A stretch of 64,000 nt of DNA from a virus. The DNA lies in IMG/VR virus record IMGVR_UViG_3300049893_000899, positions 1-64,000 of that record; one strand, written 5' to 3'. A program made the translations under genes and the position numbers. Below, in pieces: positions 1 to 64,000 of this stretch. The notes beneath the pieces are model-generated. The model did not search any database. It was not told the DNA's origin and saw only the letters and a program-made list of their open reading frames with translations. Positions within the stretch are counted from its first letter, which is position 1; each line of letters begins with the position of its first letter.

Positions 1-2309
1 TCCTTCTCTCTCTGTTGAGCTTCACTCGTCTGTCTTGACTTCTCGATAGCTTTATTACCCCATTCAATAACGTCAGGGATATTATTCATATTTCTATCTT
101 TCTCTTCATCAAAACCAGAAGCAACAATAGTAGCTTTAAGAATATCATTCTCTCTATCAAGTTGATTCTCCATAGCCTCAAACTCTCTAGCCTCTCTCTT
201 ATCTTGTAATTGAGCCTGAACAGCTTGATCTCTTGATTCTCTTTCAGCTTGAGCTTGTTGAGCTTGACTCTGTTCAAGTCTAACCTCTCCATTCTCAATA
301 TATTCAATACCTTCAATAAGAGAAGCAGATCTGTATAATTTAGCCAAGTCAGAAAGATTAACCTTACCCTGTTGTAAAGCAGCTTCTGCCAATGCTTCAA
401 TGCGCATTTTATTTCTCTTATCTTTAGAGTAGTTAGAGATAAACACTCCAATATCAGAATCCATTAACATCTCTCCGTCAACAAGTAAAGATTGTACTGT
501 ATTGTCTTTCGACATATAAGTGAATCTTTTCCCTCCAGCAGTAGTAAACTTAGACATCTCAATATAAGCTGTTAATACAGCTTGTTTAATCTCGTCATGT
601 CTAAAGAAGTAATGCTCAGTAATATAGCCTGAATTAATTAAAGCTGTATTAAGACCAGTAGTAGTTTCATATTGAGAAGTGGAGCCAAGTTGTTGTGGGT
701 TCATTCCGCACACTTGGTCCATCAGGAACTCAATCTTAGCCATAATACCAATATACTGTTGTACTACGTTAGCTAAAGACAAGTCTATACTCTGGAACTG
801 ATTAAACCTAGAAACAGAGTTAGGATCTCCATCTCTACCTTCTTCCATTGAGTTAATCCAAGCAATACCAAGGTTATCAAAGTAGTACATCCATTGCTTC
901 ATGTCTATACCGTTTGATTTAGGTATCTGAGCCAAGTCAAACACCATCTTCTTACCTTTTGCTTTAGCTATCTCATTTTCAAGTCTTAACCAGATAGTAT
1001 TATACAACATCTGATACGGAGCAAGTAAATCAACTATACTTGTCGCTTCAGAGTTTAAGTTATTATACAATCCACCAATATAAGGAGACCACACCTCTGT
1101 AGGGCTGTCAATCTTTCTCATTTGGTTTCTACAAGGATTAATGTCAACATAGATGTCAGCGCCAATCTTATGTCCCATCCAATATTCTGGCAACCATTGC
1201 CACTCTAAAGTAGCCCCAATAGCTTTAAGCTCTTCTGTTAGCTTGAATGAATCATCTACGTCTTCCGTCATTGGCATCCCAGATTCAGGATCAACATACG
1301 AAAGATATCCAATCTTCTTCATTGACTTCCACACACAAGTAACAACTCTAATGTTTCCATTGTATCGTTGATTTACATTGTATGTATCTAAATCCTTCAT
1401 TGTAGCCGCATCATACGCGAATCCAGGGTACATGATATTGTTACTCATTGAGTTAACAATCTCCCCATCATCAAGCATCTTCAGTTGAGCTTCAGTAAGG
1501 TATAATCCAAATTCATCTATAACTTCCCCTCTTGACATGAAGCGTTCCTCTCTCTGCCAATCAGATAAGTGAACCCATTCAGTCTCAGGCCCTTTTTCAA
1601 ACTCAAAGTTTAATGGGTTTACAACCCTTAAAGACGTCCTTCCATTTACCGCCCCAACATAATAAACCTCTTCTGAAGCTATTGCGGCATGGCTGAATCC
1701 TTTGTTAAACTTAGCCGGCAATCTATCTGAGTGCATTGCATCTTCAACTATCACTGAAGCGTAATGTTCTCTGATGTCTCTAATTGTTCTGCCGGTGTTC
1801 ATTTGTTTCTTAAGCTCCTTGAAAGAAAGGATTGAATCCATCTTTTGCTCAATCTCTGGATCATTTGGATCAAGCTGAAAAATAGCCATTAACTTCTGCT
1901 GTGTAGTCATTAACAACTCTTGTGTCTGTTGTTCTACCTTAGAGTTAACAACGTGGCCACCAACTCCAACAACATGGTAATCAAACGGTCGCTCTAACTC
2001 TTCCCCAACCAATCTATCAACCCTAATCCTTACTAAGTTATAGTCTCTAAGCTTAGAAGGAGAACCTCCAAACTGTCCGCCAAACTTAAAAGGGTCTGTC
2101 ACATACTTATAATTCTCCTCATTTATTCTGGAGTTCATTAAGTCATAGTTAGCCTGTTTGCTTTGCTTAGATGAACGACCATTCCTCTTCAAAGAGAAAG
2201 CCATACCATCAACAGCATCAACACATTGCTCTCTCCATTTGTCAGTCTTCTTTGACAAAGGAAGCATCTGTTGAGGTAAATACCTCTGGATATTAATGTC
2301 TGTACTCAT
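1..2309 (-). CDS. Portal protein (3' end beyond window)
   Basis: Not in the ORF track because it runs off the edge. ATG at 2309 abuts the terminase stop; N-terminus MSTDINIQRYLPQQMLPLSKKTDKWREQCVDA resembles crAss-like portal N-termini; TerL-portal gene order. Confidence 0.85.
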   Translation of the reverse strand, partial: MSTDINIQRYLPQQMLPLSKKTDKWREQCVDAVDGMAFSLKRNGRSSKQSKQANYDLMNSRINEENYKYVTDPFKFGGQFGGSPSKLRDYNLVRIRVDRLVGEELERPFDYHVVGVGGHVVNSKVEQQTQELLMTTQQKLMAIFQLDPNDPEIEQKMDSILSFKELKKQMNTGRTIRDIREHYASVIVEDAMHSDRLPAKFNKGFSHAAIASEEVYYVGAVNGRTSLRVVNPLNFEFEKGPETEWVHLSDWQREERFMSRGEVIDEFGLYLTEAQLKMLDDGEIVNSMSNNIMYPGFAYDAATMKDLDTYNVNQRYNGNIRVVTCVWKSMKKIGYLSYVDPESGMPMTEDVDDSFKLTEELKAIGATLEWQWLPEYWMGHKIGADIYVDINPCRNQMRKIDSPTEVWSPYIGGLYNNLNSEATSIVDLLAPYQMLYNTIWLRLENEIAKAKGKKMVFDLAQIPKSNGIDMKQWMYYFDNLGIAWINSMEEGRDGDPNSVSRFNQFQSIDLSLANVVQQYIGIMAKIEFLMDQVCGMNPQQLGSTSQYETTTGLNTALINSGYITEHYFFRHDEIKQAVLTAYIEMSKFTTAGGKRFTYMSKDNTVQSLLVDGEMLMDSDIGVFISNYSKDKRNKMRIEALAEAALQQGKVNLSDLAKLYRSASLIEGIEYIENGEVRLEQSQAQQAQAERESRDQAVQAQLQDKREAREFEAMENQLDRENDILKATIVASGFDEEKDRNMNNIPDVIEWGNKAIEKSRQTSEAQQREK

Positions 2310-4511
2310 TTATTCAAATAGTTTTTCTTCAAGAAAGAAATCCTTTCTAATCTTTTTACCCGAACCTTCCTCTATCTTTATGTAATGATGTTGGAGTCTA
2401 TTGCATATAAGTAATAAGAACGCTATTACACGGTCAAAGTTACCTGTCTTATTATACGATATCAACTCCTTCAACAAACCAGCAGAGAATATCTTGTTTA
2501 CTCCAAGAACACCAGCTTCATCTTCTTCATTAAGCCAGTCCCTCGCGTAAATCTCAAGCTCCTCCTTAATCTTGTTTGTCATATGTATGCCGTAATCCCT
2601 ATCTACATTACTCTTTTCTGTAGCCTTAAGAAATGTAGGCATTTTTGCTAACAAATGTAACGATTTTTTTTGCTTAAAGTGAAACTTCATTGAATTTTTC
2701 TCATTCTCGTACAGATTGGTAGCGTTATAATAAGCACACAATCTCCTAACATTCTCATGGTGTTCTTCTGCCCTATCAGGTCTTGCAGTGTATTCAGCAA
2801 CAATAAACTCCCTCGCGCTGCCGTGTCTAAAGTCGCCAATCTTATAGATAAAAGTAGATCCTAACGAAACTGAGTTAGGAGCCTTGTCTTGGTCATAGGG
2901 GTCTGTCGCTGCAATATACATACCATAAGGAATCTCTCCAGGTGCCGGGTGTTCCCATATCTGTACTGAACCAGTGGTATCATCTGTAGATTTCATTGGA
3001 AACCCACAAGCTCTTTTCTTGTTATGTAAATCCGGAGACCACTTAACGCCATACGTAGCATTAGGATCCGAAACTAAATCACCTAGTTGTCCATTTACTT
3101 GAGGAATATCGCAGTTTTCTACAAACTTCAACTGATCAATTAAGTCTGCAATAGGGAATATGTTACCTCCGGATATTAAGAAAGCTTCAGAAGGCACAAT
3201 AGGGTTGTTTTGTAGTTCATTATTCAACGGTTCTTTACTTGAACCTGAAGCCAACTTGTCCCTCTTGCTGTCAATATATTTCATTGCCTGTTCCTTCTTA
3301 GTGAACAGGTTATTGTCTTTGAAGTCATTCAAGCCTTTATAGTAAGGCAAGAAGTAACCTATCTTCTTTGCTGAGCCTTCAAAAGCATCAGAAAATCCTA
3401 AACAGTCAAACTGCTCAGGGTTATAGAATATCTCTTTAAGCTGTTCTGTAGCTCCAGAGATCATTTCACCACCGGTACCAAAAACCCATATAACTCCAAA
3501 TTTAGAAGAGGAGTTCATGGTATTCTCTTTCAAGGCACCCATGGCATCAATAAGGTTAGACATAAAACCTGCCTCTTCAATAAAGACTAAGTTGTTACGC
3601 AAACCGTTACCTGCTGTAGCCTTCTCTTGGAATGTTCTATGTGATATCATAGAACCACTACCCTTCACCTTACCAGTCTTCAAGTCTTTAACACTTGCCA
3701 ACATATCCTTACCAGGCATCAATGACCCTGAAGTTTCATGCTGGAAAGGAGCCATATAGTACATATCCCCCTCTTCAAAAGAACCATATAGGTTATTATA
3801 CCCATCAAGGAACTTATCAAGCAAACCCTTGCTATACTTAGCATCAAACGCTCCAACAAGAGAAGAACTTCGTAAAGGCTCCCCTGCTTTTTTAGCATCT
3901 ACATACTGTTCATATCCTTCAGCTCCATCTGTAATAAAGTTATGACATAACAAAGCCGCAGCAAAGAAAGACTTACCAGTACCCCTGGCCTCAAGGTCAA
4001 CAACATTCTTAGCTTCGTTCTTATATAAAGGAATACCACTTAGATTGTGGCTATCCCAAAGATAACTCAACGCGTCTACATACTCCTTAAAAGAACCATC
4101 TTCTTTAAACACTGTAACATCAAGGAAGTGAAACCTATAGTCTTCTTTTATAGCTTCAAAGTCTCCATTATACTCTTCGTTAAGTTCTTTTACAAGCCTA
4201 ACACAGGTCTTTTCTTTATCATCACTGAAGCCAGAAAAGCCTTTAGCTACAAGATAGATATAGGCTTTCTCCCATTCATTATCTCGTAGCCAAGGCCTTC
4301 CTAATATCTCCTGTTTAGAAAACCTATCTTTCTTAACCTTAATCTTGAAGTGGTTAACATAGAAGTAAAGAACCCCAGGGCAATAATACCCTCCAGCCCA
4401 CATACCATCAAAGACTCTTCTCTTCTCGTCCTTCCAGTATATCTTGTACTCCATACTTTTAGGATGAAAGATTGGAGCCTCGTTGAAAGTATATAAACTA
4501 GGATTTCTCAT
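2310..4511 (-). CDS. terL: Terminase large subunit
   Basis: Walker A ARGTGKS, Walker B-like VFIEEAG, motif III GTGG, RNase H-like nuclease with ATDPYD and FDRVIAF; crAss-like architecture. Confidence 0.93.
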   Translation of the reverse strand: MRNPSLYTFNEAPIFHPKSMEYKIYWKDEKRRVFDGMWAGGYYCPGVLYFYVNHFKIKVKKDRFSKQEILGRPWLRDNEWEKAYIYLVAKGFSGFSDDKEKTCVRLVKELNEEYNGDFEAIKEDYRFHFLDVTVFKEDGSFKEYVDALSYLWDSHNLSGIPLYKNEAKNVVDLEARGTGKSFFAAALLCHNFITDGAEGYEQYVDAKKAGEPLRSSSLVGAFDAKYSKGLLDKFLDGYNNLYGSFEEGDMYYMAPFQHETSGSLMPGKDMLASVKDLKTGKVKGSGSMISHRTFQEKATAGNGLRNNLVFIEEAGFMSNLIDAMGALKENTMNSSSKFGVIWVFGTGGEMISGATEQLKEIFYNPEQFDCLGFSDAFEGSAKKIGYFLPYYKGLNDFKDNNLFTKKEQAMKYIDSKRDKLASGSSKEPLNNELQNNPIVPSEAFLISGGNIFPIADLIDQLKFVENCDIPQVNGQLGDLVSDPNATYGVKWSPDLHNKKRACGFPMKSTDDTTGSVQIWEHPAPGEIPYGMYIAATDPYDQDKAPNSVSLGSTFIYKIGDFRHGSAREFIVAEYTARPDRAEEHHENVRRLCAYYNATNLYENEKNSMKFHFKQKKSLHLLAKMPTFLKATEKSNVDRDYGIHMTNKIKEELEIYARDWLNEEDEAGVLGVNKIFSAGLLKELISYNKTGNFDRVIAFLLLICNRLQHHYIKIEEGSGKKIRKDFFLEEKLFE

Positions 4512-4836
4512 TCGCTTCTCTCTCTCTTCTTTCTTCTAAACTACCATAACTAAGTCTACATAAAGCAGTGAAGTCCATTTTGTCCCTCTCTTCTTCTGAT
4601 AACTTATAAAACTCAGGTCTAGCGTGCTTAACACGCCTTCTTAATGTCCACACTCCAAGGCCAGGTAATATTATACTCTTAACCTCTGGATCGTCCATCA
4701 TCTTAGTTATCAAGTCAAACTGAGCCATAAACACTAAGTCTATATCCTCCGGCTTTAACTTAGTACCATCAGCACTAACTCCACCAAGTCTCTCAATAAC
4801 TCTCTTATAAATTTTTAATCTTTGCTGTGTTAACAT
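4498..4836 (-). CDS. IHF/HU-like DNA-binding protein
   Basis: Helical N-terminus followed by IILPGLGVWTLRRR, resembling the HU/IHF 'lxGFGxF' strand. Confidence 0.55.
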   Translation of the reverse strand: MLTQQRLKIYKRVIERLGGVSADGTKLKPEDIDLVFMAQFDLITKMMDDPEVKSIILPGLGVWTLRRRVKHARPEFYKLSEEERDKMDFTALCRLSYGSLEERREREANEKS

Positions 4837-4838
4837 AT

Positions 4839-5420
4839 CTAGTCTATCATTTCTTGTGTTGAAACCTTACTTCCTTTAGCTTTACCCTCTTCAACCATAA
4901 GTTGATTATAGATAATATTATAATGCTCGAACAACTGCTTAGTATTCTTAAGCATCTCGTCCAACATCTTAGTATTTCCTTTTACCTCTTTATCATTCTC
5001 TTCATCATAATAATCTCCAGTAAAAGGAGTAGCCTCAAGAAACTTATCCCTTTCATTAAGCTTCTCTTCCCAAACTCTCAAACTTCTCCTAAGCTTAGTC
5101 TCACACAAAGCCCTCCACATCTCAATATACTCTTCAAACTTCTTGTGGTTCTTGGCATAATACTCAGGATCTCCAAATAAAGACTGACCAAGAATAGTAA
5201 ACTTACCATGCTTACCATAATCCGCCATATCATAATATATACTCTTGTAGTCAGTAGTTAGTGCTATAAACCACATAAACTTACTAGAAGTCATCTTCCC
5301 TATACTCTTATCCGCTTCGTACTGCTTCCTAAACAAAGGAACAGTCTTCAGGTCAGGGTGCAAAGTCCAGAAACTCTTAGTAAAATCCTGACTATTCAAT
5401 AAACTCTTCTTCGCTGACAT
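4839..5420 (-). CDS. Helical protein upstream of TerL, possible terminase small subunit
   Basis: Position and size only (193 aa, helical, coiled-coil C-terminus). Confidence 0.35.
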   Translation of the reverse strand: MSAKKSLLNSQDFTKSFWTLHPDLKTVPLFRKQYEADKSIGKMTSSKFMWFIALTTDYKSIYYDMADYGKHGKFTILGQSLFGDPEYYAKNHKKFEEYIEMWRALCETKLRRSLRVWEEKLNERDKFLEATPFTGDYYDEENDKEVKGNTKMLDEMLKNTKQLFEHYNIIYNQLMVEEGKAKGSKVSTQEMID

Positions 5421-5763
5421 CTCCTAATTCAAATTTAATGTTTAACTCTGTTCTTGGCAGCAATAAGTCATTCAACCTATAACTGTCTGTTTCCCTATCA
5501 TAAAGGAAACAGCCCTTATCCCTAAGTGACTTCAAATGGTTATTGAAAGAACTTATAGATAAATCCCTTCTCAACTCAACCTTACTCTTAACAGAAAACA
5601 ACTCAAGCTCTGGATAATCAGATTCAACAAGTAGCTTCCTGTATAAAATAACAAACCTTACCAATAAGATAAACTCTGTATCGGTAAGGTCTACAACACC
5701 CTTAAAGAATCTAAGGTAAGAGTCGACAAAGGATTCCTCACTGTGAATAGAAATCCTTATCAT
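5392..5763 (-). CDS. Winged helix-turn-helix protein
   Basis: LTDTEFILL...LRRDLSISSFNNHLKSLRDKG followed by a beta-hairpin wing. Confidence 0.6.
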   Translation of the reverse strand: MIRISIHSEESFVDSYLRFFKGVVDLTDTEFILLVRFVILYRKLLVESDYPELELFSVKSKVELRRDLSISSFNNHLKSLRDKGCFLYDRETDSYRLNDLLLPRTELNIKFELGDVSEEEFIE

Positions 5764-5767
5764 ATCC

Positions 5768-6118
5768 TTACCCTTTTATCCTAGAGGCTACTCTGTGGAA
5801 GTCAACAAGAACATAAACCTTACCATCAAAAGATATCTCTTCAAAAACACAACCGTTCTTAAATAGCAACATATCTCCAACAACAGGAAAATCATCATTC
5901 TTTTCTGAAGCCACAGAAACAGCAACAACTTTCATTACTAACTCCTTCTTAGCGTCTTCAGACTCAAGAGCTAAACCCTTAAATAAATCAGGCTTATCCT
6001 TGTCTTTCACTTCAAAAGGATCAACTTTCTTCATAGCCTTATAATATAAATCATTAGGCTCCAATAAAATACTGTTCCCAAAAGGAACTAATCTACATTC
6101 TTCTGTCTTCTCTTTCAT
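5768..6118 (-). CDS. GroES/Cpn10-like co-chaperonin
   Basis: LVPFGNSILLEP...VVAVS...VGDMLLF...EISFDGKVYVLV matches the GroES pattern, with a long mobile loop. Confidence 0.75.
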   Translation of the reverse strand: MKEKTEECRLVPFGNSILLEPNDLYYKAMKKVDPFEVKDKDKPDLFKGLALESEDAKKELVMKVVAVSVASEKNDDFPVVGDMLLFKNGCVFEEISFDGKVYVLVDFHRVASRIKG

Positions 6119-6135
6119 GTTCTATCTAAATTAAA

Positions 6136-6411
6136 TTACTTTTTCTTACTCTTAACAATCTCAGAAGGATTTATCATTTCTACCTTCTCCTCTTTATCAG
6201 TATTGTCATCCTTAGTAAAGATTTCTCTGACAGCTTCAACAGCAGATTCAAGTACCGAGGGTTTCTCCTCCTTCTTAATCTCCTTCTTCCCAATAACAAT
6301 CTTACCATCAGTAATCTCTTTAACCTCTAACTCAACTCCAGAAGCATCAACAACAGTGAAACTGTACCCGTTATACTTCTCCATAATAGACTTAAATTCA
6401 TTTGCAATCAT
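6136..6411 (-). CDS. Hypothetical protein
   Basis: ORF in operon-like spacing. Confidence 0.6.
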   Translation of the reverse strand: MIANEFKSIMEKYNGYSFTVVDASGVELEVKEITDGKIVIGKKEIKKEEKPSVLESAVEAVREIFTKDDNTDKEEKVEMINPSEIVKSKKK

Positions 6412-6569
6412 ATAGCGTATTTGTTTTTAACTTTATCTACAATTCTATACGGAACACTGTTAACCCCAGATCTATAAGCTTTATCAGTAGGTATCGTAAC
6501 TCCATATCCAGCCGGGATATCCTTCCAAGGATTCTCCTTCTTCTCCTTATTCTTTCCTTTCTTTCCCAT
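6408..6569 (-). CDS. Small basic hypothetical protein (53 aa, MGKKGKNKEKKENPW...)
   Basis: Read manually; its TGA overlaps the ATG of the next gene (ATGA coupling). Confidence 0.5.
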   Translation of the reverse strand: MGKKGKNKEKKENPWKDIPAGYGVTIPTDKAYRSGVNSVPYRIVDKVKNKYAI

Positions 6570-6733
6570 TATCTATAATATTAAGCACAATACTAAAAAA
6601 AAATCCCAACAATTGCAAACACAATTGAAGGGATTAATTACAGATAGACAGAAAGAACACTACAAACATAAATAAAAAACAAATATTTACCCATCATTAT
6701 GTCCAATTTGCCATTAACGAACAATTAATAGAG

Positions 6734-7261
6734 CTATTTTGTGTTGCCCTTTTTACTTAAATCATCAAATACACTAGTGCAATCTTTATGGAAAAACTTA
6801 GACTTCCTTGCTAAAGTAGGATTCATCATTATCCATACACATTCCTTCCCATCCTTCATACCTCTTATGTAGTATATTATAGATTCTTCAAATAATCTCT
6901 TCATAAAACTAGCATATTTATTCCTGCTATAATCAAGATCACTCATTAAAGTGTCTTTAGTATGGTATTGCTTAGTCTTCTTGTCAAACAATATATTATA
7001 ACACGACTTAACCATGTCACACATCTGAAAAATCCTCCCACACTCAACAACACTAAACTTACTTTGAATAAACTCCCTAGCCCTAGAGTCAATTACAACG
7101 TATTCATTGTAATTAACAACAACCATGTCCTCGTTCTTGTCCCTCTTATTTACCTTCTCCAAGTAAACATTACCCTGCTCGTCAGACAACAACTCGCCAG
7201 TCTCAATATTAACATATTTACTAGCATCTATAAACTCCCTTTTTGTTTCTTTCTTCTTCAT
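6734..7261 (-). CDS. RepL-like / wHTH DNA-binding protein
   Basis: N-terminal YVNIETGEL motif and C-terminal HTH-wing ending MMNPTLA, like plasmid RepL-type proteins. Confidence 0.5.
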   Translation of the reverse strand: MKKKETKREFIDASKYVNIETGELLSDEQGNVYLEKVNKRDKNEDMVVVNYNEYVVIDSRAREFIQSKFSVVECGRIFQMCDMVKSCYNILFDKKTKQYHTKDTLMSDLDYSRNKYASFMKRLFEESIIYYIRGMKDGKECVWIMMNPTLARKSKFFHKDCTSVFDDLSKKGNTK

Positions 7262-7264
7262 ACT

Positions 7265-7328
7265 TGCACCATTTTTGGTGCAATATAAGGGTTTTTAACG
7301 AAAAAGTGCACCATTTTTGGTGCAATAT
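7265..7328. promoter_or_regulatory. Two identical 22-bp palindromic sites TGCACCATTTTTGGTGCAATAT
   Basis: Copies at 7265-7286 and 7307-7328, 42 bp apart, directly upstream of the RepL-like start. Confidence 0.65.
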
Positions 7329-7762
7329 TTTTCCACAAATACACACTAAACAATCTCAACATCAGTCACTTACAACAAAAAACAAAATCTATTCTATATT
7401 AGTATATTAGAGAGTATATCTAAACTAAACAACAAATACAACTAGTGTTAATGAAAATAAAAAAGGAAGAACCATATCAAGTAATGCGTGCACCTTGGAA
7501 AAATTAAGGATAATGCGTACGAGTAGGCTTGACTACCGTTCAACCCCCGACTGTCATTGCGTTTTCGGAAGCCACCCTCGTTGTGGTGATCTAACTTTTT
7601 TTGAGAGGAAAACGAAGAGGGGGGGGGTAGTAGTAAAAAGAATGTTATTTAGTTAGAGAAGAGAGAGAGATGAATGAATCAAGCATCAACAAGAATGAAG
7701 AGAGAGTGACGACAGTCTACGACTGTCTGTTTGTTGACTTCAACAAAGTAATAAAGAAGTGA

Positions 7763-8002
7763 GTGATGTGTTGTTTTCTTATTACGATGAAAAGGGACTT
7801 AACTTTAAGTCAGGTAATCGCCATAGGTGTGGTTGCCTGGCTAATTGTTGTTGTGGCGAACATGAAGCCACAGCAACAAAGATATCGTGTTATATCCGAA
7901 AGGAATGACACGATAGAGTGCTACGACACGCAGTCGTCGTGGCAGGGATTAGCTATCGTTAAGAACGGCAGAATAATCCGCGTAGCAACAGAGCATAAGT
8001 AG
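7763..8002 (+). CDS. Small membrane protein
   Basis: One TM helix (VIAIGVVAWLIVVVA); first plus-strand gene; true start may be MKRDL. Confidence 0.5.
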   Translation: MMCCFLITMKRDLTLSQVIAIGVVAWLIVVVANMKPQQQRYRVISERNDTIECYDTQSSWQGLAIVKNGRIIRVATEHK

Positions 8003-8294
8003 CTCTGTTGTTTTTTTGTTTTGATGGAGAAAAAACTTCTTCTGATAACATTGGCTTTAATGCTGATGTTATCAGCGGTTATGCTGATTACCGCCTACAT
8101 CAGCAACAACCCAACAGCTTTGGGTTGCGCCATTGCGGCGACAGCCATTACGATGGCAATGTTCCCTATCTACTTCAAGGAGGTGGATAGTGAATAAAAG
8201 ACTTGCAGTCGGCAAGTATAAAAACCGACTTGAAAAAGATATCGAGATTATCGACATCAAATACCTTCAGTGGTATAAACTGAAAGTAAACAAA

Positions 8295-8323
8295 TGGACA
8301 CATTAACGTGTCCTTTTTTTTTC
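8295..8323 (+). terminator. Rho-independent terminator
   Basis: GGACAC-ATTAAC-GTGTCC followed by a T-run. Confidence 0.7.
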
Positions 8324-8416
8324 TTCGCACGCCCAAACATCACAACTAAACATCTATCTCTACCTTACGCTCAATCAATCAGTCGTTAAACTACGTTTAA
8401 CAACTGACACAAGGCA

Positions 8417-9085
8417 ATGATAAATATGTTTGCATCCATGTGGTTTTTTTATTTTGATATTATATTTTGCAAGAATATGTTAGCTAACGCCAAAGCTACA
8501 TCAGCACAAGGTGCTGTTGTAGCAACTGAGGGTATCTCAGTTGAAGTATTTATGAAATCCCTAATATGCGAGGGTGAAACGTTCTTCTATAAGAACGTTG
8601 AGTGTATCGTGACATCGGTACACAACCACCAAGGTACCATGCTTGTCAACCTTAACATCTATGATCCACAGATCATAGGTAGCCTTCATGAAGGCATGGA
8701 AACTATTCCATACAGCATTCTAAACAAATTTCAGGCACACCTTAATGTGCCTAAGCCTGAAGACGAGAGGTTCGGTGCTGTAATGTCCCTTCGCAAGGGC
8801 GACAGAATTATAGTCGATGTTCGTTCGGCGAAACACACCAAGGACGGTGTGTTACAGCCTTTAAGCGCTGAACGTAAACCTTACTTTGAGGCTTACTGTA
8901 ACTTCCTGAAAGACAATGGGTTACCAGCTCCTAGCTCGTATACATTCTTAAATGTATACTACGTTAAGAGTGTTCAATCCGACGCGACAGCCGGTAGAGC
9001 CCTTGTAAGTCGCATTTTAGGTGCGTCTACTACACCTAATGCACCTGTTATCCCGATGAATTCGGACGACGAAACACCGTTCTAA
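8417..9085 (+). CDS. Hypothetical early protein with SSB-like C-terminal tail (DDETPF)
   Basis: 222-aa ORF (start probably at MLANAK) ending in an acidic-PF tail. Confidence 0.6.
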   Translation: MINMFASMWFFYFDIIFCKNMLANAKATSAQGAVVATEGISVEVFMKSLICEGETFFYKNVECIVTSVHNHQGTMLVNLNIYDPQIIGSLHEGMETIPYSILNKFQAHLNVPKPEDERFGAVMSLRKGDRIIVDVRSAKHTKDGVLQPLSAERKPYFEAYCNFLKDNGLPAPSSYTFLNVYYVKSVQSDATAGRALVSRILGASTTPNAPVIPMNSDDETPF

Positions 9086-9135
9086 CGGTGTTGGTGCAAT
9101 ACATAGCTACAACCGCATTGGTTGTAGTTATGTTT

Positions 9136-9187
9136 TATTGTGAGTACAGATTGGTGTGCCATAGGGTTCGAGTCCCTATCACGGTAC
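9136..9187 (+). ncRNA. tRNA-like element lacking an anticodon arm
   Basis: Acceptor TATTGTG/CACGGTA, D-arm GTAC-AGATTGGT-GTGC, T-arm ATAGGG-TTCGAGT-CCCTAT, with no arm between D and T. Confidence 0.55.
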
Positions 9188-9280
9188 AAGGTACCAATAT
9201 GCGTGGGAAACGGTTTGAATGTAGTTCAAGGAACGAAAAGGACCCGAAGCGCATAAACCCTATCTAAAGAGTAGATAGGT

Positions 9281-9311
9281 AAACAGCCGTACTATGTACG
9301 GTTGTTTTTTT
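9281..9311 (+). terminator. Rho-independent terminator
   Basis: AACAGCCGTAC-TAT-GTACGGTTGTT followed by a T-run. Confidence 0.7.
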
Positions 9312-9367
9312 CTACCTACGGAAAGTGGAAATTTTATCGAATATGAAGAGCATTTCGATAAATTACA

Positions 9368-9403
9368 AAAAAAGGCAAGAAAATAATTCTTGCCTTTTTT
9401 TTA
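9368..9403. terminator. Bidirectional terminator-like hairpin
   Basis: A-run, GGCAAGAA-AATAA-TTCTTGCC, T-run. Confidence 0.65.
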
Positions 9404-9597
9404 TTATGAAATGTATGAAAAATATTAAAATAAAAAATTGTTCAGTCAGAGTAAGATCTTTGGCTGAACCATTAGGATTTAAAACGCTATTAGCGTTTTA
9501 TAAATTCCTAAAGCAATGTAATCCAAACGCAAGAATAGCGTTTGGAGTGTCGCATGTTAGAGCGGTAGACGCTCGAAAGCTATGCGAAAGAGAGGCG

Positions 9598-9624
9598 GAG
9601 AGTGCTTAGCACTCTTTTTTTCTT
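9598..9624 (+). terminator. Rho-independent terminator
   Basis: GAGAGTGC-TTA-GCACTCTT followed by a T-run, just after ORF 9325-9609. Confidence 0.65.
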
Positions 9625-10011
9625 TCAATAAATGGTTAAAACTCACTTCGTTTCGTTTTTAGTCAATGATTAAAACATTCCTTACGTCATGTTTTAAATT
9701 GCTTACGCAAGAGTATTGCTTACGCATGAATAGCTTCGCGACACAGGCTTACGCGAACTACAATAGCTTCGCGCTAAGCAAAAAAAACATTACATCGCTT
9801 GTTTTTTTAACGGTTAAATTGTGGCGGAAATTACTCCACTGCGTTACGTAATTGTCCTTCAATTTAACCTAAAAAACTGCGCTTTGAGTTTGCTACAGGC
9901 TTACGCGCTGAGCATAATGGTGCTGCGCAGGATTCAGTCATCTCTTTTGCTATTTTGTAGCAAGATATATATTGTAGAAAAATAATTTATTAATTTAAAC
10001 ATTGTAATTAA

Positions 10012-10200
10012 ATGGGAAATGAATATAAAATATGTGATAAAACGCAAATGTTACATATAGATTTAGTTAATCACGCTGTAAAGATGATTGCTGACACTAA
10101 AACAGTTATAGTTCTTAGGATAGAATCAACCATACTACATGATTCAATTAAAACTAGCATAAGAAACTCATTTATTAAACAGATAAAGAAAGAAGAATAG
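10012..10200 (+). CDS. Small helical protein, xxSI family paralog A
   Basis: C-terminus LHDSIKTSIRNSFIKQIKKEE is paralogous to 10429-10605. Confidence 0.6.
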   Translation: MGNEYKICDKTQMLHIDLVNHAVKMIADTKTVIVLRIESTILHDSIKTSIRNSFIKQIKKEE

Positions 10201-10428
10201 TATAACGGAACTAAATTAACAGAATTATGGAGGCAAACAATAAAACAAAATCTAAAATAGATCAAAAAATAAGTTACATTGTGGCTGGGAAAAAAGAGAT
10301 TTACTTTAAATACATAAAAAAAGTAAAACGCTGTAAACACGGCGTCACCAGTGCAAGCCATACACATTATATAATAAATAATAGTGTAAAAAAATTAATT
10401 AATAAAAAAACAATAAGTCATTAAAAGA

Positions 10429-10605
10429 ATGAAAATAACATATAAACCAGTTCACTCAATAAGTCTTATAATTGTAAGTACAAGCAAAGTTTACGTTAAG
10501 TTCTTAAAAACGTTTGTGGGTAAAGATGTTGGAGTAGAGATGCATAGTTCAATTAAAGATAGCATAGTAAGTTCAATTAGCAAGAAGATAAAGGAAAAAG
10601 AATAG
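10429..10605 (+). CDS. Small helical protein, xxSI family paralog B (58 aa)
   Basis: Read manually; ends MHSSIKDSIVSSISKKIKEKE; DNA similarity to paralog A extends through the stop (GAATAGTATA). Confidence 0.6.
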   Translation: MKITYKPVHSISLIIVSTSKVYVKFLKTFVGKDVGVEMHSSIKDSIVSSISKKIKEKE

Positions 10606-10679
10606 TATACCGTTTATTAAGCCGAATATAATTCGCAGGATTCAGTAGGCTGTATTGTTGTAATTTAAATTAGAGGAGC

Positions 10680-12512
10680 ATGGAAAGTATTAATAACAAG
10701 ACTTACAAGAAGCTTGGTAAATTGTGTCAAGATATCAATTCTGAAGTAGTAGGAGAAGATTATAAAATGAAAGATAATATTTGCTATTATATCTTTGACT
10801 TTGAAAGAAGTCTTGATGATGTATTCCGTACTATAGACATTAGTACTTGGGAAAAGGTATGTCATGAAGAAATAAAAAGCATTACGCCACTAAAGAAACA
10901 ATGAAACGATAGTAGATTATGCCTACGTGTGGTTTTTTTGTTTTGGTTTTGTTTGGTTCTGGAGTATTTGGTATAATTAATTAAAGTTTAAAACAATGGA
11001 AAACAAGTGGAAGTTATTTGAAGATGTAATTGCTTCAACAATGAATAGTAAATATTACAACTTAATTGACGAAGAATTAAGCGATAGAATAATTGAAAAA
11101 GTCTGGGAAGATAAAAATATTAATTACAATCAACATTTAAGTATATTATATGCAGTTGAAAAAAAATATAAAGATTGAAATACTTCATAAAATTATGGAA
11201 AGAAGAACAGAAACGGCTCTTCATATAAGGGGTATAGAAAATGTCAAAGAAGATGTTAAACTTCATATAAAAGAAGAATTAGACATACTAGAAGATGTAG
11301 GCATATATAGTTCAAGTTTAAGTTATTCAATAAGCAGGAGGATTTATGGTTAAATTTGTAAAAAAAGCTAAAATAAACCATAAAGTCTTAAAGTTAAGAT
11401 TTTCTTTTGATGGAGTTTAAAGGTTTAACGACATTAAATAGATGTACAATTCTTCAGTTCGATTTAAGTTTGAACAGATGTATGAATTAGAAAACAGTTT
11501 TGAAGATTTGTTTCATAAATATGGAAAGATTAGTAGAACACAGAGATCTTCTTTTAGAAAGACTGGATCTCTTGAGGGAATACGAAATGAAGACATTGAG
11601 CAATAGTATTTGTGGTGTTAATAACAAGAAGAATATAGATGTAATGTCTTATAAGCTACTTGTTAATCACGCAAAGATTGAAGCTGATGTGTACGATATT
11701 CCTGAATTAAATAATGTATCAGGTTTCGATTTAGGATTTGATGCAACTGAAGCTTTGGCTTCAATAGAGTTTAGTAGTGGTAATAGTTTAAATTAGTTTG
11801 TTATGTTAAGAAGAATATATTTTCTATTAAGATGGATTGTTTTGTTTGTTTTATTAGGGGTATTCTATTTCCCTGTGTTAATATCAATTTCAATATATTG
11901 TCTAGGAATATACATTTTCATTGGAAAAGGAGCTTCTGAGAAGTTTGAAGAGCTATTCAATGTATATGATTATTGGTTAGACTTAATGTTTAAAGATTTA
12001 TGAAAAAAAATATTAATATTGGGGAAAAAACAAGGCGTCTTTATTGCAGAATTGATGATGTCATTAATGAAAAAATAAGCGGAAGCATTATAAACAGAAA
12101 AGAAATGTTGCTATTAGACTTTTGGCTAGATAGAGACGGTGTAATTAGAGATATTCGTAAAAAGTGTAGGAATGAAACAGGTATCAGATAAAATAAGAAT
12201 AAAAACTAATATCATTAGGGAAAATAGTAATAATTTAATTTTAAATGAAATTAAAATAAGTTTATATAACAAAAAAATTAAGGATTTATGGGTCGATATA
12301 TCTATTAGCACTGGAATGTCATTAAAATGGAGAGAACGAATATTGAAGGATTAATTAATAATCATTTGTGTCAAATATCATTTGACGAAGAACTTGTTGT
12401 TGGACAGCAAGTTCGGTTTGAAACAGAAAACAACACTTGGGTTATATTCTTAAATATAGATATAGATAATCCTGTTGAAACATCAATAGCAAAAAAAATT
12501 AAAGAAGATTAA
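10680..12512 (+). CDS. Cluster of small hypothetical ORFs (10680-10904, 10996-11178, 11150-11353, 11500-11796, 11803-12003 TM, 12000-12191, 12172-12354, 12327-12512)
   Basis: Tightly packed or overlapping co-oriented 60-100 aa ORFs, typical of a phage early region. Confidence 0.55.
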
Positions 12513-12520
12513 ATAAAGTT

Positions 12521-14560
12521 ATGCAAGAAGAACAAGAAAAAAACGAACTGGTTTCGGGAGAAACTGGTCGAATTGAATCAATTAAAGTAACTGTTAATGG
12601 ATCAACAACAATAAACTACGTATTTGGTGCTGACGCAAACGTTGAAGACCTTGTAAAGTCTTTGGGCGGAGGGAACTTATCAGAAGAAAAGAAACAAGAG
12701 TTAATAGAAGAATTAACTCCAGAGCAAGAAGAAGCTCTATATGAACATAGAGATATGTGGTTAGATAAAGTGTTTGGCTACAAGTGTTACAACAACTTCA
12801 ATGAAGAGAGAGCTGTTAAAGCAATCAAGAAAATCTATCAGTATTGTGATGCTGGAGATTGTGATGTTGTAGTAATGGGTTCTCCTATGGGTATTCAGCA
12901 GTATTTAAATACTTTGAACAGAAAGAATGACCCAAATGCTAAAACAAGGTACTTTGACTTCAGTAGTTACGTAAACTATTCAGACTTTGGATGGTTAAGC
13001 TTCTATGAATACTTCTTGAAGCATCTAAACTTAATCCAAGACAAGAGAGAAGAATTAGAGATGATGATTGACGCTGTAGAGTGTTCATTTATGTCTGTTC
13101 AGCTTGAAGGTCTTTGCGTTATTTCCAAATATCCTACGTTTATCGCGAGGAACGAGAATAACGACATGAATAGTGTTGACGGCCCGGCAATCAAGTTTGA
13201 AGATGGGTTTGAGTTATACTATATCAATGGCTTTGAGATTGAGAAAGAGATGTTCGATATGTTGTCGGAGAAGAAAGTAACCTTTGAGATGTTCACTAAA
13301 GAGGAGAACGAAGAGGTTAAGAGTGCTATCTTATCATTTTATCAACAGAAGTTTGGTGATGAATACTTATTCTTGTTCTTGTCTGATAACATGAAAGAGG
13401 TTGATACCTATGTAGACAAGAAAGACCCTAAGTATTTAGTTGGAACTACTGGAGGTATGAACATCGGGGTGTATACGTTGTTTAAAGGAATTGTAAATGG
13501 TTTCAATGTAGCTTATGTAAGATGTTACTGTCCAAGTACGGATAGAATGTTCTTCTTAGGTGTTGAACCTGATACAAGAAACGCTAAGGACGGTATTGCT
13601 TCTTTGTATCGAATACCTAGGATGTTGGAGAATCATATTGAAGCTATACACAGACAGGGTAAGAATCTTTGCCCATTCACATAGAAATATATGAAATAAA
13701 ATCGAGGAAAATCGGTGAAAGCCTTCAATAAAATTATTATATTTATTATATGGAAGAAATATTCAAAGATTTAAAAGATTACTCAAGATATGAGTTTTCG
13801 AATTTAGGAAGAATCAGAAATAAGAAATCTGGCAAATTCCTAACTAATACAGTTGTTACAAAAGGCTATTTAAGTGTTAATATTTATAGAGATTCATTGG
13901 GAAGATCTATAACAGTAAAAACACATAGATTAATAGCTGAATGTTTTATCGGCAAAAAAGAAGGGTTAGTAATAGATCATATAGACAACGACAAAACAAA
14001 CAACAGATTAGAAAATCTTGAGTATGTATCAAATAGATTTAATGTTTTAAAGCAAAAAATATATTCAGCAAAAGGATTTCCTAGATTTGATTTAAAATCA
14101 AAAAAATTCATTATTGAATATAGAAAAGATAATTCAAAATTTAAGTTTACATCTTTTAATAGAGAGGAATGTTTAAATTATTATCTTGAAAATGTTAAAG
14201 AAACAGATTCATCTATAATTAAATTAATAAGTATATGTCTGGCTAATACCGAGGTAACTAAATGTATTGCGAAAGGACATTTAGCACCGTAGAGCATAGT
14301 GGATGAATAAATATAATTCCACCAAGAGTCCTTGACACCTTAACTATTATAGAAGGTGAAAATGTATGCCGAACTTATAAGATGATAAATTATAAGAATT
14401 GCAGGATAAAAAGCCAGCAAGATAACAAATGGAAGTTTACTCAACAACATTAACTCCAGAAGGAGAAGCTATCAACAAGTCTTTAACAAAAGAAGAAATA
14501 GCAGACCAAGTATCTATCAGTGGAGATAGATATTTTGATTTAATCAAGTATGAATATTAA
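12521..14560 (+). CDS. DUF6745-like protein, spliced: exon 1 12521-13660, exon 2 14432-14560 (422 aa)
   Basis: Motifs GWLSFYEYF, DGPAIKFEDGFELYYING, EENEEVK and YVRCYCPSTDRMFFLGV. Joining the exons gives ...HRQG|EVYSTTLTPEGEAINKSLTKEEIADQVSISGDRYFDLIKYEY*. Confidence 0.75.
13661..14431 (+). mobile_element. Group I self-splicing intron
   Basis: P1 GGGT|AAGAATCTTT-GCCC with U.G at the 5' splice site; P3 TCGAGGA/TCCTTGA; P4 TCGGT/ACCGA; P5 AGCC/GGCT; P7 GCATA/TATGC (R CGTAGAGCATA, S AAAATGTATGCC); P8 CACCTT/AAGGTG; terminal G at 14431; splicing restores the frame. Confidence 0.88.
13750..14292 (+). CDS. Intron-encoded NUMOD4-HNH homing endonuclease
   Basis: EEIFKDLKDYSRYEFSNLGRIRN (NUMOD4) and HRLIAECF...IDHIDNDKTNNRLENLEYV (HNH). 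Confidence 0.9.
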   Translation: MEEIFKDLKDYSRYEFSNLGRIRNKKSGKFLTNTVVTKGYLSVNIYRDSLGRSITVKTHRLIAECFIGKKEGLVIDHIDNDKTNNRLENLEYVSNRFNVLKQKIYSAKGFPRFDLKSKKFIIEYRKDNSKFKFTSFNREECLNYYLENVKETDSSIIKLISICLANTEVTKCIAKGHLAP

Positions 14561-14583
14561 TCTTTAAATTGTAAATTTGTTTT

Positions 14584-14826
14584 ATGAATACATATACAGA
14601 AAACGGAGTAAATGTAGCTTCAAAAGAATCTACATCGGGACATTTCGCTCAAGGAGCAGTAAATGTTGTCTTATTGGACGAGGTAACTGAAACTTCATGG
14701 ATTGAAGGGAAGAGCGTATTAAAGACTAAGAATCATACTGATTTGAAGTTAGAGAAGAGCGTTATTGTTACTATCCAGAACGTGTATAATCCATTCTCAA
14801 GAATGTTTGAGAAGTCGAGAGATTAA
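14584..14826 (+). CDS. Small partner protein of DUF6745 genes
   Basis: ESTSGH...NHTDLKL...QNVYNP...RD resembles, from my recall, the GExTGH...H...QxEYxP...D proteins that neighbour DUF6745 genes. Confidence 0.5.
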   Translation: MNTYTENGVNVASKESTSGHFAQGAVNVVLLDEVTETSWIEGKSVLKTKNHTDLKLEKSVIVTIQNVYNPFSRMFEKSRD

Positions 14827-14852
14827 ATAACATTTCGATATCTATATAACAC

Positions 14853-14880
14853 AAAGAACCACTTGGTTAAGTGGTTTTTT
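14853..14880 (+). terminator. Rho-independent terminator
   Basis: AACCACTT-GGTT-AAGTGGTT followed by a T-run. Confidence 0.65.
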
Positions 14881-14889
14881 GTTCTTTAA

Positions 14890-14964
14890 ACCAAAGTAGA
14901 GGAAATAGTTTAGACTCGTGCCTTGTAATGGGGTAAGTTGTCGGTGAAAGTCCGACCTTTGTTA
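14890..14964 (+). ncRNA. Degenerate tRNA-like element
   Basis: Acceptor ACCAAAG/CTTTGTT, D stem GAG/CTC, anticodon arm TGCCT-TGTAATG-GGGTA, T-arm GTCGG-TGAAAGT-CCGAC; loops are non-canonical. Confidence 0.45.
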
Positions 14965-14966
14965 TT

Positions 14967-15038
14967 GGTCATGTGGTCGATAATGGCAATGGCGATTACG
15001 GAAGTAATAGAATACAGGTTCGAATCCTGTCCTGACCA
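14967..15038 (+). ncRNA. tRNA-like element with the anticodon loop replaced by a GGAA tetraloop
   Basis: Acceptor GGTCATG/CCTGACC, D-arm GTCG-ATAATGGCAA-TGGC, ATTAC-GGAA-GTAAT, perfect T-arm ACAGG-TTCGAAT-CCTGT. Confidence 0.65.
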
Positions 15039-15397
15039 CAAAAATAAACTAACTAAAGTAAAAAGCTCGGTACCGACTATTTCAAAGGTATCAAGTATAT
15101 TAGAAGGCAGGTGAAGCCCTGAATGGTTAGTTTTTATATGGTTAAACGAGACGTAGCGTTGAGCGTTGATACATGAATTAACCAAGTGACTATTAGTTCA
15201 TCTTTCAGTTGAAAGAAGGAAATAAAGAATCGCATAGGTTAAGTTCTATGCGTTTTTTTTGATAAGACTGTAATTATTATAGCCTTGTTTAGTTGCAAAT
15301 GAATAAGGATCGAAGTAGTACAGTATGAGATAGCGACTGTTGTAATCGTTGGTACACTAATAATACAGAATTAGACTATATTTACCAAAATCTGTAT

Positions 15398-15426
15398 AAA
15401 AAAAGCCTGATTAATTCAGGCTTTTT
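15398..15426. terminator. Bidirectional terminator-like hairpin
   Basis: AAAAAGCCTGA-TTAAT-TCAGGCTTTTT. Confidence 0.65.
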
Positions 15427-15447
15427 GGTTTAAAATCAATTAAAAAC

Positions 15448-15642
15448 ATGAGAATATTATATTTCATCTTAATAGTAGTTTATGTAGCATCTACTACTAT
15501 AATTATAATAACAAGCAACAATGATGCTTTTGCATTAAAAGAATACTTCAGAGAAAACAAATATTGGTTGATTGTATATACATTATATTCAGCTACATTA
15601 ATAGTTTTAAACTCTTGGTTTATTGGTAAAATCTTAAAGTAG
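15448..15642 (+). CDS. Small two-TM membrane protein
   Basis: Two hydrophobic segments. Confidence 0.55.
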   Translation: MRILYFILIVVYVASTTIIIITSNNDAFALKEYFRENKYWLIVYTLYSATLIVLNSWFIGKILK

Positions 15643-15729
15643 ATAGTGATGTAAGTGGGAATAAATACCACCTTGGGTAACACGCTGAATTTAGTTCGGT
15701 TAATAGGGGTTCGATTCCCTTCTTTCTAC
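15640..15729 (+). ncRNA. tRNA-like element, nominal anticodon UUA, enlarged D-arm
   Basis: Acceptor TAGATAG/CTTTCTA, anticodon arm GCTGA-ATTTAGT-TCGGT, T-arm AGGGG-TTCGATT-CCCTT; extra GTGG/CCAC hairpin in the D region. Confidence 0.5.
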
Positions 15730-15733
15730 TTAA

Positions 15734-15802
15734 CCCTGTTAGCAGTTCCGGGAAGTGCGGATGAAAATAGTAGTATGTTGGTTAAACTCCAACAAACAGG
15801 GT
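15734..15802 (+). ncRNA. Highly degenerate tRNA-like element
   Basis: Perfect acceptor CCCTGTT/AACAGGG and T-arm GTTGG-TTAAACT-CCAAC; anticodon region unpaired. Confidence 0.4.
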
Positions 15803-15818
15803 TTTAAATTTAAAAACA

Positions 15819-16013
15819 ATGTTCATTAGAAGAAAACTTGGAGGCAAGCTAATTGATAGTTTTACTGAAGCTGAAAACAGTGCTAACATAGATTATGTTT
15901 TACTTAACAAAATTAAGAATGAAACATTAATGACGAATGGATTTTATTCAATTGGAAGAAGAATTGGCTGGTCAATAAAAAAGTTGATAATAACAAAAAA
16001 GAAAGAACTATGA
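15819..16013 (+). CDS. Small hypothetical protein
   Basis: Coupled to the next ORF; ends YSIGRRIGWSIKKLII (4-residue period). Confidence 0.55.
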   Translation: MFIRRKLGGKLIDSFTEAENSANIDYVLLNKIKNETLMTNGFYSIGRRIGWSIKKLIITKKKEL

Positions 16014-16285
16014 ATTTAGGCAAAAAATTTAATCAAGTAAGGGATCAAGTATGGACTCAAGTAGGGAATCAAGTAGTGAATCAAGTAAGGGGTCAAGTAG
16101 GGAATCAAGTAGTGAATCAAGTAAGGGGTCAAGTAGAGAATCAAGTAATGAATCAAGTAAGGGGTCAAGTAGTGAATCAAGTATGGACTCAAGTAAGGAA
16201 TCAAGTAGTGAATCAAGTAGGGTTTCAAGTAGGGAGTCAAATATTATCAGCAATTCAAAAAAACAATGAAAATGACATATTTTAA
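16010..16285 (+). CDS. xxQV tetrapeptide-repeat protein 1
   Basis: 17 QV units; start and stop overlap neighbouring genes. Confidence 0.7.
   Translation: MNLGKKFNQVRDQVWTQVGNQVVNQVRGQVGNQVVNQVRGQVENQVMNQVRGQVVNQVWTQVRNQVVNQVGFQVGSQILSAIQKNNENDIF
16031..16240 (+). repeat. 12-nt tandem repeat NNT-CAA-GTA-NNG
   Basis: Invariant TCAAGTA every 12 nt. Confidence 0.95.
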
Positions 16286-18080
16286 AATATTACTACTAAA
16301 GCTATTAATAAAGATTTGGAACAAGGTTTCAATTGACTTTATATTAAATACATTAATCTATTTAGGAGGCAGTTTTGCATTGTCTACCATAATGGTAGCA
16401 AACATGTCTTACGCTGTAATAGAGCAAGACAATCCTAAAAACGAATTTAATGTAGACAAAAGTAATGAAGAATTTATTATATTGGAGCGCCATAAAGAGA
16501 TTGATGGCGTTGACGTTATAATTGAAATAGATTCATGCAAAAAACTTATGAAGTAGAAGCTGAGCTACAAGGTAGTATTTATTCAGCAAAGGTAAGAGTT
16601 AGATTAGAACTTATTGATATTGATACAAAAGAGTTTGACTTCAATGATGATGAAGTTAAAATACTTTCAATAGAGAGAAATGGCTTAAAGTCTAGCCCCA
16701 ATAGAGAAAACAAGAACGCTATTTACGAAGCGTTAAGAGAAATTGTAAAAGAAGACGAAAGTTTGTTTTATGAAATGGAATAAGAAATTAGAGAGTAAAC
16801 TAAAAAGTTTAGGGTACTCTCGTTCGGAAAATGATTTGTACTGGATGGAGAAGAACATCACAGACAGATATAAGATTGTAGCTATTATTGATGTTAGAAA
16901 CGACGTTTCTTTCAATCTAGCTTCAGACAGAGGTGTTGTTTGTAGTATGGATTACCTTGAAGATAAGATTGAAGAACTTGATGAAGTCACTGACTCTTGG
17001 AAGAAAGCGATGGTATATGTTACAATGGCTGTTATTGCTGTTGATTTGGCTTTAGTTGTTGTTGCTCAATTTCTATCTTAATATGTTCGGAGTAGGAGAT
17101 GAAGTTTACGACTCGTTAAATCATCCAGGAAAAGTTCTTTTTGTTCAGAGTGAAATACCAGACGGCCCATACAAAGGCTGTCTTGTTGTTTCTGAACAAG
17201 GAGGTACTTCTGTTGGATTGTATTTACGTTCAGGACTTAGGGTAGTAAGTCTTGTTCAATCATTGAGTTATAAGCCATATGAGGTTAACATTGAAGGATT
17301 AGTATTTGTTAAACCTGATTATAGAAATGTTGAAGTTGGAGAAGAAGTTGAGGTTTTAAGTCATTTAGGCTGGGAAACTAAAACTGTTGCAGCTATAACT
17401 GAAAGCGGAGGAGTTATCACTAAAGGGAAAAAAGGAGGGTTCTTTGATGTATGGAGAAAGAAAGTAAAGTAAATACAAAGATTATTTATTTAAGACAATG
17501 TCTACTGCGCCAAGCTACAAGTCAATTAGGCACTCGACTAATTAATCAAACAGAAGACCTTATATGGATTGAAATATCTCGTCAAACACAAAGGAACATG
17601 GGCAATCAAGTGATTGGTATGGTTCTTAAAAATCCAAAAGACAATGGAGGAAAAAGATGAAATAAAACAAAAAACTCTTGAAAGTTGCAAATCAGATTTA
17701 TCTAAAATAAACAAAGAATTACGAGATATATTCCCTTCTCATGTTAGGGATTATCAGGATCGCAATAATAATTCTTTCTTTGTAATATCACCTGGCACTT
17801 ACAATACAATCAAATGGTCTGTAATAGATAAGCTTAGAAAGCTATGGGGAATGGATTAGTTAACATTAGAACCAAGATTACCTTTGCTCCAGATCAAAAC
17901 CACATGCAAAAGGAAGTGATTAGAGAAAAAGGCCTTAATTTTTACATTAAAACAGGAAGACTTTGTTGTAATGATTTAAGTAATCCTGTTTATGATTTAT
18001 TCAGAAAGTTCTACATAGACGTATTTAGTTCAAAAAATTGTGTATTTGAAAGAATGTATGGAAAAAATAATAAGTTTTAA
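16266..18080 (+). CDS. Cluster of small hypothetical ORFs (16266-16556 TM, 16535-16783, 16770-17081 C-terminal TM, 17056-17472, 17451-17660, 17614-17859, 17844-18080)
   Basis: Overlapping co-oriented ORFs. Confidence 0.55.
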
Positions 18081-18576
18081 AAAGGCACTAAACAATATTC
18101 AATCAAGGAATACGAGAAATAAGAGTAAGACTTATAAGGTAGACGAAGAGCTTCTTGCAATAAGAAATTATGTTACAATAAACATAATGCAAGGAATAAA
18201 TCAACTTCCTTATGTTGTTGATAAAAAAAGCAAGAGAGAATTGGTAGAGAAAAGATCTGTTATTACAGTTATATTAAGACAGGCGTTAGGTTTTGAATTA
18301 GTATATATTGCGTTGTATGTATTTAACAATAAAGATCATTCTCCTTATTCTCATCTTGAACACAATGTATATCATCTTGTTTCAAAAAAGGTTATAGAAG
18401 AGGTTTCTAATGATGTTATGTGTATTATCCTTGAAAACATCTCAAGAACATTCTATATTGATGAATATGGTTTAGTAAGAGTAAATGTTGAACACCCAAA
18501 ACTAGAAAGAGTTTTGTGGACAAAAGAAGAGTTTGGTGATTATCTTTATAATCATCTTGAAGCTAATTACCGTTAA
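18040..18576 (+). CDS. Protein with a DnaA domain IV-like HTH
   Basis: RSVITVILRQALGFELVYIALYVFNNKDHS parallels the DnaA C-terminal RQIAMYL.R..T..SL..IG..FGGRDHT. Confidence 0.5.
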   Translation: MYLKECMEKIISFKKALNNIQSRNTRNKSKTYKVDEELLAIRNYVTINIMQGINQLPYVVDKKSKRELVEKRSVITVILRQALGFELVYIALYVFNNKDHSPYSHLEHNVYHLVSKKVIEEVSNDVMCIILENISRTFYIDEYGLVRVNVEHPKLERVLWTKEEFGDYLYNHLEANYR

Positions 18577-18588
18577 ATTAAAAAAATA

Positions 18589-18900
18589 ATGAAAGCCTTT
18601 GATAAAGTAAAGAACCAAGTAAGGGTTCAAGTAAGGGATCAAGTATGGGATCAAGTAGGGGTTCAAGTATGGGATCAAGTAGTGAATCAAGTAGGGAATC
18701 AAGTAAGGGTTCAAGTAAGTGATCAAGTAAGGGTTCAAGTAAGGGATCAAGTATGGGATCAAGTAGAGAATCAAGTATGGTTTCAAGTAAGGGTTCAAGT
18801 AAGGGATCAAGTAAGGGATCAAGTAGGGGTTCAAGTAAGGGATCAAGTAGGGGATCAAGTAGAGAACAAAGTGAAAAGAACGTTAGCTCCTTATAATTAG
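18589..18900 (+). CDS. xxQV tetrapeptide-repeat protein 2
   Basis: 21 QV units; its stop abuts the next ATG. Confidence 0.7.
   Translation: MKAFDKVKNQVRVQVRDQVWDQVGVQVWDQVVNQVGNQVRVQVSDQVRVQVRDQVWDQVENQVWFQVRVQVRDQVRDQVGVQVRDQVGDQVENKVKRTLAPYN
18613..18861 (+). repeat. 12-nt tandem repeat NNT-CAA-GTA-NNG (second array)
   Basis: Same unit as 16031-16240. Confidence 0.95.
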
Positions 18901-19587
18901 ATGGTAACAAAAGAAAGAAGATCGACAAGTTGGAATACTGGGTTTTCCAAAGTCAAAGTAGAATCAAATGATTTCTTCACCTTAGATGAATATCAGAAGG
19001 AAGTAGAAGCAATGAAAGAGGCTTCAGAAAACAAAAGTAAAATAGACAGAATTAGATTAGCATTATCTGTTAATAATTCTGACTTAAAAAGTGTAATTCA
19101 AGAAATTTTAAACGACTAAAAATTAAATTATGGTAGAAGTATCAAGAGACATTGAACACGCAAGAGAGCGTCTTCAAGCAGAGGTTAATAAAAACAAGTT
19201 AGTTATTGACCGTTCAGTATTTGTTAAGACTGAAGAAGAGAAATTAGCTTTAAAGAAAGCTAAATCAGTTCACAAGTTGGCGTCAAAAGCAAAGAAATAA
19301 TGGCTAATCATGAAGAAGATCGTTTGGGTTTTTGGAAAACTCCAAGCGGTAAACCAACTAAGATAAGCGACTTATCTAACGAAGAGTTGAAGAAAGCTTC
19401 TTTAGACATTCAAAGAAAGTTCAGATACTACCAGACTACTGTTTGGGACCTTGACTGTATTGATATCAATATTCGTGTTGAAGCAGAAAGAAGAGGTATA
19501 GATCTTGAGTGTATGGATAAATACGCTAAGACTGAAGAGGAGAGAATTTTCTACAAGAAAACATTTAGCAAAAGGCTATCTAACTAA
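18901..19587 (+). CDS. Three small hypothetical ORFs (18901-19119, 19130-19300, 19300-19587)
   Basis: Coupled ORFs; the middle one was read manually (56 aa, MVEVSRDIEHARE...). Confidence 0.55.
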
Positions 19588-20861
19588 TGGAAACAAAGAG
19601 GGATTTAAGACAGAAAGAGGTTCTAGGGAACTGGATTTCTAAAGGAGCAAAAGGAGTTATATTAGCCGCTACAGGTTTTGGCAAAACAAGAGTTGGAGAA
19701 ATGGCAATAAAACGATGCCTTGAAAGAGATCCCTCAAGAGTTGTTCATGTTGTAGTGCCTCAAAAGCTAATTAAGAATCAATGGGATAAGATAATCAAGA
19801 TTAACAATTGGAGCACAGTAAGTTGCTCTGTTATAAATGGTTATATTAGAAGGAAAGAAAGGAAGTGCGACCTATTGCTTGTAGATGAATTACATAGAGT
19901 TTCTAACGAAGAAGCTTTAAAGTTCAAGACAGCAATATTGAGTACAAAGTTTAGGTTCTTCTTAGGTTTAAGTGCGTTATTATCAAGGGATCAAGAGAGT
20001 TTCTTAGCCGGAATTGGGATTAATGTTGTTGACAAGGTTGACATCAAGGAAGCTGTTACAAATGAGTACGTTTCCAAGCATAAGGTTTTCTTCTTAGGAT
20101 TAGAACTAAACGCCAATGACGAGATGGAACTTGATAAGCTAAACAAGGAGTTCAACAAGGGTTTCTCCTTCTTCGGATATGATTTCAAGTATATGCAATA
20201 CTTGATGTCTGAAGCTGGAGTACAAGAGAGAAAGCGGTTTGAGCAGCAAAGGGCAATGTCCTCGGGGACTGTATTTGGAATGTTATCTAAAGCTTTCGCG
20301 GCAATGCGAAACAGGAAGATTTTCCTTCAGAAGACTACATCGAAGCTCCAAGCAGTAAAGGAGTTAAGGGAAACAGTCTTTGAAGGCAAAAAGATTATAA
20401 CATTCGGTCAATATACAGACTTTGCTGACAGTATAACCGATATGTTTGATGATTCGAGAAGTTATCACTCAAACGTCTCTTCCGCTGTAATAAACGGTAA
20501 GAAAGCCTCAAAGAAGAAAGTTCTTGAAAGAAATATGGAACAGTTTTCTAAGGGTGATATTATGATGTTAAATACAGCGAAAGCCGTCAATGAAGGTGTT
20601 GATATACCTGATGTTGATGGCGGTATTGTCACTTCATATACAGGAAATCCATTGACTATGCTTCAGATCTTAGGAAGACAGATTAGGTTTTCTGAAGGTA
20701 AAGAAGCTATTATGGTGGTCTTGTATATGAAGCTAAAAGACAGTAGAAAGAAAACCCAAGAACAGAAATGGTTAGAGCAAGCTTCCAAATCTATCACACC
20801 TCCAATATGGTGTGATTCAGTAGAAGAAATCTTAACCCATTTAAAATGTACTACAACTTAG
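19587..20861 (+). CDS. Superfamily 2 (DExH) helicase
   Basis: ATGFGKT, LLLVDELH, GLSA, EGVDIP, QILGRQIR. Confidence 0.92.
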   Translation: METKRDLRQKEVLGNWISKGAKGVILAATGFGKTRVGEMAIKRCLERDPSRVVHVVVPQKLIKNQWDKIIKINNWSTVSCSVINGYIRRKERKCDLLLVDELHRVSNEEALKFKTAILSTKFRFFLGLSALLSRDQESFLAGIGINVVDKVDIKEAVTNEYVSKHKVFFLGLELNANDEMELDKLNKEFNKGFSFFGYDFKYMQYLMSEAGVQERKRFEQQRAMSSGTVFGMLSKAFAAMRNRKIFLQKTTSKLQAVKELRETVFEGKKIITFGQYTDFADSITDMFDDSRSYHSNVSSAVINGKKASKKKVLERNMEQFSKGDIMMLNTAKAVNEGVDIPDVDGGIVTSYTGNPLTMLQILGRQIRFSEGKEAIMVVLYMKLKDSRKKTQEQKWLEQASKSITPPIWCDSVEEILTHLKCTTT

Positions 20862-21415
20862 AAGAAATCATTGCTTTTTGTGTTCAGCACAAGATTAGAG
20901 TAGAAGAGTTTAACGTGCTTTACATGTTTTACAAACAGAAAGAGAACCCTGAAAATGCTAAGTATTTATTTAACTACTGCGTTAACTGCGGAACTCTTTC
21001 TACTGCCCTTATGGAACGTCTTCATTCTAAAGGATTTATAAAGCCACTGTTCAAGACTCCAATAATAGACGAGAGATCGTTTTCATTTGAGAGATATGAA
21101 ATAACTGAAAAGACAAGGGAAATATTCTATGTAAATTTTGATTTTGCTGATGAAATTTTCGATATTTACCCTCCGTTTATAATCGGGAGTAATGGCAAAC
21201 AGTTTGTGACAAGAAATATTGGACCAGAAGAGGTTGAAGATATGATGATTGAGAAAATCAAGAAGAAAAGAGTATTCTCTTCATCTGAAGTGTTGGACGG
21301 TCTAAGAGATCATGTTAAGAACAATGCTGTTACAATGGGTTTAAAGAAATACATTGAAACAGAAGCATGGAAGATAAAGTATGAAGAAGGATTCCAACCA
21401 GAAATCGAGCTTTAG
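20846..21415 (+). CDS. Putative replication initiator / helicase-loader-like wHTH protein
   Basis: wHTH-like N-half (MERLHSKGFI), F..IYP motif, immediately upstream of DnaB. Confidence 0.4.
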   Translation: MYYNLEEIIAFCVQHKIRVEEFNVLYMFYKQKENPENAKYLFNYCVNCGTLSTALMERLHSKGFIKPLFKTPIIDERSFSFERYEITEKTREIFYVNFDFADEIFDIYPPFIIGSNGKQFVTRNIGPEEVEDMMIEKIKKKRVFSSSEVLDGLRDHVKNNAVTMGLKKYIETEAWKIKYEEGFQPEIEL

Positions 21416-22451
21416 AACCTTAAAAGAAAACATAGAAAGAGGAAAGAAAGGAGCTAACAACGGCTTAAAGATTGACTTACCTAAGATCAATAAAGAGTTA
21501 TGCGGAATACAAAGAGGCATATACTACTTGATTGGAGGCAAGACTTCATCTGGAAAGACTACGTTAGCTGATTCAGCTTTTATCATGTCAGCATTTAAAG
21601 ATTTCTTAGAGAAAAAGAATAGAGGAGAACATATTGAATTTTCTTGTTTATACTTTTCTTTAGAGATTAATATAGAGTTGAAGATGGCTAACTTTGCTGC
21701 AAGCTCTTTATATAGTAATTTTGGCATAATATCAACTCCTAACGAGATTTTATCTAAAGGCGAGCATTTTATATCAAAAGAACAAGAAGAAGCTGTAGAC
21801 AAGCTAGAGTCGTTCTATAATGACATAGATAAACATTTTCATTTCTTTGATGCCTTATCAACTCCAAAACAGATAATTAATAAGATTAACGAGTTCGTAG
21901 TACAAAATGGAACATTAACAGATAATGGTAATGGTTCCCATGTTTACACTCCACACCATTCAAATCATTATGTTTTGATTGTTGTTGATACTATTAATCT
22001 GTTGGAGCCTGATGATGGCAAGACACTGAAACAAGCTATCGACTCTTTGTCGAAATCATTTATTGAATATCGTAATGTATGCCTTTATACTCCTGTAATT
22101 ATACAGCAGTTGAACGCGGATATTGACGACCCAAGAAGGATAGCTCAGAAGATGTTCTTGCCAACAACAAACGACTTAGAGGACAGTAAGAGGCCCTCTA
22201 AGGATGCTGAAGTTGTACTGTTGTTATTCGACCCTCTTGAATTAGAAGTGAATGTATTCAAGAAGTTTGAGCTTAAGAACTTTACAGGACAAGCAAGGTA
22301 TAGGCATTTAAGGATCTGTAAGAACAGATATGGAACAAGGTATGCAGCAGTCAACACAGTTCTATATGGCGCTATAATGAAATTTAAAGAGTTAGAAAAA
22401 TCAGGAGACATGATGACTGACTCAGATTGGAGACAAATAAACAATTTATAA
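21381..22451 (+). CDS. dnaB: DnaB-like replicative helicase
   Basis: GGKTSSGKTT, YFSLE, IVVDTINL, IQQLN, DAEVVLLL, KNRYG. Confidence 0.9.
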   Translation: MKKDSNQKSSFRTLKENIERGKKGANNGLKIDLPKINKELCGIQRGIYYLIGGKTSSGKTTLADSAFIMSAFKDFLEKKNRGEHIEFSCLYFSLEINIELKMANFAASSLYSNFGIISTPNEILSKGEHFISKEQEEAVDKLESFYNDIDKHFHFFDALSTPKQIINKINEFVVQNGTLTDNGNGSHVYTPHHSNHYVLIVVDTINLLEPDDGKTLKQAIDSLSKSFIEYRNVCLYTPVIIQQLNADIDDPRRIAQKMFLPTTNDLEDSKRPSKDAEVVLLLFDPLELEVNVFKKFELKNFTGQARYRHLRICKNRYGTRYAAVNTVLYGAIMKFKELEKSGDMMTDSDWRQINNL

Positions 22452-23179
22452 TGGCAGAATTAATAGGAATCGTAGGGTTCGCAGGAACAGGTAAGTCAAC
22501 TTCATTAAGAAACTTGCCAAGTGAAGAGACTTTTATTATAAGTCCAAGTAAAGACAAGTTGCCAATTCCTGGCTTCAAGTCTAAATACAAGTTATGGAGT
22601 AAGGAGAATCCAACAGGAAACTTCCTTATGACTAAATCTCTTGAAACAGTAACTACTATTATCAAGAAGATTGATAAGGAAGAGAAGTGGAAGCATATCA
22701 AGTATATTGTTATTGAAGATATGACTCACTTCTTCAACAGTATGACCTTATCTGCAGACTTTAGAGCGCAAAACTCTGGTAATGCAGCATTCTCAAGATG
22801 GGCAGACTTTGGTTCAAAGGTGTATCAGGCTTTATTTGAGAATGTTCACGAGTATAGAGATGATCTTACTATTGTAACAATCTACCATCCAGAGAAAGAG
22901 AATACAATAGATGGAGAGAAACTTAAGATTAAGACTCCAGGTAGTTTATTGGAAAAGACGGTAGATTTACCTTCTTACTATACCAACTTACTTTACACTT
23001 ATGTTGTTCCTGTAGATAAGAATAATCCAGTTGATGTATCAGAAAGATATAAGTTTGTTACTAATGACGATGGTTACCATCCAGCTAAGACTATGAATGG
23101 ATTGTTTGACGAATTGTTGATAGACAACAACTTGTATGCGGTTCTGAATAGAATTAAAGAATATGAGGAAATTGGTTGA
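22427..23179 (+). CDS. AAA ATPase (AAA_24/Sak4-like)
   Basis: GFAGTGKSTS, IVIED, C-terminal AKT motif; probable start MAELIG at 22451. Confidence 0.8.
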   Translation: METNKQFIMAELIGIVGFAGTGKSTSLRNLPSEETFIISPSKDKLPIPGFKSKYKLWSKENPTGNFLMTKSLETVTTIIKKIDKEEKWKHIKYIVIEDMTHFFNSMTLSADFRAQNSGNAAFSRWADFGSKVYQALFENVHEYRDDLTIVTIYHPEKENTIDGEKLKIKTPGSLLEKTVDLPSYYTNLLYTYVVPVDKNNPVDVSERYKFVTNDDGYHPAKTMNGLFDELLIDNNLYAVLNRIKEYEEIG

Positions 23180-23429
23180 GACAAAACTAAACTATAACTT
23201 AGGCAACAAGAAGGAGATATTTGAATTCTTCTTCAATAAAGCAGTTAAAGTTAGTGTTGACGGAAATAACCGTTCAATAAAGAGAGACGACAATGGGTTT
23301 ATCATGAAGATGATGCATCCAACAGTGTTTAGAAAGTCATATCTAACAGATTTATTATTCCAGAACGCAAAGGGATATGAAGTAGTTAGAGATGAAGAGG
23401 AAGTAATTGTAGAATTAATAATTAAATAA
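23163..23429 (+). CDS. Hypothetical protein
   Basis: Coupled ORF. Confidence 0.55.
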   Translation: MRKLVETKLNYNLGNKKEIFEFFFNKAVKVSVDGNNRSIKRDDNGFIMKMMHPTVFRKSYLTDLLFQNAKGYEVVRDEEEVIVELIIK

Positions 23430-23433
23430 AGTT

Positions 23434-24021
23434 ATGTTTAACGGATCAGAAGTAGCAGCAAATTCAGGAGATAAAAGAATCACTCCAGGTAACAGAGTTA
23501 AATTAAGATGTGAGAACATTGATTTAGACCAAGCAAAAGGTAATATCTCAATGAAGTTCAGAGGTGAATGTGGTGGTGTATTAAACCATACAATCTTTAA
23601 TATTGATCCTTCAGCTTCAGTTTATGCTTCTTTATCAGGAGAAGAAAAGAAAGAGAGAATCAAGAAAGACTTCCAAAAGGTATTGCATGTTTTTGCAGCT
23701 TTCGTTGGTCCAGATGCGGTTAAAGCTGTTAAAGGAGAGTCTTTCCCTCAGGTTGCTATGCAGTTGATTAAGCTTGTTGGCTTGAAGTATAAAGAAGTTC
23801 AATTGGAAGGTAAAGTTGTTGTTAACAAGAAGAACTTTGCTTCTTTCCCTTTCTTCACTAACTTCTTGTCTTCAGATTTAAATCCAACTAACTGGACTAT
23901 AAATGCTACTTACGATAAGTTTGAGTATGAAGACGCTCCAGCAACAGATAGTCCATTTGCAAGTAAAGAAGAGGAATCTCCACTTGGAGGGCCAATCTCA
24001 GAGGACGAAATAGGATTCTAA
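23434..24021 (+). CDS. Putative single-stranded DNA-binding protein
   Basis: Between AAA ATPase and primase; acidic tail ending EDEIGF. Confidence 0.6.
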   Translation: MFNGSEVAANSGDKRITPGNRVKLRCENIDLDQAKGNISMKFRGECGGVLNHTIFNIDPSASVYASLSGEEKKERIKKDFQKVLHVFAAFVGPDAVKAVKGESFPQVAMQLIKLVGLKYKEVQLEGKVVVNKKNFASFPFFTNFLSSDLNPTNWTINATYDKFEYEDAPATDSPFASKEEESPLGGPISEDEIGF

Positions 24022-24022
24022 T

Positions 24023-25027
24023 ATGTTGTTCGAGTACGAGGAGATTAAGAACATAAATCTTAAAGAGAAGATATTAAGCGAGGTGTCCCAAGAGGACATC
24101 TTCGCAAGATATCTATCTATTGAAGTCAAGGCTAAGTCTATGTTCAGAAATCCCCTTAGAGACGACAAGAACCCTACATGTGAATTTGTTAAATTCAACG
24201 GAGTATTATACCTTAGAGATTATTCTGGTTTCTTCGGAGAGATAGGTGTCAACTGCTTCGACTTAGTATCTTTTCTCTATAATATAAGCTTCAAGGAAGC
24301 TTTAATAAGAGTCAAAGAAGACTTAAACATTGGAAAGATTGGATTATTCAGTGTTGCTTCAAAGAGAAAAGAGATAGAGATCGAAGAGTCTGAACCTAAA
24401 AAAATATCAATAGTAAAGAGAAGCTTCAATAATGTAGATAAAGAGTTTTGGAATCAAGGAACCATACAAGAAGAAGACCTTATTAAGTTTAATGTCTATC
24501 CGGTTAAAGAATGCTGGATAGACGACTTAAGAGGATATTGGTACAGTGAAAAATACGCTGATAATGTAGCATATAGTTACTTCTTTGAAGATGGTTCTAC
24601 CAAAGTATATTTCCCTAATAAGGAGAAGAAATATAGATTTATTGGTAATTCAAATTATGTACAAGGATTACGTGAATTAGATTTTAGTAAAGATATAGTA
24701 TTCATTACTAAATCAATGAAAGATGTAATATCACTATACAAACTTGGATATACTGCTATCTCTGAACAATCCGAAGGAAGTATTGTCAGAGATTGGTTAA
24801 TCAAACTATTAAAAGTAGCATTTAATGAAGTTGTCTTGCTATATGATAACGATGAAGCAGGAATAGAAGGGGCTAAAAGAAACTCCAAAAAGCATTCTAT
24901 ACCATATATCTATTATGAAGAAAGTTCAAGTAAAGATACTTTCGATAATATAAGAGATTATGGTGCCGAGGCTACAAAACAAAAAATTATTAATCTATTA
25001 AAACAGAAAAGAAATGAGAACAATTAA
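24023..25027 (+). CDS. DNA primase (TOPRIM)
   Basis: NPLRDDKNPTC N-domain, ITKSMKDV, YDNDEAG, KD motif; crAss-type primase. Confidence 0.88.
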   Translation: MLFEYEEIKNINLKEKILSEVSQEDIFARYLSIEVKAKSMFRNPLRDDKNPTCEFVKFNGVLYLRDYSGFFGEIGVNCFDLVSFLYNISFKEALIRVKEDLNIGKIGLFSVASKRKEIEIEESEPKKISIVKRSFNNVDKEFWNQGTIQEEDLIKFNVYPVKECWIDDLRGYWYSEKYADNVAYSYFFEDGSTKVYFPNKEKKYRFIGNSNYVQGLRELDFSKDIVFITKSMKDVISLYKLGYTAISEQSEGSIVRDWLIKLLKVAFNEVVLLYDNDEAGIEGAKRNSKKHSIPYIYYEESSSKDTFDNIRDYGAEATKQKIINLLKQKRNENN

Positions 25028-25532
25028 AATTATCACACCATCAGGAAGAGTATCAATCGAAACTAATGCAACAACTTTCGGAGAATTAAGAGAACACCCT
25101 TCTTTCCCGGCTGTTGACTTGACTAAGAACGAAGTTACTGTAAAAGGTAGCGATGTTTCTTTGAGATTAGATAGCGCTGCTTTACCTGAAGGGAATGTGG
25201 TTATGTATATAACAGCTAAAGAACAGAAGGCAGGTATGTCAAAAGAAACTTATTACGATCAGCTTTCTACTGGAGAACTTAAAGACCTTTGTGACGAAAG
25301 AGATATTTATTACTATTCATCCAATAGAGAAAGTCTTATTGACCTTCTTCTTGAAGATGATTTAAGAGAAAATTCTTCAGTAAGTGAATCTAAAGTTGAA
25401 GGGATTAAGAATGCTTTATTAAGTATCAAGACTCAAATTGATGGAATCTTAGATTCTATTGATGATGAAGATGATGAGTTCGACATGAAAGAGCTTGAAA
25501 GACTTAGTAACGCTGTTAAGAATATCAAATAA
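25014..25532 (+). CDS. Ubiquitin-like (beta-grasp) protein with internal KAG and a SAP/HeH-like extension
   Basis: MRTIKIIT...ETNATTFGEL...VVMYITAKEQKAG (Gly74), then LSTGELKDLCDERDI...RESLIDLL; lies upstream of E2/JAB/E1. Confidence 0.65.
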   Translation: MRTIKIITPSGRVSIETNATTFGELREHPSFPAVDLTKNEVTVKGSDVSLRLDSAALPEGNVVMYITAKEQKAGMSKETYYDQLSTGELKDLCDERDIYYYSSNRESLIDLLLEDDLRENSSVSESKVEGIKNALLSIKTQIDGILDSIDDEDDEFDMKELERLSNAVKNIK

Positions 25533-25539
25533 CTAAAAC

Positions 25540-25561
25540 GCCCTGGAAACAGGGCTTTTTT
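25540..25561 (+). terminator. Terminator between the Ubl and E2-like genes
   Basis: GCCCTG-GAAA-CAGGGC followed by T6. Confidence 0.75.
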
Positions 25562-26563
25562 ATGATACATCATAACCAAAGAATACAACAGAAGAATGAG
25601 CTGAAAGAAAGACACCCTCTGTTTTATCAAGCCTTGATTGAAGAGAAGAAACAGTTTGGATATAGTTATGGGAAAATACATATTATGTATGAGAATTACT
25701 ATGTAAGAACTGATTATGGAGCTTCTTATTTCTGCCCTAAAAGCATAATAACAATTGATGTTCTTAATGGAGTAATGCATTTCACTCCAATATCTGTAAA
25801 TTCTATATATAATATGAATTATTTCTCACACGCGTCAAACAGTGGGAGTCTTTGTATAGGAATGAAGTTTGAAACACCAATTAAACAGGCTTTGAATGAA
25901 ATAAGCGATGAATATAATAGTGTTTCAGATGGAGAGGAACCAGAGCTTGATGTTGATGATTATATCTACTTCTTAAAACTATTAGATCAATATGTTACAT
26001 ATGAATCTATTGAAGGTGTTCCTTATTCTGTATTTAGGCACAACATAAAAAACGTAGCTCCTTCAAATTACAAGTTTCTAATTCCAAAAGACTATATACC
26101 AAATGAAGATAATCAAGATTCAGATATAAATCCATATGATTATATTTATGAAATTGCTATAGATTCATCTTCAAGGCATAATAGTATGAATTATGAAGGA
26201 GAGCTTGTTGGTATTTCAAAAAGAAATAATTCATTAATACTTAATTGTGGATATTTAATAGTTTTAAGTAATATTGAAAAATCTTTCTTACTTGAAAAAG
26301 GATATATAGACTGTGTTTCAGGATATCCTTATAAAATGAATAATATACATCGGTCATATTATTATGGATTTTACATTGGAGACAAAAGAATAGAGGATAT
26401 AATTGAAGAAGTAAAACCTGTAAACAGAAAAGTAAGATTAACAATTGATTGTTTCAGAAGTGAGAATAATCAGTTTGAAAACGCATTGCAAAGAAGAGTA
26501 AACAATATCACAAATGAAAAAGAAGCCAGAAATAGAGCAAAAACAAGAACAATCGAAAGATAA
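25562..26563 (+). CDS. Prokaryotic E2-like conjugating protein
   Basis: FSHASNSGSLCIG resembles the E2 H-x(5-6)-G-x-hCh catalytic motif; operon context. Confidence 0.55.
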   Translation: MIHHNQRIQQKNELKERHPLFYQALIEEKKQFGYSYGKIHIMYENYYVRTDYGASYFCPKSIITIDVLNGVMHFTPISVNSIYNMNYFSHASNSGSLCIGMKFETPIKQALNEISDEYNSVSDGEEPELDVDDYIYFLKLLDQYVTYESIEGVPYSVFRHNIKNVAPSNYKFLIPKDYIPNEDNQDSDINPYDYIYEIAIDSSSRHNSMNYEGELVGISKRNNSLILNCGYLIVLSNIEKSFLLEKGYIDCVSGYPYKMNNIHRSYYYGFYIGDKRIEDIIEEVKPVNRKVRLTIDCFRSENNQFENALQRRVNNITNEKEARNRAKTRTIER

Positions 26564-27689
26564 TGCTCCTGTAATTGAAAAGACTAAACATAAGCTTTTC
26601 ATACCAAACAGCATGATGAACCATATTAACCAGTTACATAGAGAAATTGGACCTATTGAATGGAGTGGTATATTGTTGTTTGAGCATAACGGATCTATTG
26701 AAGAGGGATTAGACCTTAAAGCTAAAGGTTTATATCCTATGAACATAGGTCATGCTACGTATACCGAATTTAGTTCAGGTAAAAAGATGCAAGATATTGA
26801 AAAGCTTCACGAAACATGGGAAGATGAAGACTGGAGATGCGCGTTGGTCCACACGCATCATTCCATGCCGGCTTTTGCTTCCACAACAGATATAAAGGAA
26901 ATAGAAGATAATGCTAATCTTCATGAGTACTATGTTTCGTTGATTGTTAACTTCAGTGGTCAGTTTGTTTGTAAGATAGGGATTTATTCTGAAGAAGTTC
27001 AGACTGTAGAACGATACAGAATACATCCAATGTCTGGAACAAAAGAGTTTGCTGGAACTTCAAAGAGAGAGTATAAGAAAGTTGAGATTGTAGACTGCGA
27101 AATAATTTACGAAGACAACAAAGTTCTTTCTAAAGTTATTAAAGAACTTAAAGACTCTAAGAAAGCTTCAGAAGTAAAGACTTTTGCTACAACAAGTAAC
27201 AAATATGGAGACTCTTTCAAATATGGTTCTAAGGATTGGAATTGGGATCAATGGAAGAATAATAATCAGCAAACAAGTCTATTTGGAGACACTACAAGCA
27301 TAACTAAGAATATAGACTACGAATATATTTATGAAAATATACTAGAGATCCTTTGTCTTGACAGCGATTTAGCAAGTGAACTTACAGAAGAATTTAATGC
27401 AAACATGATGAAGCCAAGGGCAACAGAAAAAGAGGTTGTATTAGGTATTTCAATGATAGAGAAAAGGATATCTCCAATATTGACAATGAAGTCTATAAAA
27501 GAAGTTGTTTACGATATTTGCTTGTACCATATTGACTTAAGTATTGAAGATTTTGACGACATCTTATCTTTGTTGAAGAAGAGTTCAGACGTATATAAGA
27601 TATTTGAAAAAGTTAGAGAATATCTTGAGGAAGAGTTAAGGGAAATAGAAGAAATAAAAAGACTAAATGGATTACAGGGACAGATTTAA
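26514..27689 (+). CDS. JAB/JAMM metallo-isopeptidase
   Basis: EWSGIL ... HTHHSMPAFASTTD (E...HxH-x7-S-x2-D). Confidence 0.88.
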   Translation: MKKKPEIEQKQEQSKDNAPVIEKTKHKLFIPNSMMNHINQLHREIGPIEWSGILLFEHNGSIEEGLDLKAKGLYPMNIGHATYTEFSSGKKMQDIEKLHETWEDEDWRCALVHTHHSMPAFASTTDIKEIEDNANLHEYYVSLIVNFSGQFVCKIGIYSEEVQTVERYRIHPMSGTKEFAGTSKREYKKVEIVDCEIIYEDNKVLSKVIKELKDSKKASEVKTFATTSNKYGDSFKYGSKDWNWDQWKNNNQQTSLFGDTTSITKNIDYEYIYENILEILCLDSDLASELTEEFNANMMKPRATEKEVVLGISMIEKRISPILTMKSIKEVVYDICLYHIDLSIEDFDDILSLLKKSSDVYKIFEKVREYLEEELREIEEIKRLNGLQGQI

Positions 27690-28365
27690 AGGAGCACCAT
27701 GGGCAAATACACCGTTAAGAGTAACGGTGTATGGCGCAGGTTCGTTAGGTTCTTGGTTGACATTGTTGCTATCAAGAATAGGGCATGATATTCAACTTGT
27801 AGATTATGATGTTGTTGAAGAAGTTAATTTAGCTGGTCAGTTCTTTAGAACTGTAGATGTTGGATCGACTAAGGTTTCTGCTGTTGCTAATAATGTTAGA
27901 AGCTTTTCTGGAGAGAACATAAGAACACAAACAGCAATGGTAAGAGAAGACAATGCAATTACACTTCAATATGGCAACATTGCTTTTTCTTGCTTTGACA
28001 ATCTTCAAGCAAGAAAAGATATTGCAAACATGTTCTTAGATAACAACTTACTTGATAGACAGTTCTCTTGTCTTGTAGATATTAGGATGTCAGCGGAATC
28101 ATTTGAGGTTTATTTAATTAAGAATAATGACGAATTGAAGCATTACTTGGTTACTTTACCTAACGACAACGATGTAGAAGACTTGCCTTGCACATTGAAG
28201 TCAACAAGCCATATCGCTATGCACGCAACTTGTAAAGCTGTTGAGGTTTTCAATAACTTCTTGACTAATGAATTTGGCTTAGATGGATTTGAAGAGAGAG
28301 AAGTTTTCTACAAGTATAGATATGATTCAATTTTAATGAAAGAAACATATGTTAGATCACTTTAG
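27667..28365 (+). CDS. ThiF/E1-like activating enzyme
   Basis: GAGSLGS, DYDVVEEVNLAGQ, K, CFDNLQAR, candidate catalytic Cys in LPCT. Confidence 0.9.
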   Translation: MDYRDRFKGAPWANTPLRVTVYGAGSLGSWLTLLLSRIGHDIQLVDYDVVEEVNLAGQFFRTVDVGSTKVSAVANNVRSFSGENIRTQTAMVREDNAITLQYGNIAFSCFDNLQARKDIANMFLDNNLLDRQFSCLVDIRMSAESFEVYLIKNNDELKHYLVTLPNDNDVEDLPCTLKSTSHIAMHATCKAVEVFNNFLTNEFGLDGFEEREVFYKYRYDSILMKETYVRSL

Positions 28366-28813
28366 AAGTCAACTTCAAGATCATCATGCTATTGATAGAT
28401 TGTTCAAAGTAAAACAATATGTAGACTGGAGAGTATATAGAAGATCTGCTATAAAAACTAAAAGAGCTATAATAGATTCTACAAGAGATTATTCTGAAGT
28501 AAGATTGAGTAATTCTTCTTATGGAATGAATATTGGCATATTGAAATATGGTGAAGGGATTAAATTGCTTATAGATAAAGGAGATTGTGTAATATTTGCA
28601 ATTTACTTCCAAGAATCTGATATAATAGTCTTTAATTCTCAGTTTAATAAAGGACGTGTATTTAAATATAAATACTTTATTGAGAAAGGAAAGTTCAACA
28701 ACTACGATGTATCAGAAATATCTTTCTATAAGAAAAGAGTAATCGTTGATGTAGAAGAAGAATTATTAAACTTATTAGGTAAATCAGTAGTAGATTTTGA
28801 AAGAATAGAGTAA
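28349..28813 (+). CDS. Hypothetical protein
   Basis: Coupled to the E1 gene. Confidence 0.55.
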   Translation: MLDHFRSQLQDHHAIDRLFKVKQYVDWRVYRRSAIKTKRAIIDSTRDYSEVRLSNSSYGMNIGILKYGEGIKLLIDKGDCVIFAIYFQESDIIVFNSQFNKGRVFKYKYFIEKGKFNNYDVSEISFYKKRVIVDVEEELLNLLGKSVVDFERIE

Positions 28814-28834
28814 CAAGGTTACTTATTATTAATT

Positions 28835-29512
28835 ATGGTAAACATTAAAAACACACTCTTACATACAATAGAATACCCTCTTTATTTAAAGAGGGTAATG
28901 CTATCAAGTAAGAGGCAGCCAAAATATTACACTCCAACATGTAAGATTAAAAACAAAAGACTAAACGACAGAACTAGGTTCGTCTTTAGTGAGTACAAAA
29001 AGACAAAGAAACAGTACCTTGTAGATGTGAAGACAGGAGAAAGGGTTTTAAAGAATCCTAGAGCAGCCGGAACACCAAAGTATATGTCAATAAATGCACA
29101 GCATCTCTACAATCAAAATCTTCATGAATTTAGTAGAGATAAGATCGTTAGAGTGTTACATTCGTTCTTTGAAGAAGGATTGAAAAGTATTCCAAGAATA
29201 GATGTTTATCCATTAATGATTATAATGGAAATACACGACACGATATTAGAAGAAACATCAAGTTGGGACGTTGGCAACAGAGGTTTCTTTTATCAGAAGA
29301 CATTTGAAGACGTATTGAAGAAAGATAAGATTATTGATGATTCGTCAATATATATCTCTATGCCTCCAGCTCCGATATTTATACCTGTAGCTACAGCAGA
29401 AGAGAGAAAGCTTGTATTTTCAATATATCATATAACTGATGAAAGAATTGTTAACGACGTTTATAAGAGTTACGTACAAAAAGAAAATATAAATCATTAT
29501 GATAGCTTTTAA
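28835..29512 (+). CDS. RusA-like Holliday junction resolvase
   Basis: WDVGN...KTFEDVL...IIDDS resembles RusA DxDN..K...D.L...DD. Confidence 0.55.
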   Translation: MVNIKNTLLHTIEYPLYLKRVMLSSKRQPKYYTPTCKIKNKRLNDRTRFVFSEYKKTKKQYLVDVKTGERVLKNPRAAGTPKYMSINAQHLYNQNLHEFSRDKIVRVLHSFFEEGLKSIPRIDVYPLMIIMEIHDTILEETSSWDVGNRGFFYQKTFEDVLKKDKIIDDSSIYISMPPAPIFIPVATAEERKLVFSIYHITDERIVNDVYKSYVQKENINHYDSF

Positions 29513-30194
29513 AGGTTTATTTGCAAATAGAGAAGGATTAGTAAAGTTGCAGTCTTCAATTAAAGACTGCTTAGGAGAAAACGAGGGAGGAGTAGCTAAG
29601 AAAGAAGAGGATGGAGATATTTTGTATAGCATTGAAGACCTTATGTCTAATGTTAAGATAACTAAATCCAAGCCAATATTGAAGCCTAAGAAGGACTTTT
29701 ACTTCTCAAGGATATTTAATACTGAAACAGAAATAAACTTCCTTGTAGACGCTCCAAATAGTTCAAAGAAGTTAGTTAAAGCTTTGGAGTTTAAATTCCA
29801 TGACTTTACTCTTTATGAGCAGTGTAGCGGTAAATACGTTTTACTTAGAGGGGTTATTACCTTATTGTCTTCAAAGACAGGAGATGTTCTTTGTTTTACA
29901 ATGAATCTTAATAATGCCCTTCAATCTCAACTGTTTGAAGCTTTGGTTAATATAGGTCAGTCTGTGTCTGGTCCTTTGGTTATGTTTGTTTCTGAAGACG
30001 AGAAACATATAAGCATAAAACAGCCAGGAGCAGATTATATTACTTACTCTATTGAGACAGACTTAATACAGCAGACTAATAAGGTTATTGTAAAGAACGA
30101 TCTTATAAGTAGAATGATCCCTAAGAAGATCAAACACAAAAGCAGGTACTTTGTCCCTGAAAAAGACAAAGGTTTTGTTAGATTAATAGTTTAA
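29499..30194 (+). CDS. Hypothetical protein
   Basis: 231-aa coupled ORF. Confidence 0.6.
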   Translation: MIAFKGLFANREGLVKLQSSIKDCLGENEGGVAKKEEDGDILYSIEDLMSNVKITKSKPILKPKKDFYFSRIFNTETEINFLVDAPNSSKKLVKALEFKFHDFTLYEQCSGKYVLLRGVITLLSSKTGDVLCFTMNLNNALQSQLFEALVNIGQSVSGPLVMFVSEDEKHISIKQPGADYITYSIETDLIQQTNKVIVKNDLISRMIPKKIKHKSRYFVPEKDKGFVRLIV

Positions 30195-30200
30195 AACAAA

Positions 30201-30992
30201 ATGATAATATTAATAGATGGAGACATCCTTGTTTACAGATTTGCCTATGAAGGCAAGAAACAAGAAGAGCAACCATTGTTCTCTGCTTCAGAAACAAAGA
30301 CTCTTGAAGAGTGCTATGAAAACGTAGACAAGTTCATGGAAAATCTTAAAGCTGAAGTTCCTTCTGTTGGTTATATCGGTTATCTTTCTTGTAAAAGAAA
30401 AGATACTTTCAGAGTTCCAATATCTCAGTCAAGAGAATATAAAGGCAACAGAAAGACAGAGCCTCCTAAATATTACACAGAAATAAAGCAATACTTTATT
30501 GAGAAGTATAACTTTATTCAATTGAAGCAGATAGAAGCTGATGATGCATTATCTATAAAAGGAACTGAACTATATCCAGATTGTATAATATGTAGTACAG
30601 ATAAAGACCTTAGACAGATAAAAGGAAATCATTACAATCCTAATACAAATGACTTCTTTAGAACAACAGATGATGGCCCATCTAGGTTATTGTTGAAGCA
30701 ATTAGTGACAGGCGATTCTACTGACAACATTGAAGGGATAAGAAAAAGAGGTCCTAAAGCAGCAGAAAAGATAGTACATGATAACTTAGATATAGAACTC
30801 ATACCTCAGGTAATATTGAACGAATATATTGCTGAATACGGATTGGAAGAAGGTATGAGAAGATTCTCTGAAACATATCTATTAGTGTATCTATTAAGAG
30901 AAAATAGTTTTAACGAAGAACTTGGAGAAGTTACTTATTGGAATAAAAATGGAAGAACAACAGAACAACCAGAAGAAGGATTATTCTTTTGA
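30201..30992 (+). CDS. 5'-3' exonuclease / flap endonuclease (T7 gp6 / PolA N-terminal-like)
   Basis: IDGD, YKGNR, EADD, DKDLRQ, GDSTDNIEG, GPKAA. Confidence 0.92.
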   Translation: MIILIDGDILVYRFAYEGKKQEEQPLFSASETKTLEECYENVDKFMENLKAEVPSVGYIGYLSCKRKDTFRVPISQSREYKGNRKTEPPKYYTEIKQYFIEKYNFIQLKQIEADDALSIKGTELYPDCIICSTDKDLRQIKGNHYNPNTNDFFRTTDDGPSRLLLKQLVTGDSTDNIEGIRKRGPKAAEKIVHDNLDIELIPQVILNEYIAEYGLEEGMRRFSETYLLVYLLRENSFNEELGEVTYWNKNGRTTEQPEEGLFF

Positions 30993-31656
30993 AATTAAAG
31001 AAACAACAGATTTCTTAGACTTAATTGTAGCATCAACTATGATACTAAGAGCCGGAGAGTCAGAGCAGACTATGGAAGACTTCATAAAGGAGAATAATAT
31101 TCCAGGCATTCCTGACATTGAAAAGATATATGATAAGTTGATGTACTTGTCATTATATGAAGGAAGATCTATCTTGCATACGACAACAGGAATGTTTAGA
31201 AAAACATTCGGAGTGCCTATGTTTGAAGAATTAAACCTTCAAGATGAAGTTCAAGTTGACAACATCAAGAGAGATGCTGGATTAATAAGAGAAGAGCTTA
31301 ATGAGTTTCTTGAAGCCCTTGAGAAAAAGGATCATACAGAGATGATTGACGCAGTAGGAGATCTTAGAGTTGTTTTACAGCAATTATGCTTCTCTTGTGG
31401 TTTATCTCCAGAAGTTTTAAATATGATTGACCTTGAGGTTAGTAGATCTAATCAGTCAAAGTTGTTTAAGGATTCAGATGAAGTTCTTGAAGGAAAATTA
31501 ACTTACGAGAAAGAAGGGGTAGGTTGCTTTGTTGAACAGACTTCTGACAATTCTTTTGTGTTAAAGAGAAATTCAGACAACAAAGTTTTAAAGAATAAAG
31601 CTAGTTTCTTTAAGCCTAGCTTTGATTTTTTAAGAACAATTATTAATTTTAAGTAA
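30922..31656 (+). CDS. MazG-like / PRA-PH NTP pyrophosphohydrolase
   Basis: LIREELNEF...IDAVGDL...EVSRSNQSK...KVLK; probable start MEEQQN. Confidence 0.8.
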   Translation: MEKLLIGIKMEEQQNNQKKDYSFEIKETTDFLDLIVASTMILRAGESEQTMEDFIKENNIPGIPDIEKIYDKLMYLSLYEGRSILHTTTGMFRKTFGVPMFEELNLQDEVQVDNIKRDAGLIREELNEFLEALEKKDHTEMIDAVGDLRVVLQQLCFSCGLSPEVLNMIDLEVSRSNQSKLFKDSDEVLEGKLTYEKEGVGCFVEQTSDNSFVLKRNSDNKVLKNKASFFKPSFDFLRTIINFK

Positions 31657-31675
31657 TTATTTAAACAAGATAGAT

Positions 31676-31846
31676 ATGACATCACAAGAATTATTTGCAG
31701 AAATCAATGTTCTTTTTGAACAGCTTCAAAATGAAACAACTAAAAAGAGTAAAGCATCAAAACTTAGAGCAAGAACTAAGTCAGTACAACTAAGCAAGAT
31801 GCTTAAAGAATTTAGAGCTTTATCTCGCAAAGAAAGTAAACAATAA
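31676..31846 (+). CDS. Histone H1-like (Hc1-family) small basic protein, 56 aa
   Basis: Read manually: KSKASKLRARTKSVQLSKMLKEFRALS, like the Bacteroidetes Hc1 motif KAAGTRARK.SL.L.K.LKEFRK.S. Confidence 0.7.
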   Translation: MTSQELFAEINVLFEQLQNETTKKSKASKLRARTKSVQLSKMLKEFRALSRKESKQ

Positions 31847-31852
31847 AAAAAC

Positions 31853-31883
31853 AAAAAGGTTATCGAGAGGTAGCCTTTTTTTT
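31853..31883. terminator. Terminator
   Basis: AAAAAGGTTATC-GAGA-GGTAGCCTTTTT. Confidence 0.7.
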
Positions 31884-31894
31884 ACTTATCAACT

Positions 31895-32557
31895 ATGAAA
31901 CCAACAGAAAAATTATTAGGCTATTATTGGGCTGAAGAGCTCAACGATGTTTTATTGTCTGAAGAAATGAAGACAACATCAAGATATATCTCTGGAAGAA
32001 GAAACTTTGCAAGTGTACTTCCGGAACAACAAGAAGTATTCTCTTTATTCAAAAGACTTCAGCTAAAGAACATTAGAATTGTATTTATATCTGAAGCTCC
32101 AACAAGCACAAAGTCAGCAGCTTCAGGCATAGGATATGCTTCTTTAGATCCGTTTGAAACATATCCTGAAAACAAAGCTTTAATCAATCATATTGAAAAG
32201 AACTTCAAAGATGGCATGTGGTTAACTCCAGATAGAGATTTAAAGGATTTAGTTGCTAATGGAATATTCTTCTTAAACCAAGACTTAACTTGCGAAGAAG
32301 ATAACAGAACGGCTCATAAAGGACTATGGGAATCCTTTACTTCATCTGTTTTGAAGCTTATTGCTAAAGAAGAAAGACCTATATGCTTTATCCTTTGGGG
32401 CCAATCAAATATAGAGTTCTTTGACAAAAATACTAAAGGGTTAGATTTGTCTATTCACAAAGTGTTTAAGAAAGAAGATATCAAAGAAGAGTCCACTTGC
32501 TTAAAAGAAGCTTGCGATTTTGTTGAGAGTTATTACAAACAAAAATTAATAGTATAA
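31895..32557 (+). CDS. Uracil-DNA glycosylase family-1-like protein, catalytically degenerate
   Basis: UNG scaffold (P...VF, IRIVFI, GIFFLN, AHKGLWESFT, FILWG), but GQDPYH is replaced by SEAPTS and HPSP is absent. Confidence 0.75.
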   Translation: MKPTEKLLGYYWAEELNDVLLSEEMKTTSRYISGRRNFASVLPEQQEVFSLFKRLQLKNIRIVFISEAPTSTKSAASGIGYASLDPFETYPENKALINHIEKNFKDGMWLTPDRDLKDLVANGIFFLNQDLTCEEDNRTAHKGLWESFTSSVLKLIAKEERPICFILWGQSNIEFFDKNTKGLDLSIHKVFKKEDIKEESTCLKEACDFVESYYKQKLIV

Positions 32558-33350
32558 ATGAGTAAGGAAAAGACTAAATTAGCAATGATACATCCATTTG
32601 ATAGTAGTAAATCAATGACTGTACTTCATCTACTCCAATCTGAAATATGGTTGAAGCACATGATAGATCAGATTGAATATCAAACAAAAAAGTTTGGATG
32701 GAAGCAGAACAAAGAGTTCATGAACAAGACCAAGAACGCTTTGCAATCTATTAGGTTTTATAATCATTCAATCAGAGTTGACTACAATGATGATGAAATG
32801 TATGAGGTTACAGCAAAAGTGTCAGATCAAATCTGCAAAGTAGTAAACCTTTCATCAGAAGACAGAGCTAAAGTTTATGAACTCATTGAAGAGCTTACAG
32901 GAACGCAAAGTAAGTTCACTACAGACCACACAGAACTAATCAAAGAGTATCTTGGAAAACTAGACGAAGCAAGAGTTAAGTATTCAAAGATAATAAAACA
33001 AGAATGCGTTGGAGCTGTTGTACTTGGAGGTGAGTTCCCTACTGTTGAAGATGCTATCAATGCACATAACATATTAGCTAGGCTAAATGTTACATATCAG
33101 TATCCAGTTAATTTGATTAGTGAAATTAAATAAGGCGGAAATTATGAATTACCAACAGCAATTAAATTCAATACACAGTTATCTTATGTATAAGAAATTC
33201 CCTTATCATAGTTTATCTGTGATACACAGACACCAAGATTTAGGTTTTCACGTTTTCTTTTCGGATGATGTAAAGGAAATGGTAACTGATGAAATTAAAG
33301 AGCATTTAGCTGCTTATGCGTTTCATTGGTCTTTCGTTAAAAGCAATTAA
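32558..33350 (+). CDS. Two hypothetical proteins (32558-33133, 33120-33350)
   Basis: Coupled ORFs. Confidence 0.55.
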
Positions 33351-33368
33351 TATTTAAAACTATGGCAA

Positions 33369-33489
33369 GACTAACGGTTTGCAGATTGGCGTTGTTGCCA
33401 CACAAATGTTTAATTGAAACACTAAATTTAATAATATGGAAAATGATAATTTGAAAACGGAAAGCAATAACGCCAATGTGCTGTTAGCT
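33369..33489 (-). mobile_element. attC-like recombination hairpin A
   Basis: Top strand CTAAC-GGTTT-GCA-G-ATTGGCGTTGTTGC...GCAATAACGCCAAT-G-TGC-T-GTTAG; bottom strand reads ...TAAC...AAACCGTTAG. Confidence 0.7.
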
Positions 33490-33654
33490 GCTGTGCCTGA
33501 TTGTAAAGATATGGATTACGATAAGGTAAGGGCTATCGGCAAGGAAAAGTATTGTATAAAAGGAATAAGCTGTAATTTCTGCGACTTCATGGATAGAGAT
33601 AGAGGTAAAATAAATAGTTGCGTTCAGGAGTATGTCAAAAGGCATTGCATCTAA
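33436..33654 (+). CDS. Cassette gene A (Cys-rich small protein)
   Basis: Starts in the loop of hairpin A; its stop TAA is part of the next TAAC core. Confidence 0.65.
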   Translation: MENDNLKTESNNANVLLAAVPDCKDMDYDKVRAIGKEKYCIKGISCNFCDFMDRDRGKINSCVQEYVKRHCI

Positions 33655-33779
33655 CGTTTTGCAGCTAACCGAAGTTGGCGATTACGAAGCACAAAAATTC
33701 AAATTAAATAAATGTTAAACCGAAGCACAACAGCTCATTTCAGCACTACACCGCCAATCTTGGTTAGGTGCTGTTATAT
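33649..33779 (-). mobile_element. attC-like recombination hairpin B
   Basis: CTAAC-GTTTT-GCA-G-CTAACCGAAGTTGGCG...CGCCAATCTTGGTTAG-G-TGC-T-GTTAT. Confidence 0.7.
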
Positions 33780-33805
33780 GCTGTGCTTCTCAAATCTTAA
33801 TTAAA

Positions 33806-34006
33806 ATGACAAAAGGAACTTTTCAAAAAACAGTAGAAAGTGCAGAATACGATTTTGTTCGTGATAAAGCACAAAGAGAAACGATTGAATTACTTGCTAA
33901 GACTTTGATTGAAGTTAGAAAGCACATGACCGCACACATTCCTGAAAAGGTATTTGATATGGTTGATGATGCACTTTCTAAGTCGGGTTTTCAGCATAGC
34001 ATATAA
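33806..34006 (+). CDS. Cassette gene B
   Basis: Bounded by GTTATATGCTGTGCT and AGCATAGCATATAAC; stop lies in TAAC. Confidence 0.65.
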   Translation: MTKGTFQKTVESAEYDFVRDKAQRETIELLAKTLIEVRKHMTAHIPEKVFDMVDDALSKSGFQHSI

Positions 34007-34025
34007 CTACAATATATACGCAGTT
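34004..34025 (-). other. Recurrent array-end (attI-like) site TAACTAYAATATATACGCAGTT, copy 1
   Basis: 21/22 identical to 37354-37375; a related copy lies at 36049-36070. Confidence 0.55.
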
Positions 34026-34047
34026 AAACAAATAAACAATTAAGAAA

Positions 34048-36039
34048 ATGAAAGAAAAAATAAAAGGCTTTTCCGACCCTAGGCTGGTCGGTAGAGAGGT
34101 GTATGTTAGGGATGTGAAGATGGTTATTAGTAAAATAAATGATAGCCACACAATGTGTATAAAAAAAGAGTACGGTATTAATCGTTCATTTCTTCATGAT
34201 GGAAGGCATACTTCGATTGATTTACTACCTATTTTATCCTTCACACCATACACCGTAGAAATAAATGAAAACGGTCAAGTAACAATCAAAGGCTACTCGG
34301 ATGAAATTGAATTAGAATCAGAGGACAAGCCGAAAGAGGGTGATTGTGGTTGGTTTTGGGATTCTGAATATTGTCGTTATTTTAGGTATGGTACGATTGC
34401 AAGAATAAGCTCTGCTTACTATATTGGTACTGCTCCTTACAAAAACTTCTCAAAAACATGCCCTGAGTGGATTAAAGAAATTGTAAATAAGTAAAATATG
34501 GAAAAAATAAGCGTAAAAGATAATAAAGTTATTTTAACCGTAACGCCACAAGAAACTAATAAGTTCTTAGAAAAGGGTACTATTATTTCATGGAATGAAA
34601 GTATTAATTTCCTCGAAAACTATAAATCTGATGAAATAGTAGATGTTGTTGATAGTAATAGTAAAATTGACTTAGAAGCATCTAAAATGCTAAAAAGAAT
34701 ATCTGAGCTAAATATAGAAAAAGAATTGTTAATTAATAAACTATTAGAAACATGCAAGGAAGAAAAATAAAACACAAAGAAACTGGAGAGGTTTTTATAT
34801 TCTTACAGTTTGAGGCTTCATCTAAGACTTTAGACGACAACAAACAAGTAGTATCATTAGCTGTTATAGTAGAAGATAAAAACGGAAATATTTGTATTTT
34901 CTCAGCTAATGATGTGCAATTCGTAAAAGAAGAGCCTATCAAAACAGAAACAACAGGAATAGACATGATGAAGCATAAAGCGGAATCAATGCCGACCTTA
35001 CAAAATAGCATTGAAGTGTGGGCGTGTATGGATAGAAGTGGATTTGTTAATATTGCAGCAAAAAAGAATTTCTATAAAAATAATGAAATTTGGAGCTCTC
35101 ACGATGAGTTGTTTATGTCAACTAACATAGAAGACTTCATACAAGCATTCCAAGGCTTATCTTGGAACGATGAAGGACCTAAGAAGTTTAGAATTAGTGT
35201 AGAGCCTTTGGGGTAACGAATAAAAGCCGTTTTATTATGGAAAAAACATCATTATGTTGTTAAAATTATTAAAGAGATTATTCAAATCTAAAACAAAATC
35301 AAAAAAAGATTCTAAAACAAAATCAAAAGAAGATGTTTTTATTCTTAGAAAATATTGTAGTGGTTGTGATTCTATTCAAGTGCATCACGATAGCCCTTTT
35401 GAAGAGCCATTTTGTTATAGATGTTATAATAGACAACATGGGTATTAAAAAATAAAAGCCGTTTTACTTAGTAGGACGGTAATGTTAAATTTAAAAGATA
35501 AGATTATGGACAACCTAAAATTGACGACACCATTTGTTCCACAGGAACAAAACACTATCTTTATTATGCAAGATAATGGCACAAGAGAAATTCTAAAGCT
35601 TTGTGGAAACGGAGATATTTTCGTAAAAGGCAGATTAGCAGAAAATGACAAAGAAGTAGTTGATGCTTTAAGAGAGTTTCTCAAAGGGCAAGGCTTATTA
35701 AAATAGCCGATAACAAATAAAAGCCGTTTTACTCGGTTTGTAGTAACTTTAAAATGAAATAAAATGAGCAACACAACATTAAATTTAAACAGCGTGGGTA
35801 CAACTACAAGCGTCAGTCTTTGGTCAACACCTGAAAGAGTAGATGTAATTGAAAACTCTGATAGTATCGAGTTCGTGTATAAAGAAACTTCAATGATTTC
35901 CTACACATCAATTCCAGCACCACCACCACAAGTAAGAGTTTTCAAAATCGTCTTTTCTTGTGTAGATGGCAAGTGGAATAAATCGGAAAGAATTTATGGT
36001 CAAATTGTTCCTGCTGAAAATGAACGATACGTTTTTTAG
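34048..36039 (+). CDS. Accessory ORFs (34048-34494, 34498-34770, 34752-35216, 35254-35448 Zn-ribbon-like, 35482-35706, 35764-36039)
   Basis: Co-oriented ORFs; the last three are each flanked by AATAAAAGCCGTYTTA repeats. Confidence 0.6.
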
Positions 36040-36090
36040 CATTGCCTATAACTATCAGATATGTGCAACAAACAAATAAAAGCCGTCTTA
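35219..36090 (+). repeat. Intergenic 16-bp direct repeat AATAAAAGCCGTYTTA x4
   Basis: Copies at 35219, 35451, 35716 and 36075, one per gene junction. Confidence 0.9.
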
Positions 36091-36106
36091 CTAAACGATT
36101 AAGAAA

Positions 36107-36598
36107 ATGGAAAAAGTATTAGAAAAATTCACTATTGATGATGTGGAGGTTGGTGATGTTTTTCTTCATAAACACAATAAATCAAGATTTACTGTTTCAG
36201 AAAAACATAAAGATAAAGGTTATATTCTTTTAAAAAGTTATGGAGCACTTTGGGCTTTAAGTTTTTACTATTTCGATCTAATTAAAAAAAGTAATAAAAC
36301 TGAAACACAAACAGAGGAACAATTAATAGAACAACAGCCAACCTCAATAAAATCCGTCTTATCAGGTATTGACAAGCTTCTAGAATACAAAGAAAGTAAG
36401 TATGGCAATGCACTAAACAACGATCGTTTAAAAGTGTTTTCTGGTAAATGCAAATTTGGAGATATACTTGACGCAAAACTAAACAGAGTAGCCAACGGAG
36501 AAGAGCTACTAAAGAACGATGTTGTAGATATAGCAGGCTATCTAATCCTAACACTAAGAGAAAAAGGATGGGATGATTTTAGTGAGTTTATGGACTGA
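36107..36598 (+). CDS. Protein with C-terminal DUF1599/Nmad (MazG-superfamily) domain
   Basis: LLEYKESKYGNA...DAKLNRV...DVVDIAGYLIL. Confidence 0.65.
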   Translation: MEKVLEKFTIDDVEVGDVFLHKHNKSRFTVSEKHKDKGYILLKSYGALWALSFYYFDLIKKSNKTETQTEEQLIEQQPTSIKSVLSGIDKLLEYKESKYGNALNNDRLKVFSGKCKFGDILDAKLNRVANGEELLKNDVVDIAGYLILTLREKGWDDFSEFMD

Positions 36599-36622
36599 AA
36601 ATAAGGCTTAAATTTATGAGAT

Positions 36623-36973
36623 ATGACTGAAAAAGAATTGTTAATTGAGTTGTGTAATAATCTTGAAAAAGAACTCAATCAAAGAGATGGAAAGAAAACG
36701 CATAAAGTACAATTACAAAGCGGATTAAAGCCTGAAAACTATTTCGTTCCAATGATGAGCATAGGAATAACAAGAAAATCGTATAATGGTGTTAGTATGG
36801 CTTGGTTTGTTGAAGTGTGGGTTGATGGAAAATGTATATTCAGAGAATCACATGTGCCACACAAAACAGAAAAGCTTGAAATAGTTGAAGGATTTTTGAT
36901 TAAAAGGGTTTTCAGACACATCTTCACATTTGGAGTTATGTCAAGTAAAAAAACCATTGATGAACTTGTGTGA
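36623..36973 (+). CDS. Hypothetical protein bracketed by 20-bp direct repeats
   Basis: ORF track plus flanking repeats. Confidence 0.6.
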   Translation: MTEKELLIELCNNLEKELNQRDGKKTHKVQLQSGLKPENYFVPMMSIGITRKSYNGVSMAWFVEVWVDGKCIFRESHVPHKTEKLEIVEGFLIKRVFRHIFTFGVMSSKKTIDELV

Positions 36974-36996
36974 ATTATGGACTGAAAATAAGGCGG

Positions 36997-37129
36997 CAAT
37001 AACGGTTTGAAGCTATGCTTAGTTGCGGACTTAAATAACAAAATTTTTAATTAACAACAAAATATAATAAAATGGAAAAAGTATCAGATTACAACGGAAC
37101 TCCGCAATTAGGCATAGCTGCAGTTAGCA
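36997..37129 (-). mobile_element. attC-like recombination hairpin C
   Basis: ATAAC-GGTTT-GAA-GCTATGCTTAGTTGCGGA...TCCGCAATTAGGCATAGC-TGC-A-GTTAG. Confidence 0.7.
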
Positions 37130-37356
37130 GCCGTTTTAATTTCGGACAAGAGGTGTGGTTCTTAAATGGACGACACATTATGAATGGTAAGATAGAAGCT
37201 GTTAGAGGGCAGAAACATTGCCTATACGAACACACCGACATTGAATTGGAAGTTTACCATACAAGCGGTGAAATAGGGTGTAAGTTTTGGGTAAAAGATG
37301 AAGATTGTTTTGAAAGCAGACAAGCGTTGATAGATGCGGTCTTAAATGGCTGCTAA
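37072..37356 (+). CDS. Cassette gene C
   Basis: Starts in the loop of hairpin C; cassette ends GTTAGCAGCCGTTT / AAATGGCTGCTAAC; stop lies in TAAC. Confidence 0.65.
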   Translation: MEKVSDYNGTPQLGIAAVSSRFNFGQEVWFLNGRHIMNGKIEAVRGQKHCLYEHTDIELEVYHTSGEIGCKFWVKDEDCFESRQALIDAVLNGC

Positions 37357-37375
37357 CTATAATATATACGCAGTT
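37354..37375 (-). other. Recurrent array-end (attI-like) site, copy 2
   Basis: TAACTATAATATATACGCAGTT. Confidence 0.55.
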
Positions 37376-37425
37376 CAAACTAAATAAGGCGGCAATAACT
37401 GCCGTCTTACTAAAAATAAATTATC

Positions 37426-37812
37426 ATGAGCGAATTTAGAATAGATTACTTTGAACTTATGTTCTTAGCAGAATCAGTATCACCAAAAGGACCTATTGCA
37501 CGGTCAATGTGCTTTGATAGCTTCTCTGATAAGCACTACCACCACATGAATGAGGGACAACGATTGCAGTTCTTTAATTACGTGCAAAAGCAACCTTACT
37601 TTACACTAGAAGACGAGCAATGCAGGCACTTTTACGCAAGATTTAATCCACAGAATCAATACAAAGTTTCTTGCTTCTACGATGGAAAGGCACAAACAGT
37701 AGATTGCTATAGATTTGAAGACGAGTATAGGGTATCTAGGAATAGATTTATAAATAGTGACTACATTAAAAGTATCGTTAGGGTTTACGATGGAGTGGTT
37801 ATCAAGCAATAA
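37426..37812 (+). CDS. Hypothetical protein
   Basis: ORF between AATAAGGCGGCAATAA repeats. Confidence 0.6.
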   Translation: MSEFRIDYFELMFLAESVSPKGPIARSMCFDSFSDKHYHHMNEGQRLQFFNYVQKQPYFTLEDEQCRHFYARFNPQNQYKVSCFYDGKAQTVDCYRFEDEYRVSRNRFINSDYIKSIVRVYDGVVIKQ

Positions 37813-37852
37813 GGCGGCAATAATTGATGTCTTACTTAAATAATATTAATCT

Positions 37853-38341
37853 ATGGCAAATATTTGTGATGTATACGTTGAGTTCTACAACGTGAAAGAT
37901 GAACAAAAACATCTTATTACTGAAGAAAACTTCAAGAATGAAGAAATCAAAACAAACAACGACGGTTGGGTTGATATAGAGTTTGTTAATGAAGGACTAA
38001 ACACGTTATCTATGTCCTCAGCGTGGTCAGCTCCTATTTCTTGGTTTGAAGGTTTTTGCGCTGAACATGGCTTAGATGGAAGAATGTATTTCTATGAGCC
38101 TGGATGTTGTTATCATGGATATGCTGACGTTACAGATGGCCACATTCAAACAACATACTATGATAATAATTTTGAATATCTTTACCTACATAATAACGAA
38201 GGCTTCTGGGATGAAGTAAATTATTTCTTAGAAGAAGATATGCTAGAAGAAGAAGAATGGAATGAAAGAGTTCTTAAGTATATTTCTCTTGAAGATAAGA
38301 AAACATTAATTGAAATGATTGAAAAACAAAAAAAGGGATAA
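37853..38341 (+). CDS. DUF1281/YubB-like ferredoxin-fold protein
   Basis: MANIC...SAWSAP...YEPG pattern. Confidence 0.6.
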   Translation: MANICDVYVEFYNVKDEQKHLITEENFKNEEIKTNNDGWVDIEFVNEGLNTLSMSSAWSAPISWFEGFCAEHGLDGRMYFYEPGCCYHGYADVTDGHIQTTYYDNNFEYLYLHNNEGFWDEVNYFLEEDMLEEEEWNERVLKYISLEDKKTLIEMIEKQKKG

Positions 38342-38363
38342 CTTCGGTTATCCCTTTTTTTTT
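38328..38363. terminator. Bidirectional terminator at the convergence of the two transcription blocks
   Basis: A-run, GGGATAAC-TTCG-GTTATCCC, T-run. Confidence 0.9.
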
Positions 38364-38379
38364 ACAAGACCAACGCTTA

Positions 38380-39513
38380 TTATAAAGCTTTAATCCAAAG
38401 TGTAGCTGATAATGATTTAGGTGATATACCAACAGGTTGTTGAGTATAGTTCCCTTGAAATCCAGTTTCACCATTTATAGTATGGTCATGATTACCTGCA
38501 TTCTTAGTCATTGTTGCTGAAGTAGCAGTTGAAGGACCCCCTAATGACCAAGATTCAATACTAGCACCTGTTTGATTGGTATCAGCATTTCCATATCGAA
38601 ACCCTTGATGGTTATGATCCCCACTTATACCAATCTCTATATTAGCTCCATTTGCATCAACAGAGTGTTTATGTAAAGGTAATTGATTACCAGCTAACAT
38701 AACAGTATCAGACCCATCTAAAGTGCCTATTGATCCAGTATTGTATCTTAAGAATCTATCTGAGGCATTTGGCAAGTTAAACGTAGTAGTTCCATCTCCA
38801 GCCCCATAAGTAGCTCCAATAACAGCAAACAAAGCTGAATAAGTGGTTCTTGAAACAGCAGCACCATCAGCTTTAAGAAATTTACTATTTGGAGCAATTG
38901 AACCAGAGTAACTTAAATATGTTCCAACAGGAAGGAATTCAGTTATATCAATCGTTCCGCCAGACACAGTTCCTAAAGCCTCTTCAACAGCAGTAACTCT
39001 AGTGTTTAAATCTTGTATCTGATTTAATATGTCTACAATAATGTTTTGAATATTATTCAAAGAGTTTCTTAACCAAGTTGTAAAGCTTGTAGTTAATTTA
39101 ACATTAAATATGTTTCTTTTGTCGCTATTCTCAGAAACAGTATCTATTGAAACATCAACATTAAACCCAGAATAGTCTACAACATAATCTTGAGAATCAA
39201 ATACCAAGTCATCTCCCTCTACATTTGTTACTTGAGGTAATTGATGTGGCTGAACGAAAATAATTCTTTCATATACTTTATCAAGATAACTCTTAGCATT
39301 AGTATTGGTTGCAGCAATGCCTAATCCAGATAGTTCTTCTAACTTCTTAGTAGAATCATACTCTTTAGCTAAGTCGTTTACTTCTGTCTTGAAAGTAACA
39401 GAATCAACTAACTCTCTAAACGTTGTCTCGTCAGGTCTATCACCATTCAAGAATCTATTGCCTCTTTTTGTGGCCTTCTTTGTAACTTCAAAGAAATAAC
39501 TTTTTAACTTCAT
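38380..39513 (-). CDS. Tail fibre protein with phage tail-collar domain
   Basis: PVGTYLSYSG...FLKADGAAVSRTTYSALFAVIG...FNLP; H-x-H repeats; coiled coil. Confidence 0.85.
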   Translation of the reverse strand: MKLKSYFFEVTKKATKRGNRFLNGDRPDETTFRELVDSVTFKTEVNDLAKEYDSTKKLEELSGLGIAATNTNAKSYLDKVYERIIFVQPHQLPQVTNVEGDDLVFDSQDYVVDYSGFNVDVSIDTVSENSDKRNIFNVKLTTSFTTWLRNSLNNIQNIIVDILNQIQDLNTRVTAVEEALGTVSGGTIDITEFLPVGTYLSYSGSIAPNSKFLKADGAAVSRTTYSALFAVIGATYGAGDGTTTFNLPNASDRFLRYNTGSIGTLDGSDTVMLAGNQLPLHKHSVDANGANIEIGISGDHNHQGFRYGNADTNQTGASIESWSLGGPSTATSATMTKNAGNHDHTINGETGFQGNYTQQPVGISPKSLSATLWIKAL

Positions 39514-39514
39514 A

Positions 39515-40114
39515 TTAGTAATTAACTATTTTTTGTCTTATTGTACTATACTTACCTTTTTCGTGTATTACAGGCTTCTCATAAACAACGAAACTTCTCT
39601 TTCTATGTTTATGGATATGCTTAGTTATTTCGTCAATCGGGACGTTATGCTTCAACAAAAGATCAAGATATACTTGATACACATCTTTATTTATAACGTA
39701 TGACTGGCAACACAATACACCGTCTAATGTCCTTCCAAATCCACAAACAGATTCAAGACTGAACCTGTTTCCGTTTGACCAATTAAGATGAATGAAATCC
39801 CAGCCTAATCCTTTGTTAATAAACTTGTTGAAGTTTGTTATGTACTTCAAGTAGTTCTTTTCATCAATAATACTATCATCTTCAAAGATATGAATGTAAG
39901 GATATCCTTTTTCCATAGCCTCTTCAATAATGCTTATTGTGGTTAATTTAAGGCTTAAAGCTTGTTTGTTCCATCCTTCTGATGGATTCTCAACTTCTTC
40001 TTCTACTTCAACAGGTCTAACTATTTTATAAGAGAATATATTCATCCCTCTTAATTTTTCAATTAAAGGATTCAATCTATCTGTACTTTCTTCTAAACTG
40101 ATAATGTATATCAT
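39515..40114 (-). CDS. Glycosyltransferase family 25
   Basis: IYIISLEESTDR, IFEDD, SYVIN, PID. Confidence 0.8.
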   Translation of the reverse strand: MIYIISLEESTDRLNPLIEKLRGMNIFSYKIVRPVEVEEEVENPSEGWNKQALSLKLTTISIIEEAMEKGYPYIHIFEDDSIIDEKNYLKYITNFNKFINKGLGWDFIHLNWSNGNRFSLESVCGFGRTLDGVLCCQSYVINKDVYQVYLDLLLKHNVPIDEITKHIHKHRKRSFVVYEKPVIHEKGKYSTIRQKIVNY

Positions 40115-42872
40115 AATATGATTCCATTAATTAATATCACAATATCTCCAACACAACCACCTCCAGTATAAGTCATTTCTAAATTAGAAGCAGAAATATT
40201 TTTCATTGTATAAGTTGTATTATACGCGGCAGTAGTTGACTTATCAAAAGGAACTCCAGATATATTGTCAATATCTACAGTGTCAGTGTCAGGTATTCCC
40301 GGACCATTTGTTCCGTCCGTATCATAAGAGCCTTCAACTAAGGCGTAAGATCCTGGTAAATTTAAAGATGGATTTAAAACTGTTTCAGTAGAACCATCAT
40401 TTTCTCCAAGCAGATCATTAAAATTAAACACTCCTGTTGAAGCTAGGTTTGAATTGCTTTTTAATAAGAAAACAATCTTATCAGGCTTTATATATGTTTT
40501 ACCATCAAAATTAATTGGCATAACTTCAAAAGCAGGCATAACAAAGTCTGTAAAATTCTTTGTTGTCAACTCTATTTTAGTTGTAAATGAATTGCCATTA
40601 ACAGATGTATTACAGCTTATCTTGCAGTTAATATCTTCATAATTATTAATAAAACTTGTTCTCCAAAGACTGTCAGCTAAAGTTTCAATAGACTCTCTAA
40701 CGTCAATAGCTTTAACTTGTTTTGTTGAGTTAGGAAATATTTTACCGTATAGGTAAGTTTTAAATTCTTCAAATGTATTTTTTTTCATATCTTAATTATT
40801 AAATTCTTCACTAAAGTCGTCGTTGAAATCCCCAAGTATATTTATAGCAACATCTTCACAAGAACCAACTATGAAAGCTATTTCGTCATCATCTTCATTG
40901 ATAGACATGTTGCCAATGCCTTGACATCCTTCAATACATAAATCAGTCGTAAGCTCTACTTGGTATATATCTAGTAACGCGTCAAATATGCGTTCATAAG
41001 GAACGCCATACTTTACAGATAAACAAACTATATTCTTTCTTACGCAAGCTATATCGAATCCATCTGTCAAAACTTCTGTATTACAGCCATAAAGGAAAGC
41101 AGATCTCTCAATCTTAAACTTAATCATTCTAACATAGTAATGAATGAGAGTAAGATATCCTATAGCTTCGTATTTAACGACAGACTTGTTTATTTTCCCT
41201 AGCTTATCTAAACCGTAAGCTTCAGACAAGATTAAATCAGAATACTCTTGAAGCAACGTTGTAGCTGCATCAAAGTATTCTTCATCACTTGTTACAGGAA
41301 GATACTTTTGGCTATGTACTTTTAAGCTCATTTGCAACCACAGTTTTTAGTTTTAGACTTAGTGTTTACTGTATTCTTACCGTTGCAGTCCATTCTCTTA
41401 CATACCTCAGACAATTTAGCCAAAATATCTTTAGCTTCAGTAATCTTACTAATTAAAGAGTCTTCAATAGCAGTATAGAAATTGTTCAAGTAATAAAATG
41501 AATGTATCTTTTCAAAGAACAAGTTACTCAATGTAATCAATCTCATTGAAGCTAATTGTTTCTCTAAAGTAGAATTACATCCGCAATTAGTTCCACATAT
41601 AGCTTCTTCTATTGAAGTTGTAATACAATCTTCAATAGCGCAGAAATTAGTAACTATAAAGATCTGTACTGCATCTTGATTGTTTTCAGTATACTTACAC
41701 TCAACTTTATAGATTCCTGTTGTTATAGAGAAGTTTATTTTTGTTTTTGAAGCTAAATCAAATTCACTAACAACAACACCTTCAAAATCACTTATAGAAA
41801 CTTCAACAGATTTATTTGTAGAGTAGTTTATGATATTGAATGAATCACAGATAGTCGATTGTTCAATCTTCAAGAAGTTCAATCCTTCAATAAGATATTC
41901 AGAAGAATAACTACATCCACATTCTAAATCGTTTATTGTAGCCTTAATAGTGTAGTCCCCGATCTTCTTAATATCAAAGTAAAGACTTACATCTAATCCA
42001 TCAACACCTAAAGGAAATTCATCCTGAAGCAAGTCTACATTGTTTCCGTTGTTCTTAACTTCCCAAGTTAAAGTATATCTATCTAAAGGAATAGCTTCAA
42101 CAAAAGTAATTGTAGGAACAATATGAACTTCTTCTCCAAGTGCGAATCCACAAGAATTAGAAGCGTTTAAAGGACAGTCAGAGGTTAAAACTATTGAAGG
42201 CCTGTATTCTTCTATTAATAAGTTTGAAGCTACATCTAATCCCAAATAAACAGATTGTTCGTCTACTTCTCCAGAAACAGTATTACCTTCTATTGTTGTA
42301 GCAAAATACTGATCCCATAGTTTAGCGTAAGTAGTAACAACAGAATCCCCATTCTCTCCTTCGCATCCACAGCCAACACCAGCGTTTCCTGGTAATACTT
42401 CAGTAGTTAGATCGTAAGCAACAGCTTCAACCTTAATCTGTAATTCAGTAGGATTGCAAGGCTCTAAAGTGAAAGACTTTCCTTTAGCTTTGCTCTTGTT
42501 GTCTATAAACCAAAATACATCAGCATCAATGTTTGAATTGTAATAGAAGTCAACATCAAAAGAACAAGGATTTTTAAACGAGAAAAACCCAGGATAAGGC
42601 TTCTTGTATTCAGGATCAGAAACAAGTAATTGAGGGGCAAAATCAATAACAATCTCATTATCTACATCATAAACATTTGCAACAGTAACATCGTAAGGTG
42701 TATATCCTGTTTTGTTTATGGATATTGTCAATGAAGAATTATCTTCTAAAGTAAAGCTCAAAGGGCCAACAAATGGTACAGCACCACCAACAACTATTCC
42801 GTTTATGGCTATGTCTTCAAGGTTTATTGAAGCAGGCAAGCCTAGTGTCGTTATATTTAAACTTAAATTCAT
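40111..42872 (-). CDS. Three putative virion structural proteins (40111-40788, 40792-41337, 41328-42872)
   Basis: Late block; acidic and beta-rich; 40792 ends GDFNDDFSEEFNN; 41328 is Cys-rich with Ig/PKD-like segments. Confidence 0.55.
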
Positions 42873-43509
42873 ATATTCGTTAATATTAATAGTATCGCCA
42901 ATAAAGAAGAAACTACAGTTAATTTAACCGTAGTTTTCTTTCTTTTAATTTCTTCGTTCTTAATCTGAACGTTTTTAATTTTGATTAAGTCAGAATAGTA
43001 ACAGTTAACACTATCTGTTTTTCTGTTCAACAACTCATTGTTCATCTTAAGATAGATCAAAGTGTCCCTTATTATAGATAAATTCTTCTCGCATTTATAA
43101 TAATAAGTAAACTTATCAATGTCCATTGTAACCTTATCACACCCTACAGTATCATATTTAATGAAACTACATTGAGAATAAGAACTTATCGAAATAAGTA
43201 ATGCTAATATTGTTGTTGTTTTAACCATTCTATCGCTTCTTTTTTGTCTTCTACTGTAATTTTAACTCTTGTAAGTTCAATTGCTTTATCTATTATTGAG
43301 TCGTTCTTTGAACTCAATTTAGATATATCAATCTTTAATCTGTCAATTTTAGCTTGTTGTTTAATAGTAATCATATACAAGCTGTCCGCCTGACTAGCAT
43401 TATCATCTGATATTTCTTTAAGCTTCTTTGTTTCGTAAAAGAATAAGCTAGCAAATACTAACATTAAAACGAAAAGAATCAGATCAATATATGAGAATTT
43501 AAACGTCAT
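42869..43509 (-). CDS. Two overlapping spanin-like proteins (42869-43228, 43204-43509)
   Basis: Signal/TM segments plus coiled coils, next to holin and lysin candidates. Confidence 0.45.
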
Positions 43510-43515
43510 AACAAG

Positions 43516-43734
43516 TTACTTTTCAGATCCACCAATAATTTTGTGTAGTATCTTATTAACTATAGAATCTTTAGACACAACTAAAGATAGACCTATAAGG
43601 AATAATACTAACTGAACAGAAACAAGTTGCATGTCTTTTCTATCTGTCCAAATCATAGCTCCAGAAAAACAAAGTAGAGATATTCCTACTATTGTTGTTA
43701 TTGGGCCGTTTTTAATGTTTTCAATTAATTTCAT
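43516..43734 (-). CDS. Putative holin
   Basis: 72 aa with two TM helices, in the lysis cluster. Confidence 0.55.
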   Translation of the reverse strand: MKLIENIKNGPITTIVGISLLCFSGAMIWTDRKDMQLVSVQLVLFLIGLSLVVSKDSIVNKILHKIIGGSEK

Positions 43735-43745
43735 AGTTGTTTTTT

Positions 43746-44375
43746 TTAAAGACCTATTGATTCTTTCATTATATATTCTATTGCCTGAACAGATCTGCTC
43801 ATTAGCTGTAATTCTTTAACTGTAAATTTATGTTTATCATTATATGATACAATACAAAATCCATTTATATTTCCATTAATATACAACGGAAGATAAACAA
43901 TGCCTTTCTTTTTAACTTTATCTCCAACCCATCTCAATAAAGGATCTTCATCTTTAGATAAGTCCTCTCTAAAAAACCAACCGTATTCTTTCATTTCAAG
44001 AACATATTCAGCATAAGGCTCTAATTGTTCTCCTACAAATTCTTGATGCCCAACAAATGTTTTATCATCGTAAGTAACAAGAGTAAATCTTTTTAAATGG
44101 ATGTTGTCACCAGTAACCAATCCGTTATGTATATGGAAAACAGAAACATTATCAGCCTTGAAGTCTTCTCTGATGTTTTTACAAACCTTCTTAATCTTAA
44201 CTGAATTTTTAAGATAAGCATCTATATTGCTTTTCTTTTTCATTGAAGAAAGACCATAATAAGAAAAGGCTCCAATAAAAAATATCAGAACCATTAATGC
44301 CCATCTTTTAATTTTACCTCCCTCTGGCTTGAGGGAGATAATAAAACTTATTAATCCAGAAAACAAAGTTTCCAT
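43746..44375 (-). CDS. TM plus GAF-like domain protein (T4 holin T-like architecture)
   Basis: One TM, then ADNVSVFHIHNG...IVYLPL...GFCIVSY...FTVKELQLM. Confidence 0.5.
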   Translation of the reverse strand: METLFSGLISFIISLKPEGGKIKRWALMVLIFFIGAFSYYGLSSMKKKSNIDAYLKNSVKIKKVCKNIREDFKADNVSVFHIHNGLVTGDNIHLKRFTLVTYDDKTFVGHQEFVGEQLEPYAEYVLEMKEYGWFFREDLSKDEDPLLRWVGDKVKKKGIVYLPLYINGNINGFCIVSYNDKHKFTVKELQLMSRSVQAIEYIMKESIGL

Positions 44376-44380
44376 TTTTA

Positions 44381-44965
44381 TTAGAACTCTTTTAATATAG
44401 TAATAGTAACAAACTTTTGTCCTTTCGTCAATCCTATTATTCTTTCATAGTCCCATTCTACATTACAAACCATACATCCGTATGACCATGCTCCAATAAG
44501 TTTCTGAACTATAGATTTAACCTTATCGAATAATCCATTATACGAGTTATAATGAAAATTGGTGTTTCTAATTATTAATTCTGGAGTTCCTAACTCTTCT
44601 GCAATACTATTATTGTTGTTGTCAGAGTAAGTTAAGATAGGTTTAACCTGTCTTAATGCTGGCATCTTTCCATTGTGTAAGCCATAAGAAAAAGCCTTAT
44701 ACATAATCTGATTAGACTTAATTACAGCAGCACCTTTCTTGTTAACCTTCTTCCAACCGCCTAATAACGCTGGAGTCCCTGGTCTAGTAGTACATGTTGT
44801 AGCAAGAACAAATTCTTTATTTTTAAACAAATAACACTTATCTTCAAACACATTCGGAGTCTGTGTTTCTTTTCTAACAAGTATTAAATGGTAATCATCT
44901 GGAAACCCTACAAATTCAGGTAGGGATTCCATTTTACCAAGAAGTTCATTATCGTTGTATGTCAT
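44381..44965 (-). CDS. Putative endolysin with L,D-transpeptidase (YkuD)-like catalytic motif
   Basis: CTTRPG and NFH...GAWSYGCMV (H...SxGC). Confidence 0.6.
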   Translation of the reverse strand: MTYNDNELLGKMESLPEFVGFPDDYHLILVRKETQTPNVFEDKCYLFKNKEFVLATTCTTRPGTPALLGGWKKVNKKGAAVIKSNQIMYKAFSYGLHNGKMPALRQVKPILTYSDNNNNSIAEELGTPELIIRNTNFHYNSYNGLFDKVKSIVQKLIGAWSYGCMVCNVEWDYERIIGLTKGQKFVTITILKEF

Positions 44966-45182
44966 CTTCTTTGTTAATTAACTTTTCTTCAATCTTTCCT
45001 GATAAATTCAACAAAGCCAACTTAGTTCCTTTGTTTTGCATTCCAATTGTAGATACTTGTTTATCTGCAATATTTAAGCATTCTAAAATAATGCCTAATT
45101 CTTGTTTAGTAAAATCAAATGAAATGAAATCTTCTGGATTCATTTTTGACTCAACAACTTGTTCTTTTACTTGATCTTCCAT
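44949..45182 (-). CDS. Hypothetical protein
   Basis: Coupled ORF. Confidence 0.5.
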   Translation of the reverse strand: MEDQVKEQVVESKMNPEDFISFDFTKQELGIILECLNIADKQVSTIGMQNKGTKLALLNLSGKIEEKLINKEDDIQR

Positions 45183-46119
45183 AATCGTATGTTTCTTTTA
45201 ATGTTTTAGCGTACAATTTACCAATTTTATACAGATTTTCTGTCTTTTTAGGAGAAAAATTAAAGGCATTTGAATAATACTCTCTTTTCATCCAATATAT
45301 ATTGACTTTAACTCCTTTGATTTTAGCTAAAGAAAGCCCTAAAACTAAAGAGCTAACATCTGAATCATCATATACTCCTCTTAACACATTTAGTATTTTA
45401 GAGAATATGTTTTTAGCCTTTGTATTGTATTTAGAATCTTCTGGAGCTATGTATTTAGCTTCATCTCCACTAAGCAACTCCATTCTCTTGATCATATCAT
45501 ATATCCTTTTTGACTTAGGAGAATGCATAAACACATCAATTTCAGTACATCCTTGTAATACAGCTTCAGCAATACCAACGCCTTCAGATATACCTCCATC
45601 AGAAGTGTCTCTACCATATAGAGTTGTAGCTGTCATTATTATCGGAACAGCAGTAGAAGAAAATACGGCTTGTTTATACTCTTCAAATCCAGAATTAATA
45701 CCAATCCATTCTATTGAAGCAGAATCATCAAAATGAACACCAACATCTGCTTTGATATTCTTGCTTATAGCTTCATTAAACAGGTCTTTAGTTATTTTGG
45801 CGTCTATTATATTTTTCAAGTTATTATGTTGACCAACACTGTTTCTGCCTTTAATTATAGAGAATACAGAGTGAAACAATATCTTTTTGAAAGAGAACTT
45901 TCCTTTTTTATTCAATAGATTAATGTTGTATATCCCATTATTATCTACAAGATAAGACGAATATAGTTCATCAAACTTCTCCATTTGATACATTAACACT
46001 ATCAACGCTCCAGTAGATACACCGTTTGCGTAATCGTACTTAGGTCTCCCGAGAGCATCTAATACCCCGAGAGTATGGGGGCCATCTGCCCCACCTCCTG
46101 AAATAACTAATCCTTTCAT
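45151..46119 (-). CDS. Patatin-like phospholipase
   Basis: ISGGGADG, GVSTG, DGG; start at MKGLVISGGG (46119), just after the upstream stop. Confidence 0.88.
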   Translation of the reverse strand: MKGLVISGGGADGPHTLGVLDALGRPKYDYANGVSTGALIVLMYQMEKFDELYSSYLVDNNGIYNINLLNKKGKFSFKKILFHSVFSIIKGRNSVGQHNNLKNIIDAKITKDLFNEAISKNIKADVGVHFDDSASIEWIGINSGFEEYKQAVFSSTAVPIIMTATTLYGRDTSDGGISEGVGIAEAVLQGCTEIDVFMHSPKSKRIYDMIKRMELLSGDEAKYIAPEDSKYNTKAKNIFSKILNVLRGVYDDSDVSSLVLGLSLAKIKGVKVNIYWMKREYYSNAFNFSPKKTENLYKIGKLYAKTLKETYDYGRSSKRTSC

Positions 46120-46120
46120 A

Positions 46121-48667
46121 TTAAGACTTTGCTGCGCAATAAATATTATATGATGAACCTGTAAATCCCGATAAGTTAGCAGGCATCCCTGACGGTGATC
46201 CTGAAACGAATTTACTTTTTGATATAGCGGCATCACTTGCTGCTGTTGTTTGAGCAAAAGTACAAGCACCAACTCCTTCTAATACTGCAAACCAATAAGA
46301 CACACCAGCGGTAAGAGTAACAGAGCTACATGCTCCTGATGCAAATCCAACAGCATTTGTTGAAGCTGATGCAGATGCTAGTAATGTATTTCCGTCAGCA
46401 CTATAAATACCTAAATAAACAGTTGAAGCTGACAAAGATTTTACAAATGTATTAATAGATGTAATAGTTACCGTCTTATCTGCTACAACCAAAGAAGCAT
46501 AACAAGTGCCACTAAGAGCAACCCCTGTGCTACTCATTGTAATAGGATAGTTAGATATTGAACCAGCGGAAGAGCCTCCTGACACAGTCTTTAATCCTAC
46601 TTTACCTGTTGTGTTGTCATAATAATAAACTTTACCATCATCACTCAATGTAGGATTCAATGCAGTAGTATCAAGCTCTTTCTGACCAATACCGAAAGAA
46701 TAGTGCCATGCAGTTCCGTTGTAGAATTGATGTTTGTTTGTGTTGTATCGTATTGCCCCTGCTGTTGTGGTTGTACTATCGCCCACAACCATAGCTTTAT
46801 TAGTGTTTAATCCTATTTGACCAGTAGATGTTAATTGTAGTAAACCAGTTGTTGTGCTGAAATTTAAAACGTTACTACTTAGGTCGTCACTCCACACTCT
46901 AAAACCTTGTTGAGCTACTACTGTAACAGGCTGACCGTTAAATAAGGCTACTATGTTGCCATAAGTACCACCATGCCCCTGCCCCCATAAACGTAGAGTT
47001 CTAGTGCCTAACACATTAAGGTTGGTCTCTGTATTATTAGATGTTATATTAAATAATTCGCTTGTACCTACTCCGTTCCAAAAACGCAATCTTGAATCGG
47101 CACCATTTGCGCCTATTGAAACCTCGGCATTTGAACCTAACAACTTAGACTCAAACGCTACCCTCGCCCCTGTACCTGCTAAATCTTCGACGTATAAATG
47201 TCTGTTTGTAGTAACAGTTTGGGATTTAGATATTCTAACATCACCAGTAAACGGCATATTTGAGCCGTCTAATTTCGCATAACCATTAAGCAAACTTTTA
47301 ACTGATCTAAATGAAGGTATGTAATTATCATCTAGTGTTATAGTGTTTTCTTTAGCTATCGCATTAGTGTCGTACCTTAAAAGACCGCTTTTAGTGTAGA
47401 TATAATCAGCATCAACAGAATCATCAAACTGAAAGCCGAATCCATTCGATACAATACCTAAATAAGACCTAACATAATTACCAGTATCACCACCATCTAG
47501 CTCTACGAAGCTTTGCATCTCGGTTGAATAAGTTGTGGCTAAAGCATCAACCTTCTGGGAAGCAAAACCAAACTCACCAAATTGAACATCAAGACCGTTT
47601 GACGAGTGAGTCCTAGTTACCTGAAATTCTGAATCATTAAATGAAAAAGTAGATGTATATCCATTTTTAAATAAAATTCCATTTATCCCATTTGTAGTAT
47701 CTATTCCTAAATTTCCACTAACGCCAGTATCAGTAATAGAAAAAGAAGCGTTTGTTTTTGCTCTTGCTATAAAAGTGCCTAATCTAGTCCCAGTAGTATT
47801 TCCTCCTAAAGAAAGAGTAAACGTTCCGTTGCTATTTAGAGTGGTGTTTTTAGTTAATGCGTTTGTGCCTCCAAATTCAACAACTCCAGAAACATTTGTC
47901 AATCCATTTGTGAATGTAGGCATTGAAACACTTGCCAAGTCATACTTGCCAGCGGTGTTGTCCCATACTAAGAATTTGCCGTTTTCTGTTAAAGTAGGTG
48001 ATAAGGCGGCATTTGTTAATTCCTTAGTCCCTAAGTATCCTTGTAACTGAATAATCCCATCTGCGTCTTGAAACGTTTGTGTTCTTGCAGGGCCAGCAAG
48101 TGTCATGTCGAAAAACATTCTCTGTCCAACCCCTTTATTATAGAACATTAATCCGTTTCTTAATCCTATCTGTCCATTTCCAGAACCTCCTTGTAATTTC
48201 GTAACATTGTATGTTCCATCGTGTTGCTCAACATACAAACCGCCTCCATTATTATACGTAAATGCCCCACCTAACAAAGGCGTTGAATTATCTGGCAGTC
48301 GTAATTGACCATCGGTAAAATCTATAGTAAACCCAAAATTACCAGCAGATATGATTGTATCCTTAGTTAATGGGCCTTCAAGTCTAACAATACCACCAGA
48401 TTCGGTTAATGCATTTTCAAACGTGAAAGAAGTTCCTGCGCTAAATTCAACTAAATTTCCATTAGCAACACCATCTTTATACCAATACTTCTTATCACCT
48501 GATCCATCGTTAATAACAACAGTAAGACCTCTATATCTAAATGACAAAGGTATTGTATTATTAGCTTCTGTTACTGAGGCGTATGGAGTATAATCAGAAC
48601 GAAGCGACTTAGCTTCCGAAGGCTTCCCTGAATTTATATATATATTATCACTTAATGCTATTGCCAT
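46121..48667 (-). CDS. Tail fibre / receptor-binding protein
   Basis: 848 aa, G/T/S/N-rich, internal repeats, RYRGLTV N-terminal module. Confidence 0.7.
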   Translation of the reverse strand: MAIALSDNIYINSGKPSEAKSLRSDYTPYASVTEANNTIPLSFRYRGLTVVINDGSGDKKYWYKDGVANGNLVEFSAGTSFTFENALTESGGIVRLEGPLTKDTIISAGNFGFTIDFTDGQLRLPDNSTPLLGGAFTYNNGGGLYVEQHDGTYNVTKLQGGSGNGQIGLRNGLMFYNKGVGQRMFFDMTLAGPARTQTFQDADGIIQLQGYLGTKELTNAALSPTLTENGKFLVWDNTAGKYDLASVSMPTFTNGLTNVSGVVEFGGTNALTKNTTLNSNGTFTLSLGGNTTGTRLGTFIARAKTNASFSITDTGVSGNLGIDTTNGINGILFKNGYTSTFSFNDSEFQVTRTHSSNGLDVQFGEFGFASQKVDALATTYSTEMQSFVELDGGDTGNYVRSYLGIVSNGFGFQFDDSVDADYIYTKSGLLRYDTNAIAKENTITLDDNYIPSFRSVKSLLNGYAKLDGSNMPFTGDVRISKSQTVTTNRHLYVEDLAGTGARVAFESKLLGSNAEVSIGANGADSRLRFWNGVGTSELFNITSNNTETNLNVLGTRTLRLWGQGHGGTYGNIVALFNGQPVTVVAQQGFRVWSDDLSSNVLNFSTTTGLLQLTSTGQIGLNTNKAMVVGDSTTTTAGAIRYNTNKHQFYNGTAWHYSFGIGQKELDTTALNPTLSDDGKVYYYDNTTGKVGLKTVSGGSSAGSISNYPITMSSTGVALSGTCYASLVVADKTVTITSINTFVKSLSASTVYLGIYSADGNTLLASASASTNAVGFASGACSSVTLTAGVSYWFAVLEGVGACTFAQTTAASDAAISKSKFVSGSPSGMPANLSGFTGSSYNIYCAAKS

Positions 48668-48669
48668 GA

Positions 48670-50206
48670 TTAACTATTTTTTAATTGCATTGATAATGTT
48701 TGTTCTGACTGTAAATTACTGATATAAACTTTGTAACTTATTCCATTCCACATAGAGGTAGGGCTATCTATTGATAAGACTGTTGCAGACGGAAACAGAG
48801 TAGTTGCGTTAAGTATATCGCCTTTATCAAGCTCTGTAACATACCACTTAGTCTTGCTTGTTGAAGTAGAAGGTATTGCAAACCAAATGTAATCATCTGA
48901 CGTACTATTGAAATCTATTGTTATTGTTCCAGTAGATGAAGCTACAACCTTAGTTCCTGAATTAATCAATGCTTGATTAGCAGAAGGCCTATTTACACTA
49001 GCAGCAGCCCCACCAGAAGATACTTTGCCATAGAAGTAAGGATAAATACTATTTACAGTAAAAGTCCTTGTGAACTCAACAGATTGCGTGTTTGTTGCTC
49101 TAATTTCCCAATCCTGAGAAATAGGAGATGTATTTGTTATTGTTCCTATTCCAAGCGCCTCACTACCGTCATTATCAAGCCCAAAAATAAGGAATGTGTT
49201 TGAATCTAAGTCTTTAATACTTATAGATGCAGGAGCTATGTTTCCATTGTTTGTAGTTGTCCAAGTGAATGTTTTGCTTCCTGATAAAACAGTTCCAACT
49301 TCTATTGTTGTAGCTTGTCCAGTAATACTGAAAGCTGAAAACGTAGGGTTCTGATAAACAACGAGCATCTTCTCGAAAATCTCATTTGCCGTCTTACCTG
49401 TAAGAACATATCCAGCAGGTACTCCACCAACAGCAATAGTAGAAGGAGAGGCAAGGTCATAAACGCTACCACTACCATATACGAATTTGTTTTGTGTTTT
49501 ATCCCAAACAATTGTTTTACCATCCTCAGCGGCAGTAGGAGAGTCAATGTCCTTGCCTCTTAGCTGAGTTTCTAAAGCAAGGCGTATCCCTGAAATTAAC
49601 TCAGGGATAACACCAAATTTCCATTTGCCAAATATTTTCATATTATGATAATGTTATTTCTTGTGTTCTAAAAATACTGAATTTAAACATATCCTTCAAT
49701 GAAGGCATAACATTCAATGCGTAGAAGTCAACCTCGTTGATATAAAGAGGATTTCCTTGTTCATCAACTTTTACAGTTCCAACAAGTTCTTGATTAATAA
49801 CTTCTGTGTTGTCTTCATTATATTCAGGCTGAACTAAAGCAATATTTGCTCCAACAACAACAGGTACTCCAGTAGTAGCAAAAGCATCTAAATCAACATA
49901 CTTTTCAGTTGTTGCAACTGCTGGTCTATAAGTACGAGGATCATCGTTTGAGTTTACTTGTAGTTGCCAAACTCCACCACCCCATACGCCATCTGTTTTA
50001 ACTCCTCCAACATAAAGCTCTGTCTTCTGAATGTTTTCAATTTTCTTAGTATCTGCGTTTGAACTAAATGCGGTCATGTGCGTTCTCATTAACACTATAC
50101 CATTTAATTCATACTCTACAGTTACTATTTGAGTAGCATTTGATTTCTCTACAAACTGACCATTAACGATTTCACTATAATAGTCTCTTACATAAATTTT
50201 AGCCAT
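48670..50206 (-). CDS. Tail-associated proteins (48670-49641, 49643-50206)
   Basis: Composition and context; the first shares a repeat motif with 46121-48667. Confidence 0.55.
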
Positions 50207-50224
50207 ATATTTTTTAATTAATTT

Positions 50225-51922
50225 TTAAATGTAATAATTTCTATATTTTAAATATTTAACACCTGTATTCCTTGCGGTTGTTCCTACTGTCTTGTCTATT
50301 TTGCATAAAATAGATGTGTTTCTACCTGTTGAAATAGGTATATTTGTAGTGTTGTTTTCAACGTTAACTCCATTTATGAAGTAATCAACCCTTGAAGCAA
50401 TATTGTTTACCTCAATTCTCAATTTATACCAAGTGTTCGCCGCTACTGTTACGCTTGTTGGCTTTGTTGTTCGTGTGCTATTTGAAGCCGTTACAACGTT
50501 AAAAACAGTGTTAACCCTATCATCGTATTGGAAATATGCTCCATCTGTCGGGAAGTTACCTGTTACAACGTTATCCCCAAATCCATACACACTACTAAAT
50601 CTTTGAGTAGCTGGATCTGATAAGATAGGTATGAATATTTCAGCTTCAAAAACATGAACGCCTGAACCTGAATAAAACTGCAAAGATGAACTATTTTTAA
50701 TTACGTTACCAGTTCCCGTTGCGGTTGTTGCAGTTGTTAAATTTAAATAACCTGTCGGAAACCCTACACCACCAGCCACTAAAGTTCCATTTGTTACCGA
50801 TACTTGCGTTTGACCCACAGTACCAGTTCCTAAAAAGAATTCATCAAATCTTTTAACAAAATCAGGATATTTGACTGTAAACATCCAAGTTCCATTTGCC
50901 GTACTTCTATCAATTAAAACCGCTTTTAATTCGCAGTAAGGCTCTAGTCTGTAAGCAGTAGTAAAGTCTGAATATGTTATTTCTACAACTTCATTTGCGT
51001 TGTTTATAAATATAAATTCTTTAGTACCAGCGTAAGAAGTAGCATCTCCTAAACTCGTTAATTTACCCCAAGTTGTACCTGTGTAAATTTGAGTTTTTGC
51101 GGAATTGTAATTTAATGTGTTTAATGCTGATAAAGTAGAAACAATATTATAAGTATCTCCTATCTTTTGAAGAGAGACCTGTGAGCCATCGAAAACATAC
51201 GCACTACCTGCGTCTAATATAGTTGGAGATTTTGCTCCAACACTTAAAGGAGTGTTACCGATAACGTCGGCACTAACCCAACCTAAAGATTTTCTATTGT
51301 ATGCAACTCCATCGTTTGGAGCATCAGAAATGCCACCAGTTGCAATAGTGAAAGTTCTATCCGTACTTAAATCTTGCGTTACACCGTTTATTGTTAATGT
51401 TGTTGATTTTAATGCTTTTGTAGATAATTCGGCATTGATTGCCGTTATCTGTCCGTTAATATTTATTAAACTAGCTTCAATAGCAAGAATATCCTGTATA
51501 TTCTCATTGAATTGCATAGCAATAGCTTCTTTGTCTGAAGTCCATGTAGTCCCTGTATAGTAATAAAATCCATAAGGATAGTATGTTCCTCCCATAGAGC
51601 CAGGTAGCCAAGCCGTTCCTTGACTATTATAAACATAAGCCAGATCTCCAGTAACCATTCCTGTAACTAACAACAAATCATTATAGTTAGCAGCAGAGAA
51701 CTTAAACAAGCTACTTGTATTTAAAACAAGGTCTCCAGAGCCTACAACAGATTGCCCATTTATAGTTTTAATATTAACTCCAGAAACAAGAATATCTTGC
51801 TTTCCAGAGTTAATAGCGTCAATAGAAGCCTCTAGTAAATCTACATCGGATTGTAAAGCTAAATCTCCAAGGCTATAAACAGAAGGCTTCTTCTCAAATA
51901 TATATTTACCAAATACTCTCAT
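50225..51922 (-). CDS. Tail fibre/spike protein with a C-terminal lectin-like domain
   Basis: KQDILVSGVNIKTINGQS and DAPNDGVAYNRK fibre motifs; ANTWYKLRIEV jelly-roll-like C-terminus. Confidence 0.7.
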   Translation of the reverse strand: MRVFGKYIFEKKPSVYSLGDLALQSDVDLLEASIDAINSGKQDILVSGVNIKTINGQSVVGSGDLVLNTSSLFKFSAANYNDLLLVTGMVTGDLAYVYNSQGTAWLPGSMGGTYYPYGFYYYTGTTWTSDKEAIAMQFNENIQDILAIEASLININGQITAINAELSTKALKSTTLTINGVTQDLSTDRTFTIATGGISDAPNDGVAYNRKSLGWVSADVIGNTPLSVGAKSPTILDAGSAYVFDGSQVSLQKIGDTYNIVSTLSALNTLNYNSAKTQIYTGTTWGKLTSLGDATSYAGTKEFIFINNANEVVEITYSDFTTAYRLEPYCELKAVLIDRSTANGTWMFTVKYPDFVKRFDEFFLGTGTVGQTQVSVTNGTLVAGGVGFPTGYLNLTTATTATGTGNVIKNSSSLQFYSGSGVHVFEAEIFIPILSDPATQRFSSVYGFGDNVVTGNFPTDGAYFQYDDRVNTVFNVVTASNSTRTTKPTSVTVAANTWYKLRIEVNNIASRVDYFINGVNVENNTTNIPISTGRNTSILCKIDKTVGTTARNTGVKYLKYRNYYI

Positions 51923-52320
51923 TATAATATCGTTACAGTTATATCTTCTTCAGAACTAATAACTACAAGACATGAGTTATCATTAAGCTCAATAAAATCT
52001 TGAACACCTATCAACTCTCTTGTTGCAGTTAATTTAAAAGAAACTACAATATCATTAGAGTTTAAATTATGATTTATTGTTTTGGTAAAATATCCAGTAT
52101 AGTCTCCAGAGCCTACATCCCAAGATGTAATGTCCTCAGAGTATTTGTTTACTGTTGGAGGTGGTGTTATTTGAACAATTAGTTCAGATAACAACTTTTC
52201 TAAATCACTCAACAATTTCTCTTTTGAGTGACCTTTGTTCTCCTTGTTAGATACGTTGTCACGTATTCTAACAAGGGTAACCATTAATTCTTGTATTGTT
52301 TTAGTAGTTTCCATTTTCAA
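51922..52320 (-). CDS. Hypothetical virion protein
   Basis: TINHNLNS motif seen in Bacteroidetes phage tail proteins. Confidence 0.5.
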   Translation of the reverse strand: MKMETTKTIQELMVTLVRIRDNVSNKENKGHSKEKLLSDLEKLLSELIVQITPPPTVNKYSEDITSWDVGSGDYTGYFTKTINHNLNSNDIVVSFKLTATRELIGVQDFIELNDNSCLVVISSEEDITVTIL

Positions 52321-55300
52321 GTCCGTTTATTTTGTTCTTAAGGTGTCCATCCATAAATAAACGGACATAATTGTCATGACTAACAATTCTTCCTAGATCT
52401 TTCGGGAGCTTATCAATATCTCCAGTGAATAAATCACCTGCTAATTTAGCTAAATCTGATATAAAACCAAAACTTTGAGATACATTATTAAAACTTCTAA
52501 GTAATTCTCCTGGGTTAGCGAAGTATGTTAACTCATTGAATACTCTAAGTGCTATATACGGACTAAGGAATCGTATGTTTTCAATAAAGCCTCCTTCTTC
52601 ATCATCTCCACCTGGAGCAACCAATGAAGAAAGAAGATACAACCCATAGAATGAACCAGCAAAAATACCTGTCCATCTTAGCCTACTTGCGTTATAAGCT
52701 ATAATTTCAGATACTTTATCATCATTTTTTCCAACAGCGGCTTTAACTCCTCCCAACACTTTCTCTGCGGTACTACCTTCAGTTTTTCTATATCCTTCCA
52801 TTATCTGAATTATCTCAGCAGTAACCATCCCCATTATGGCTTCATCTCCAAAAGCGTTTCCATTAATAAGGTCTTCATCATATTCTCCTGTTTCCGGATT
52901 GTAGAGAGTATCAAAATCTTTAAGAGCATATTGCCATCCAGCAAAAGTCATCATCATCTTTCTAGGTAAGAATTTTCTTAATGACATTAAAGCTGGACCA
53001 GCTACTTTCTTATCCATCTCAGACAAGCCTCTATTTCCATAATAACCCTGAGTGTTAGATATTAAGTCAGAAATATTAAGTCCTATTTCAGAAACCATGT
53101 TATTATAAGATCTTTCATCTATCTCTCCTTTATCGTTTCTCATTATTCTACTTGTAAAGTTAGAAGTTGTAGCAAACACCTTTGGGCTTATAGATATCCT
53201 TCTTGACTTTTCGTCAAATATAATAGAATCATAAAGACTAACAGCTTCAGAGATTTCAGGAGTAGTTGTTCCATCTGCTTTAAGATATTCTCCATTCTCA
53301 GCAATACATCTTATTCCTTTAAGTTTAGCAATCGTTAACACAGTAGAAATCATGTGTTCACCAACAGCAAAAGGCATATGGCCAGCAGCGCCAAAGAAAG
53401 CTCTAACAGTTTTGTCATTCATTATATCTTGAACAAAAGCCTCATTGAAGTTTAATCTTGAATTAAAGAATACCGTTATTGCTGTAAGCTTATCTGTTCT
53501 CATAGCATCATCAGCAGAGTAATTCTTCATTGAATCAACTATGTTCTTAAAGTATTCAGTAGAAGCTTCTCCTATAAGATTAGAATCTAAAAGGTTATTA
53601 GCCTTGAATGCAATCATTGAAGACACCGTTCCAGCAGTAGCATTCACTAAACCACCTTCAATATTTCCATTAAGTTTTGCTTTTGCAGAAATAGAAGTAA
53701 TTGTTCCAAGGATCTTACTTATTGAATATCCTTTGCCAAACTGCATATCTTCTCTTCTCTTACCAAGAACATATTCATCAAATACAGATTCAGCAGCTTT
53801 AAGTCTTTGGCTGTTTCCTTTAGTGTTAAAAGCCTTATTGAAGTATTTTGTAATAACTTTCTTTCCTCCTTCTTTTATGTTTATGTTCTGTTCTCTTAAT
53901 AAAGCTTTAAGAGTTTCTCCCATAAACGCAGCTTTACTCATTTCTTCAAAGTTAATGGCGCTATGATAGTTCATCATTAATATTGATAATATATCTTTAG
54001 ATCTATCTTCAATCTTAATTCCTTTGTCTCTAAACTTAACAGGAGGTCTTTGAATAGGTTCTCCATTAAATGTAGATCTTCTAACAATAGCCTCTTCATT
54101 AGACGCTCTCTCTTCTGCATCATTAACATAATCTAAGTCTTTAGATTGTTGATTCTTGATGGACTCATTAATTCCTTCTTTGAAGCCTTCTTTTAGTTTC
54201 CCTTCAGCATATAATTCATGAGATGTCTTTCCAACAAAAGGAAGCTCGTTATTAATAAGCATATCTCCTTTTTCAAGATAACCATTAGACTTGTGTAGTA
54301 ATATTTCAAACCCATCAGCTATCTTTTTCTCTTCAGTAGTAAGAGCAGCCCATTTAGCGGACTTATATTTAGGTAAAGGAATAAGTCTCCCTTTTCCATC
54401 AGTCTTTTTGGCGTCTTTCTCATAGTTTTCTTTTTTAAATATATCTATTTGCTTACCAACATAATAAGTGCTTTTAATAGTCTTCTTTTGTTGTTCATTC
54501 AAATCCATATATTCTCTATATTGAGCCTTATCATATTCCCCAGACTCAAATCTATCGTTTATTTGTTTAGCTTTAAGGTCGTACTCTTCTAAAGCCTTTT
54601 TGTAGTTCTCCATACCGATAGCTATATATCGTTGTCTTTCAGCTTCAAGACGCATCCAGTCATACTCAGATACTAAGCATAGTCTATCTTCATCATTAAC
54701 TCTCTGAACATAGAAGAACTTCTCATTAACCTCTTCATAGTTAACCCCTAATGTTTTATTCCATCCATTCTTATTTACATAATCTCTATACATAGAAGCA
54801 AGGTTGTCTTTTCCCCTAAACTCTTCTTGGTATTTAATTCTAACGTTATCTTTAGCTTTCTCTAAGTACGCCACAAAAGGAGTAATTATAGAGTCGTTTA
54901 TCATCTTCTTATCGCAAAATGCCAACACTAAAGAAGAAATATCTCTTTCGTCTTCAGATAATCTTTTATAGATCGTATTATATCTTTCGTATAACCATTT
55001 CTCTTTATTCTTCTGGAAAGCTTGAACACCAATGTTAATTAGATTATCTCTTACAGCCTTGTCTTTAAAAGAACCTATTCCTCCTTTTATCTTTCTGAAC
55101 AAGTCTCTAGCCTGCATCATTCTAACATTGATATGACCTCTATCTTCAAAAGCCAAAGTAAAAGCAAGAACTTTCTTAGAACTCTTCTCTAAAGATGAAT
55201 TAGCTTCAGATATCTTTCTTTCAATAGAACGAAGAGCCTCGCTTAAGTCATTAAGAGTCTGTTTATGATATCTTTTTGCAAGTAAACGGTTGATTATATT

Positions 55301-58300
55301 TTCAAGAGAAGTCATATTTTCTTCGCTTGTTTCAACGTTAGTTTTTGTTCCTTCAAAGTCAATAACACCAGCATCAAGACCTATAGTTTTATTTATTAAA
55401 TCACTAAGCTCAGCATAGCTAGGATTATCTGGCAAGGTAAGAGTGTCTTCTATATTTTTAGTTGTGCTATTGTCCCCTGAAAGTCTTTTTACAATACCAA
55501 CAATCTTTCTGTACTCCTCTTTTATTGTAGCCAATTCAGAATCAATCTTAGACTGTAATGCTGTATCTGGAATTCCACCATCTAATGAAGCTTGGATGTT
55601 TTTAAATCTCTTCAAAGAAGCAAAAATATCCCCAACATGAACACTTAAGTTAGCTATTTCAACATCCTCAGTACTGCCTTTCGAAGCAAACTCAAGCTTA
55701 GGAGATATTTGTTTAGATATCAAATTAAACACACCAAGAATACTTATAGCCTTCTTAATCTGAGTAAGCTCGTCCCATCTTTCTTGTTGGTTTGCATGTT
55801 GAGCATAAAACTGCTCTAATGTCATTTTCCCTGGATTTGTTCCATCAATATCAACATCGTCAAGTATTTGTCTTAATGGGTCTCTAGTGATACTTGATAT
55901 TAAGTCTGTTATTACTATGCTGTCATTATAAACGTCCATAGCCATTTCAACAAGTTGTCTCAAAACATAGAAGTCAGAAGCTTTACCAATCTCTGATCTT
56001 ATCTGATCAATTGTTTCAACCATCTTGTTGATGTTTTGACTTCCGGAACTTGTGTCTATTCCAGACTTACTGGCAGCACTAACAGCTTCAGAAAGCATCT
56101 TGTTCAATCCATCCATAAATCCTTCAAGATCAACGTTTTCATCGTCTCTTATTGAGGCTATTAATGTATTAGTTGCTATATCTAAAGCTTCTTTCTTGTA
56201 GTTGTATTCAAAGTTACCAGCGTTATCAGACCCTTCATATCTTTCTTTAGCCTCTCTCATTGGTCCATCAGACTTAAAGTTAAATCTGTTTTCCATCACT
56301 TCATCTATATTGATGGTAGGCATATTATTGTATATGCTGCTATTAAGAACCTCGTTAGCCATTAAAGCAATAGCGTCATAGTCTAAACCAAGTTTCTTCT
56401 TGATGATATTGTAAACCTTGTTAACCCAGTTTCTTATTTTGCCAAATATAGATTCTTCAGCATTTTCAAATATCTCGGTACCTTTAAGACCTAAAGCAAC
56501 TGCAAGAACTTCTTTTCTATGTAACTCAGAACCTTCTTTTAATTCAGGGTATCTATCTGAAACTCTATCAGCTATATCTGTCTGCATAGCTTGGTCATAC
56601 GCAGCCATTGCCTCAGAAGTATAAGCTCCACCAGATATATCAATGAATACGTGTGATAACTCGTGTATAACTGTGTCTCTACTTAAATATTCCCTAGATC
56701 TAAGTTTTACAACAGGAAGTCCATCAACATAAGTAACTGATCCCCATGCTTTCATATTAGGGTCTATAATCACTTGATTAGCTCCCAACTTAGCCTCAAG
56801 AAGACCTATCTTTCTTGCTGTTCTTTTCTCGTCGTCTATCTTATCAAACTCAGACATCTTATTGTAATAGTCTTGATATTCATCTTGAACACTACCTGAT
56901 TGATTCTTAAGAATAATATTGTCAATAAATTGATCAGCAAAGAAAATAGGACTTTCTTCTATCATTTTACCGGCAAGATCTAAAGCTGTACTATAACCAA
57001 TTCTATTTAGAAACTTAATTGTTACAGGAATTACATTTGAAGAACCAGAAACTGGAGTTCTTCCAGTCATGAAATAATTCAATAGAACACCAATCTTAAT
57101 TGGCATTGGAGCATCGTCAAATGATTCTGATATTTCATTAGATAAATCACTATGAATTTCTCCTCTATTAAACTTTAGAGCTAATTTAAACTTGTCAGCA
57201 GGAGTCAGGTCTTCTAAATTATTTGAAGCCAATATAGCCGCTCTAGCTTCTTTAGACGCTTCTCCTCCAGTTTTTGATATAGCTATAAGCCTATAAACAT
57301 TCTGAACTTGTCTTCTTGTTCTTTCTTTTTCTCTATTCTTTTCGTAGTTCTTTTTTATTACTTGAATAACCTTGTTATCAGTATTAACATTTCCTTCAAT
57401 AACAGCAACAAAGTCCTCTATCATTCTGTTGTTCTTATTTGAATCAGAAAACACTTTAGAAGCAAAGAACTTATTGTAGACATAAGAAGCCATCTCCTTC
57501 TCTACGTTTATTAATCCTCCAATACTTTTTATTGCACTGTAAAACTTTTTACGATTAGCTATATTTTCTTTAGATGTGTCGTTTAAAATTGTAGAGATAT
57601 ATGTAGTTACTGTTTCGTTTGATACAATAGAAATTGAATTAAGAAGTACTGAAAGTTTTGCAAAAGAGTTTCTTAATGAACCTAAGTAAGTGTTGTTACT
57701 TAAATAGTTTTTGCTCATGTTTGCATTATTCTTGTATAGTCTATTTCTCAATTCAAAAGAACTTCTTTGAGAAAGTTTGTCGAACTTTAATTCAGTAGCT
57801 TGAGTTGATAGTTCTGAAGATAGAGAATTTAACTCATGATACATTTTTAACATACTTATAATATAAGACATATTAATAGTTGTCATTGAGCCGGAATTAA
57901 AATCTTTTATGTCTTTAGCTAAAGAGTCAGCAGAAACATCAACTTTAACATATTTAAATTTCTTCATTTTAAAGTTATATTCTGCTGCTTTACTAAAAGC
58001 AGCCAAATCATTACCAGAAAAATCAATACCTTTTGAAGTTAAATATTGAATCATTCCATTTTCTCCATACTTACTATAAGCAAATATTACAGGATGATTT
58101 AAGTATAACATTGCTCTCATTGGATGAACTCCTGCTCTTATCATCGCAAATAACATTCCAGAAGTAGTCTTATTTATATTAACATAAGAAAGGAATGGAT
58201 CCTTTGCCATATCAACGAATCCATTAAGGAAAGAAGAGATAGCGTCAACAATAGAAACAGCAGTATTTTTAACTCTTTCTCTAGCGTAAGAAAGAACTTC

Positions 58301-61300
58301 AGTTTTTGCGTTTCCTTGATCTTGGCTAACATTGAACTTTGAAGCTATCATTGAAAGTATTGGATTCTGATATCCATAACCAATCTCAACCGCAGCCATA
58401 TTCTGCTGGTTAGCAGTTGCTCCAATACCATCTTGTCCACCCATATTGTCACTTTTACTTCTAAGCTGAGTGATTGGGTTCATTATATCCAAGAACGACT
58501 TATTATTAATAGCATCTAAATCTCTTCCTTGAAGTTCTAATATGTCTTTAGTGTAATCATCTTTTAACTCTGAAGCATCAACAGGCGCCATCTTATCTAA
58601 GTAAGCTTCAGTATTAGAGGAGTTAAGCATATTATACCAATGATTGAAAAGTTCATCGTGCATCTGAGATATAACTCCAGCAGAACTTCCATCAGATTGG
58701 TTTGAGTTTCTTATTACGAATTTACCTTGTTTGTTCTTATAAACCTTTATAGATTTAAATATTAAGAACATCTTATCAATATCATAGTCAGAACCAGTCT
58801 TACCCGTTATTGATGGATATAATATTATACTATCTCCAAGATGCGGAGGAAGTATACCTACAATATCAAGGCTATCTATTGAAGATAGTTTTTGTGTAGG
58901 AATACGGTAACCTATAGCCTTATTGAAAACATCTTTATTGTTCTTCATTAAATCAGTTATCTCTTCATAAGACATCTTCTCTAATCCAGGGATGTTCTTG
59001 AAGAAACTCAAAGGAACTAAACACTCTCCAGCTTTTCCAGGAAGAGGGTGCATTAGCTTCGCGGAAGTTCTTCCATCTAAGAACATAATAGAAGACTTTT
59101 CTTCTTCACTCATAGAGTTAAGTCCAACAGGAGAAACCTGAACAGCAGAACCTCCAGGCATAGAAGGGTTAACAACCCCTTTCTGGAAAGAAGATATTAC
59201 AGATGAAATTATTTGATAACTAGAAGGCCCAACTTCATCTAAGTTGAAAGGAGTTATTTCGCTACTAGTTTTTTCTTTAATAAAATCAACAAGCTCTTTG
59301 TTGTTCTTTATTGCGTCTACCTTTAATAGTTTTCTTTTAATCCCTTCATTGAACTTCTTAACGTCTTTTATATTCCCACTATCAAAGTCCAACCCTAAGT
59401 TGTTCATAAACTCATAAGTAAGTCTTTCTGTTATTGCAGCTTCAATAGCATCAGTCTCTTCAAGGTATTTCTCTCCAGTATATTCAACTCCATTCTTGGT
59501 GTAGTAAACAAGTCCAGACTTAACGTTCTTCATAAGCTTTTTGAACTGAATCCCAATAGAACGTAAAGATTTCCCCTCAGTAATCTTGTTTGGAGTAACT
59601 TGTTGCATACCGTGGTATCTATTCTCAAGTTCAATAGCAAACAAATCTTTACCATTAATAGCCTCACTAAAGTCAATAGCTCCTTGTGATCCCATCTTAA
59701 CAGCAGAATCAAATAAAACTTCATCAATACCATTCTTTTCCATATTCTCCAATAAAGAAGCTAATTCAGTTCCTTTATGGATAGCTGGGATTATTGGAAT
59801 CATTGAATACTTAAGCATTGTAGGAACGGCAAGTAAGTGATTTAAAGATGCTGTTCCATCTTCATTAATGTTTGTTGTTCTTGAAGATATAGAATAATGG
59901 AAAGGCTTTTGAGGCCCAAACAAGTTTAATGCTTGTTGTTTTTCGTAGAAAGTAGGGACATGATTCTTGTCTTTAAGTTTCTCAACTAAAGTATTGTTAG
60001 ATTCATCCCAATCTCCTTGACTTCTTCTGAAGTCAACATATCTATCTAATGTAACAAATCCTTGCGCATCTGCTTCATTGTTTTTTAAATAAGGATTATA
60101 TAACGCCTTGGCTTCAGCTTCAGACATTAACTTAGACTCAACGGCTGTTTTAACCAAGAAGCTATACAGCCCACCAGAATCTCTTTCTATGTCATTCAAC
60201 ACTGCAATTTTAAATGTAGGCTTGTTGAATATATAAGATTCTTTTGAAGGAGAAACTAAAGCTTTATATCTTTTAACAATCTCTACAGCAGACTTAAAGA
60301 ATCCTGGATGTATAGCGTTAGCATTAAACTGTCTCATATTTAAAGCTGTGTCGATAAGAGTTACAGCTTCAAAGGCCACCATCCCACTCATATTTCTACT
60401 AGCTAAAGATCCGAAGTCAAACATCTCTTCTCGCATCTCTTTAACAGCAGAATCAATTATGTCATTCACAACCTTATCTAATATAGCAGAATTACTCTTG
60501 TTGAATACATGCTTACCGTCTTTTGAGTCAAAGATAGCATTAACCTCTTCTTGAGAACTAAAGTCTAAATCAAGTATTGAAGAATTTTTATATTTTTTGT
60601 CGTAATGTTTAATTCCAATAAACTTAGTAAAAGGCATGTTTTTAGCAGCCTCATAAGCTTTGTATGCCTCTATTTCTGCCTCAAGGAACTTAATGATCTC
60701 CGTCTTAATAAATTCAGAGGCAAAAGCTCTTATGTTGCTTCCTGGATTCTTTCTTCTATAATCAACATACTCTGTTAAAGACACAGAATAGAATCTTTCA
60801 ATGCCAGCATCAGCAGGTTGTAACATCCTCAAAGGATATATAATACTTCCTGTTGGATTTCCATTAACGTCAAACTTACCGTTAAACACAGGGCTTCTTA
60901 AAGCATTAATTTGTTCTTTGTAGTAAATTGAAACATCTTCAGTTATCGTGTTTTCTGAAGTATGCTTATTTTTTTCTTCACCTCTAGTCTTGATTATCTG
61001 AGAAAAGGAAAGTACTTTTTGAAAGAAACTCATTCCTCCTTTATAAGCAGAAGAAAATGCGTCTTCACTTATTCTTCCATATAGATTCAATATGTTTCCA
61101 CCAGGCTTTCTTTTGTTTGCCCCATTCTTAACATCAGAAATAAATCTGTTTGATGAAGCTTCTTTGTTTATTGAGTAAACATTTTTACCTTCAGCTCCAA
61201 TAGTATTTTCTTCATGTAAGCTACCAGAGATAATATCTTGTATTTGAGATATCTTCAACATAGCATCAATAGGAGATATTACATAGAAAGTATTCTTTAA

Positions 61301-63487
61301 TACAGTCTCAGTTCTTGTAGCTACAGCGTTATAAAGTAAATCTTTTCCGTGATGTTGTGAACCGGCTTTATTGTAACAATTGTTTACATAAGCTGTAATT
61401 AAAGTAAACAATCTAACTGTTTCATCTGGAGTTTTCCCATATTCTTCAAAGAAGAAAGCTATTGCCTCTTTAGATAAGGAATCTTTCTTTCCTTGAGACA
61501 ATAATTCATATATAGTATTTACAAGAGAGTTTTGAGCAAGCTTTAACCCAGCTCCATCAACAAGAGATCTAGCATACACACTGTTTAAATAAGCTAACTC
61601 AGAAGGAACTACAAACGTGTCCTTCTCTTCTATAGAGTCGGTATGAGTCCCTTCTCCGTATCTCAACAACCTCTCTAATATACCTTTAGCTTTAGGGTCA
61701 AGATTTATTGTCCTAATTAAACTCTGTCTAAACTTTTCCTTAGTAGCATCAGGTCTTGGATTCATTAATCCAGAATAAACTATATCTCTAAACAGCTTTT
61801 TTCTTAATCCAGTAAAAGCCATTGCAAGCTCATTGATTTTCTCTTCAATAGAAGATAAAGACGTTTCAGAGAATATTCTACTTTGTACTATTGTTTGAGA
61901 TTGACCACTTCCAACCTTAACATCTTCAGTAGAAGCATCATACATATTAGACTTCACGTTAGCAAAAGCATTAAAGAAAGAAGCCTTAAACATTTCAAGA
62001 TACTCTTTCTCAGCTTTAGTTGAACCTTCTTTTTCAAGAAGGCCAACTATCTGGTTTAGTTCCGGCTTGATCTTCGCGTATCTCTTCAATGTAGCAACCA
62101 TATCAGCGTATCTAGTAACTATTGTATACTCGACCTCGCCATCAACCTCTCTTGAAGACACCTTATTAGATGTTGATTCAAGAATACTATTTAATGTCTT
62201 CCACATCACTTTAAATGAATGTGTTTTAGGAAGACCTGTTCTTTTATCTATAACTATATTACCTTCAATGTCTCTTTCAAAGATACTTGATAAGAAAGAC
62301 TTAACGCTTGCATCAACACTATTAATCTGGCTAACAGTATTTGAAGCTTCAAGGTTATGAACCTTATTATCATAGCTTTCTTCATCATCTCCCTCTTCTT
62401 CTGTGCTAACCTCGTCCTCTTTAGGGTCGTTGTTTTTGTCTTCAAATACTTCAACCCCAACAGAAGAAGTGTTAGATGTGATATCTGGCTCTTTCTCCTC
62501 TTCTCTAAAGACAACACCTTTTTCTTTAAGGTTGGCTTTAAGTAATGTTTTAAACTTATCTTCTTGCTGAAGTAGAGCTATTAAATTATCTTTATATTGG
62601 TCAGTATAGTTTTCTTTCACATAAGAAACCATCTTGTCAAAAAGAGAATTTCCTTCTTCATGCCCAGAGAATAAATCAAGGAAGTCTTCCTCTAATCCTT
62701 TCTTGTTACTTTTAGCTACTTCACTATTCAACCCAAATTCATCAATTAATATTGTTGAAGCAGAATCAACATAAGCACTCATTAAAGAGTCGGAAATAGG
62801 TCTTCTTATATAAGAAACGCCATTCTCGTTTGCTATTGTAAAGCTGTTTTTAATTGTTTCTTCAAACTTAATTAAATCCTTCTTATCCTTAAAGTTATCT
62901 TTAAACGATTTGAAAGCATTATAAAAAGTATCATTACCAAGTCCAGACTCTCCTGTCTTTGTCCACTGAATAAAGTCATTGTATATTCCTATTGCAGCAT
63001 TTAACTCAGAATAGAATAGATTTCCTTTTGACAGCTTATCAAAGCTATCAATAAAACCATTTCTATCGTAGCCTAAAAACACCTCAGCAAAGTATAAGAT
63101 GTTGTTGTGATCAGAAACAATATCAAATTCAGTATTCTTTGATATAGCGTCAATTAGATTGTTGAAGTTTCCTTCATTAGTAATGTATAGATTTATTATC
63201 GGATCTACAACAGACAAATCTAAATTAGGAAACTCTTCTTTTATTTTTGAAGAAACAATAGAGTTACCGCTTTTTTTAAGCTCTTCAATACTTTTGAATA
63301 CGTTTACATCTTTCTCGTTTACTGTATTGAAAAAGAAATTGTTTACTATATCTTCAGCAAATGGAGCTAATGAATGTTTTTCTCCTTTAGCTTCAGCATC
63401 ATGGAAAGATGTTGTAGCTATTGTTTCTCCTTTAGCTCTTGCTATAACGCTAAAAGTTCTCGACGTATTTATTGGGCAACTAGACAT
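52301..63487 (-). CDS. Giant virion-packaged DNA-dependent RNA polymerase (crAss-like), 3728 aa
   Basis: Double-psi beta-barrel signatures NEADAQGF, GYRIPTQ, GSDYDIDK (DxDxD at 58775-58789) and VDMAKD. Confidence 0.9.
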   Translation of the reverse strand: MSSCPINTSRTFSVIARAKGETIATTSFHDAEAKGEKHSLAPFAEDIVNNFFFNTVNEKDVNVFKSIEELKKSGNSIVSSKIKEEFPNLDLSVVDPIINLYITNEGNFNNLIDAISKNTEFDIVSDHNNILYFAEVFLGYDRNGFIDSFDKLSKGNLFYSELNAAIGIYNDFIQWTKTGESGLGNDTFYNAFKSFKDNFKDKKDLIKFEETIKNSFTIANENGVSYIRRPISDSLMSAYVDSASTILIDEFGLNSEVAKSNKKGLEEDFLDLFSGHEEGNSLFDKMVSYVKENYTDQYKDNLIALLQQEDKFKTLLKANLKEKGVVFREEEKEPDITSNTSSVGVEVFEDKNNDPKEDEVSTEEEGDDEESYDNKVHNLEASNTVSQINSVDASVKSFLSSIFERDIEGNIVIDKRTGLPKTHSFKVMWKTLNSILESTSNKVSSREVDGEVEYTIVTRYADMVATLKRYAKIKPELNQIVGLLEKEGSTKAEKEYLEMFKASFFNAFANVKSNMYDASTEDVKVGSGQSQTIVQSRIFSETSLSSIEEKINELAMAFTGLRKKLFRDIVYSGLMNPRPDATKEKFRQSLIRTINLDPKAKGILERLLRYGEGTHTDSIEEKDTFVVPSELAYLNSVYARSLVDGAGLKLAQNSLVNTIYELLSQGKKDSLSKEAIAFFFEEYGKTPDETVRLFTLITAYVNNCYNKAGSQHHGKDLLYNAVATRTETVLKNTFYVISPIDAMLKISQIQDIISGSLHEENTIGAEGKNVYSINKEASSNRFISDVKNGANKRKPGGNILNLYGRISEDAFSSAYKGGMSFFQKVLSFSQIIKTRGEEKNKHTSENTITEDVSIYYKEQINALRSPVFNGKFDVNGNPTGSIIYPLRMLQPADAGIERFYSVSLTEYVDYRRKNPGSNIRAFASEFIKTEIIKFLEAEIEAYKAYEAAKNMPFTKFIGIKHYDKKYKNSSILDLDFSSQEEVNAIFDSKDGKHVFNKSNSAILDKVVNDIIDSAVKEMREEMFDFGSLASRNMSGMVAFEAVTLIDTALNMRQFNANAIHPGFFKSAVEIVKRYKALVSPSKESYIFNKPTFKIAVLNDIERDSGGLYSFLVKTAVESKLMSEAEAKALYNPYLKNNEADAQGFVTLDRYVDFRRSQGDWDESNNTLVEKLKDKNHVPTFYEKQQALNLFGPQKPFHYSISSRTTNINEDGTASLNHLLAVPTMLKYSMIPIIPAIHKGTELASLLENMEKNGIDEVLFDSAVKMGSQGAIDFSEAINGKDLFAIELENRYHGMQQVTPNKITEGKSLRSIGIQFKKLMKNVKSGLVYYTKNGVEYTGEKYLEETDAIEAAITERLTYEFMNNLGLDFDSGNIKDVKKFNEGIKRKLLKVDAIKNNKELVDFIKEKTSSEITPFNLDEVGPSSYQIISSVISSFQKGVVNPSMPGGSAVQVSPVGLNSMSEEEKSSIMFLDGRTSAKLMHPLPGKAGECLVPLSFFKNIPGLEKMSYEEITDLMKNNKDVFNKAIGYRIPTQKLSSIDSLDIVGILPPHLGDSIILYPSITGKTGSDYDIDKMFLIFKSIKVYKNKQGKFVIRNSNQSDGSSAGVISQMHDELFNHWYNMLNSSNTEAYLDKMAPVDASELKDDYTKDILELQGRDLDAINNKSFLDIMNPITQLRSKSDNMGGQDGIGATANQQNMAAVEIGYGYQNPILSMIASKFNVSQDQGNAKTEVLSYARERVKNTAVSIVDAISSFLNGFVDMAKDPFLSYVNINKTTSGMLFAMIRAGVHPMRAMLYLNHPVIFAYSKYGENGMIQYLTSKGIDFSGNDLAAFSKAAEYNFKMKKFKYVKVDVSADSLAKDIKDFNSGSMTTINMSYIISMLKMYHELNSLSSELSTQATELKFDKLSQRSSFELRNRLYKNNANMSKNYLSNNTYLGSLRNSFAKLSVLLNSISIVSNETVTTYISTILNDTSKENIANRKKFYSAIKSIGGLINVEKEMASYVYNKFFASKVFSDSNKNNRMIEDFVAVIEGNVNTDNKVIQVIKKNYEKNREKERTRRQVQNVYRLIAISKTGGEASKEARAAILASNNLEDLTPADKFKLALKFNRGEIHSDLSNEISESFDDAPMPIKIGVLLNYFMTGRTPVSGSSNVIPVTIKFLNRIGYSTALDLAGKMIEESPIFFADQFIDNIILKNQSGSVQDEYQDYYNKMSEFDKIDDEKRTARKIGLLEAKLGANQVIIDPNMKAWGSVTYVDGLPVVKLRSREYLSRDTVIHELSHVFIDISGGAYTSEAMAAYDQAMQTDIADRVSDRYPELKEGSELHRKEVLAVALGLKGTEIFENAEESIFGKIRNWVNKVYNIIKKKLGLDYDAIALMANEVLNSSIYNNMPTINIDEVMENRFNFKSDGPMREAKERYEGSDNAGNFEYNYKKEALDIATNTLIASIRDDENVDLEGFMDGLNKMLSEAVSAASKSGIDTSSGSQNINKMVETIDQIRSEIGKASDFYVLRQLVEMAMDVYNDSIVITDLISSITRDPLRQILDDVDIDGTNPGKMTLEQFYAQHANQQERWDELTQIKKAISILGVFNLISKQISPKLEFASKGSTEDVEIANLSVHVGDIFASLKRFKNIQASLDGGIPDTALQSKIDSELATIKEEYRKIVGIVKRLSGDNSTTKNIEDTLTLPDNPSYAELSDLINKTIGLDAGVIDFEGTKTNVETSEENMTSLENIINRLLAKRYHKQTLNDLSEALRSIERKISEANSSLEKSSKKVLAFTLAFEDRGHINVRMMQARDLFRKIKGGIGSFKDKAVRDNLINIGVQAFQKNKEKWLYERYNTIYKRLSEDERDISSLVLAFCDKKMINDSIITPFVAYLEKAKDNVRIKYQEEFRGKDNLASMYRDYVNKNGWNKTLGVNYEEVNEKFFYVQRVNDEDRLCLVSEYDWMRLEAERQRYIAIGMENYKKALEEYDLKAKQINDRFESGEYDKAQYREYMDLNEQQKKTIKSTYYVGKQIDIFKKENYEKDAKKTDGKGRLIPLPKYKSAKWAALTTEEKKIADGFEILLHKSNGYLEKGDMLINNELPFVGKTSHELYAEGKLKEGFKEGINESIKNQQSKDLDYVNDAEERASNEEAIVRRSTFNGEPIQRPPVKFRDKGIKIEDRSKDILSILMMNYHSAINFEEMSKAAFMGETLKALLREQNINIKEGGKKVITKYFNKAFNTKGNSQRLKAAESVFDEYVLGKRREDMQFGKGYSISKILGTITSISAKAKLNGNIEGGLVNATAGTVSSMIAFKANNLLDSNLIGEASTEYFKNIVDSMKNYSADDAMRTDKLTAITVFFNSRLNFNEAFVQDIMNDKTVRAFFGAAGHMPFAVGEHMISTVLTIAKLKGIRCIAENGEYLKADGTTTPEISEAVSLYDSIIFDEKSRRISISPKVFATTSNFTSRIMRNDKGEIDERSYNNMVSEIGLNISDLISNTQGYYGNRGLSEMDKKVAGPALMSLRKFLPRKMMMTFAGWQYALKDFDTLYNPETGEYDEDLINGNAFGDEAIMGMVTAEIIQIMEGYRKTEGSTAEKVLGGVKAAVGKNDDKVSEIIAYNASRLRWTGIFAGSFYGLYLLSSLVAPGGDDEEGGFIENIRFLSPYIALRVFNELTYFANPGELLRSFNNVSQSFGFISDLAKLAGDLFTGDIDKLPKDLGRIVSHDNYVRLFMDGHLKNKINGLENGNY

Positions 63488-63489
63488 TA

Positions 63490-64000
63490 TTAACAGTTCT
63501 TGTTTTTATGTTCATCTATTTTCTTTACAAATATATCAATATTTTCATTTGTAAAAACATCTACTTCATTATATTCTTCAATTAGTTTATTGTCGATATC
63601 GTCAACAGGCTTGATGTTATTAATATAATTGTTAATTTCATGAGCGTTCATAGCTAAATCTAAATCAACTCCATATATTTCAGAAACCTCCCCAGCAATG
63701 CTATAAATAGAGTTATTACTCTTTATGTTTTCAACTTTAACCAAGTTAGATCTATTATAAGAAGAAGAAACAGAGAATACTGATTTATTGTTATCTCTTC
63801 TCTTGTGAGCTATCACGTGTGTAAATCCAGTTATATTTATAGGCTTAAAAGATTGATTTCCAAGATTCAAAGTAAGAGCTTGTACCATTAATTGCTTTCT
63901 GTATTTATCAACCTCTCCAGCTATTTTTGTTGAAGTCTTGTAATCAACAATAGTTCCTTCTCCAGTATTCATGTCAATAGCAATTAAGTCTATTGTTCCT
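63490..64000 (-). CDS. C-terminal part of a protein with a PD-(D/E)XK nuclease domain (5' end beyond window)
   Basis: Frame stays open upstream of the annotated Met: GTIDLIAID-MNTGEGT-IVDYKT...YRKQL. Confidence 0.7.
   Translation of the reverse strand, partial: GTIDLIAIDMNTGEGTIVDYKTSTKIAGEVDKYRKQLMVQALTLNLGNQSFKPINITGFTHVIAHKRRDNNKSVFSVSSSYNRSNLVKVENIKSNNSIYSIAGEVSEIYGVDLDLAMNAHEINNYINNIKPVDDIDNKLIEEYNEVDVFTNENIDIFVKKIDEHKNKNC

Follow-up and report, generated by a model that had tools for sequence, protein, structure and literature searches.

In a window of 64,000 nucleotides, the whole stretch of viral DNA analysed here, we found four consecutive genes that we read, with modest confidence, as a phage-encoded ubiquitin-like activation and conjugation cassette. 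The source is a crAss-like phage from freshwater sediment, and the cassette lies directly after its DNA primase gene. The four co-directional ORFs occupy positions 25014-28365 of the + strand and encode a precursor of a ubiquitin-like protein (Ubl, 172 aa, 25014..25532), an E2-like protein (333 aa, 25562..26563), a JAB/JAMM metallopeptidase (391 aa, 26514..27689) and a minimal E1/ThiF-type adenylating enzyme (232 aa, 27667..28365). These coordinates reproduce those given in a sequence-only reading of the same DNA, whose observation was confirmed and whose interpretation was partly supported. The observations made here are of folds, motifs and synteny, of an invariant glycine, of natural forms that are short or split, and of a conserved terminator.

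A conserved gene order next to the primase gene

The gene upstream of the cassette and outside it, on the + strand, encodes a DNA primase with a Toprim domain (24023..25027, PHROG 1e-43), and its 3' end overlaps the Ubl start by 14 nt. The downstream neighbour is a weak RusA-like gene (28835-29512, PHROG 5e-4), and the location within a replication module that had been proposed from the sequence is supported. The three enzyme genes overlap, the JAB gene sharing 50 nt with the E2-like gene and 23 nt with the E1 gene, which suggests that their expression is coupled. The order Ubl, one ORF, JAB, E1 was observed in 74/76 related viral loci and is present in Flavobacterium phage FpV4 and in the crAss-like gut phage cr126_1. 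The primase accompanies the cassette in relatives, and did so in every MAG match that had enough flank and a detectable primase match.

An intrinsic terminator (25540..25561, + strand; GCCCUG-GAAA-CAGGGC followed by U6) lies between the Ubl gene and the E2-like gene, abutting the ATG of the latter at 25562. Its hairpin has a 6-bp stem with 5 GC pairs and a GAAA loop, and its folding z-score is -4.96, with no shuffled sequence folding equally well (0/200). Terminator-like sites follow the Ubl gene in 35/63 relatives, compared with 12/205 of the other + strand gaps and 5/300 random windows (Fisher p = 8e-17 for the enrichment in the gap between the Ubl and E2-like genes); the position is kept among relatives, the sequence not. 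The strong terminator that had been called right after the Ubl gene is thus a real and conserved feature of the module. Because a promoter would not fit between it and the next gene, we propose that the enzymes depend entirely on read-through for their expression and would be less abundant than the modifier.

A beta-grasp putative modifier with an invariant glycine

Structure prediction makes the first 74 residues of the 172-aa protein (25014-25235) a confident beta-grasp: the AF2 model has a pLDDT of 92-97 over residues 1-70 and the topology of this fold. Ubiquitin-type folds make up 49/50 VIA rows for the model (Z 6.5-8.1, rmsd 2.2-2.9 A, whole targets covered), with UBX, ubiquitin, SUMO, ISG15 and MoaD among the neighbours, and chains of ubiquitin, UBX and SUMO outrank MoaD (MoaD-type Z 6.5). 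Foldseek gave a probability of 1.00 to both ubiquitin and NEDD8. In the row for yeast Smt3, residues 1..74 of the model are matched to residues 23..98 of Smt3, the last of which we take to be the C-terminal Gly of the mature protein. The domain ends in KEQKAG, at Gly74 (codon 25233..25235, + strand), and continues into an extension, as the sequence-only reading had described. The terminus K72-A73-G74 is K-A-G and not G-G, which counts against conjugation.

Gly74 is the sole invariant column of the family among 50 homologues, and a Gly stands at this position in 79/80 distinct members. The tails that follow it are bimodal in length: 7 members have 1-5 residues, all others 58-217. In one relative (L056) the tail is a separate ORF, a single case of a naturally split gene. 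The 7 short forms and the split tail fit a precursor that is trimmed at the conserved Gly, and by its sequence G74 fits a processing-type Gly that predicted JAB cleavage would expose, and that the E1 would then adenylate. Long variable tails together with short forms fit processing as such and do not discriminate between tagging and sulfur chemistries.

The tail of the phage protein (residues 75-172) is helical and acidic, and a long helix is confidently modelled in it. The suggestion that cleavage would release a SAP/HeH-like fragment found little to sustain it: a match to Pfam Ish1 is weak (E 0.058) and confined to this one protein, and no recurring tail family was found across 50 relatives.

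The peptidase, the adenylating enzyme and the E2-like protein

The JAMM motif E...HxH-x7-S-xx-D is complete in the third protein (E49, H113, H115, S123, D126), so that the peptidase is intact, as had been stated, and its residues are conserved in 81-82/88 homologues. Past the catalytic domain (~residues 27-160), a variable linker leads to a C-terminal domain that is helical. Pfam Prok-JAB matches this protein at E 0.01 with 16.2 bits, below the cut-off of 25, and matches 41/48 JAB homologues at E up to 0.1, the best at 1.1e-6. In some relatives a group I intron or a LAGLIDADG ORF lies inside the JAB gene; such elements tend to occupy conserved genes, which is only a hint that the JAB gene matters.

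By sequence comparison, the E1 is of the minimal single-domain type represented by ThiF, MoeB and UBA5. It matches Pfam ThiF (PF00899) at 6.2e-16 with 58.7 bits (cut-off 28.1) and scores 58.2 bits when its own genome is searched with ThiF, and the best PDB match of the family profile is UBA5 (3.7e-14). A global hhalign comparison with E. coli ThiF/MoeB gave a probability of 97% (E 1.8e-10), the 232-aa single domain aligning end to end with the 251 aa of ThiF, and placed C175 (codon 28189-28191) opposite the crossover-loop C184 of E. coli ThiF. The ThiF/E1 with a candidate catalytic Cys that had been read from the sequence was supported, in that a cysteine stands at the position of the ThiF crossover-loop Cys. 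The enzyme keeps the N-terminal Arg finger, the GxGxxG motif and the Mg-binding Asp; R6, G23xG25xxG28, D46, K69, D111 and R116 show no or almost no variation, and both C175 and Y160 are invariant across the family. The catalytic Cys250 of UBA5 lies in the same crossover loop (PMC11601596). With Y160 invariant as well, an oxyester route as in Bub is conceivable. Two further features of the E1 family speak against conjugation, namely the replacement of the Arg of N-x-x-R-Q by Gly57 throughout the family and the missing CxxC zinc motifs. In PADLOC the E1 weakly matched BilD and E1-E2 models of the Cap2 type (E 3e-9 to 4e-4), the E1-E2 models reaching only its Rossmann part (residues 18-94), and the other three proteins of the cassette had no match.

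The 333-aa protein, on sequence comparison, belongs to no known family: Pfam gave no E2 family and no consistent family match among 50 members, a PDB sequence search gave no match, and hhalign of its profile against 20 canonical (Asgard) UQ_con E2s gave a probability of 0.2%. Its best BFVD matches are crAss-like proteins, and a profile built from the syntenic ORFs in relatives matches it at 9.8e-9. The E2-like motif reported earlier is present as H90...GSLC98IG (H90 codon 25829-25831, C98 codon 25853-25855), and all of 50 homologues keep H90, C98 and G100; an ESxEGxPY motif occupies residues 148-155, and the equivalent of HPN reads H-A-S. The predicted model is mostly at pLDDT 80-98 up to residue 160, with a UBC-like N-domain (~residues 1-165, 25562-26056) in the order a1, b1-b4, a loop with H90 and C98, and a2-a4; the C-terminal half is variable and was modelled poorly. 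C98 falls between b4 (71-78) and a2 (106-123), with H90 8 residues upstream. The motif part of the earlier claim therefore stands, and the UBC fold is weak: the best VIA Z is only 5.5, with UEV, RWD, E2 and BubB chains making up much of the list, a value under the Z of 7-8 typical of models without a clear match. In a second VIA look at the domain nearly all of the top 36 rows were E2s, at Z 3.2-5.0, and these fold matches as a whole (Z 3.2-5.5, rmsd 3.3-5 A) lie below a safe level; Foldseek against E2s gave E 1.6 or worse. Predicted fold and context weakly suggest that the 333-aa protein is an E2 carrier.

Relation to known systems and a possible role in tagging

The cassette belongs to none of Bil, Bub and CBASS, and its architecture is not that of a relative of CBASS or Bil, the systems that the sequence-only reading had cited; the E1 is of the minimal single-domain type. 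Type I/II Bil (BilA-BilB-BilC-BilD) is a bacterial system that conjugates a Ubl in defence against phages (PMC10557695, PMC11601596). Like the phage cassette it encodes Ubl, E2, JAB and E1, in this order, in four separate genes, and it has a Ubl whose conserved Gly is followed by non-conserved residues so that a peptidase must expose it, a Cys at the expected E1 and E2 positions, and no encoded E3. In contrast, the large E1 of that system, BilD, combines two adenylation domains, one inactive and one active, with a mobile Cys domain, whereas the phage E1 is one 232-aa domain with its Cys in the crossover loop; BilB has a conserved His after its Cys, whereas the His of the E2-like protein stands 8 residues before it. 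Unlike Bil, the cassette is phage-encoded inside a replication module and its tails after the Gly reach 58-217 residues, and PADLOC models of Bil found no match except the weak one to BilD (E 4.3e-4).

Type I Bub consists of BubAB, BubCD and BubE and was formerly named 6E.1/DUF6527 (PMC11601596). It shares with the phage cassette the order of parts, Ubl then E2 and JAB then E1, and a minimal homodimer-type E1 resembling UBA5 and ThiF; its JAB cuts after a conserved Gly and frees the Ubl (PMC11601596), and the E2-like domain has BubB among its structural neighbours (9eav_D, Z 4.8, 108/128 residues aligned). However, Bub fuses Ubl with E2 and JAB with E1, whereas the phage has four separate ORFs; Bub uses a Ser in its E2 and a Tyr in its E1 to form oxyesters, whereas the phage proteins have an invariant Cys at both places, with Tyr160 invariant too; and Bub carries BubE (DUF6527, PF20137), which is absent from the phage genome. 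In type II CBASS, Cap2 is a fused E2-E1, whereas the phage E1 stands alone. The phage E1 is closest to ThiF, MoeB and UBA5, with which it shares the N-terminal Arg finger and the crossover-loop Cys, and differs from them in having no CxxC zinc motifs and a Gly for the Arg of N-x-x-R-Q. In contrast to the ThiF/MoeB pairings with ThiS/MoaD, the Ubl that goes with it carries a long tail when synthesised, the E1 is constantly accompanied by a JAB and a UBC-like protein, and the phage has no sulfur-transfer genes. The tail-assembly pair of lambda/T1, TAPI (Ubl) and TAPK (JAB + NlpC/P60) (PMC1779556), is another case of a phage beta-grasp protein with a C-terminal domain past a Gly-rich boundary and an adjoining JAB predicted to release it, but that pair is part of a tail module and comes without an E1 or E2, whereas the cassette includes both an E1 and an E2-like protein and is part of a replication module.

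There are other readings of the cassette. The Ubl could be activated and proteins not tagged, if the JAB exposes Gly74, the E1 adenylates it, and the acyl-adenylate is turned into a thiocarboxylate (the chemistry of ThiS, MoaD, TtuB and CysO) or used in another small-molecule or nucleotide modification during replication, with the 333-aa protein as another enzyme or a persulfide carrier. We hold this to be unlikely while giving it some weight, given that the E1 is of the minimal ThiF/MoeB type with C175 at the position of ThiF C184, a residue that takes part in sulfur chemistry, that MoaD-type chains occur among the beta-grasp neighbours at Z 6.5, that in CysO/Mec+ and QbsE/QbsD a sulfur-carrier Ubl is paired with a JAMM peptidase, and that the E2 identity of the 333-aa protein is unproven (no consistent Pfam match, hhalign 0.2%). 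Operons of the Ubl-JAMM sulfur-carrier kind have been tabulated (PMC1779556). However, across the 95-kb phage genome we found no rhodanese, cysteine desulfurase or PP-loop thiolase/sulfurtransferase, whose place host enzymes could still take; ubiquitin, UBX and SUMO rank over MoaD; and the third conserved partner has an invariant Cys in a topology that resembles UBC.

Host Ubl systems act against phages (PMC11601596, PMC10557695), and the cassette could mainly serve counter-defence against host Bil, type II CBASS or Bub, the JAB stripping host conjugates or the phage proteins acting as decoys, without tagging for the phage's own replication. The weak PADLOC matches of the E1 to Cap2-type E1-E2 models and BilD are compatible with such a role, which we nevertheless consider improbable: the Ubl, the E2-like protein and the JAB have no PADLOC matches, catalytic residues are kept in all four parts, and Bil, Bub and CBASS are sparse in bacteria. 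Moreover, the module is fixed beside the primase in 74/76 loci of very divergent phages, unlike typical variable anti-defence islands, and looks like a core feature of these phages. More improbable still is that the 172-aa protein stays uncleaved and serves as an adaptor associated with the replisome or DNA, with a beta-grasp interaction domain, an HeH-like motif and a coiled coil, and that the neighbouring enzymes act elsewhere. The overlap of its gene with the primase gene, the terminator that parts it from the enzyme genes, and a tail with a long confident helix and the weak Ish1/HeH-type match (E 0.058) would all suit an adaptor, but the one residue that never varies in the family is the Gly where the domain ends, the tail is missing in 7 members and separately encoded in one, and the genes for the Ubl, the JAB and the E1 are almost always found together.

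We hypothesise instead that the cassette activates and conjugates its Ubl, and we infer each of the chemical steps, as well as the target, from the features described above. The 172-aa precursor would be made from a transcript shared with the primase and other replication genes, and the JAMM peptidase would cut it after Gly74 into a 74-residue beta-grasp modifier and the helical acidic tail. Gly74 would be adenylated by the minimal E1, which probably forms a homodimer as ThiF, MoeB and UBA5 do; the modifier would then be loaded onto the crossover-loop Cys175 and handed to Cys98 in the UBC-like N-domain of the 333-aa protein, whose variable C-terminal half may select as target some phage or host protein that is present at the time of replication. 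No E3 or target was identified for the cassette, and we found no paper in the literature that describes it. To our knowledge, work on ubiquitin-like tagging kits has so far been confined to those of cells and of bacterial defence against phages. If the proposed reading is true, the phage would own a Ubl, the protease that trims it, the enzyme that activates it and a probable carrier enzyme, and it is from this set that we infer the tagging itself.

Setting and spread of the cassette

The virus record from which the window is taken measures 95,355 bp and is rated complete. Between 19.5 and 32.5 kb of the window lies a replication module on the + strand, in which we found genes for an SNF2-type helicase, a DnaB-like helicase, a Sak4-like ATPase, a Toprim primase (24023-25027), a RusA-like protein (a weak match) and a 5'-3' exonuclease, all on that strand, together with the four genes of a putative ubiquitin-like (Ubl) conjugation cassette; the terminase gene is elsewhere in the window, outside this module. 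The cassette (25014-28365, +) comprises a Ubl precursor (25014-25532, 172 aa), an E2-like protein (25562-26563, 333 aa), a JAB peptidase (26514-27689, 391 aa) and an E1 (27667-28365, 232 aa). The end of the E1 gene is overlapped by a gene for a 154-aa protein (28349-28813, +), which has no match in Pfam or PHROG. Since this gene has no detectable kinship with the one that follows E1 in crAss-like or FpV4-like relatives, a fifth cassette gene is not counted here. The window also carries a 3728-aa ORF (52301-63487, -) and, in its AT-rich early region, a tRNA gene (14967-15038, +; Rfam RF00005, 37.4 bits).

The order Ubl, one ORF, JAB, E1 was near-universal when iterated profiles were applied to 80 viral loci retrieved via E1; it is identical in Flavobacterium phage FpV4 and in the gut phage cr126_1, and the cassette is present in crAss-like phages too. 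Among 185,579 species genomes, only 17 loci matched, every one of them in metagenome-assembled genomes (MAGs), and where the flanks sufficed the whole cassette was found in all and the phage primase in nearly all, the exceptions being three generic ThiF genes. Two MAG loci sit on very long contigs, one of 373,651 bp in a Puia sp. (L090, with the phage primase present) and one of 639,747 bp in a Bacilli MAG (L091); either could represent a phage genome that is integrated or plasmid-like, or result from mis-assembly. Queried with the cassette's DNA, the phage collection gave no match, and a single-protein scan of viral contigs gave no relative.

A terminator directly after the Ubl gene had been proposed from the sequence alone, and a hairpin (25540-25555) followed by a U6 run is indeed found there, its last base directly preceding the ATG of the E2-like gene, so that the enzyme genes can be reached by read-through only. 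In 35 of 63 distinct relatives the gap between the Ubl and E2-like genes likewise holds a terminator-like site, the stems being unrelated in sequence; such sites were found in 12 of 205 other gaps on the + strand and in 5 of 300 windows placed at random (Fisher p 8e-17, a value to be read with the incomplete independence of related loci in mind). Attenuation of transcription at this site may determine how much modifier is made relative to the enzymes.

Predicted modifier precursor, peptidase and activating enzyme

The 172-aa protein was modelled from a 50-sequence alignment, and its residues 1-70 (pLDDT 92-97) have their strands and helices arranged in beta-grasp order. In a structure search independent of Foldseek, run against 48,161 chains, ubiquitin-type folds made up 49 of the 50 listed rows; neighbours included UBX, DIX, ubiquitin, SUMO, NEDD8, ISG15, FAT10 and MoaD (Z 6.5-8.1, rmsd 2.2-2.9 A, whole targets covered). 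Foldseek concurred with probability 1.00 and modest E-values, and the beta-grasp assignment of the sequence-only reading is thus borne out by the model and by both searches. The Ubl profile gave nothing useful against PDB sequences.

Gly74, the predicted end of the modifier, is the sole invariant column among 50 Ubl homologues, and Gly occupies this position in 79 of 80 distinct members, mostly as K-S-G and here as K-A-G. The tail beyond it is bimodal in length across the same 80 members (1-5 residues in 7 of them, 58-217 in the rest), and the tail itself is variable. In the related locus L056 the beta-grasp, ending KSG-KF (2722-3000), and the tail domain (3533-3925) are separate ORFs with about 530 nt between them, so that the protein is naturally divided where cleavage is predicted. 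Invariant Gly, bimodal tails and split gene form, at the level of sequence, the pattern of a Ubl that would be produced as a precursor. In known systems, type II BilA has a universally conserved Gly followed by at most 9 non-conserved residues (PMC10557695), and BubAB of the Bub system is cleaved by the JAB domain of BubCD just past a conserved Gly (PMC11601596). For the SAP/HeH label given to the tail, the support found is an Ish1 match (E 0.058), present in the window's protein alone. In another relative, the crAss-type precursor L045:3365-4300, the tail holds a ribosomal protein L7/L12 C-terminal domain (Pfam PF00542, 2.9e-12).

The 391-aa protein has the full JAMM motif (E49, H113-x-H115, S123 and D126), as expected of the intact peptidase seen earlier, and these residues are retained in 81-82 of 88 homologues. 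Its own Pfam score of 16.2 bits is under the cut-off; Prok-JAB is matched by 41 of 48 relatives. The JAB gene is interrupted in several related loci: a group I intron (L042:5145-5357; Rfam RF00028, 69.8 bits) separates two fragments in one, and LAGLIDADG homing-endonuclease ORFs lie between fragments in two others (L055:5093-5941, Pfam 3.9e-10; L032:4603-5610, Pfam 1.4e-12). Among strains 93-97% identical, represented by contigs from estuary, soil and sediment metagenomes, the JAB linker (27100-27340, residues ~198-274) shows many amino-acid changes, and the catalytic domain (to residue 160) shows 4 silent and 2 amino-acid changes among the 40 of 276 strain differences listed.

The 232-aa protein exceeds the Pfam ThiF cut-off, and the best solved relatives of its family profile are UBA5 (3.7e-14), MccB, PaaA, TcdA, UBA6 and ThiF, each matched over the Rossmann half only. 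When ThiF and MoeB of E. coli, taken from an annotated genome, were aligned globally with it at profile level, the probability was 97% (E 1.8e-10, 215 columns); the alignment places the invariant R6 on the N-terminal Arg of both enzymes, D111 on the Asp of their D-N motif and the invariant C175 opposite ThiF C184, in agreement with the intact ThiF/E1 and candidate Cys first read from the sequence. All known E1s have their catalytic Cys either within the crossover loop itself or within a domain inserted into it, and C250 of UBA5 lies close to the loop's C-terminal end (PMC11601596). Unlike the canonical enzymes, the phage E1 has Gly57 in place of the Arg of N-x-x-R-Q and is without the two CxxC zinc motifs. 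Tyr160 is also invariant, which is noteworthy because the Bub E1 works through a crossover-loop Tyr. The C-terminal half alone retrieved nothing from PDB sequences, and a search of plasmids with the E1 protein gave no match.

The UBC-like candidate carrier

The E2-like protein is the weak link of the cassette. Word-based and full HMMER searches found only 2-3 close homologues, 3 being the total among 1.8 billion representative proteins. In 74 of 76 related loci a single ORF separates the Ubl gene from the JAB gene, and a profile of this ORF matches the 333-aa protein (9.8e-9) over the core that holds C-x-G and ES-x-EG-x-PY. All of 50 members of the family keep H90, C98, G100, E148 and G152, and no Pfam family recurs among them. 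A profile search with the family returned proteins exclusively from contigs of up to ~96 kb, and none of these proteins has a Pfam domain. Structure matches of the model in BFVD are crAss-like and FpV4-type proteins.

The model (pTM 0.71, pLDDT mostly 80-98 to residue 160) follows the UBC order, with an N-terminal helix, four antiparallel strands, the H90/C98 loop and three helices. UEV, RWD, E2 and BubB chains made up much of the list in a wide structure search (best Z 5.5; BubB 9eav_D, Z 4.8, 108 of 128 residues), and nearly all top 36 rows of a second search were E2s (Z 3.2-5.0), all these scores being under the method's own safe-match level. Foldseek against the PDB gave no significant match, the profile found nothing useful among PDB sequences, and ESM Atlas leads were sub-threshold (E2-CBASS 0.78, UFC1 0.77). 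The UBC fold that had been read at 25562 is weakly favoured by topology and E2-rich neighbours, and disfavoured by hhalign of the N-domain with 20 genuine UQ_con E2s from Asgard genomes (probability 0.2%). Given the weak structure scores and the lack of a profile match to E2s, we name the protein UBC-like and a probable carrier enzyme, not E2.

A proposed self-encoded conjugation cascade and its alternatives

Prokaryotic ubiquitin-like conjugation is known from the bacterial anti-phage systems CBASS, Bil and Bub. Gene order in the cassette is like that of Bil, and like that of type I Bub once fusions are allowed for. However, Bil needs a large three-part E1 whereas that of the phage is minimal; Bub fuses parts that are separate here, uses Ser and Tyr, and has BubE, for which a search of the phage genome was negative; and Cap2 of CBASS is an E2-E1 fusion, whereas the cassette E1 stands separate. 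On paper, the cassette thus resembles all three in its predicted working logic and belongs to none. Our search of the literature on crAss/Crassvirales and on phage-encoded ThiF, ubiquitin-like or JAMM proteins found no description of it.

We regard it as an evenly balanced proposition that crAss-like and FpV4-like phages, the freshwater phage of the window among them, run a complete, self-encoded thioester Ubl cascade during DNA replication, attaching the Ubl to proteins. The JAB would trim the precursor, the minimal E1 would activate the trimmed Ubl, a new sequence family of UBC-like E2 would carry it, and phage replisome or host proteins would receive it. A less likely alternative, suggested by the ThiF type of the E1, is a sulfur-carrier function or some other adenylation chemistry that involves no protein tagging, but the phage genome has no rhodanese, cysteine desulfurase or PP-loop enzyme, and the third partner appears UBC-like. 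A role in anti-defence alone agrees poorly with a position fixed beside the primase across divergent phages.

The Ubl-conjugation logic of bacterial defence is found here on the phage side, at a fixed place beside the primase. The phage group that carries it is large and counts among its members the cultured Flavobacterium phage FpV4 and gut phages of the crAss-like type. Conjugation by the cassette is directly testable: with a Lys two positions ahead of the Gly, modified lysines should keep an Ala-Gly remnant (here) or a Ser-Gly remnant (most relatives) after trypsin digestion. If the cascade reading is true, the cassette would be the first complete Ubl conjugation system encoded by a virus of bacteria. 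If conjugation takes place, the evolutionary picture of ubiquitin systems would gain a new E2-like sequence family and a minimal E1 whose Cys is in the crossover loop, and phages would be seen to employ protein tagging, whether to replicate or to take over the host.

Follow-up and report, generated by a model that had tools for sequence, protein, structure and literature searches.

Three small genes of a crAss-like phage of about 95 kb are packaged as integron-style cassettes, genes A and B in a first mini-array and gene C in a second. In our assessment, the region most likely consists of two short arrays (A and B; C) of mobile gene cassettes of the integron type, for which an Xer-like enzyme, cutting at TAA/C (the slash marks the cut) and insertion at an attI-like site are inferred. 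The window, a stretch of 64,000 nt from this phage, had been described in an earlier note as carrying small genes that start inside attC-like hairpins; these hairpins and cassettes are confirmed, and the integron-like reading that the note gave them is supported, its structural claims having all held under testing, with four qualifications. The features referred to below all lie on the plus strand.

33372-33486, plus: attC-like hairpin 1 (TAAC foot 33372-33375, GTTA foot 33483-33486)
33381-33398 and 33464-33481, plus: arms of hairpin 1, enclosing a 65-nt loop that contains the gene A ATG
33375-33654, plus: cassette A, hairpin 1 and gene A (borders inferred from the TAA/C rule)
33436-33654, plus: gene A (72 aa, Cys-rich, no family)
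33652-33776, plus: attC-like hairpin 2 (20-nt arms)
33655-34006, plus: cassette B, hairpin 2, a 30-aa loop-initiated ORF and gene B
33712-33804, plus: 30-aa ORF, starting in the hairpin 2 loop and stopping 1 nt before the gene B ATG
33806-34006, plus: gene B (66 aa)
34004-34025, plus: attI-like core at the end of mini-array 1, TAAC-TACAA-TATA-TA-CGC-AGTT
36049-36070, plus: diverged attI-like relative, TAAC-TATCA-GATA-TG-TGC-AAC, after the gene at 35764-36039
36985-37002 (left) and 37381-37398 (right), plus: 18-bp direct repeat AAATAAGGCGGCAATAAC, bracketing cassette C and its attI-like core
37000-37126, plus: attC-like hairpin 3 (25-nt arms 37008-37032 and 37098-37122; the 65-nt loop contains the gene C ATG)
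37003-37356, plus: cassette C, hairpin 3 and gene C
37072-37356, plus: gene C (94 aa)
37354-37375, plus: attI-like core at the end of mini-array 2, TAAC-TATAA-TATA-TA-CGC-AGTT

Three hairpins of a Bacteroidota site family

All three imperfect palindromes were found in the window with the scaffold claimed for them. It opens with TAAC, followed by G and 4 nt; two arms of 18-25 nt then enclose an AT-rich loop of 65-71 nt, and 0-1 nt separates the second arm from the closing GTTA. The window contains exactly three copies of the sequence TAACGKTTTGMAG, as does the complete 95,355-bp genome, each of them on the plus strand. A covariance model trained on 42 bacterial sites only (from Bacteroidota genomes, with no phage sites) detected exactly these three hairpins, each at full length on the plus strand, with 68.9 bits for hairpin 1 (E 1.4e-15), 104.9 bits for hairpin 2 (E 7.9e-25) and 75.6 bits for hairpin 3 (E 2.6e-17), against at most about 18 bits on the minus strand (16.3 for hairpin 1 and 18.4 for hairpin 3). 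Single-sequence folding of the plus strand was only moderately better than that of shuffled sequences (z -2.5, -1.5 and -2.1), and the case therefore rests on comparison through the covariance model; for hairpin 2, the fold of minimum energy differs from the long hairpin.

The individual hairpins display further features of the family. The arms of hairpin 2 have its G-G mismatch at position 4 and its G.T wobbles, and the loop contains the CGAAGCAC repeat motif, as in the bacterial sites with which it was aligned. Compensatory changes are present in the arms of the hairpin 3 copy in viral contigs L008/L009. In viral contig L035, a hairpin with 88% identity to hairpin 1 is attached to an unrelated gene body. 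Chromosomal integrons usually have similar sites on unrelated cassettes, but the likeness is also compatible with exchange at the GTTA side.

Exact matches to TAACGGTTTGCAG-N90-110-GTGCTGTTA number more than 120 in genome_contigs, nearly all of them in Bacteroidota and many arrayed. An alignment of 82 sites displays double compensatory changes at 18 of 19 stem pairs, with one pair being G.U in 75 of the 82 sequences. The two strands are not equivalent: on the strand with the long 5' spacer, the ratio of G.T to A.C is 304:89 in viral sites and 418:189 in bacterial sites.

Cassette ends and gene polarity

As had been proposed, the stop codons of genes A, B and C are each the TAA of a TAAC core. 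The accompanying claim that the site carries the translation start stood for genes A and C, whose ATG lies in the hairpin loop, and not for gene B, which starts beyond hairpin 2; a start within the site is confined to the long-loop class. The mutually complementary cassette ends are real for all three cassettes. In cassette A, positions 33483-33498 pair with 33640-33655 (13 Watson-Crick pairs and one G.T, at position 11, of 16), and the corresponding helices of cassette B (33773-33787 with 33993-34007) and cassette C (37122-37136 with 37344-37358) are each 93% complementary. In bacteria and phages alike, this pairing extends over about 15 bp and includes a conserved G.T wobble at position 11. 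Over positions 1-5, the Watson-Crick fraction of a cassette's own ends is 0.92-0.97 in bacteria (0.28-0.62 with shuffled partners) and 0.63-0.76 in viral arrays (0.26-0.52), and a G.T at position 7 after GTTA is present in 0.70-0.74 of cassettes in both the bacterial and the viral sets.

The suggestion that gene polarity is reversed was borne out by the wider comparison, in which 40 phage cassette genes lie on the folding strand and 2 opposite it (42 in total), whereas 42 of 46 bacterial ones lie opposite the folding strand (4 on the same strand). Because phage cassette genes are encoded by the folding strand and point away from their sites, each hairpin stands at the 5' end of its gene. Phage hairpins are transcribed on the sense strand, and part of their conservation may thus reflect a role at the RNA level.

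Terminal sites and the associated recombinase

Both mini-arrays close on the shared 22-bp non-hairpin end that the earlier note had placed at 34004 and 37354 (two copies, zero expected by chance). This phage end fits the core of a bacterial attI-like consensus adjoining the recombinase gene, TAAC-T-N4-TATA-NN-CGC, which lies about 100 nt past the recombinase stop codon in 12 bacterial loci; the array of the Flavobacterium phage snork ends in a related site. The relative at 36049 is also present, with 77% identity over 35 nt, and is the weakest part of the set; it has no attached hairpin and was compared with the consensus by eye only. The right copy of the 18-bp direct repeat belongs to an intact small hairpin, GGCGGCA-ATAAC-TGCCGTC. 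This suggests that the cassette C module was inserted at the loop TAAC of the small hairpin, or between two hairpin copies, which we could not resolve.

In Bacteroidota, the array adjoins the genome's best integron-integrase-like gene in all three evaluable genomes, and at least 14 of 120 bacterial loci (8 kb each) contain a homologue. These observations support the placement of the hairpins in a site family whose cassette arrays stand beside a tyrosine recombinase in Bacteroidota chromosomes. The bacterial recombinase matches TIGR02249 at positions 2-179 and 239-315 only (206 bits, cut-off 265) and passes NF040815 (233 bits, cut-off 220), and the domains of the array-linked enzymes, in bacteria and two viral contigs, are PF13495 and PF00589. 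The bacterial enzyme is an Xer-like tyrosine recombinase without the extra IntI-defining domain, and for this reason we describe the system as integron-like rather than as a classical integron.

The absence of an integrase, claimed for the window, extends to the whole source genome, which encodes no tyrosine, serine or Y1 recombinase. Some related phages have their own recombinase, unlike the source phage; in viral contigs L122 and L061, a 264-265-aa recombinase of the Xer-like array-associated kind adjoins the arrays.

Movement of cassettes among phages

Cassette C occurs in three viral contigs, including the source phage, with unrelated flanks and with borders exactly at TAAC. Window positions 36999-37357 match 13043-13401 of L011 (91%) and 413-768 of L009 (78%), and since the matched spans end at TAAC on both sides, this is where the homology stops. 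In two pairs of otherwise identical Flavobacterium phage isolates, the difference is exactly one cassette: sniff9-1 and sniff9-2 match at 100% outside a single hairpin-plus-gene unit of 439 bp, which has ATAACG at its flanks, and snork6-1 and snork6-2 differ in one 342-bp unit inserted directly before a TAAC-TACAATAT terminal site. The moving unit is thereby supported to be a hairpin with its downstream gene, bounded at TAA/C, the point at which integron crossover takes place on the folding (bottom) strand. Because direct repeats of 6 and 12 nt flank the two isolate indels, these could also have arisen by replication slippage, and recombination itself in the source phage is inferred, not shown.

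Discussion

Under the integron-type reading, a cassette runs on the plus strand as C-(G+4 nt)-arm-loop-arm-(T)-GTTA-x-gene-x'-TAA, and this strand, when single-stranded, would fold into the recombination site. This site comprises an R-type helix of about 15 bp (x'-TAAC paired with GTTA-x), in which the G.T at position 11 is conserved, a one-sided spacer of 4-5 nt, and an L-type stem that likewise contains a conserved G.T, together with a G-G mismatch. The Xer-like array-associated recombinase would cut at TAA/C, the excised cassette would circularize, its two ends restoring the R helix, and would be inserted at the attI-like core TAAC-TAYAATATATACGC closing each array. The source phage encodes no such enzyme, and we therefore infer that it comes from a Bacteroidota host or a co-infecting phage; a single-stranded substrate, a circular intermediate and activity of any kind in the source phage are likewise inferred only. 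In the long-loop class, the hairpin supplies an AT-rich leader, the start codon and about the first 15 codons. Speaking against this reading, the source genome lacks a recombinase of any tested class, the associated recombinase of the relatives is without the IntI-specific domain, and the site has neither the symmetric unpaired spacer nor the extrahelical bases that classical attC has. In addition, Qi et al. (2023, PMC9892861) tested six sites with IntI1, and the single one that was not recombined was P12002L_attC1, the only phage site of the Bacteroidota family among them.

The hairpins could instead be chiefly RNA-level modules, acting in mRNA processing or stability or presenting translation starts in Bacteroidota, which lack Shine-Dalgarno sequences, in which case shuffling would be due only to ordinary recombination, by homology or microhomology, between conserved motifs at the boundaries, as has been suggested for the PeSL regulatory cassettes of T4-type phages. 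The phage folding strand is the sense strand, so that the G.U-tolerant fold exists in mRNA; the start codons of genes A and C lie within AT-rich loops, and the closing helix of short-loop units extends over the leader immediately upstream of the ATG. Modular shuffling in phages by way of boundary motifs has a published precedent in the PeSLs. However, bacterial sites are antisense to their genes, and the fold therefore cannot be an mRNA feature there, yet stems, G.T positions and own-end complementarity are the same. The sites are moreover linked to a tyrosine recombinase and an attI-like core, and neighboring arms differ, leaving only about 5-10 nt shared for homologous exchange. We consider this combination of RNA role and ordinary recombination unlikely.

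Also quite improbable in our judgment is that these are relic arrays captured from bacteria, with no dedicated phage enzyme, gaining cassettes by general recombination between phages and losing them by replication slippage across the folded cassette between short direct repeats, like the precise excision of inverted-repeat transposons. The repeats flanking both isolate indels would fit such losses, the 18-bp repeat around cassette C and its attI-like core is not something a tyrosine recombinase would make, and the source genome encodes no recombinase. Simple bacterial capture does not, however, explain why phage cassettes form their own pool with mirrored polarity and site-embedded starts; the same cassette has exact TAAC borders in three unrelated flanks, own-end complementarity, which matters only if the ends meet, is kept in phages, and some phages have kept a recombinase beside the array. 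Single-strand transposons of the IS200/IS605 or REP/RAYT type, with an HUH (Y1) endonuclease cutting beside TAAC, would account for strand-specific hairpins with a fixed 4-nt left flank, borders without target-site duplication and tandem build-up at a site regenerated by each insertion. This possibility is very remote in our view: the source genome has no Y1 transposase, the bacterial and two viral-contig arrays are linked instead to the PF13495/PF00589 recombinase, and both the R-type helix built from a cassette's own ends and the attI-like site agree with the logic of integrons rather than with that of IS200.

The arrays resemble classical integrons (above all sedentary chromosomal ones with attC sites of about 125 nt, such as the Vibrio cholerae repeats) in their single-gene cassettes, separated by imperfect palindromes that are conserved in structure and variable in sequence, with AAC...GTT cores. 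One strand only folds well, with crossover at AA/C on that strand; the first bases of a cassette complement the inverse core at its other end; and a non-palindromic attI-type site lies at the array end, by a tyrosine recombinase gene in the bacterial relatives. They differ in that the associated recombinase is Xer-like, without the extra IntI domain, that the R helix extends over about 15 bp rather than 7 bp and includes a fixed G.T, that the spacer is one-sided (5 nt against 1 nt), that no canonical extrahelical bases are seen, that in phages the folding strand carries the genes, whose starts fall within the site or directly behind it, and that the source phage has no recombinase. XerA-type "integron integrases" (NCBIfam NF040815, "site-specific tyrosine recombinase/integron integrase") are a further likeness, in that the bacterial enzyme scores above the model cut-off; the model is named for archaeal XerA, and the source phage has no such enzyme.

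PeSL mobile regulatory cassettes of T4-type phages share with the present arrays small genes of unknown function, a variable phage region, a repeated stem-loop-bearing boundary motif and shuffling between related phages (Arbiol et al. 2010, PMC2839356; Comeau et al. 2014, PMC4122927). The PeSL motifs are promoter-terminator sequences that stay conserved and presumably work by homologous recombination; here the arms co-vary instead, each border consists of a 4-nt core, and the family, which bacterial chromosomes contain too, is tied to a site-specific recombinase.

Clusters of attC sites lacking an integrase (CALINs) have already been published in virulent phages (Qi et al. 2023, Front Microbiol, PMC9892861), where 17 were found in 10,705 genomes and treated as rare. 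One of these phages is P12002L, a flavobacterial Polaribacter phage with methyltransferase cassettes, and its attC1 shares the grammar of the Bacteroidota family (TAAC-G-GCTA-arm...arm-ATT-GTTA). The study noted "divergent directions" and not mirrored gene polarity, and did not report a Bacteroidota-specific family, an Xer-like recombinase, an attI-like end or cassette-exact isolate indels. We found no description in the literature of the Bacteroidota variant or its mirrored gene polarity. The site family is common to Bacteroidota chromosomes and Bacteroidota phages.

Hairpin cassettes in a crAss-like phage genome

The source record is 95,355 bp long and rated 100% complete in IMG/VR, the window covering its first 64 kb. 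Small genes and replication genes occupy the plus strand to ~38.3 kb and structural genes, including a 3728-residue open reading frame (ORF), the minus strand, a layout resembling that of the crAss-like Cellulophaga phage phi14:2. Because a PHROG scan of the large ORFs returned only tail fibre and helicase matches and no crAss family, the crAss-like label rests on this layout, the 3728-residue ORF, and overall size.

Three palindromes lie in the plus-strand block exactly where an earlier, sequence-only note had placed them, and they bound two mini-arrays, each closed by a 22-bp attI-like core.

Cassette features of the window
33372-33486, plus strand: hairpin 1, opening cassette A
33436..33654, plus strand: gene A
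33652-33776, plus strand: hairpin 2, opening cassette B
33806..34006, plus strand: gene B
34004-34025: 22-bp core closing the array of cassettes A and B
37000-37126, plus strand: hairpin 3, opening cassette C
37072..37356, plus strand: gene C
37354-37375: 22-bp core closing the array of cassette C

All three hairpins follow one scaffold, consisting of TAAC, a G plus 4 nt, an arm of 18-25 nt, an AT-rich loop of 65-71 nt, the complementary arm, 0-1 nt, and GTTA. The whole genome contains three copies of the foot motif TAACGKTTTGMAG, all of them on the plus strand. Hairpins 1 and 2 are 280 nt apart, with hairpin 3 located 3.3 kb further on. The remaining architecture described in the earlier note was borne out as well: genes A and C begin inside hairpin loops, the stop codon of each of genes A, B, and C is the TAA of a TAAC, the bases after each GTTA pair with those before the next TAAC, and the 22-bp site is present twice when none is expected by chance. 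Gene B starts after hairpin 2, directly behind a 30-residue ORF that begins in that loop. Every wobble-type pair in the stems is a G.T on the plus strand. Non-wobble departures from pairing are limited to a single G-G or A-G mismatch in each hairpin and, in the closing helix of cassette A, two mismatches (C-T and T-T). Single-sequence folding of the hairpins is only moderately better than that of shuffled controls, and the argument therefore has to be comparative.

The genome itself offers few further clues. No tyrosine recombinase (searched also by tblastn), serine recombinase, or IS200/Y1 transposase was found anywhere in its 95 kb, which agrees with the earlier claim that an integrase is missing. 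Neither megablast nor blastn matched the region to any of 50,697 phage records, the flanking genes 32558..33133 and 30201..30992 have no relatives in IMG/VR, and Pfam and PHROG searches with genes A, B, and C and their neighbors yielded nothing informative, a weak sub-threshold match of gene A to EBA-175_VI reflecting its cysteines.

The hairpins belong to a site family of Bacteroidota

Among the matches listed for GTDB genomes, the pattern TAACGGTTTGCAG-N90-110-GTGCTGTTA occurs in more than 120 places, nearly all of them in Bacteroidota (including Flavobacterium, Hymenobacter, Chitinophaga, Pedobacter, and Cytophagales), with many sites arrayed at a spacing of roughly 1 kb. A covariance model of 126 positions, trained on 42 bacterial array sites only, aligns to the three window hairpins over its full length (positions 1-126) on the plus strand, with scores of 104.9, 75.6, and 68.9 bits; the minus strand of the window reaches at most 18 bits, and no other part of the 64 kb comes near these scores. 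Across 82 aligned sites, TAAC and GTTA are invariant (82/82), 18 of the 19 stem pairs show double compensatory changes, and one pair is G.U in 75 sites. The attC criterion of an imperfect palindrome with inverse core AAC and core GTT, in which structure is kept over sequence, is thus satisfied.

The cassette ends likewise behave as R boxes would. Across 78 bacterial and 63 viral cassettes, complementarity between the two ends of one cassette greatly exceeds that between shuffled partners, as expected if these ends meet in a circular intermediate, and a G.T pair at the seventh base after GTTA recurs in 70-74% of cassettes in both sets. The criterion of ends complementary within one cassette is met, including by window cassettes A, B, and C. 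The 5' spacer measures 5 nt and the 3' spacer 0-3 nt, and instead of a recognizable extrahelical G and T the sites show a G-G mismatch and two G.T wobbles, all three conserved; the reference here is what we take to be the geometry of attC_aadA7 and VCR. On the strand with the long 5' spacer, a strand-neutral scan counted 304 G.T against 89 A.C in viral sites and 418 against 189 in bacterial sites. Two motifs recur in the hairpin 2 loop (33680-33750) and in many bacterial sites: CGAAGCAC(A)AAAC, which is repeated twice, and CACTGAACC. The ~70-nt loop is hence not free sequence, and it may bind a protein.

The bacterial arrays lie next to a recombinase

In all three evaluable bacterial genomes, 0.9-3.2 kb separate the array from the gene that, of the whole genome, best matches the integron integrase model, and a homolog of this recombinase is present in at least 14 of 120 bacterial 8-kb loci. 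The array-associated protein carries PF13495 and PF00589 domains and passes NF040815 ("tyrosine recombinase/integron integrase") with 233 bits against a cut-off of 220. It falls below the cut-off of TIGR02249 (206 versus 265 bits) because only model positions 2-179 and 239-315 match, and the extra-domain segment is ~40 residues short. The enzyme accordingly has no counterpart of the extra domain that defines IntI; the IntI-specific additional domain was found neither in the window genome, which has no recombinase, nor in the enzyme adjacent to the bacterial arrays.

In 12 bacterial loci, the motif TAAC-T-N4-TATA-NN-CGC is located ~100 nt beyond the recombinase stop codon, followed by a second TATA..CGC repeat. 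Both 22-bp sites of the window (34004-34025 and 37354-37375) fit the consensus of these loci, with the phage core TAAC-TACAA-TATA-TA-CGC-AGTT placed at the equivalent array end. The second repeat, ~45 nt further on in bacteria, is absent at the window sites. The exact 22-bp site also appears in unrelated viral contigs: L004 (10161-10182) and L006 (7461-7482), labeled as a giant-virus MAG and a 133-kb virus, and L005 (11720-11741 and 12709-12731), in which the site precedes a thymidylate-synthase-like gene and a diverged copy follows that gene. One contig with the exact site has an ATG 5 nt downstream of it and a eukaryote-type kinase gene close by.

Cassettes move as exact units among phages

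Gene C has homologs in two viral contigs. DNA homology of cassette C runs from TAAC to TAAC, with window positions 36999-37357 corresponding to 13043-13401 of L011 (91%) and 413-768 of L009 (78%), and the flanks are unrelated in all three contigs. A block so bounded indicates that the traveling unit is the hairpin plus its downstream gene. In one of the gene C contigs (71 kb), such hairpins number more than 25, and each lies on the same strand as the genes.

A 14-base pattern recovered at least 118 IMG/VR loci, ~40 of which have at least one hairpin of this grammar, with up to nine sites per viral locus examined and length classes of about 48, 57, 79, 88, 115, 125, and 191 nt. Cultured carriers are the Flavobacterium phages hemulen, sniff, and snork (Lillamyvirus, 38-39 kb; 6-8 sites each), whose site region also encodes several DNA methyltransferases, and a 462-kb uncultured phage likewise carries sites. 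Over 8.7 kb, the only difference between the isolates sniff9-1 and sniff9-2, otherwise 100% identical, is a hairpin-plus-gene unit of 439 bp with ATAACG as its flanking direct repeat. Between isolates snork6-1 and snork6-2, the difference is a single unit of 342 bp with CTTGCTTATAAC on its flanks; it is inserted immediately ahead of TAAC-TACAATATTACATGAT, which is related to the 22-bp site of the window. These indels imply that living phage lineages acquire or shed cassettes as precise units.

Two further viral contigs encode a complete tyrosine recombinase of 264-265 residues directly after cassette arrays and on the gene strand: L122 (65 kb; 1719..2513, minus strand) and L061 (117 kb; 695..1492, plus strand). 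The two enzymes share 46% identity with one another and 38-49% with the enzyme associated with the bacterial arrays, and these contigs are complete phage-borne versions of the system.

Hairpin 1 (33372-33486) is 88% identical to a hairpin in contig L035 (4264-4378), where it is joined to an unrelated gene body. Two different proteins thereby have a common site-encoded N-terminus (..SNNANVLL.AV..).

Phage cassettes have mirrored polarity

Bacterial cassette ORFs lie opposite the folding strand (42 versus 4), as in classical integrons, whereas ORFs of the viral contigs and phage isolates lie on it (40 versus 2), so that the reversed polarity proposed from the window alone extends to its relatives. 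In phages, each gene consequently has its site at the 5' end, and the attI-like core follows downstream of the array. The classical criterion of ORFs opposite the recombinogenic strand is not met in phages, and the bacterial arrays alone are canonical; the strand asymmetry itself is present in the G.T versus A.C counts and in the plus versus minus covariance scores. Besides the recombinase, two query families of cassette proteins have matches across phage and bacterial arrays; homologs of one family occupy the opposite strand at two bacterial loci and the same strand at another, too few cases for a conclusion.

This arrangement is unusual in that a site at the 5' end of a gene can encode its start, and it raises the question of whether transcription with the folding strand as non-template promotes cassette turnover.

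Other repeats near the arrays

Several further features surround the mini-arrays.

Repeats and other features near the window arrays
35214-35239, 35446-35471, 35711-35736, 36070-36095, 37394-37414: second repeat family, (TAAC)RAATAAAAGCCGTYTTACT, separating small genes between the mini-arrays
35287-35334: 24-nt tandem duplication inside ORF 35254..35448, giving a repeated lysine-/serine-rich stretch, KSKTKSKKDSKTKSKED, in a small Cys-containing protein
36588-36607, 36975-36994: perfect 20-bp duplication, TTATGGACTGAAAATAAGGC, flanking the single gene 36623..36973
36985-37002, 37381-37398: 18-bp direct repeat, AAATAAGGCGGCAATAAC, bracketing cassette C and its attI-like core
38268-38366: sub-threshold Rfam match to sraA (35 bits, E 0.019) where the plus and minus gene blocks converge

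The core of the second repeat family, GCCGTTTTA, resembles a conserved stretch just after GTTA in cassettes (GTTAGCAGCCGTTTTAAT in cassette C); the family could be what is left of cassette junctions without their hairpins, or else a terminator or promoter motif with no relation to the cassettes. The right copy of the 18-bp repeat is part of an intact small hairpin, GGCGGCA-ATAAC-TGCCGTC; at the left copy, cassette C begins right after the TAAC of the loop. A tyrosine recombinase would not produce such a duplication. The first 20-bp copy includes the stop codon of the upstream gene, and gene 36623..36973 looks like a separate, hairpin-free insertion. The sraA-like match is probably just a bidirectional terminator hairpin.

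Discussion

The window units are best supported as integron-type cassettes of a Bacteroidota-specific variant, carried by a phage that encodes no recombinase. The data show that the sites belong to the family, that cassettes move with exact borders, and that relatives link them to a recombinase and an attI-like core; the observation of the earlier note is thereby confirmed and its integron-like reading supported. Which enzyme acts on the window phage, a single-stranded substrate, and any present-day activity are inferred.

The locus satisfies the definition of a CALIN (at least two sites within a few kilobases and no integron integrase in the replicon), with sites called by our family-specific model and not by that of IntegronFinder. 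Qi et al. (2023, PMC9892861) counted 17 such integrase-less attC clusters among 10,705 phage genomes. One of the carriers is Polaribacter phage P12002L, whose attC1 has exactly the grammar of the window hairpins. Although predicted by HattCI, P12002L_attC1 was the sole site of six not recombined by IntI1 (PMC9892861). IntegronFinder 2.0 found one complete integron in Bacteroidetes, in Salinibacter (10.1101/2022.02.28.482270). Our limited literature search found no published description of this Bacteroidota family, its recombinase, or its mirrored polarity.

Hairpins between small phage genes also invite other explanations. The mobile regulatory cassettes of T4-type phages (PeSL) require a conserved early promoter and terminator stem-loop at their boundaries; the window hairpins do not meet this, differing in their variable sequence, 65-nt loops, and lack of a T-run. 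The Bacteroidota -7 promoter motif is TAnnTTTG, and a -33/-7 promoter reading of the TAACGGTTTG foot was rejected, as by eye it does not fit this motif and the spacing is wrong. We also considered that a virion RNA polymerase might use the hairpins, or cruciforms, as promoters, since gp66 of phi14:2 transcribes single-stranded DNA, without a known early motif (10.1101/2020.03.07.982082). We dropped this idea because the G.T wobbles favor the sense strand and not the template strand, and the first 50 kb of phi14:2 contain no such hairpin site. An Rfam scan of 30-40 kb gave only sub-threshold chance matches (microRNA precursors on hairpin 3). A role of the hairpins at the RNA level in phages remains open, as does replication slippage as a route to cassette loss. 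Neither excludes the cassette reading.

Taken together, these data can be read as a phylum-wide, unrecognized integron variant run by an Xer-like recombinase that lacks the IntI domain, its ~150-nt sites combining fixed G.T wobbles with a long R helix. Bacteroidota phages would hold a separate cassette pool in mirror polarity, its site doubling as a translation-start module, and would exchange cassettes during infection via a host or phage-borne recombinase, thereby shuffling early and anti-defense genes. For this joint reading in all its parts, we regard the chances as evenly balanced.

Integrons have been viewed as almost absent from Bacteroidetes (10.1101/2022.02.28.482270) and rare in phages (PMC9892861). 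In contrast, one narrow DNA pattern leads to >120 Bacteroidota sites, and arrays occur in dozens of viral contigs, including cultured Flavobacterium phages. The sniff and snork pairs, grown on cultured Flavobacterium strains, provide a direct experimental system. If the Xer-like recombinase drives these cassettes, then integron-type capture is far wider than surveys based on the IntI domain or proteobacterial attC models can see, and phages as different as a crAss-like phage, 39-kb siphoviruses, and a 462-kb phage, all seen with such sites, would use it to swap small early genes and DNA methyltransferases.
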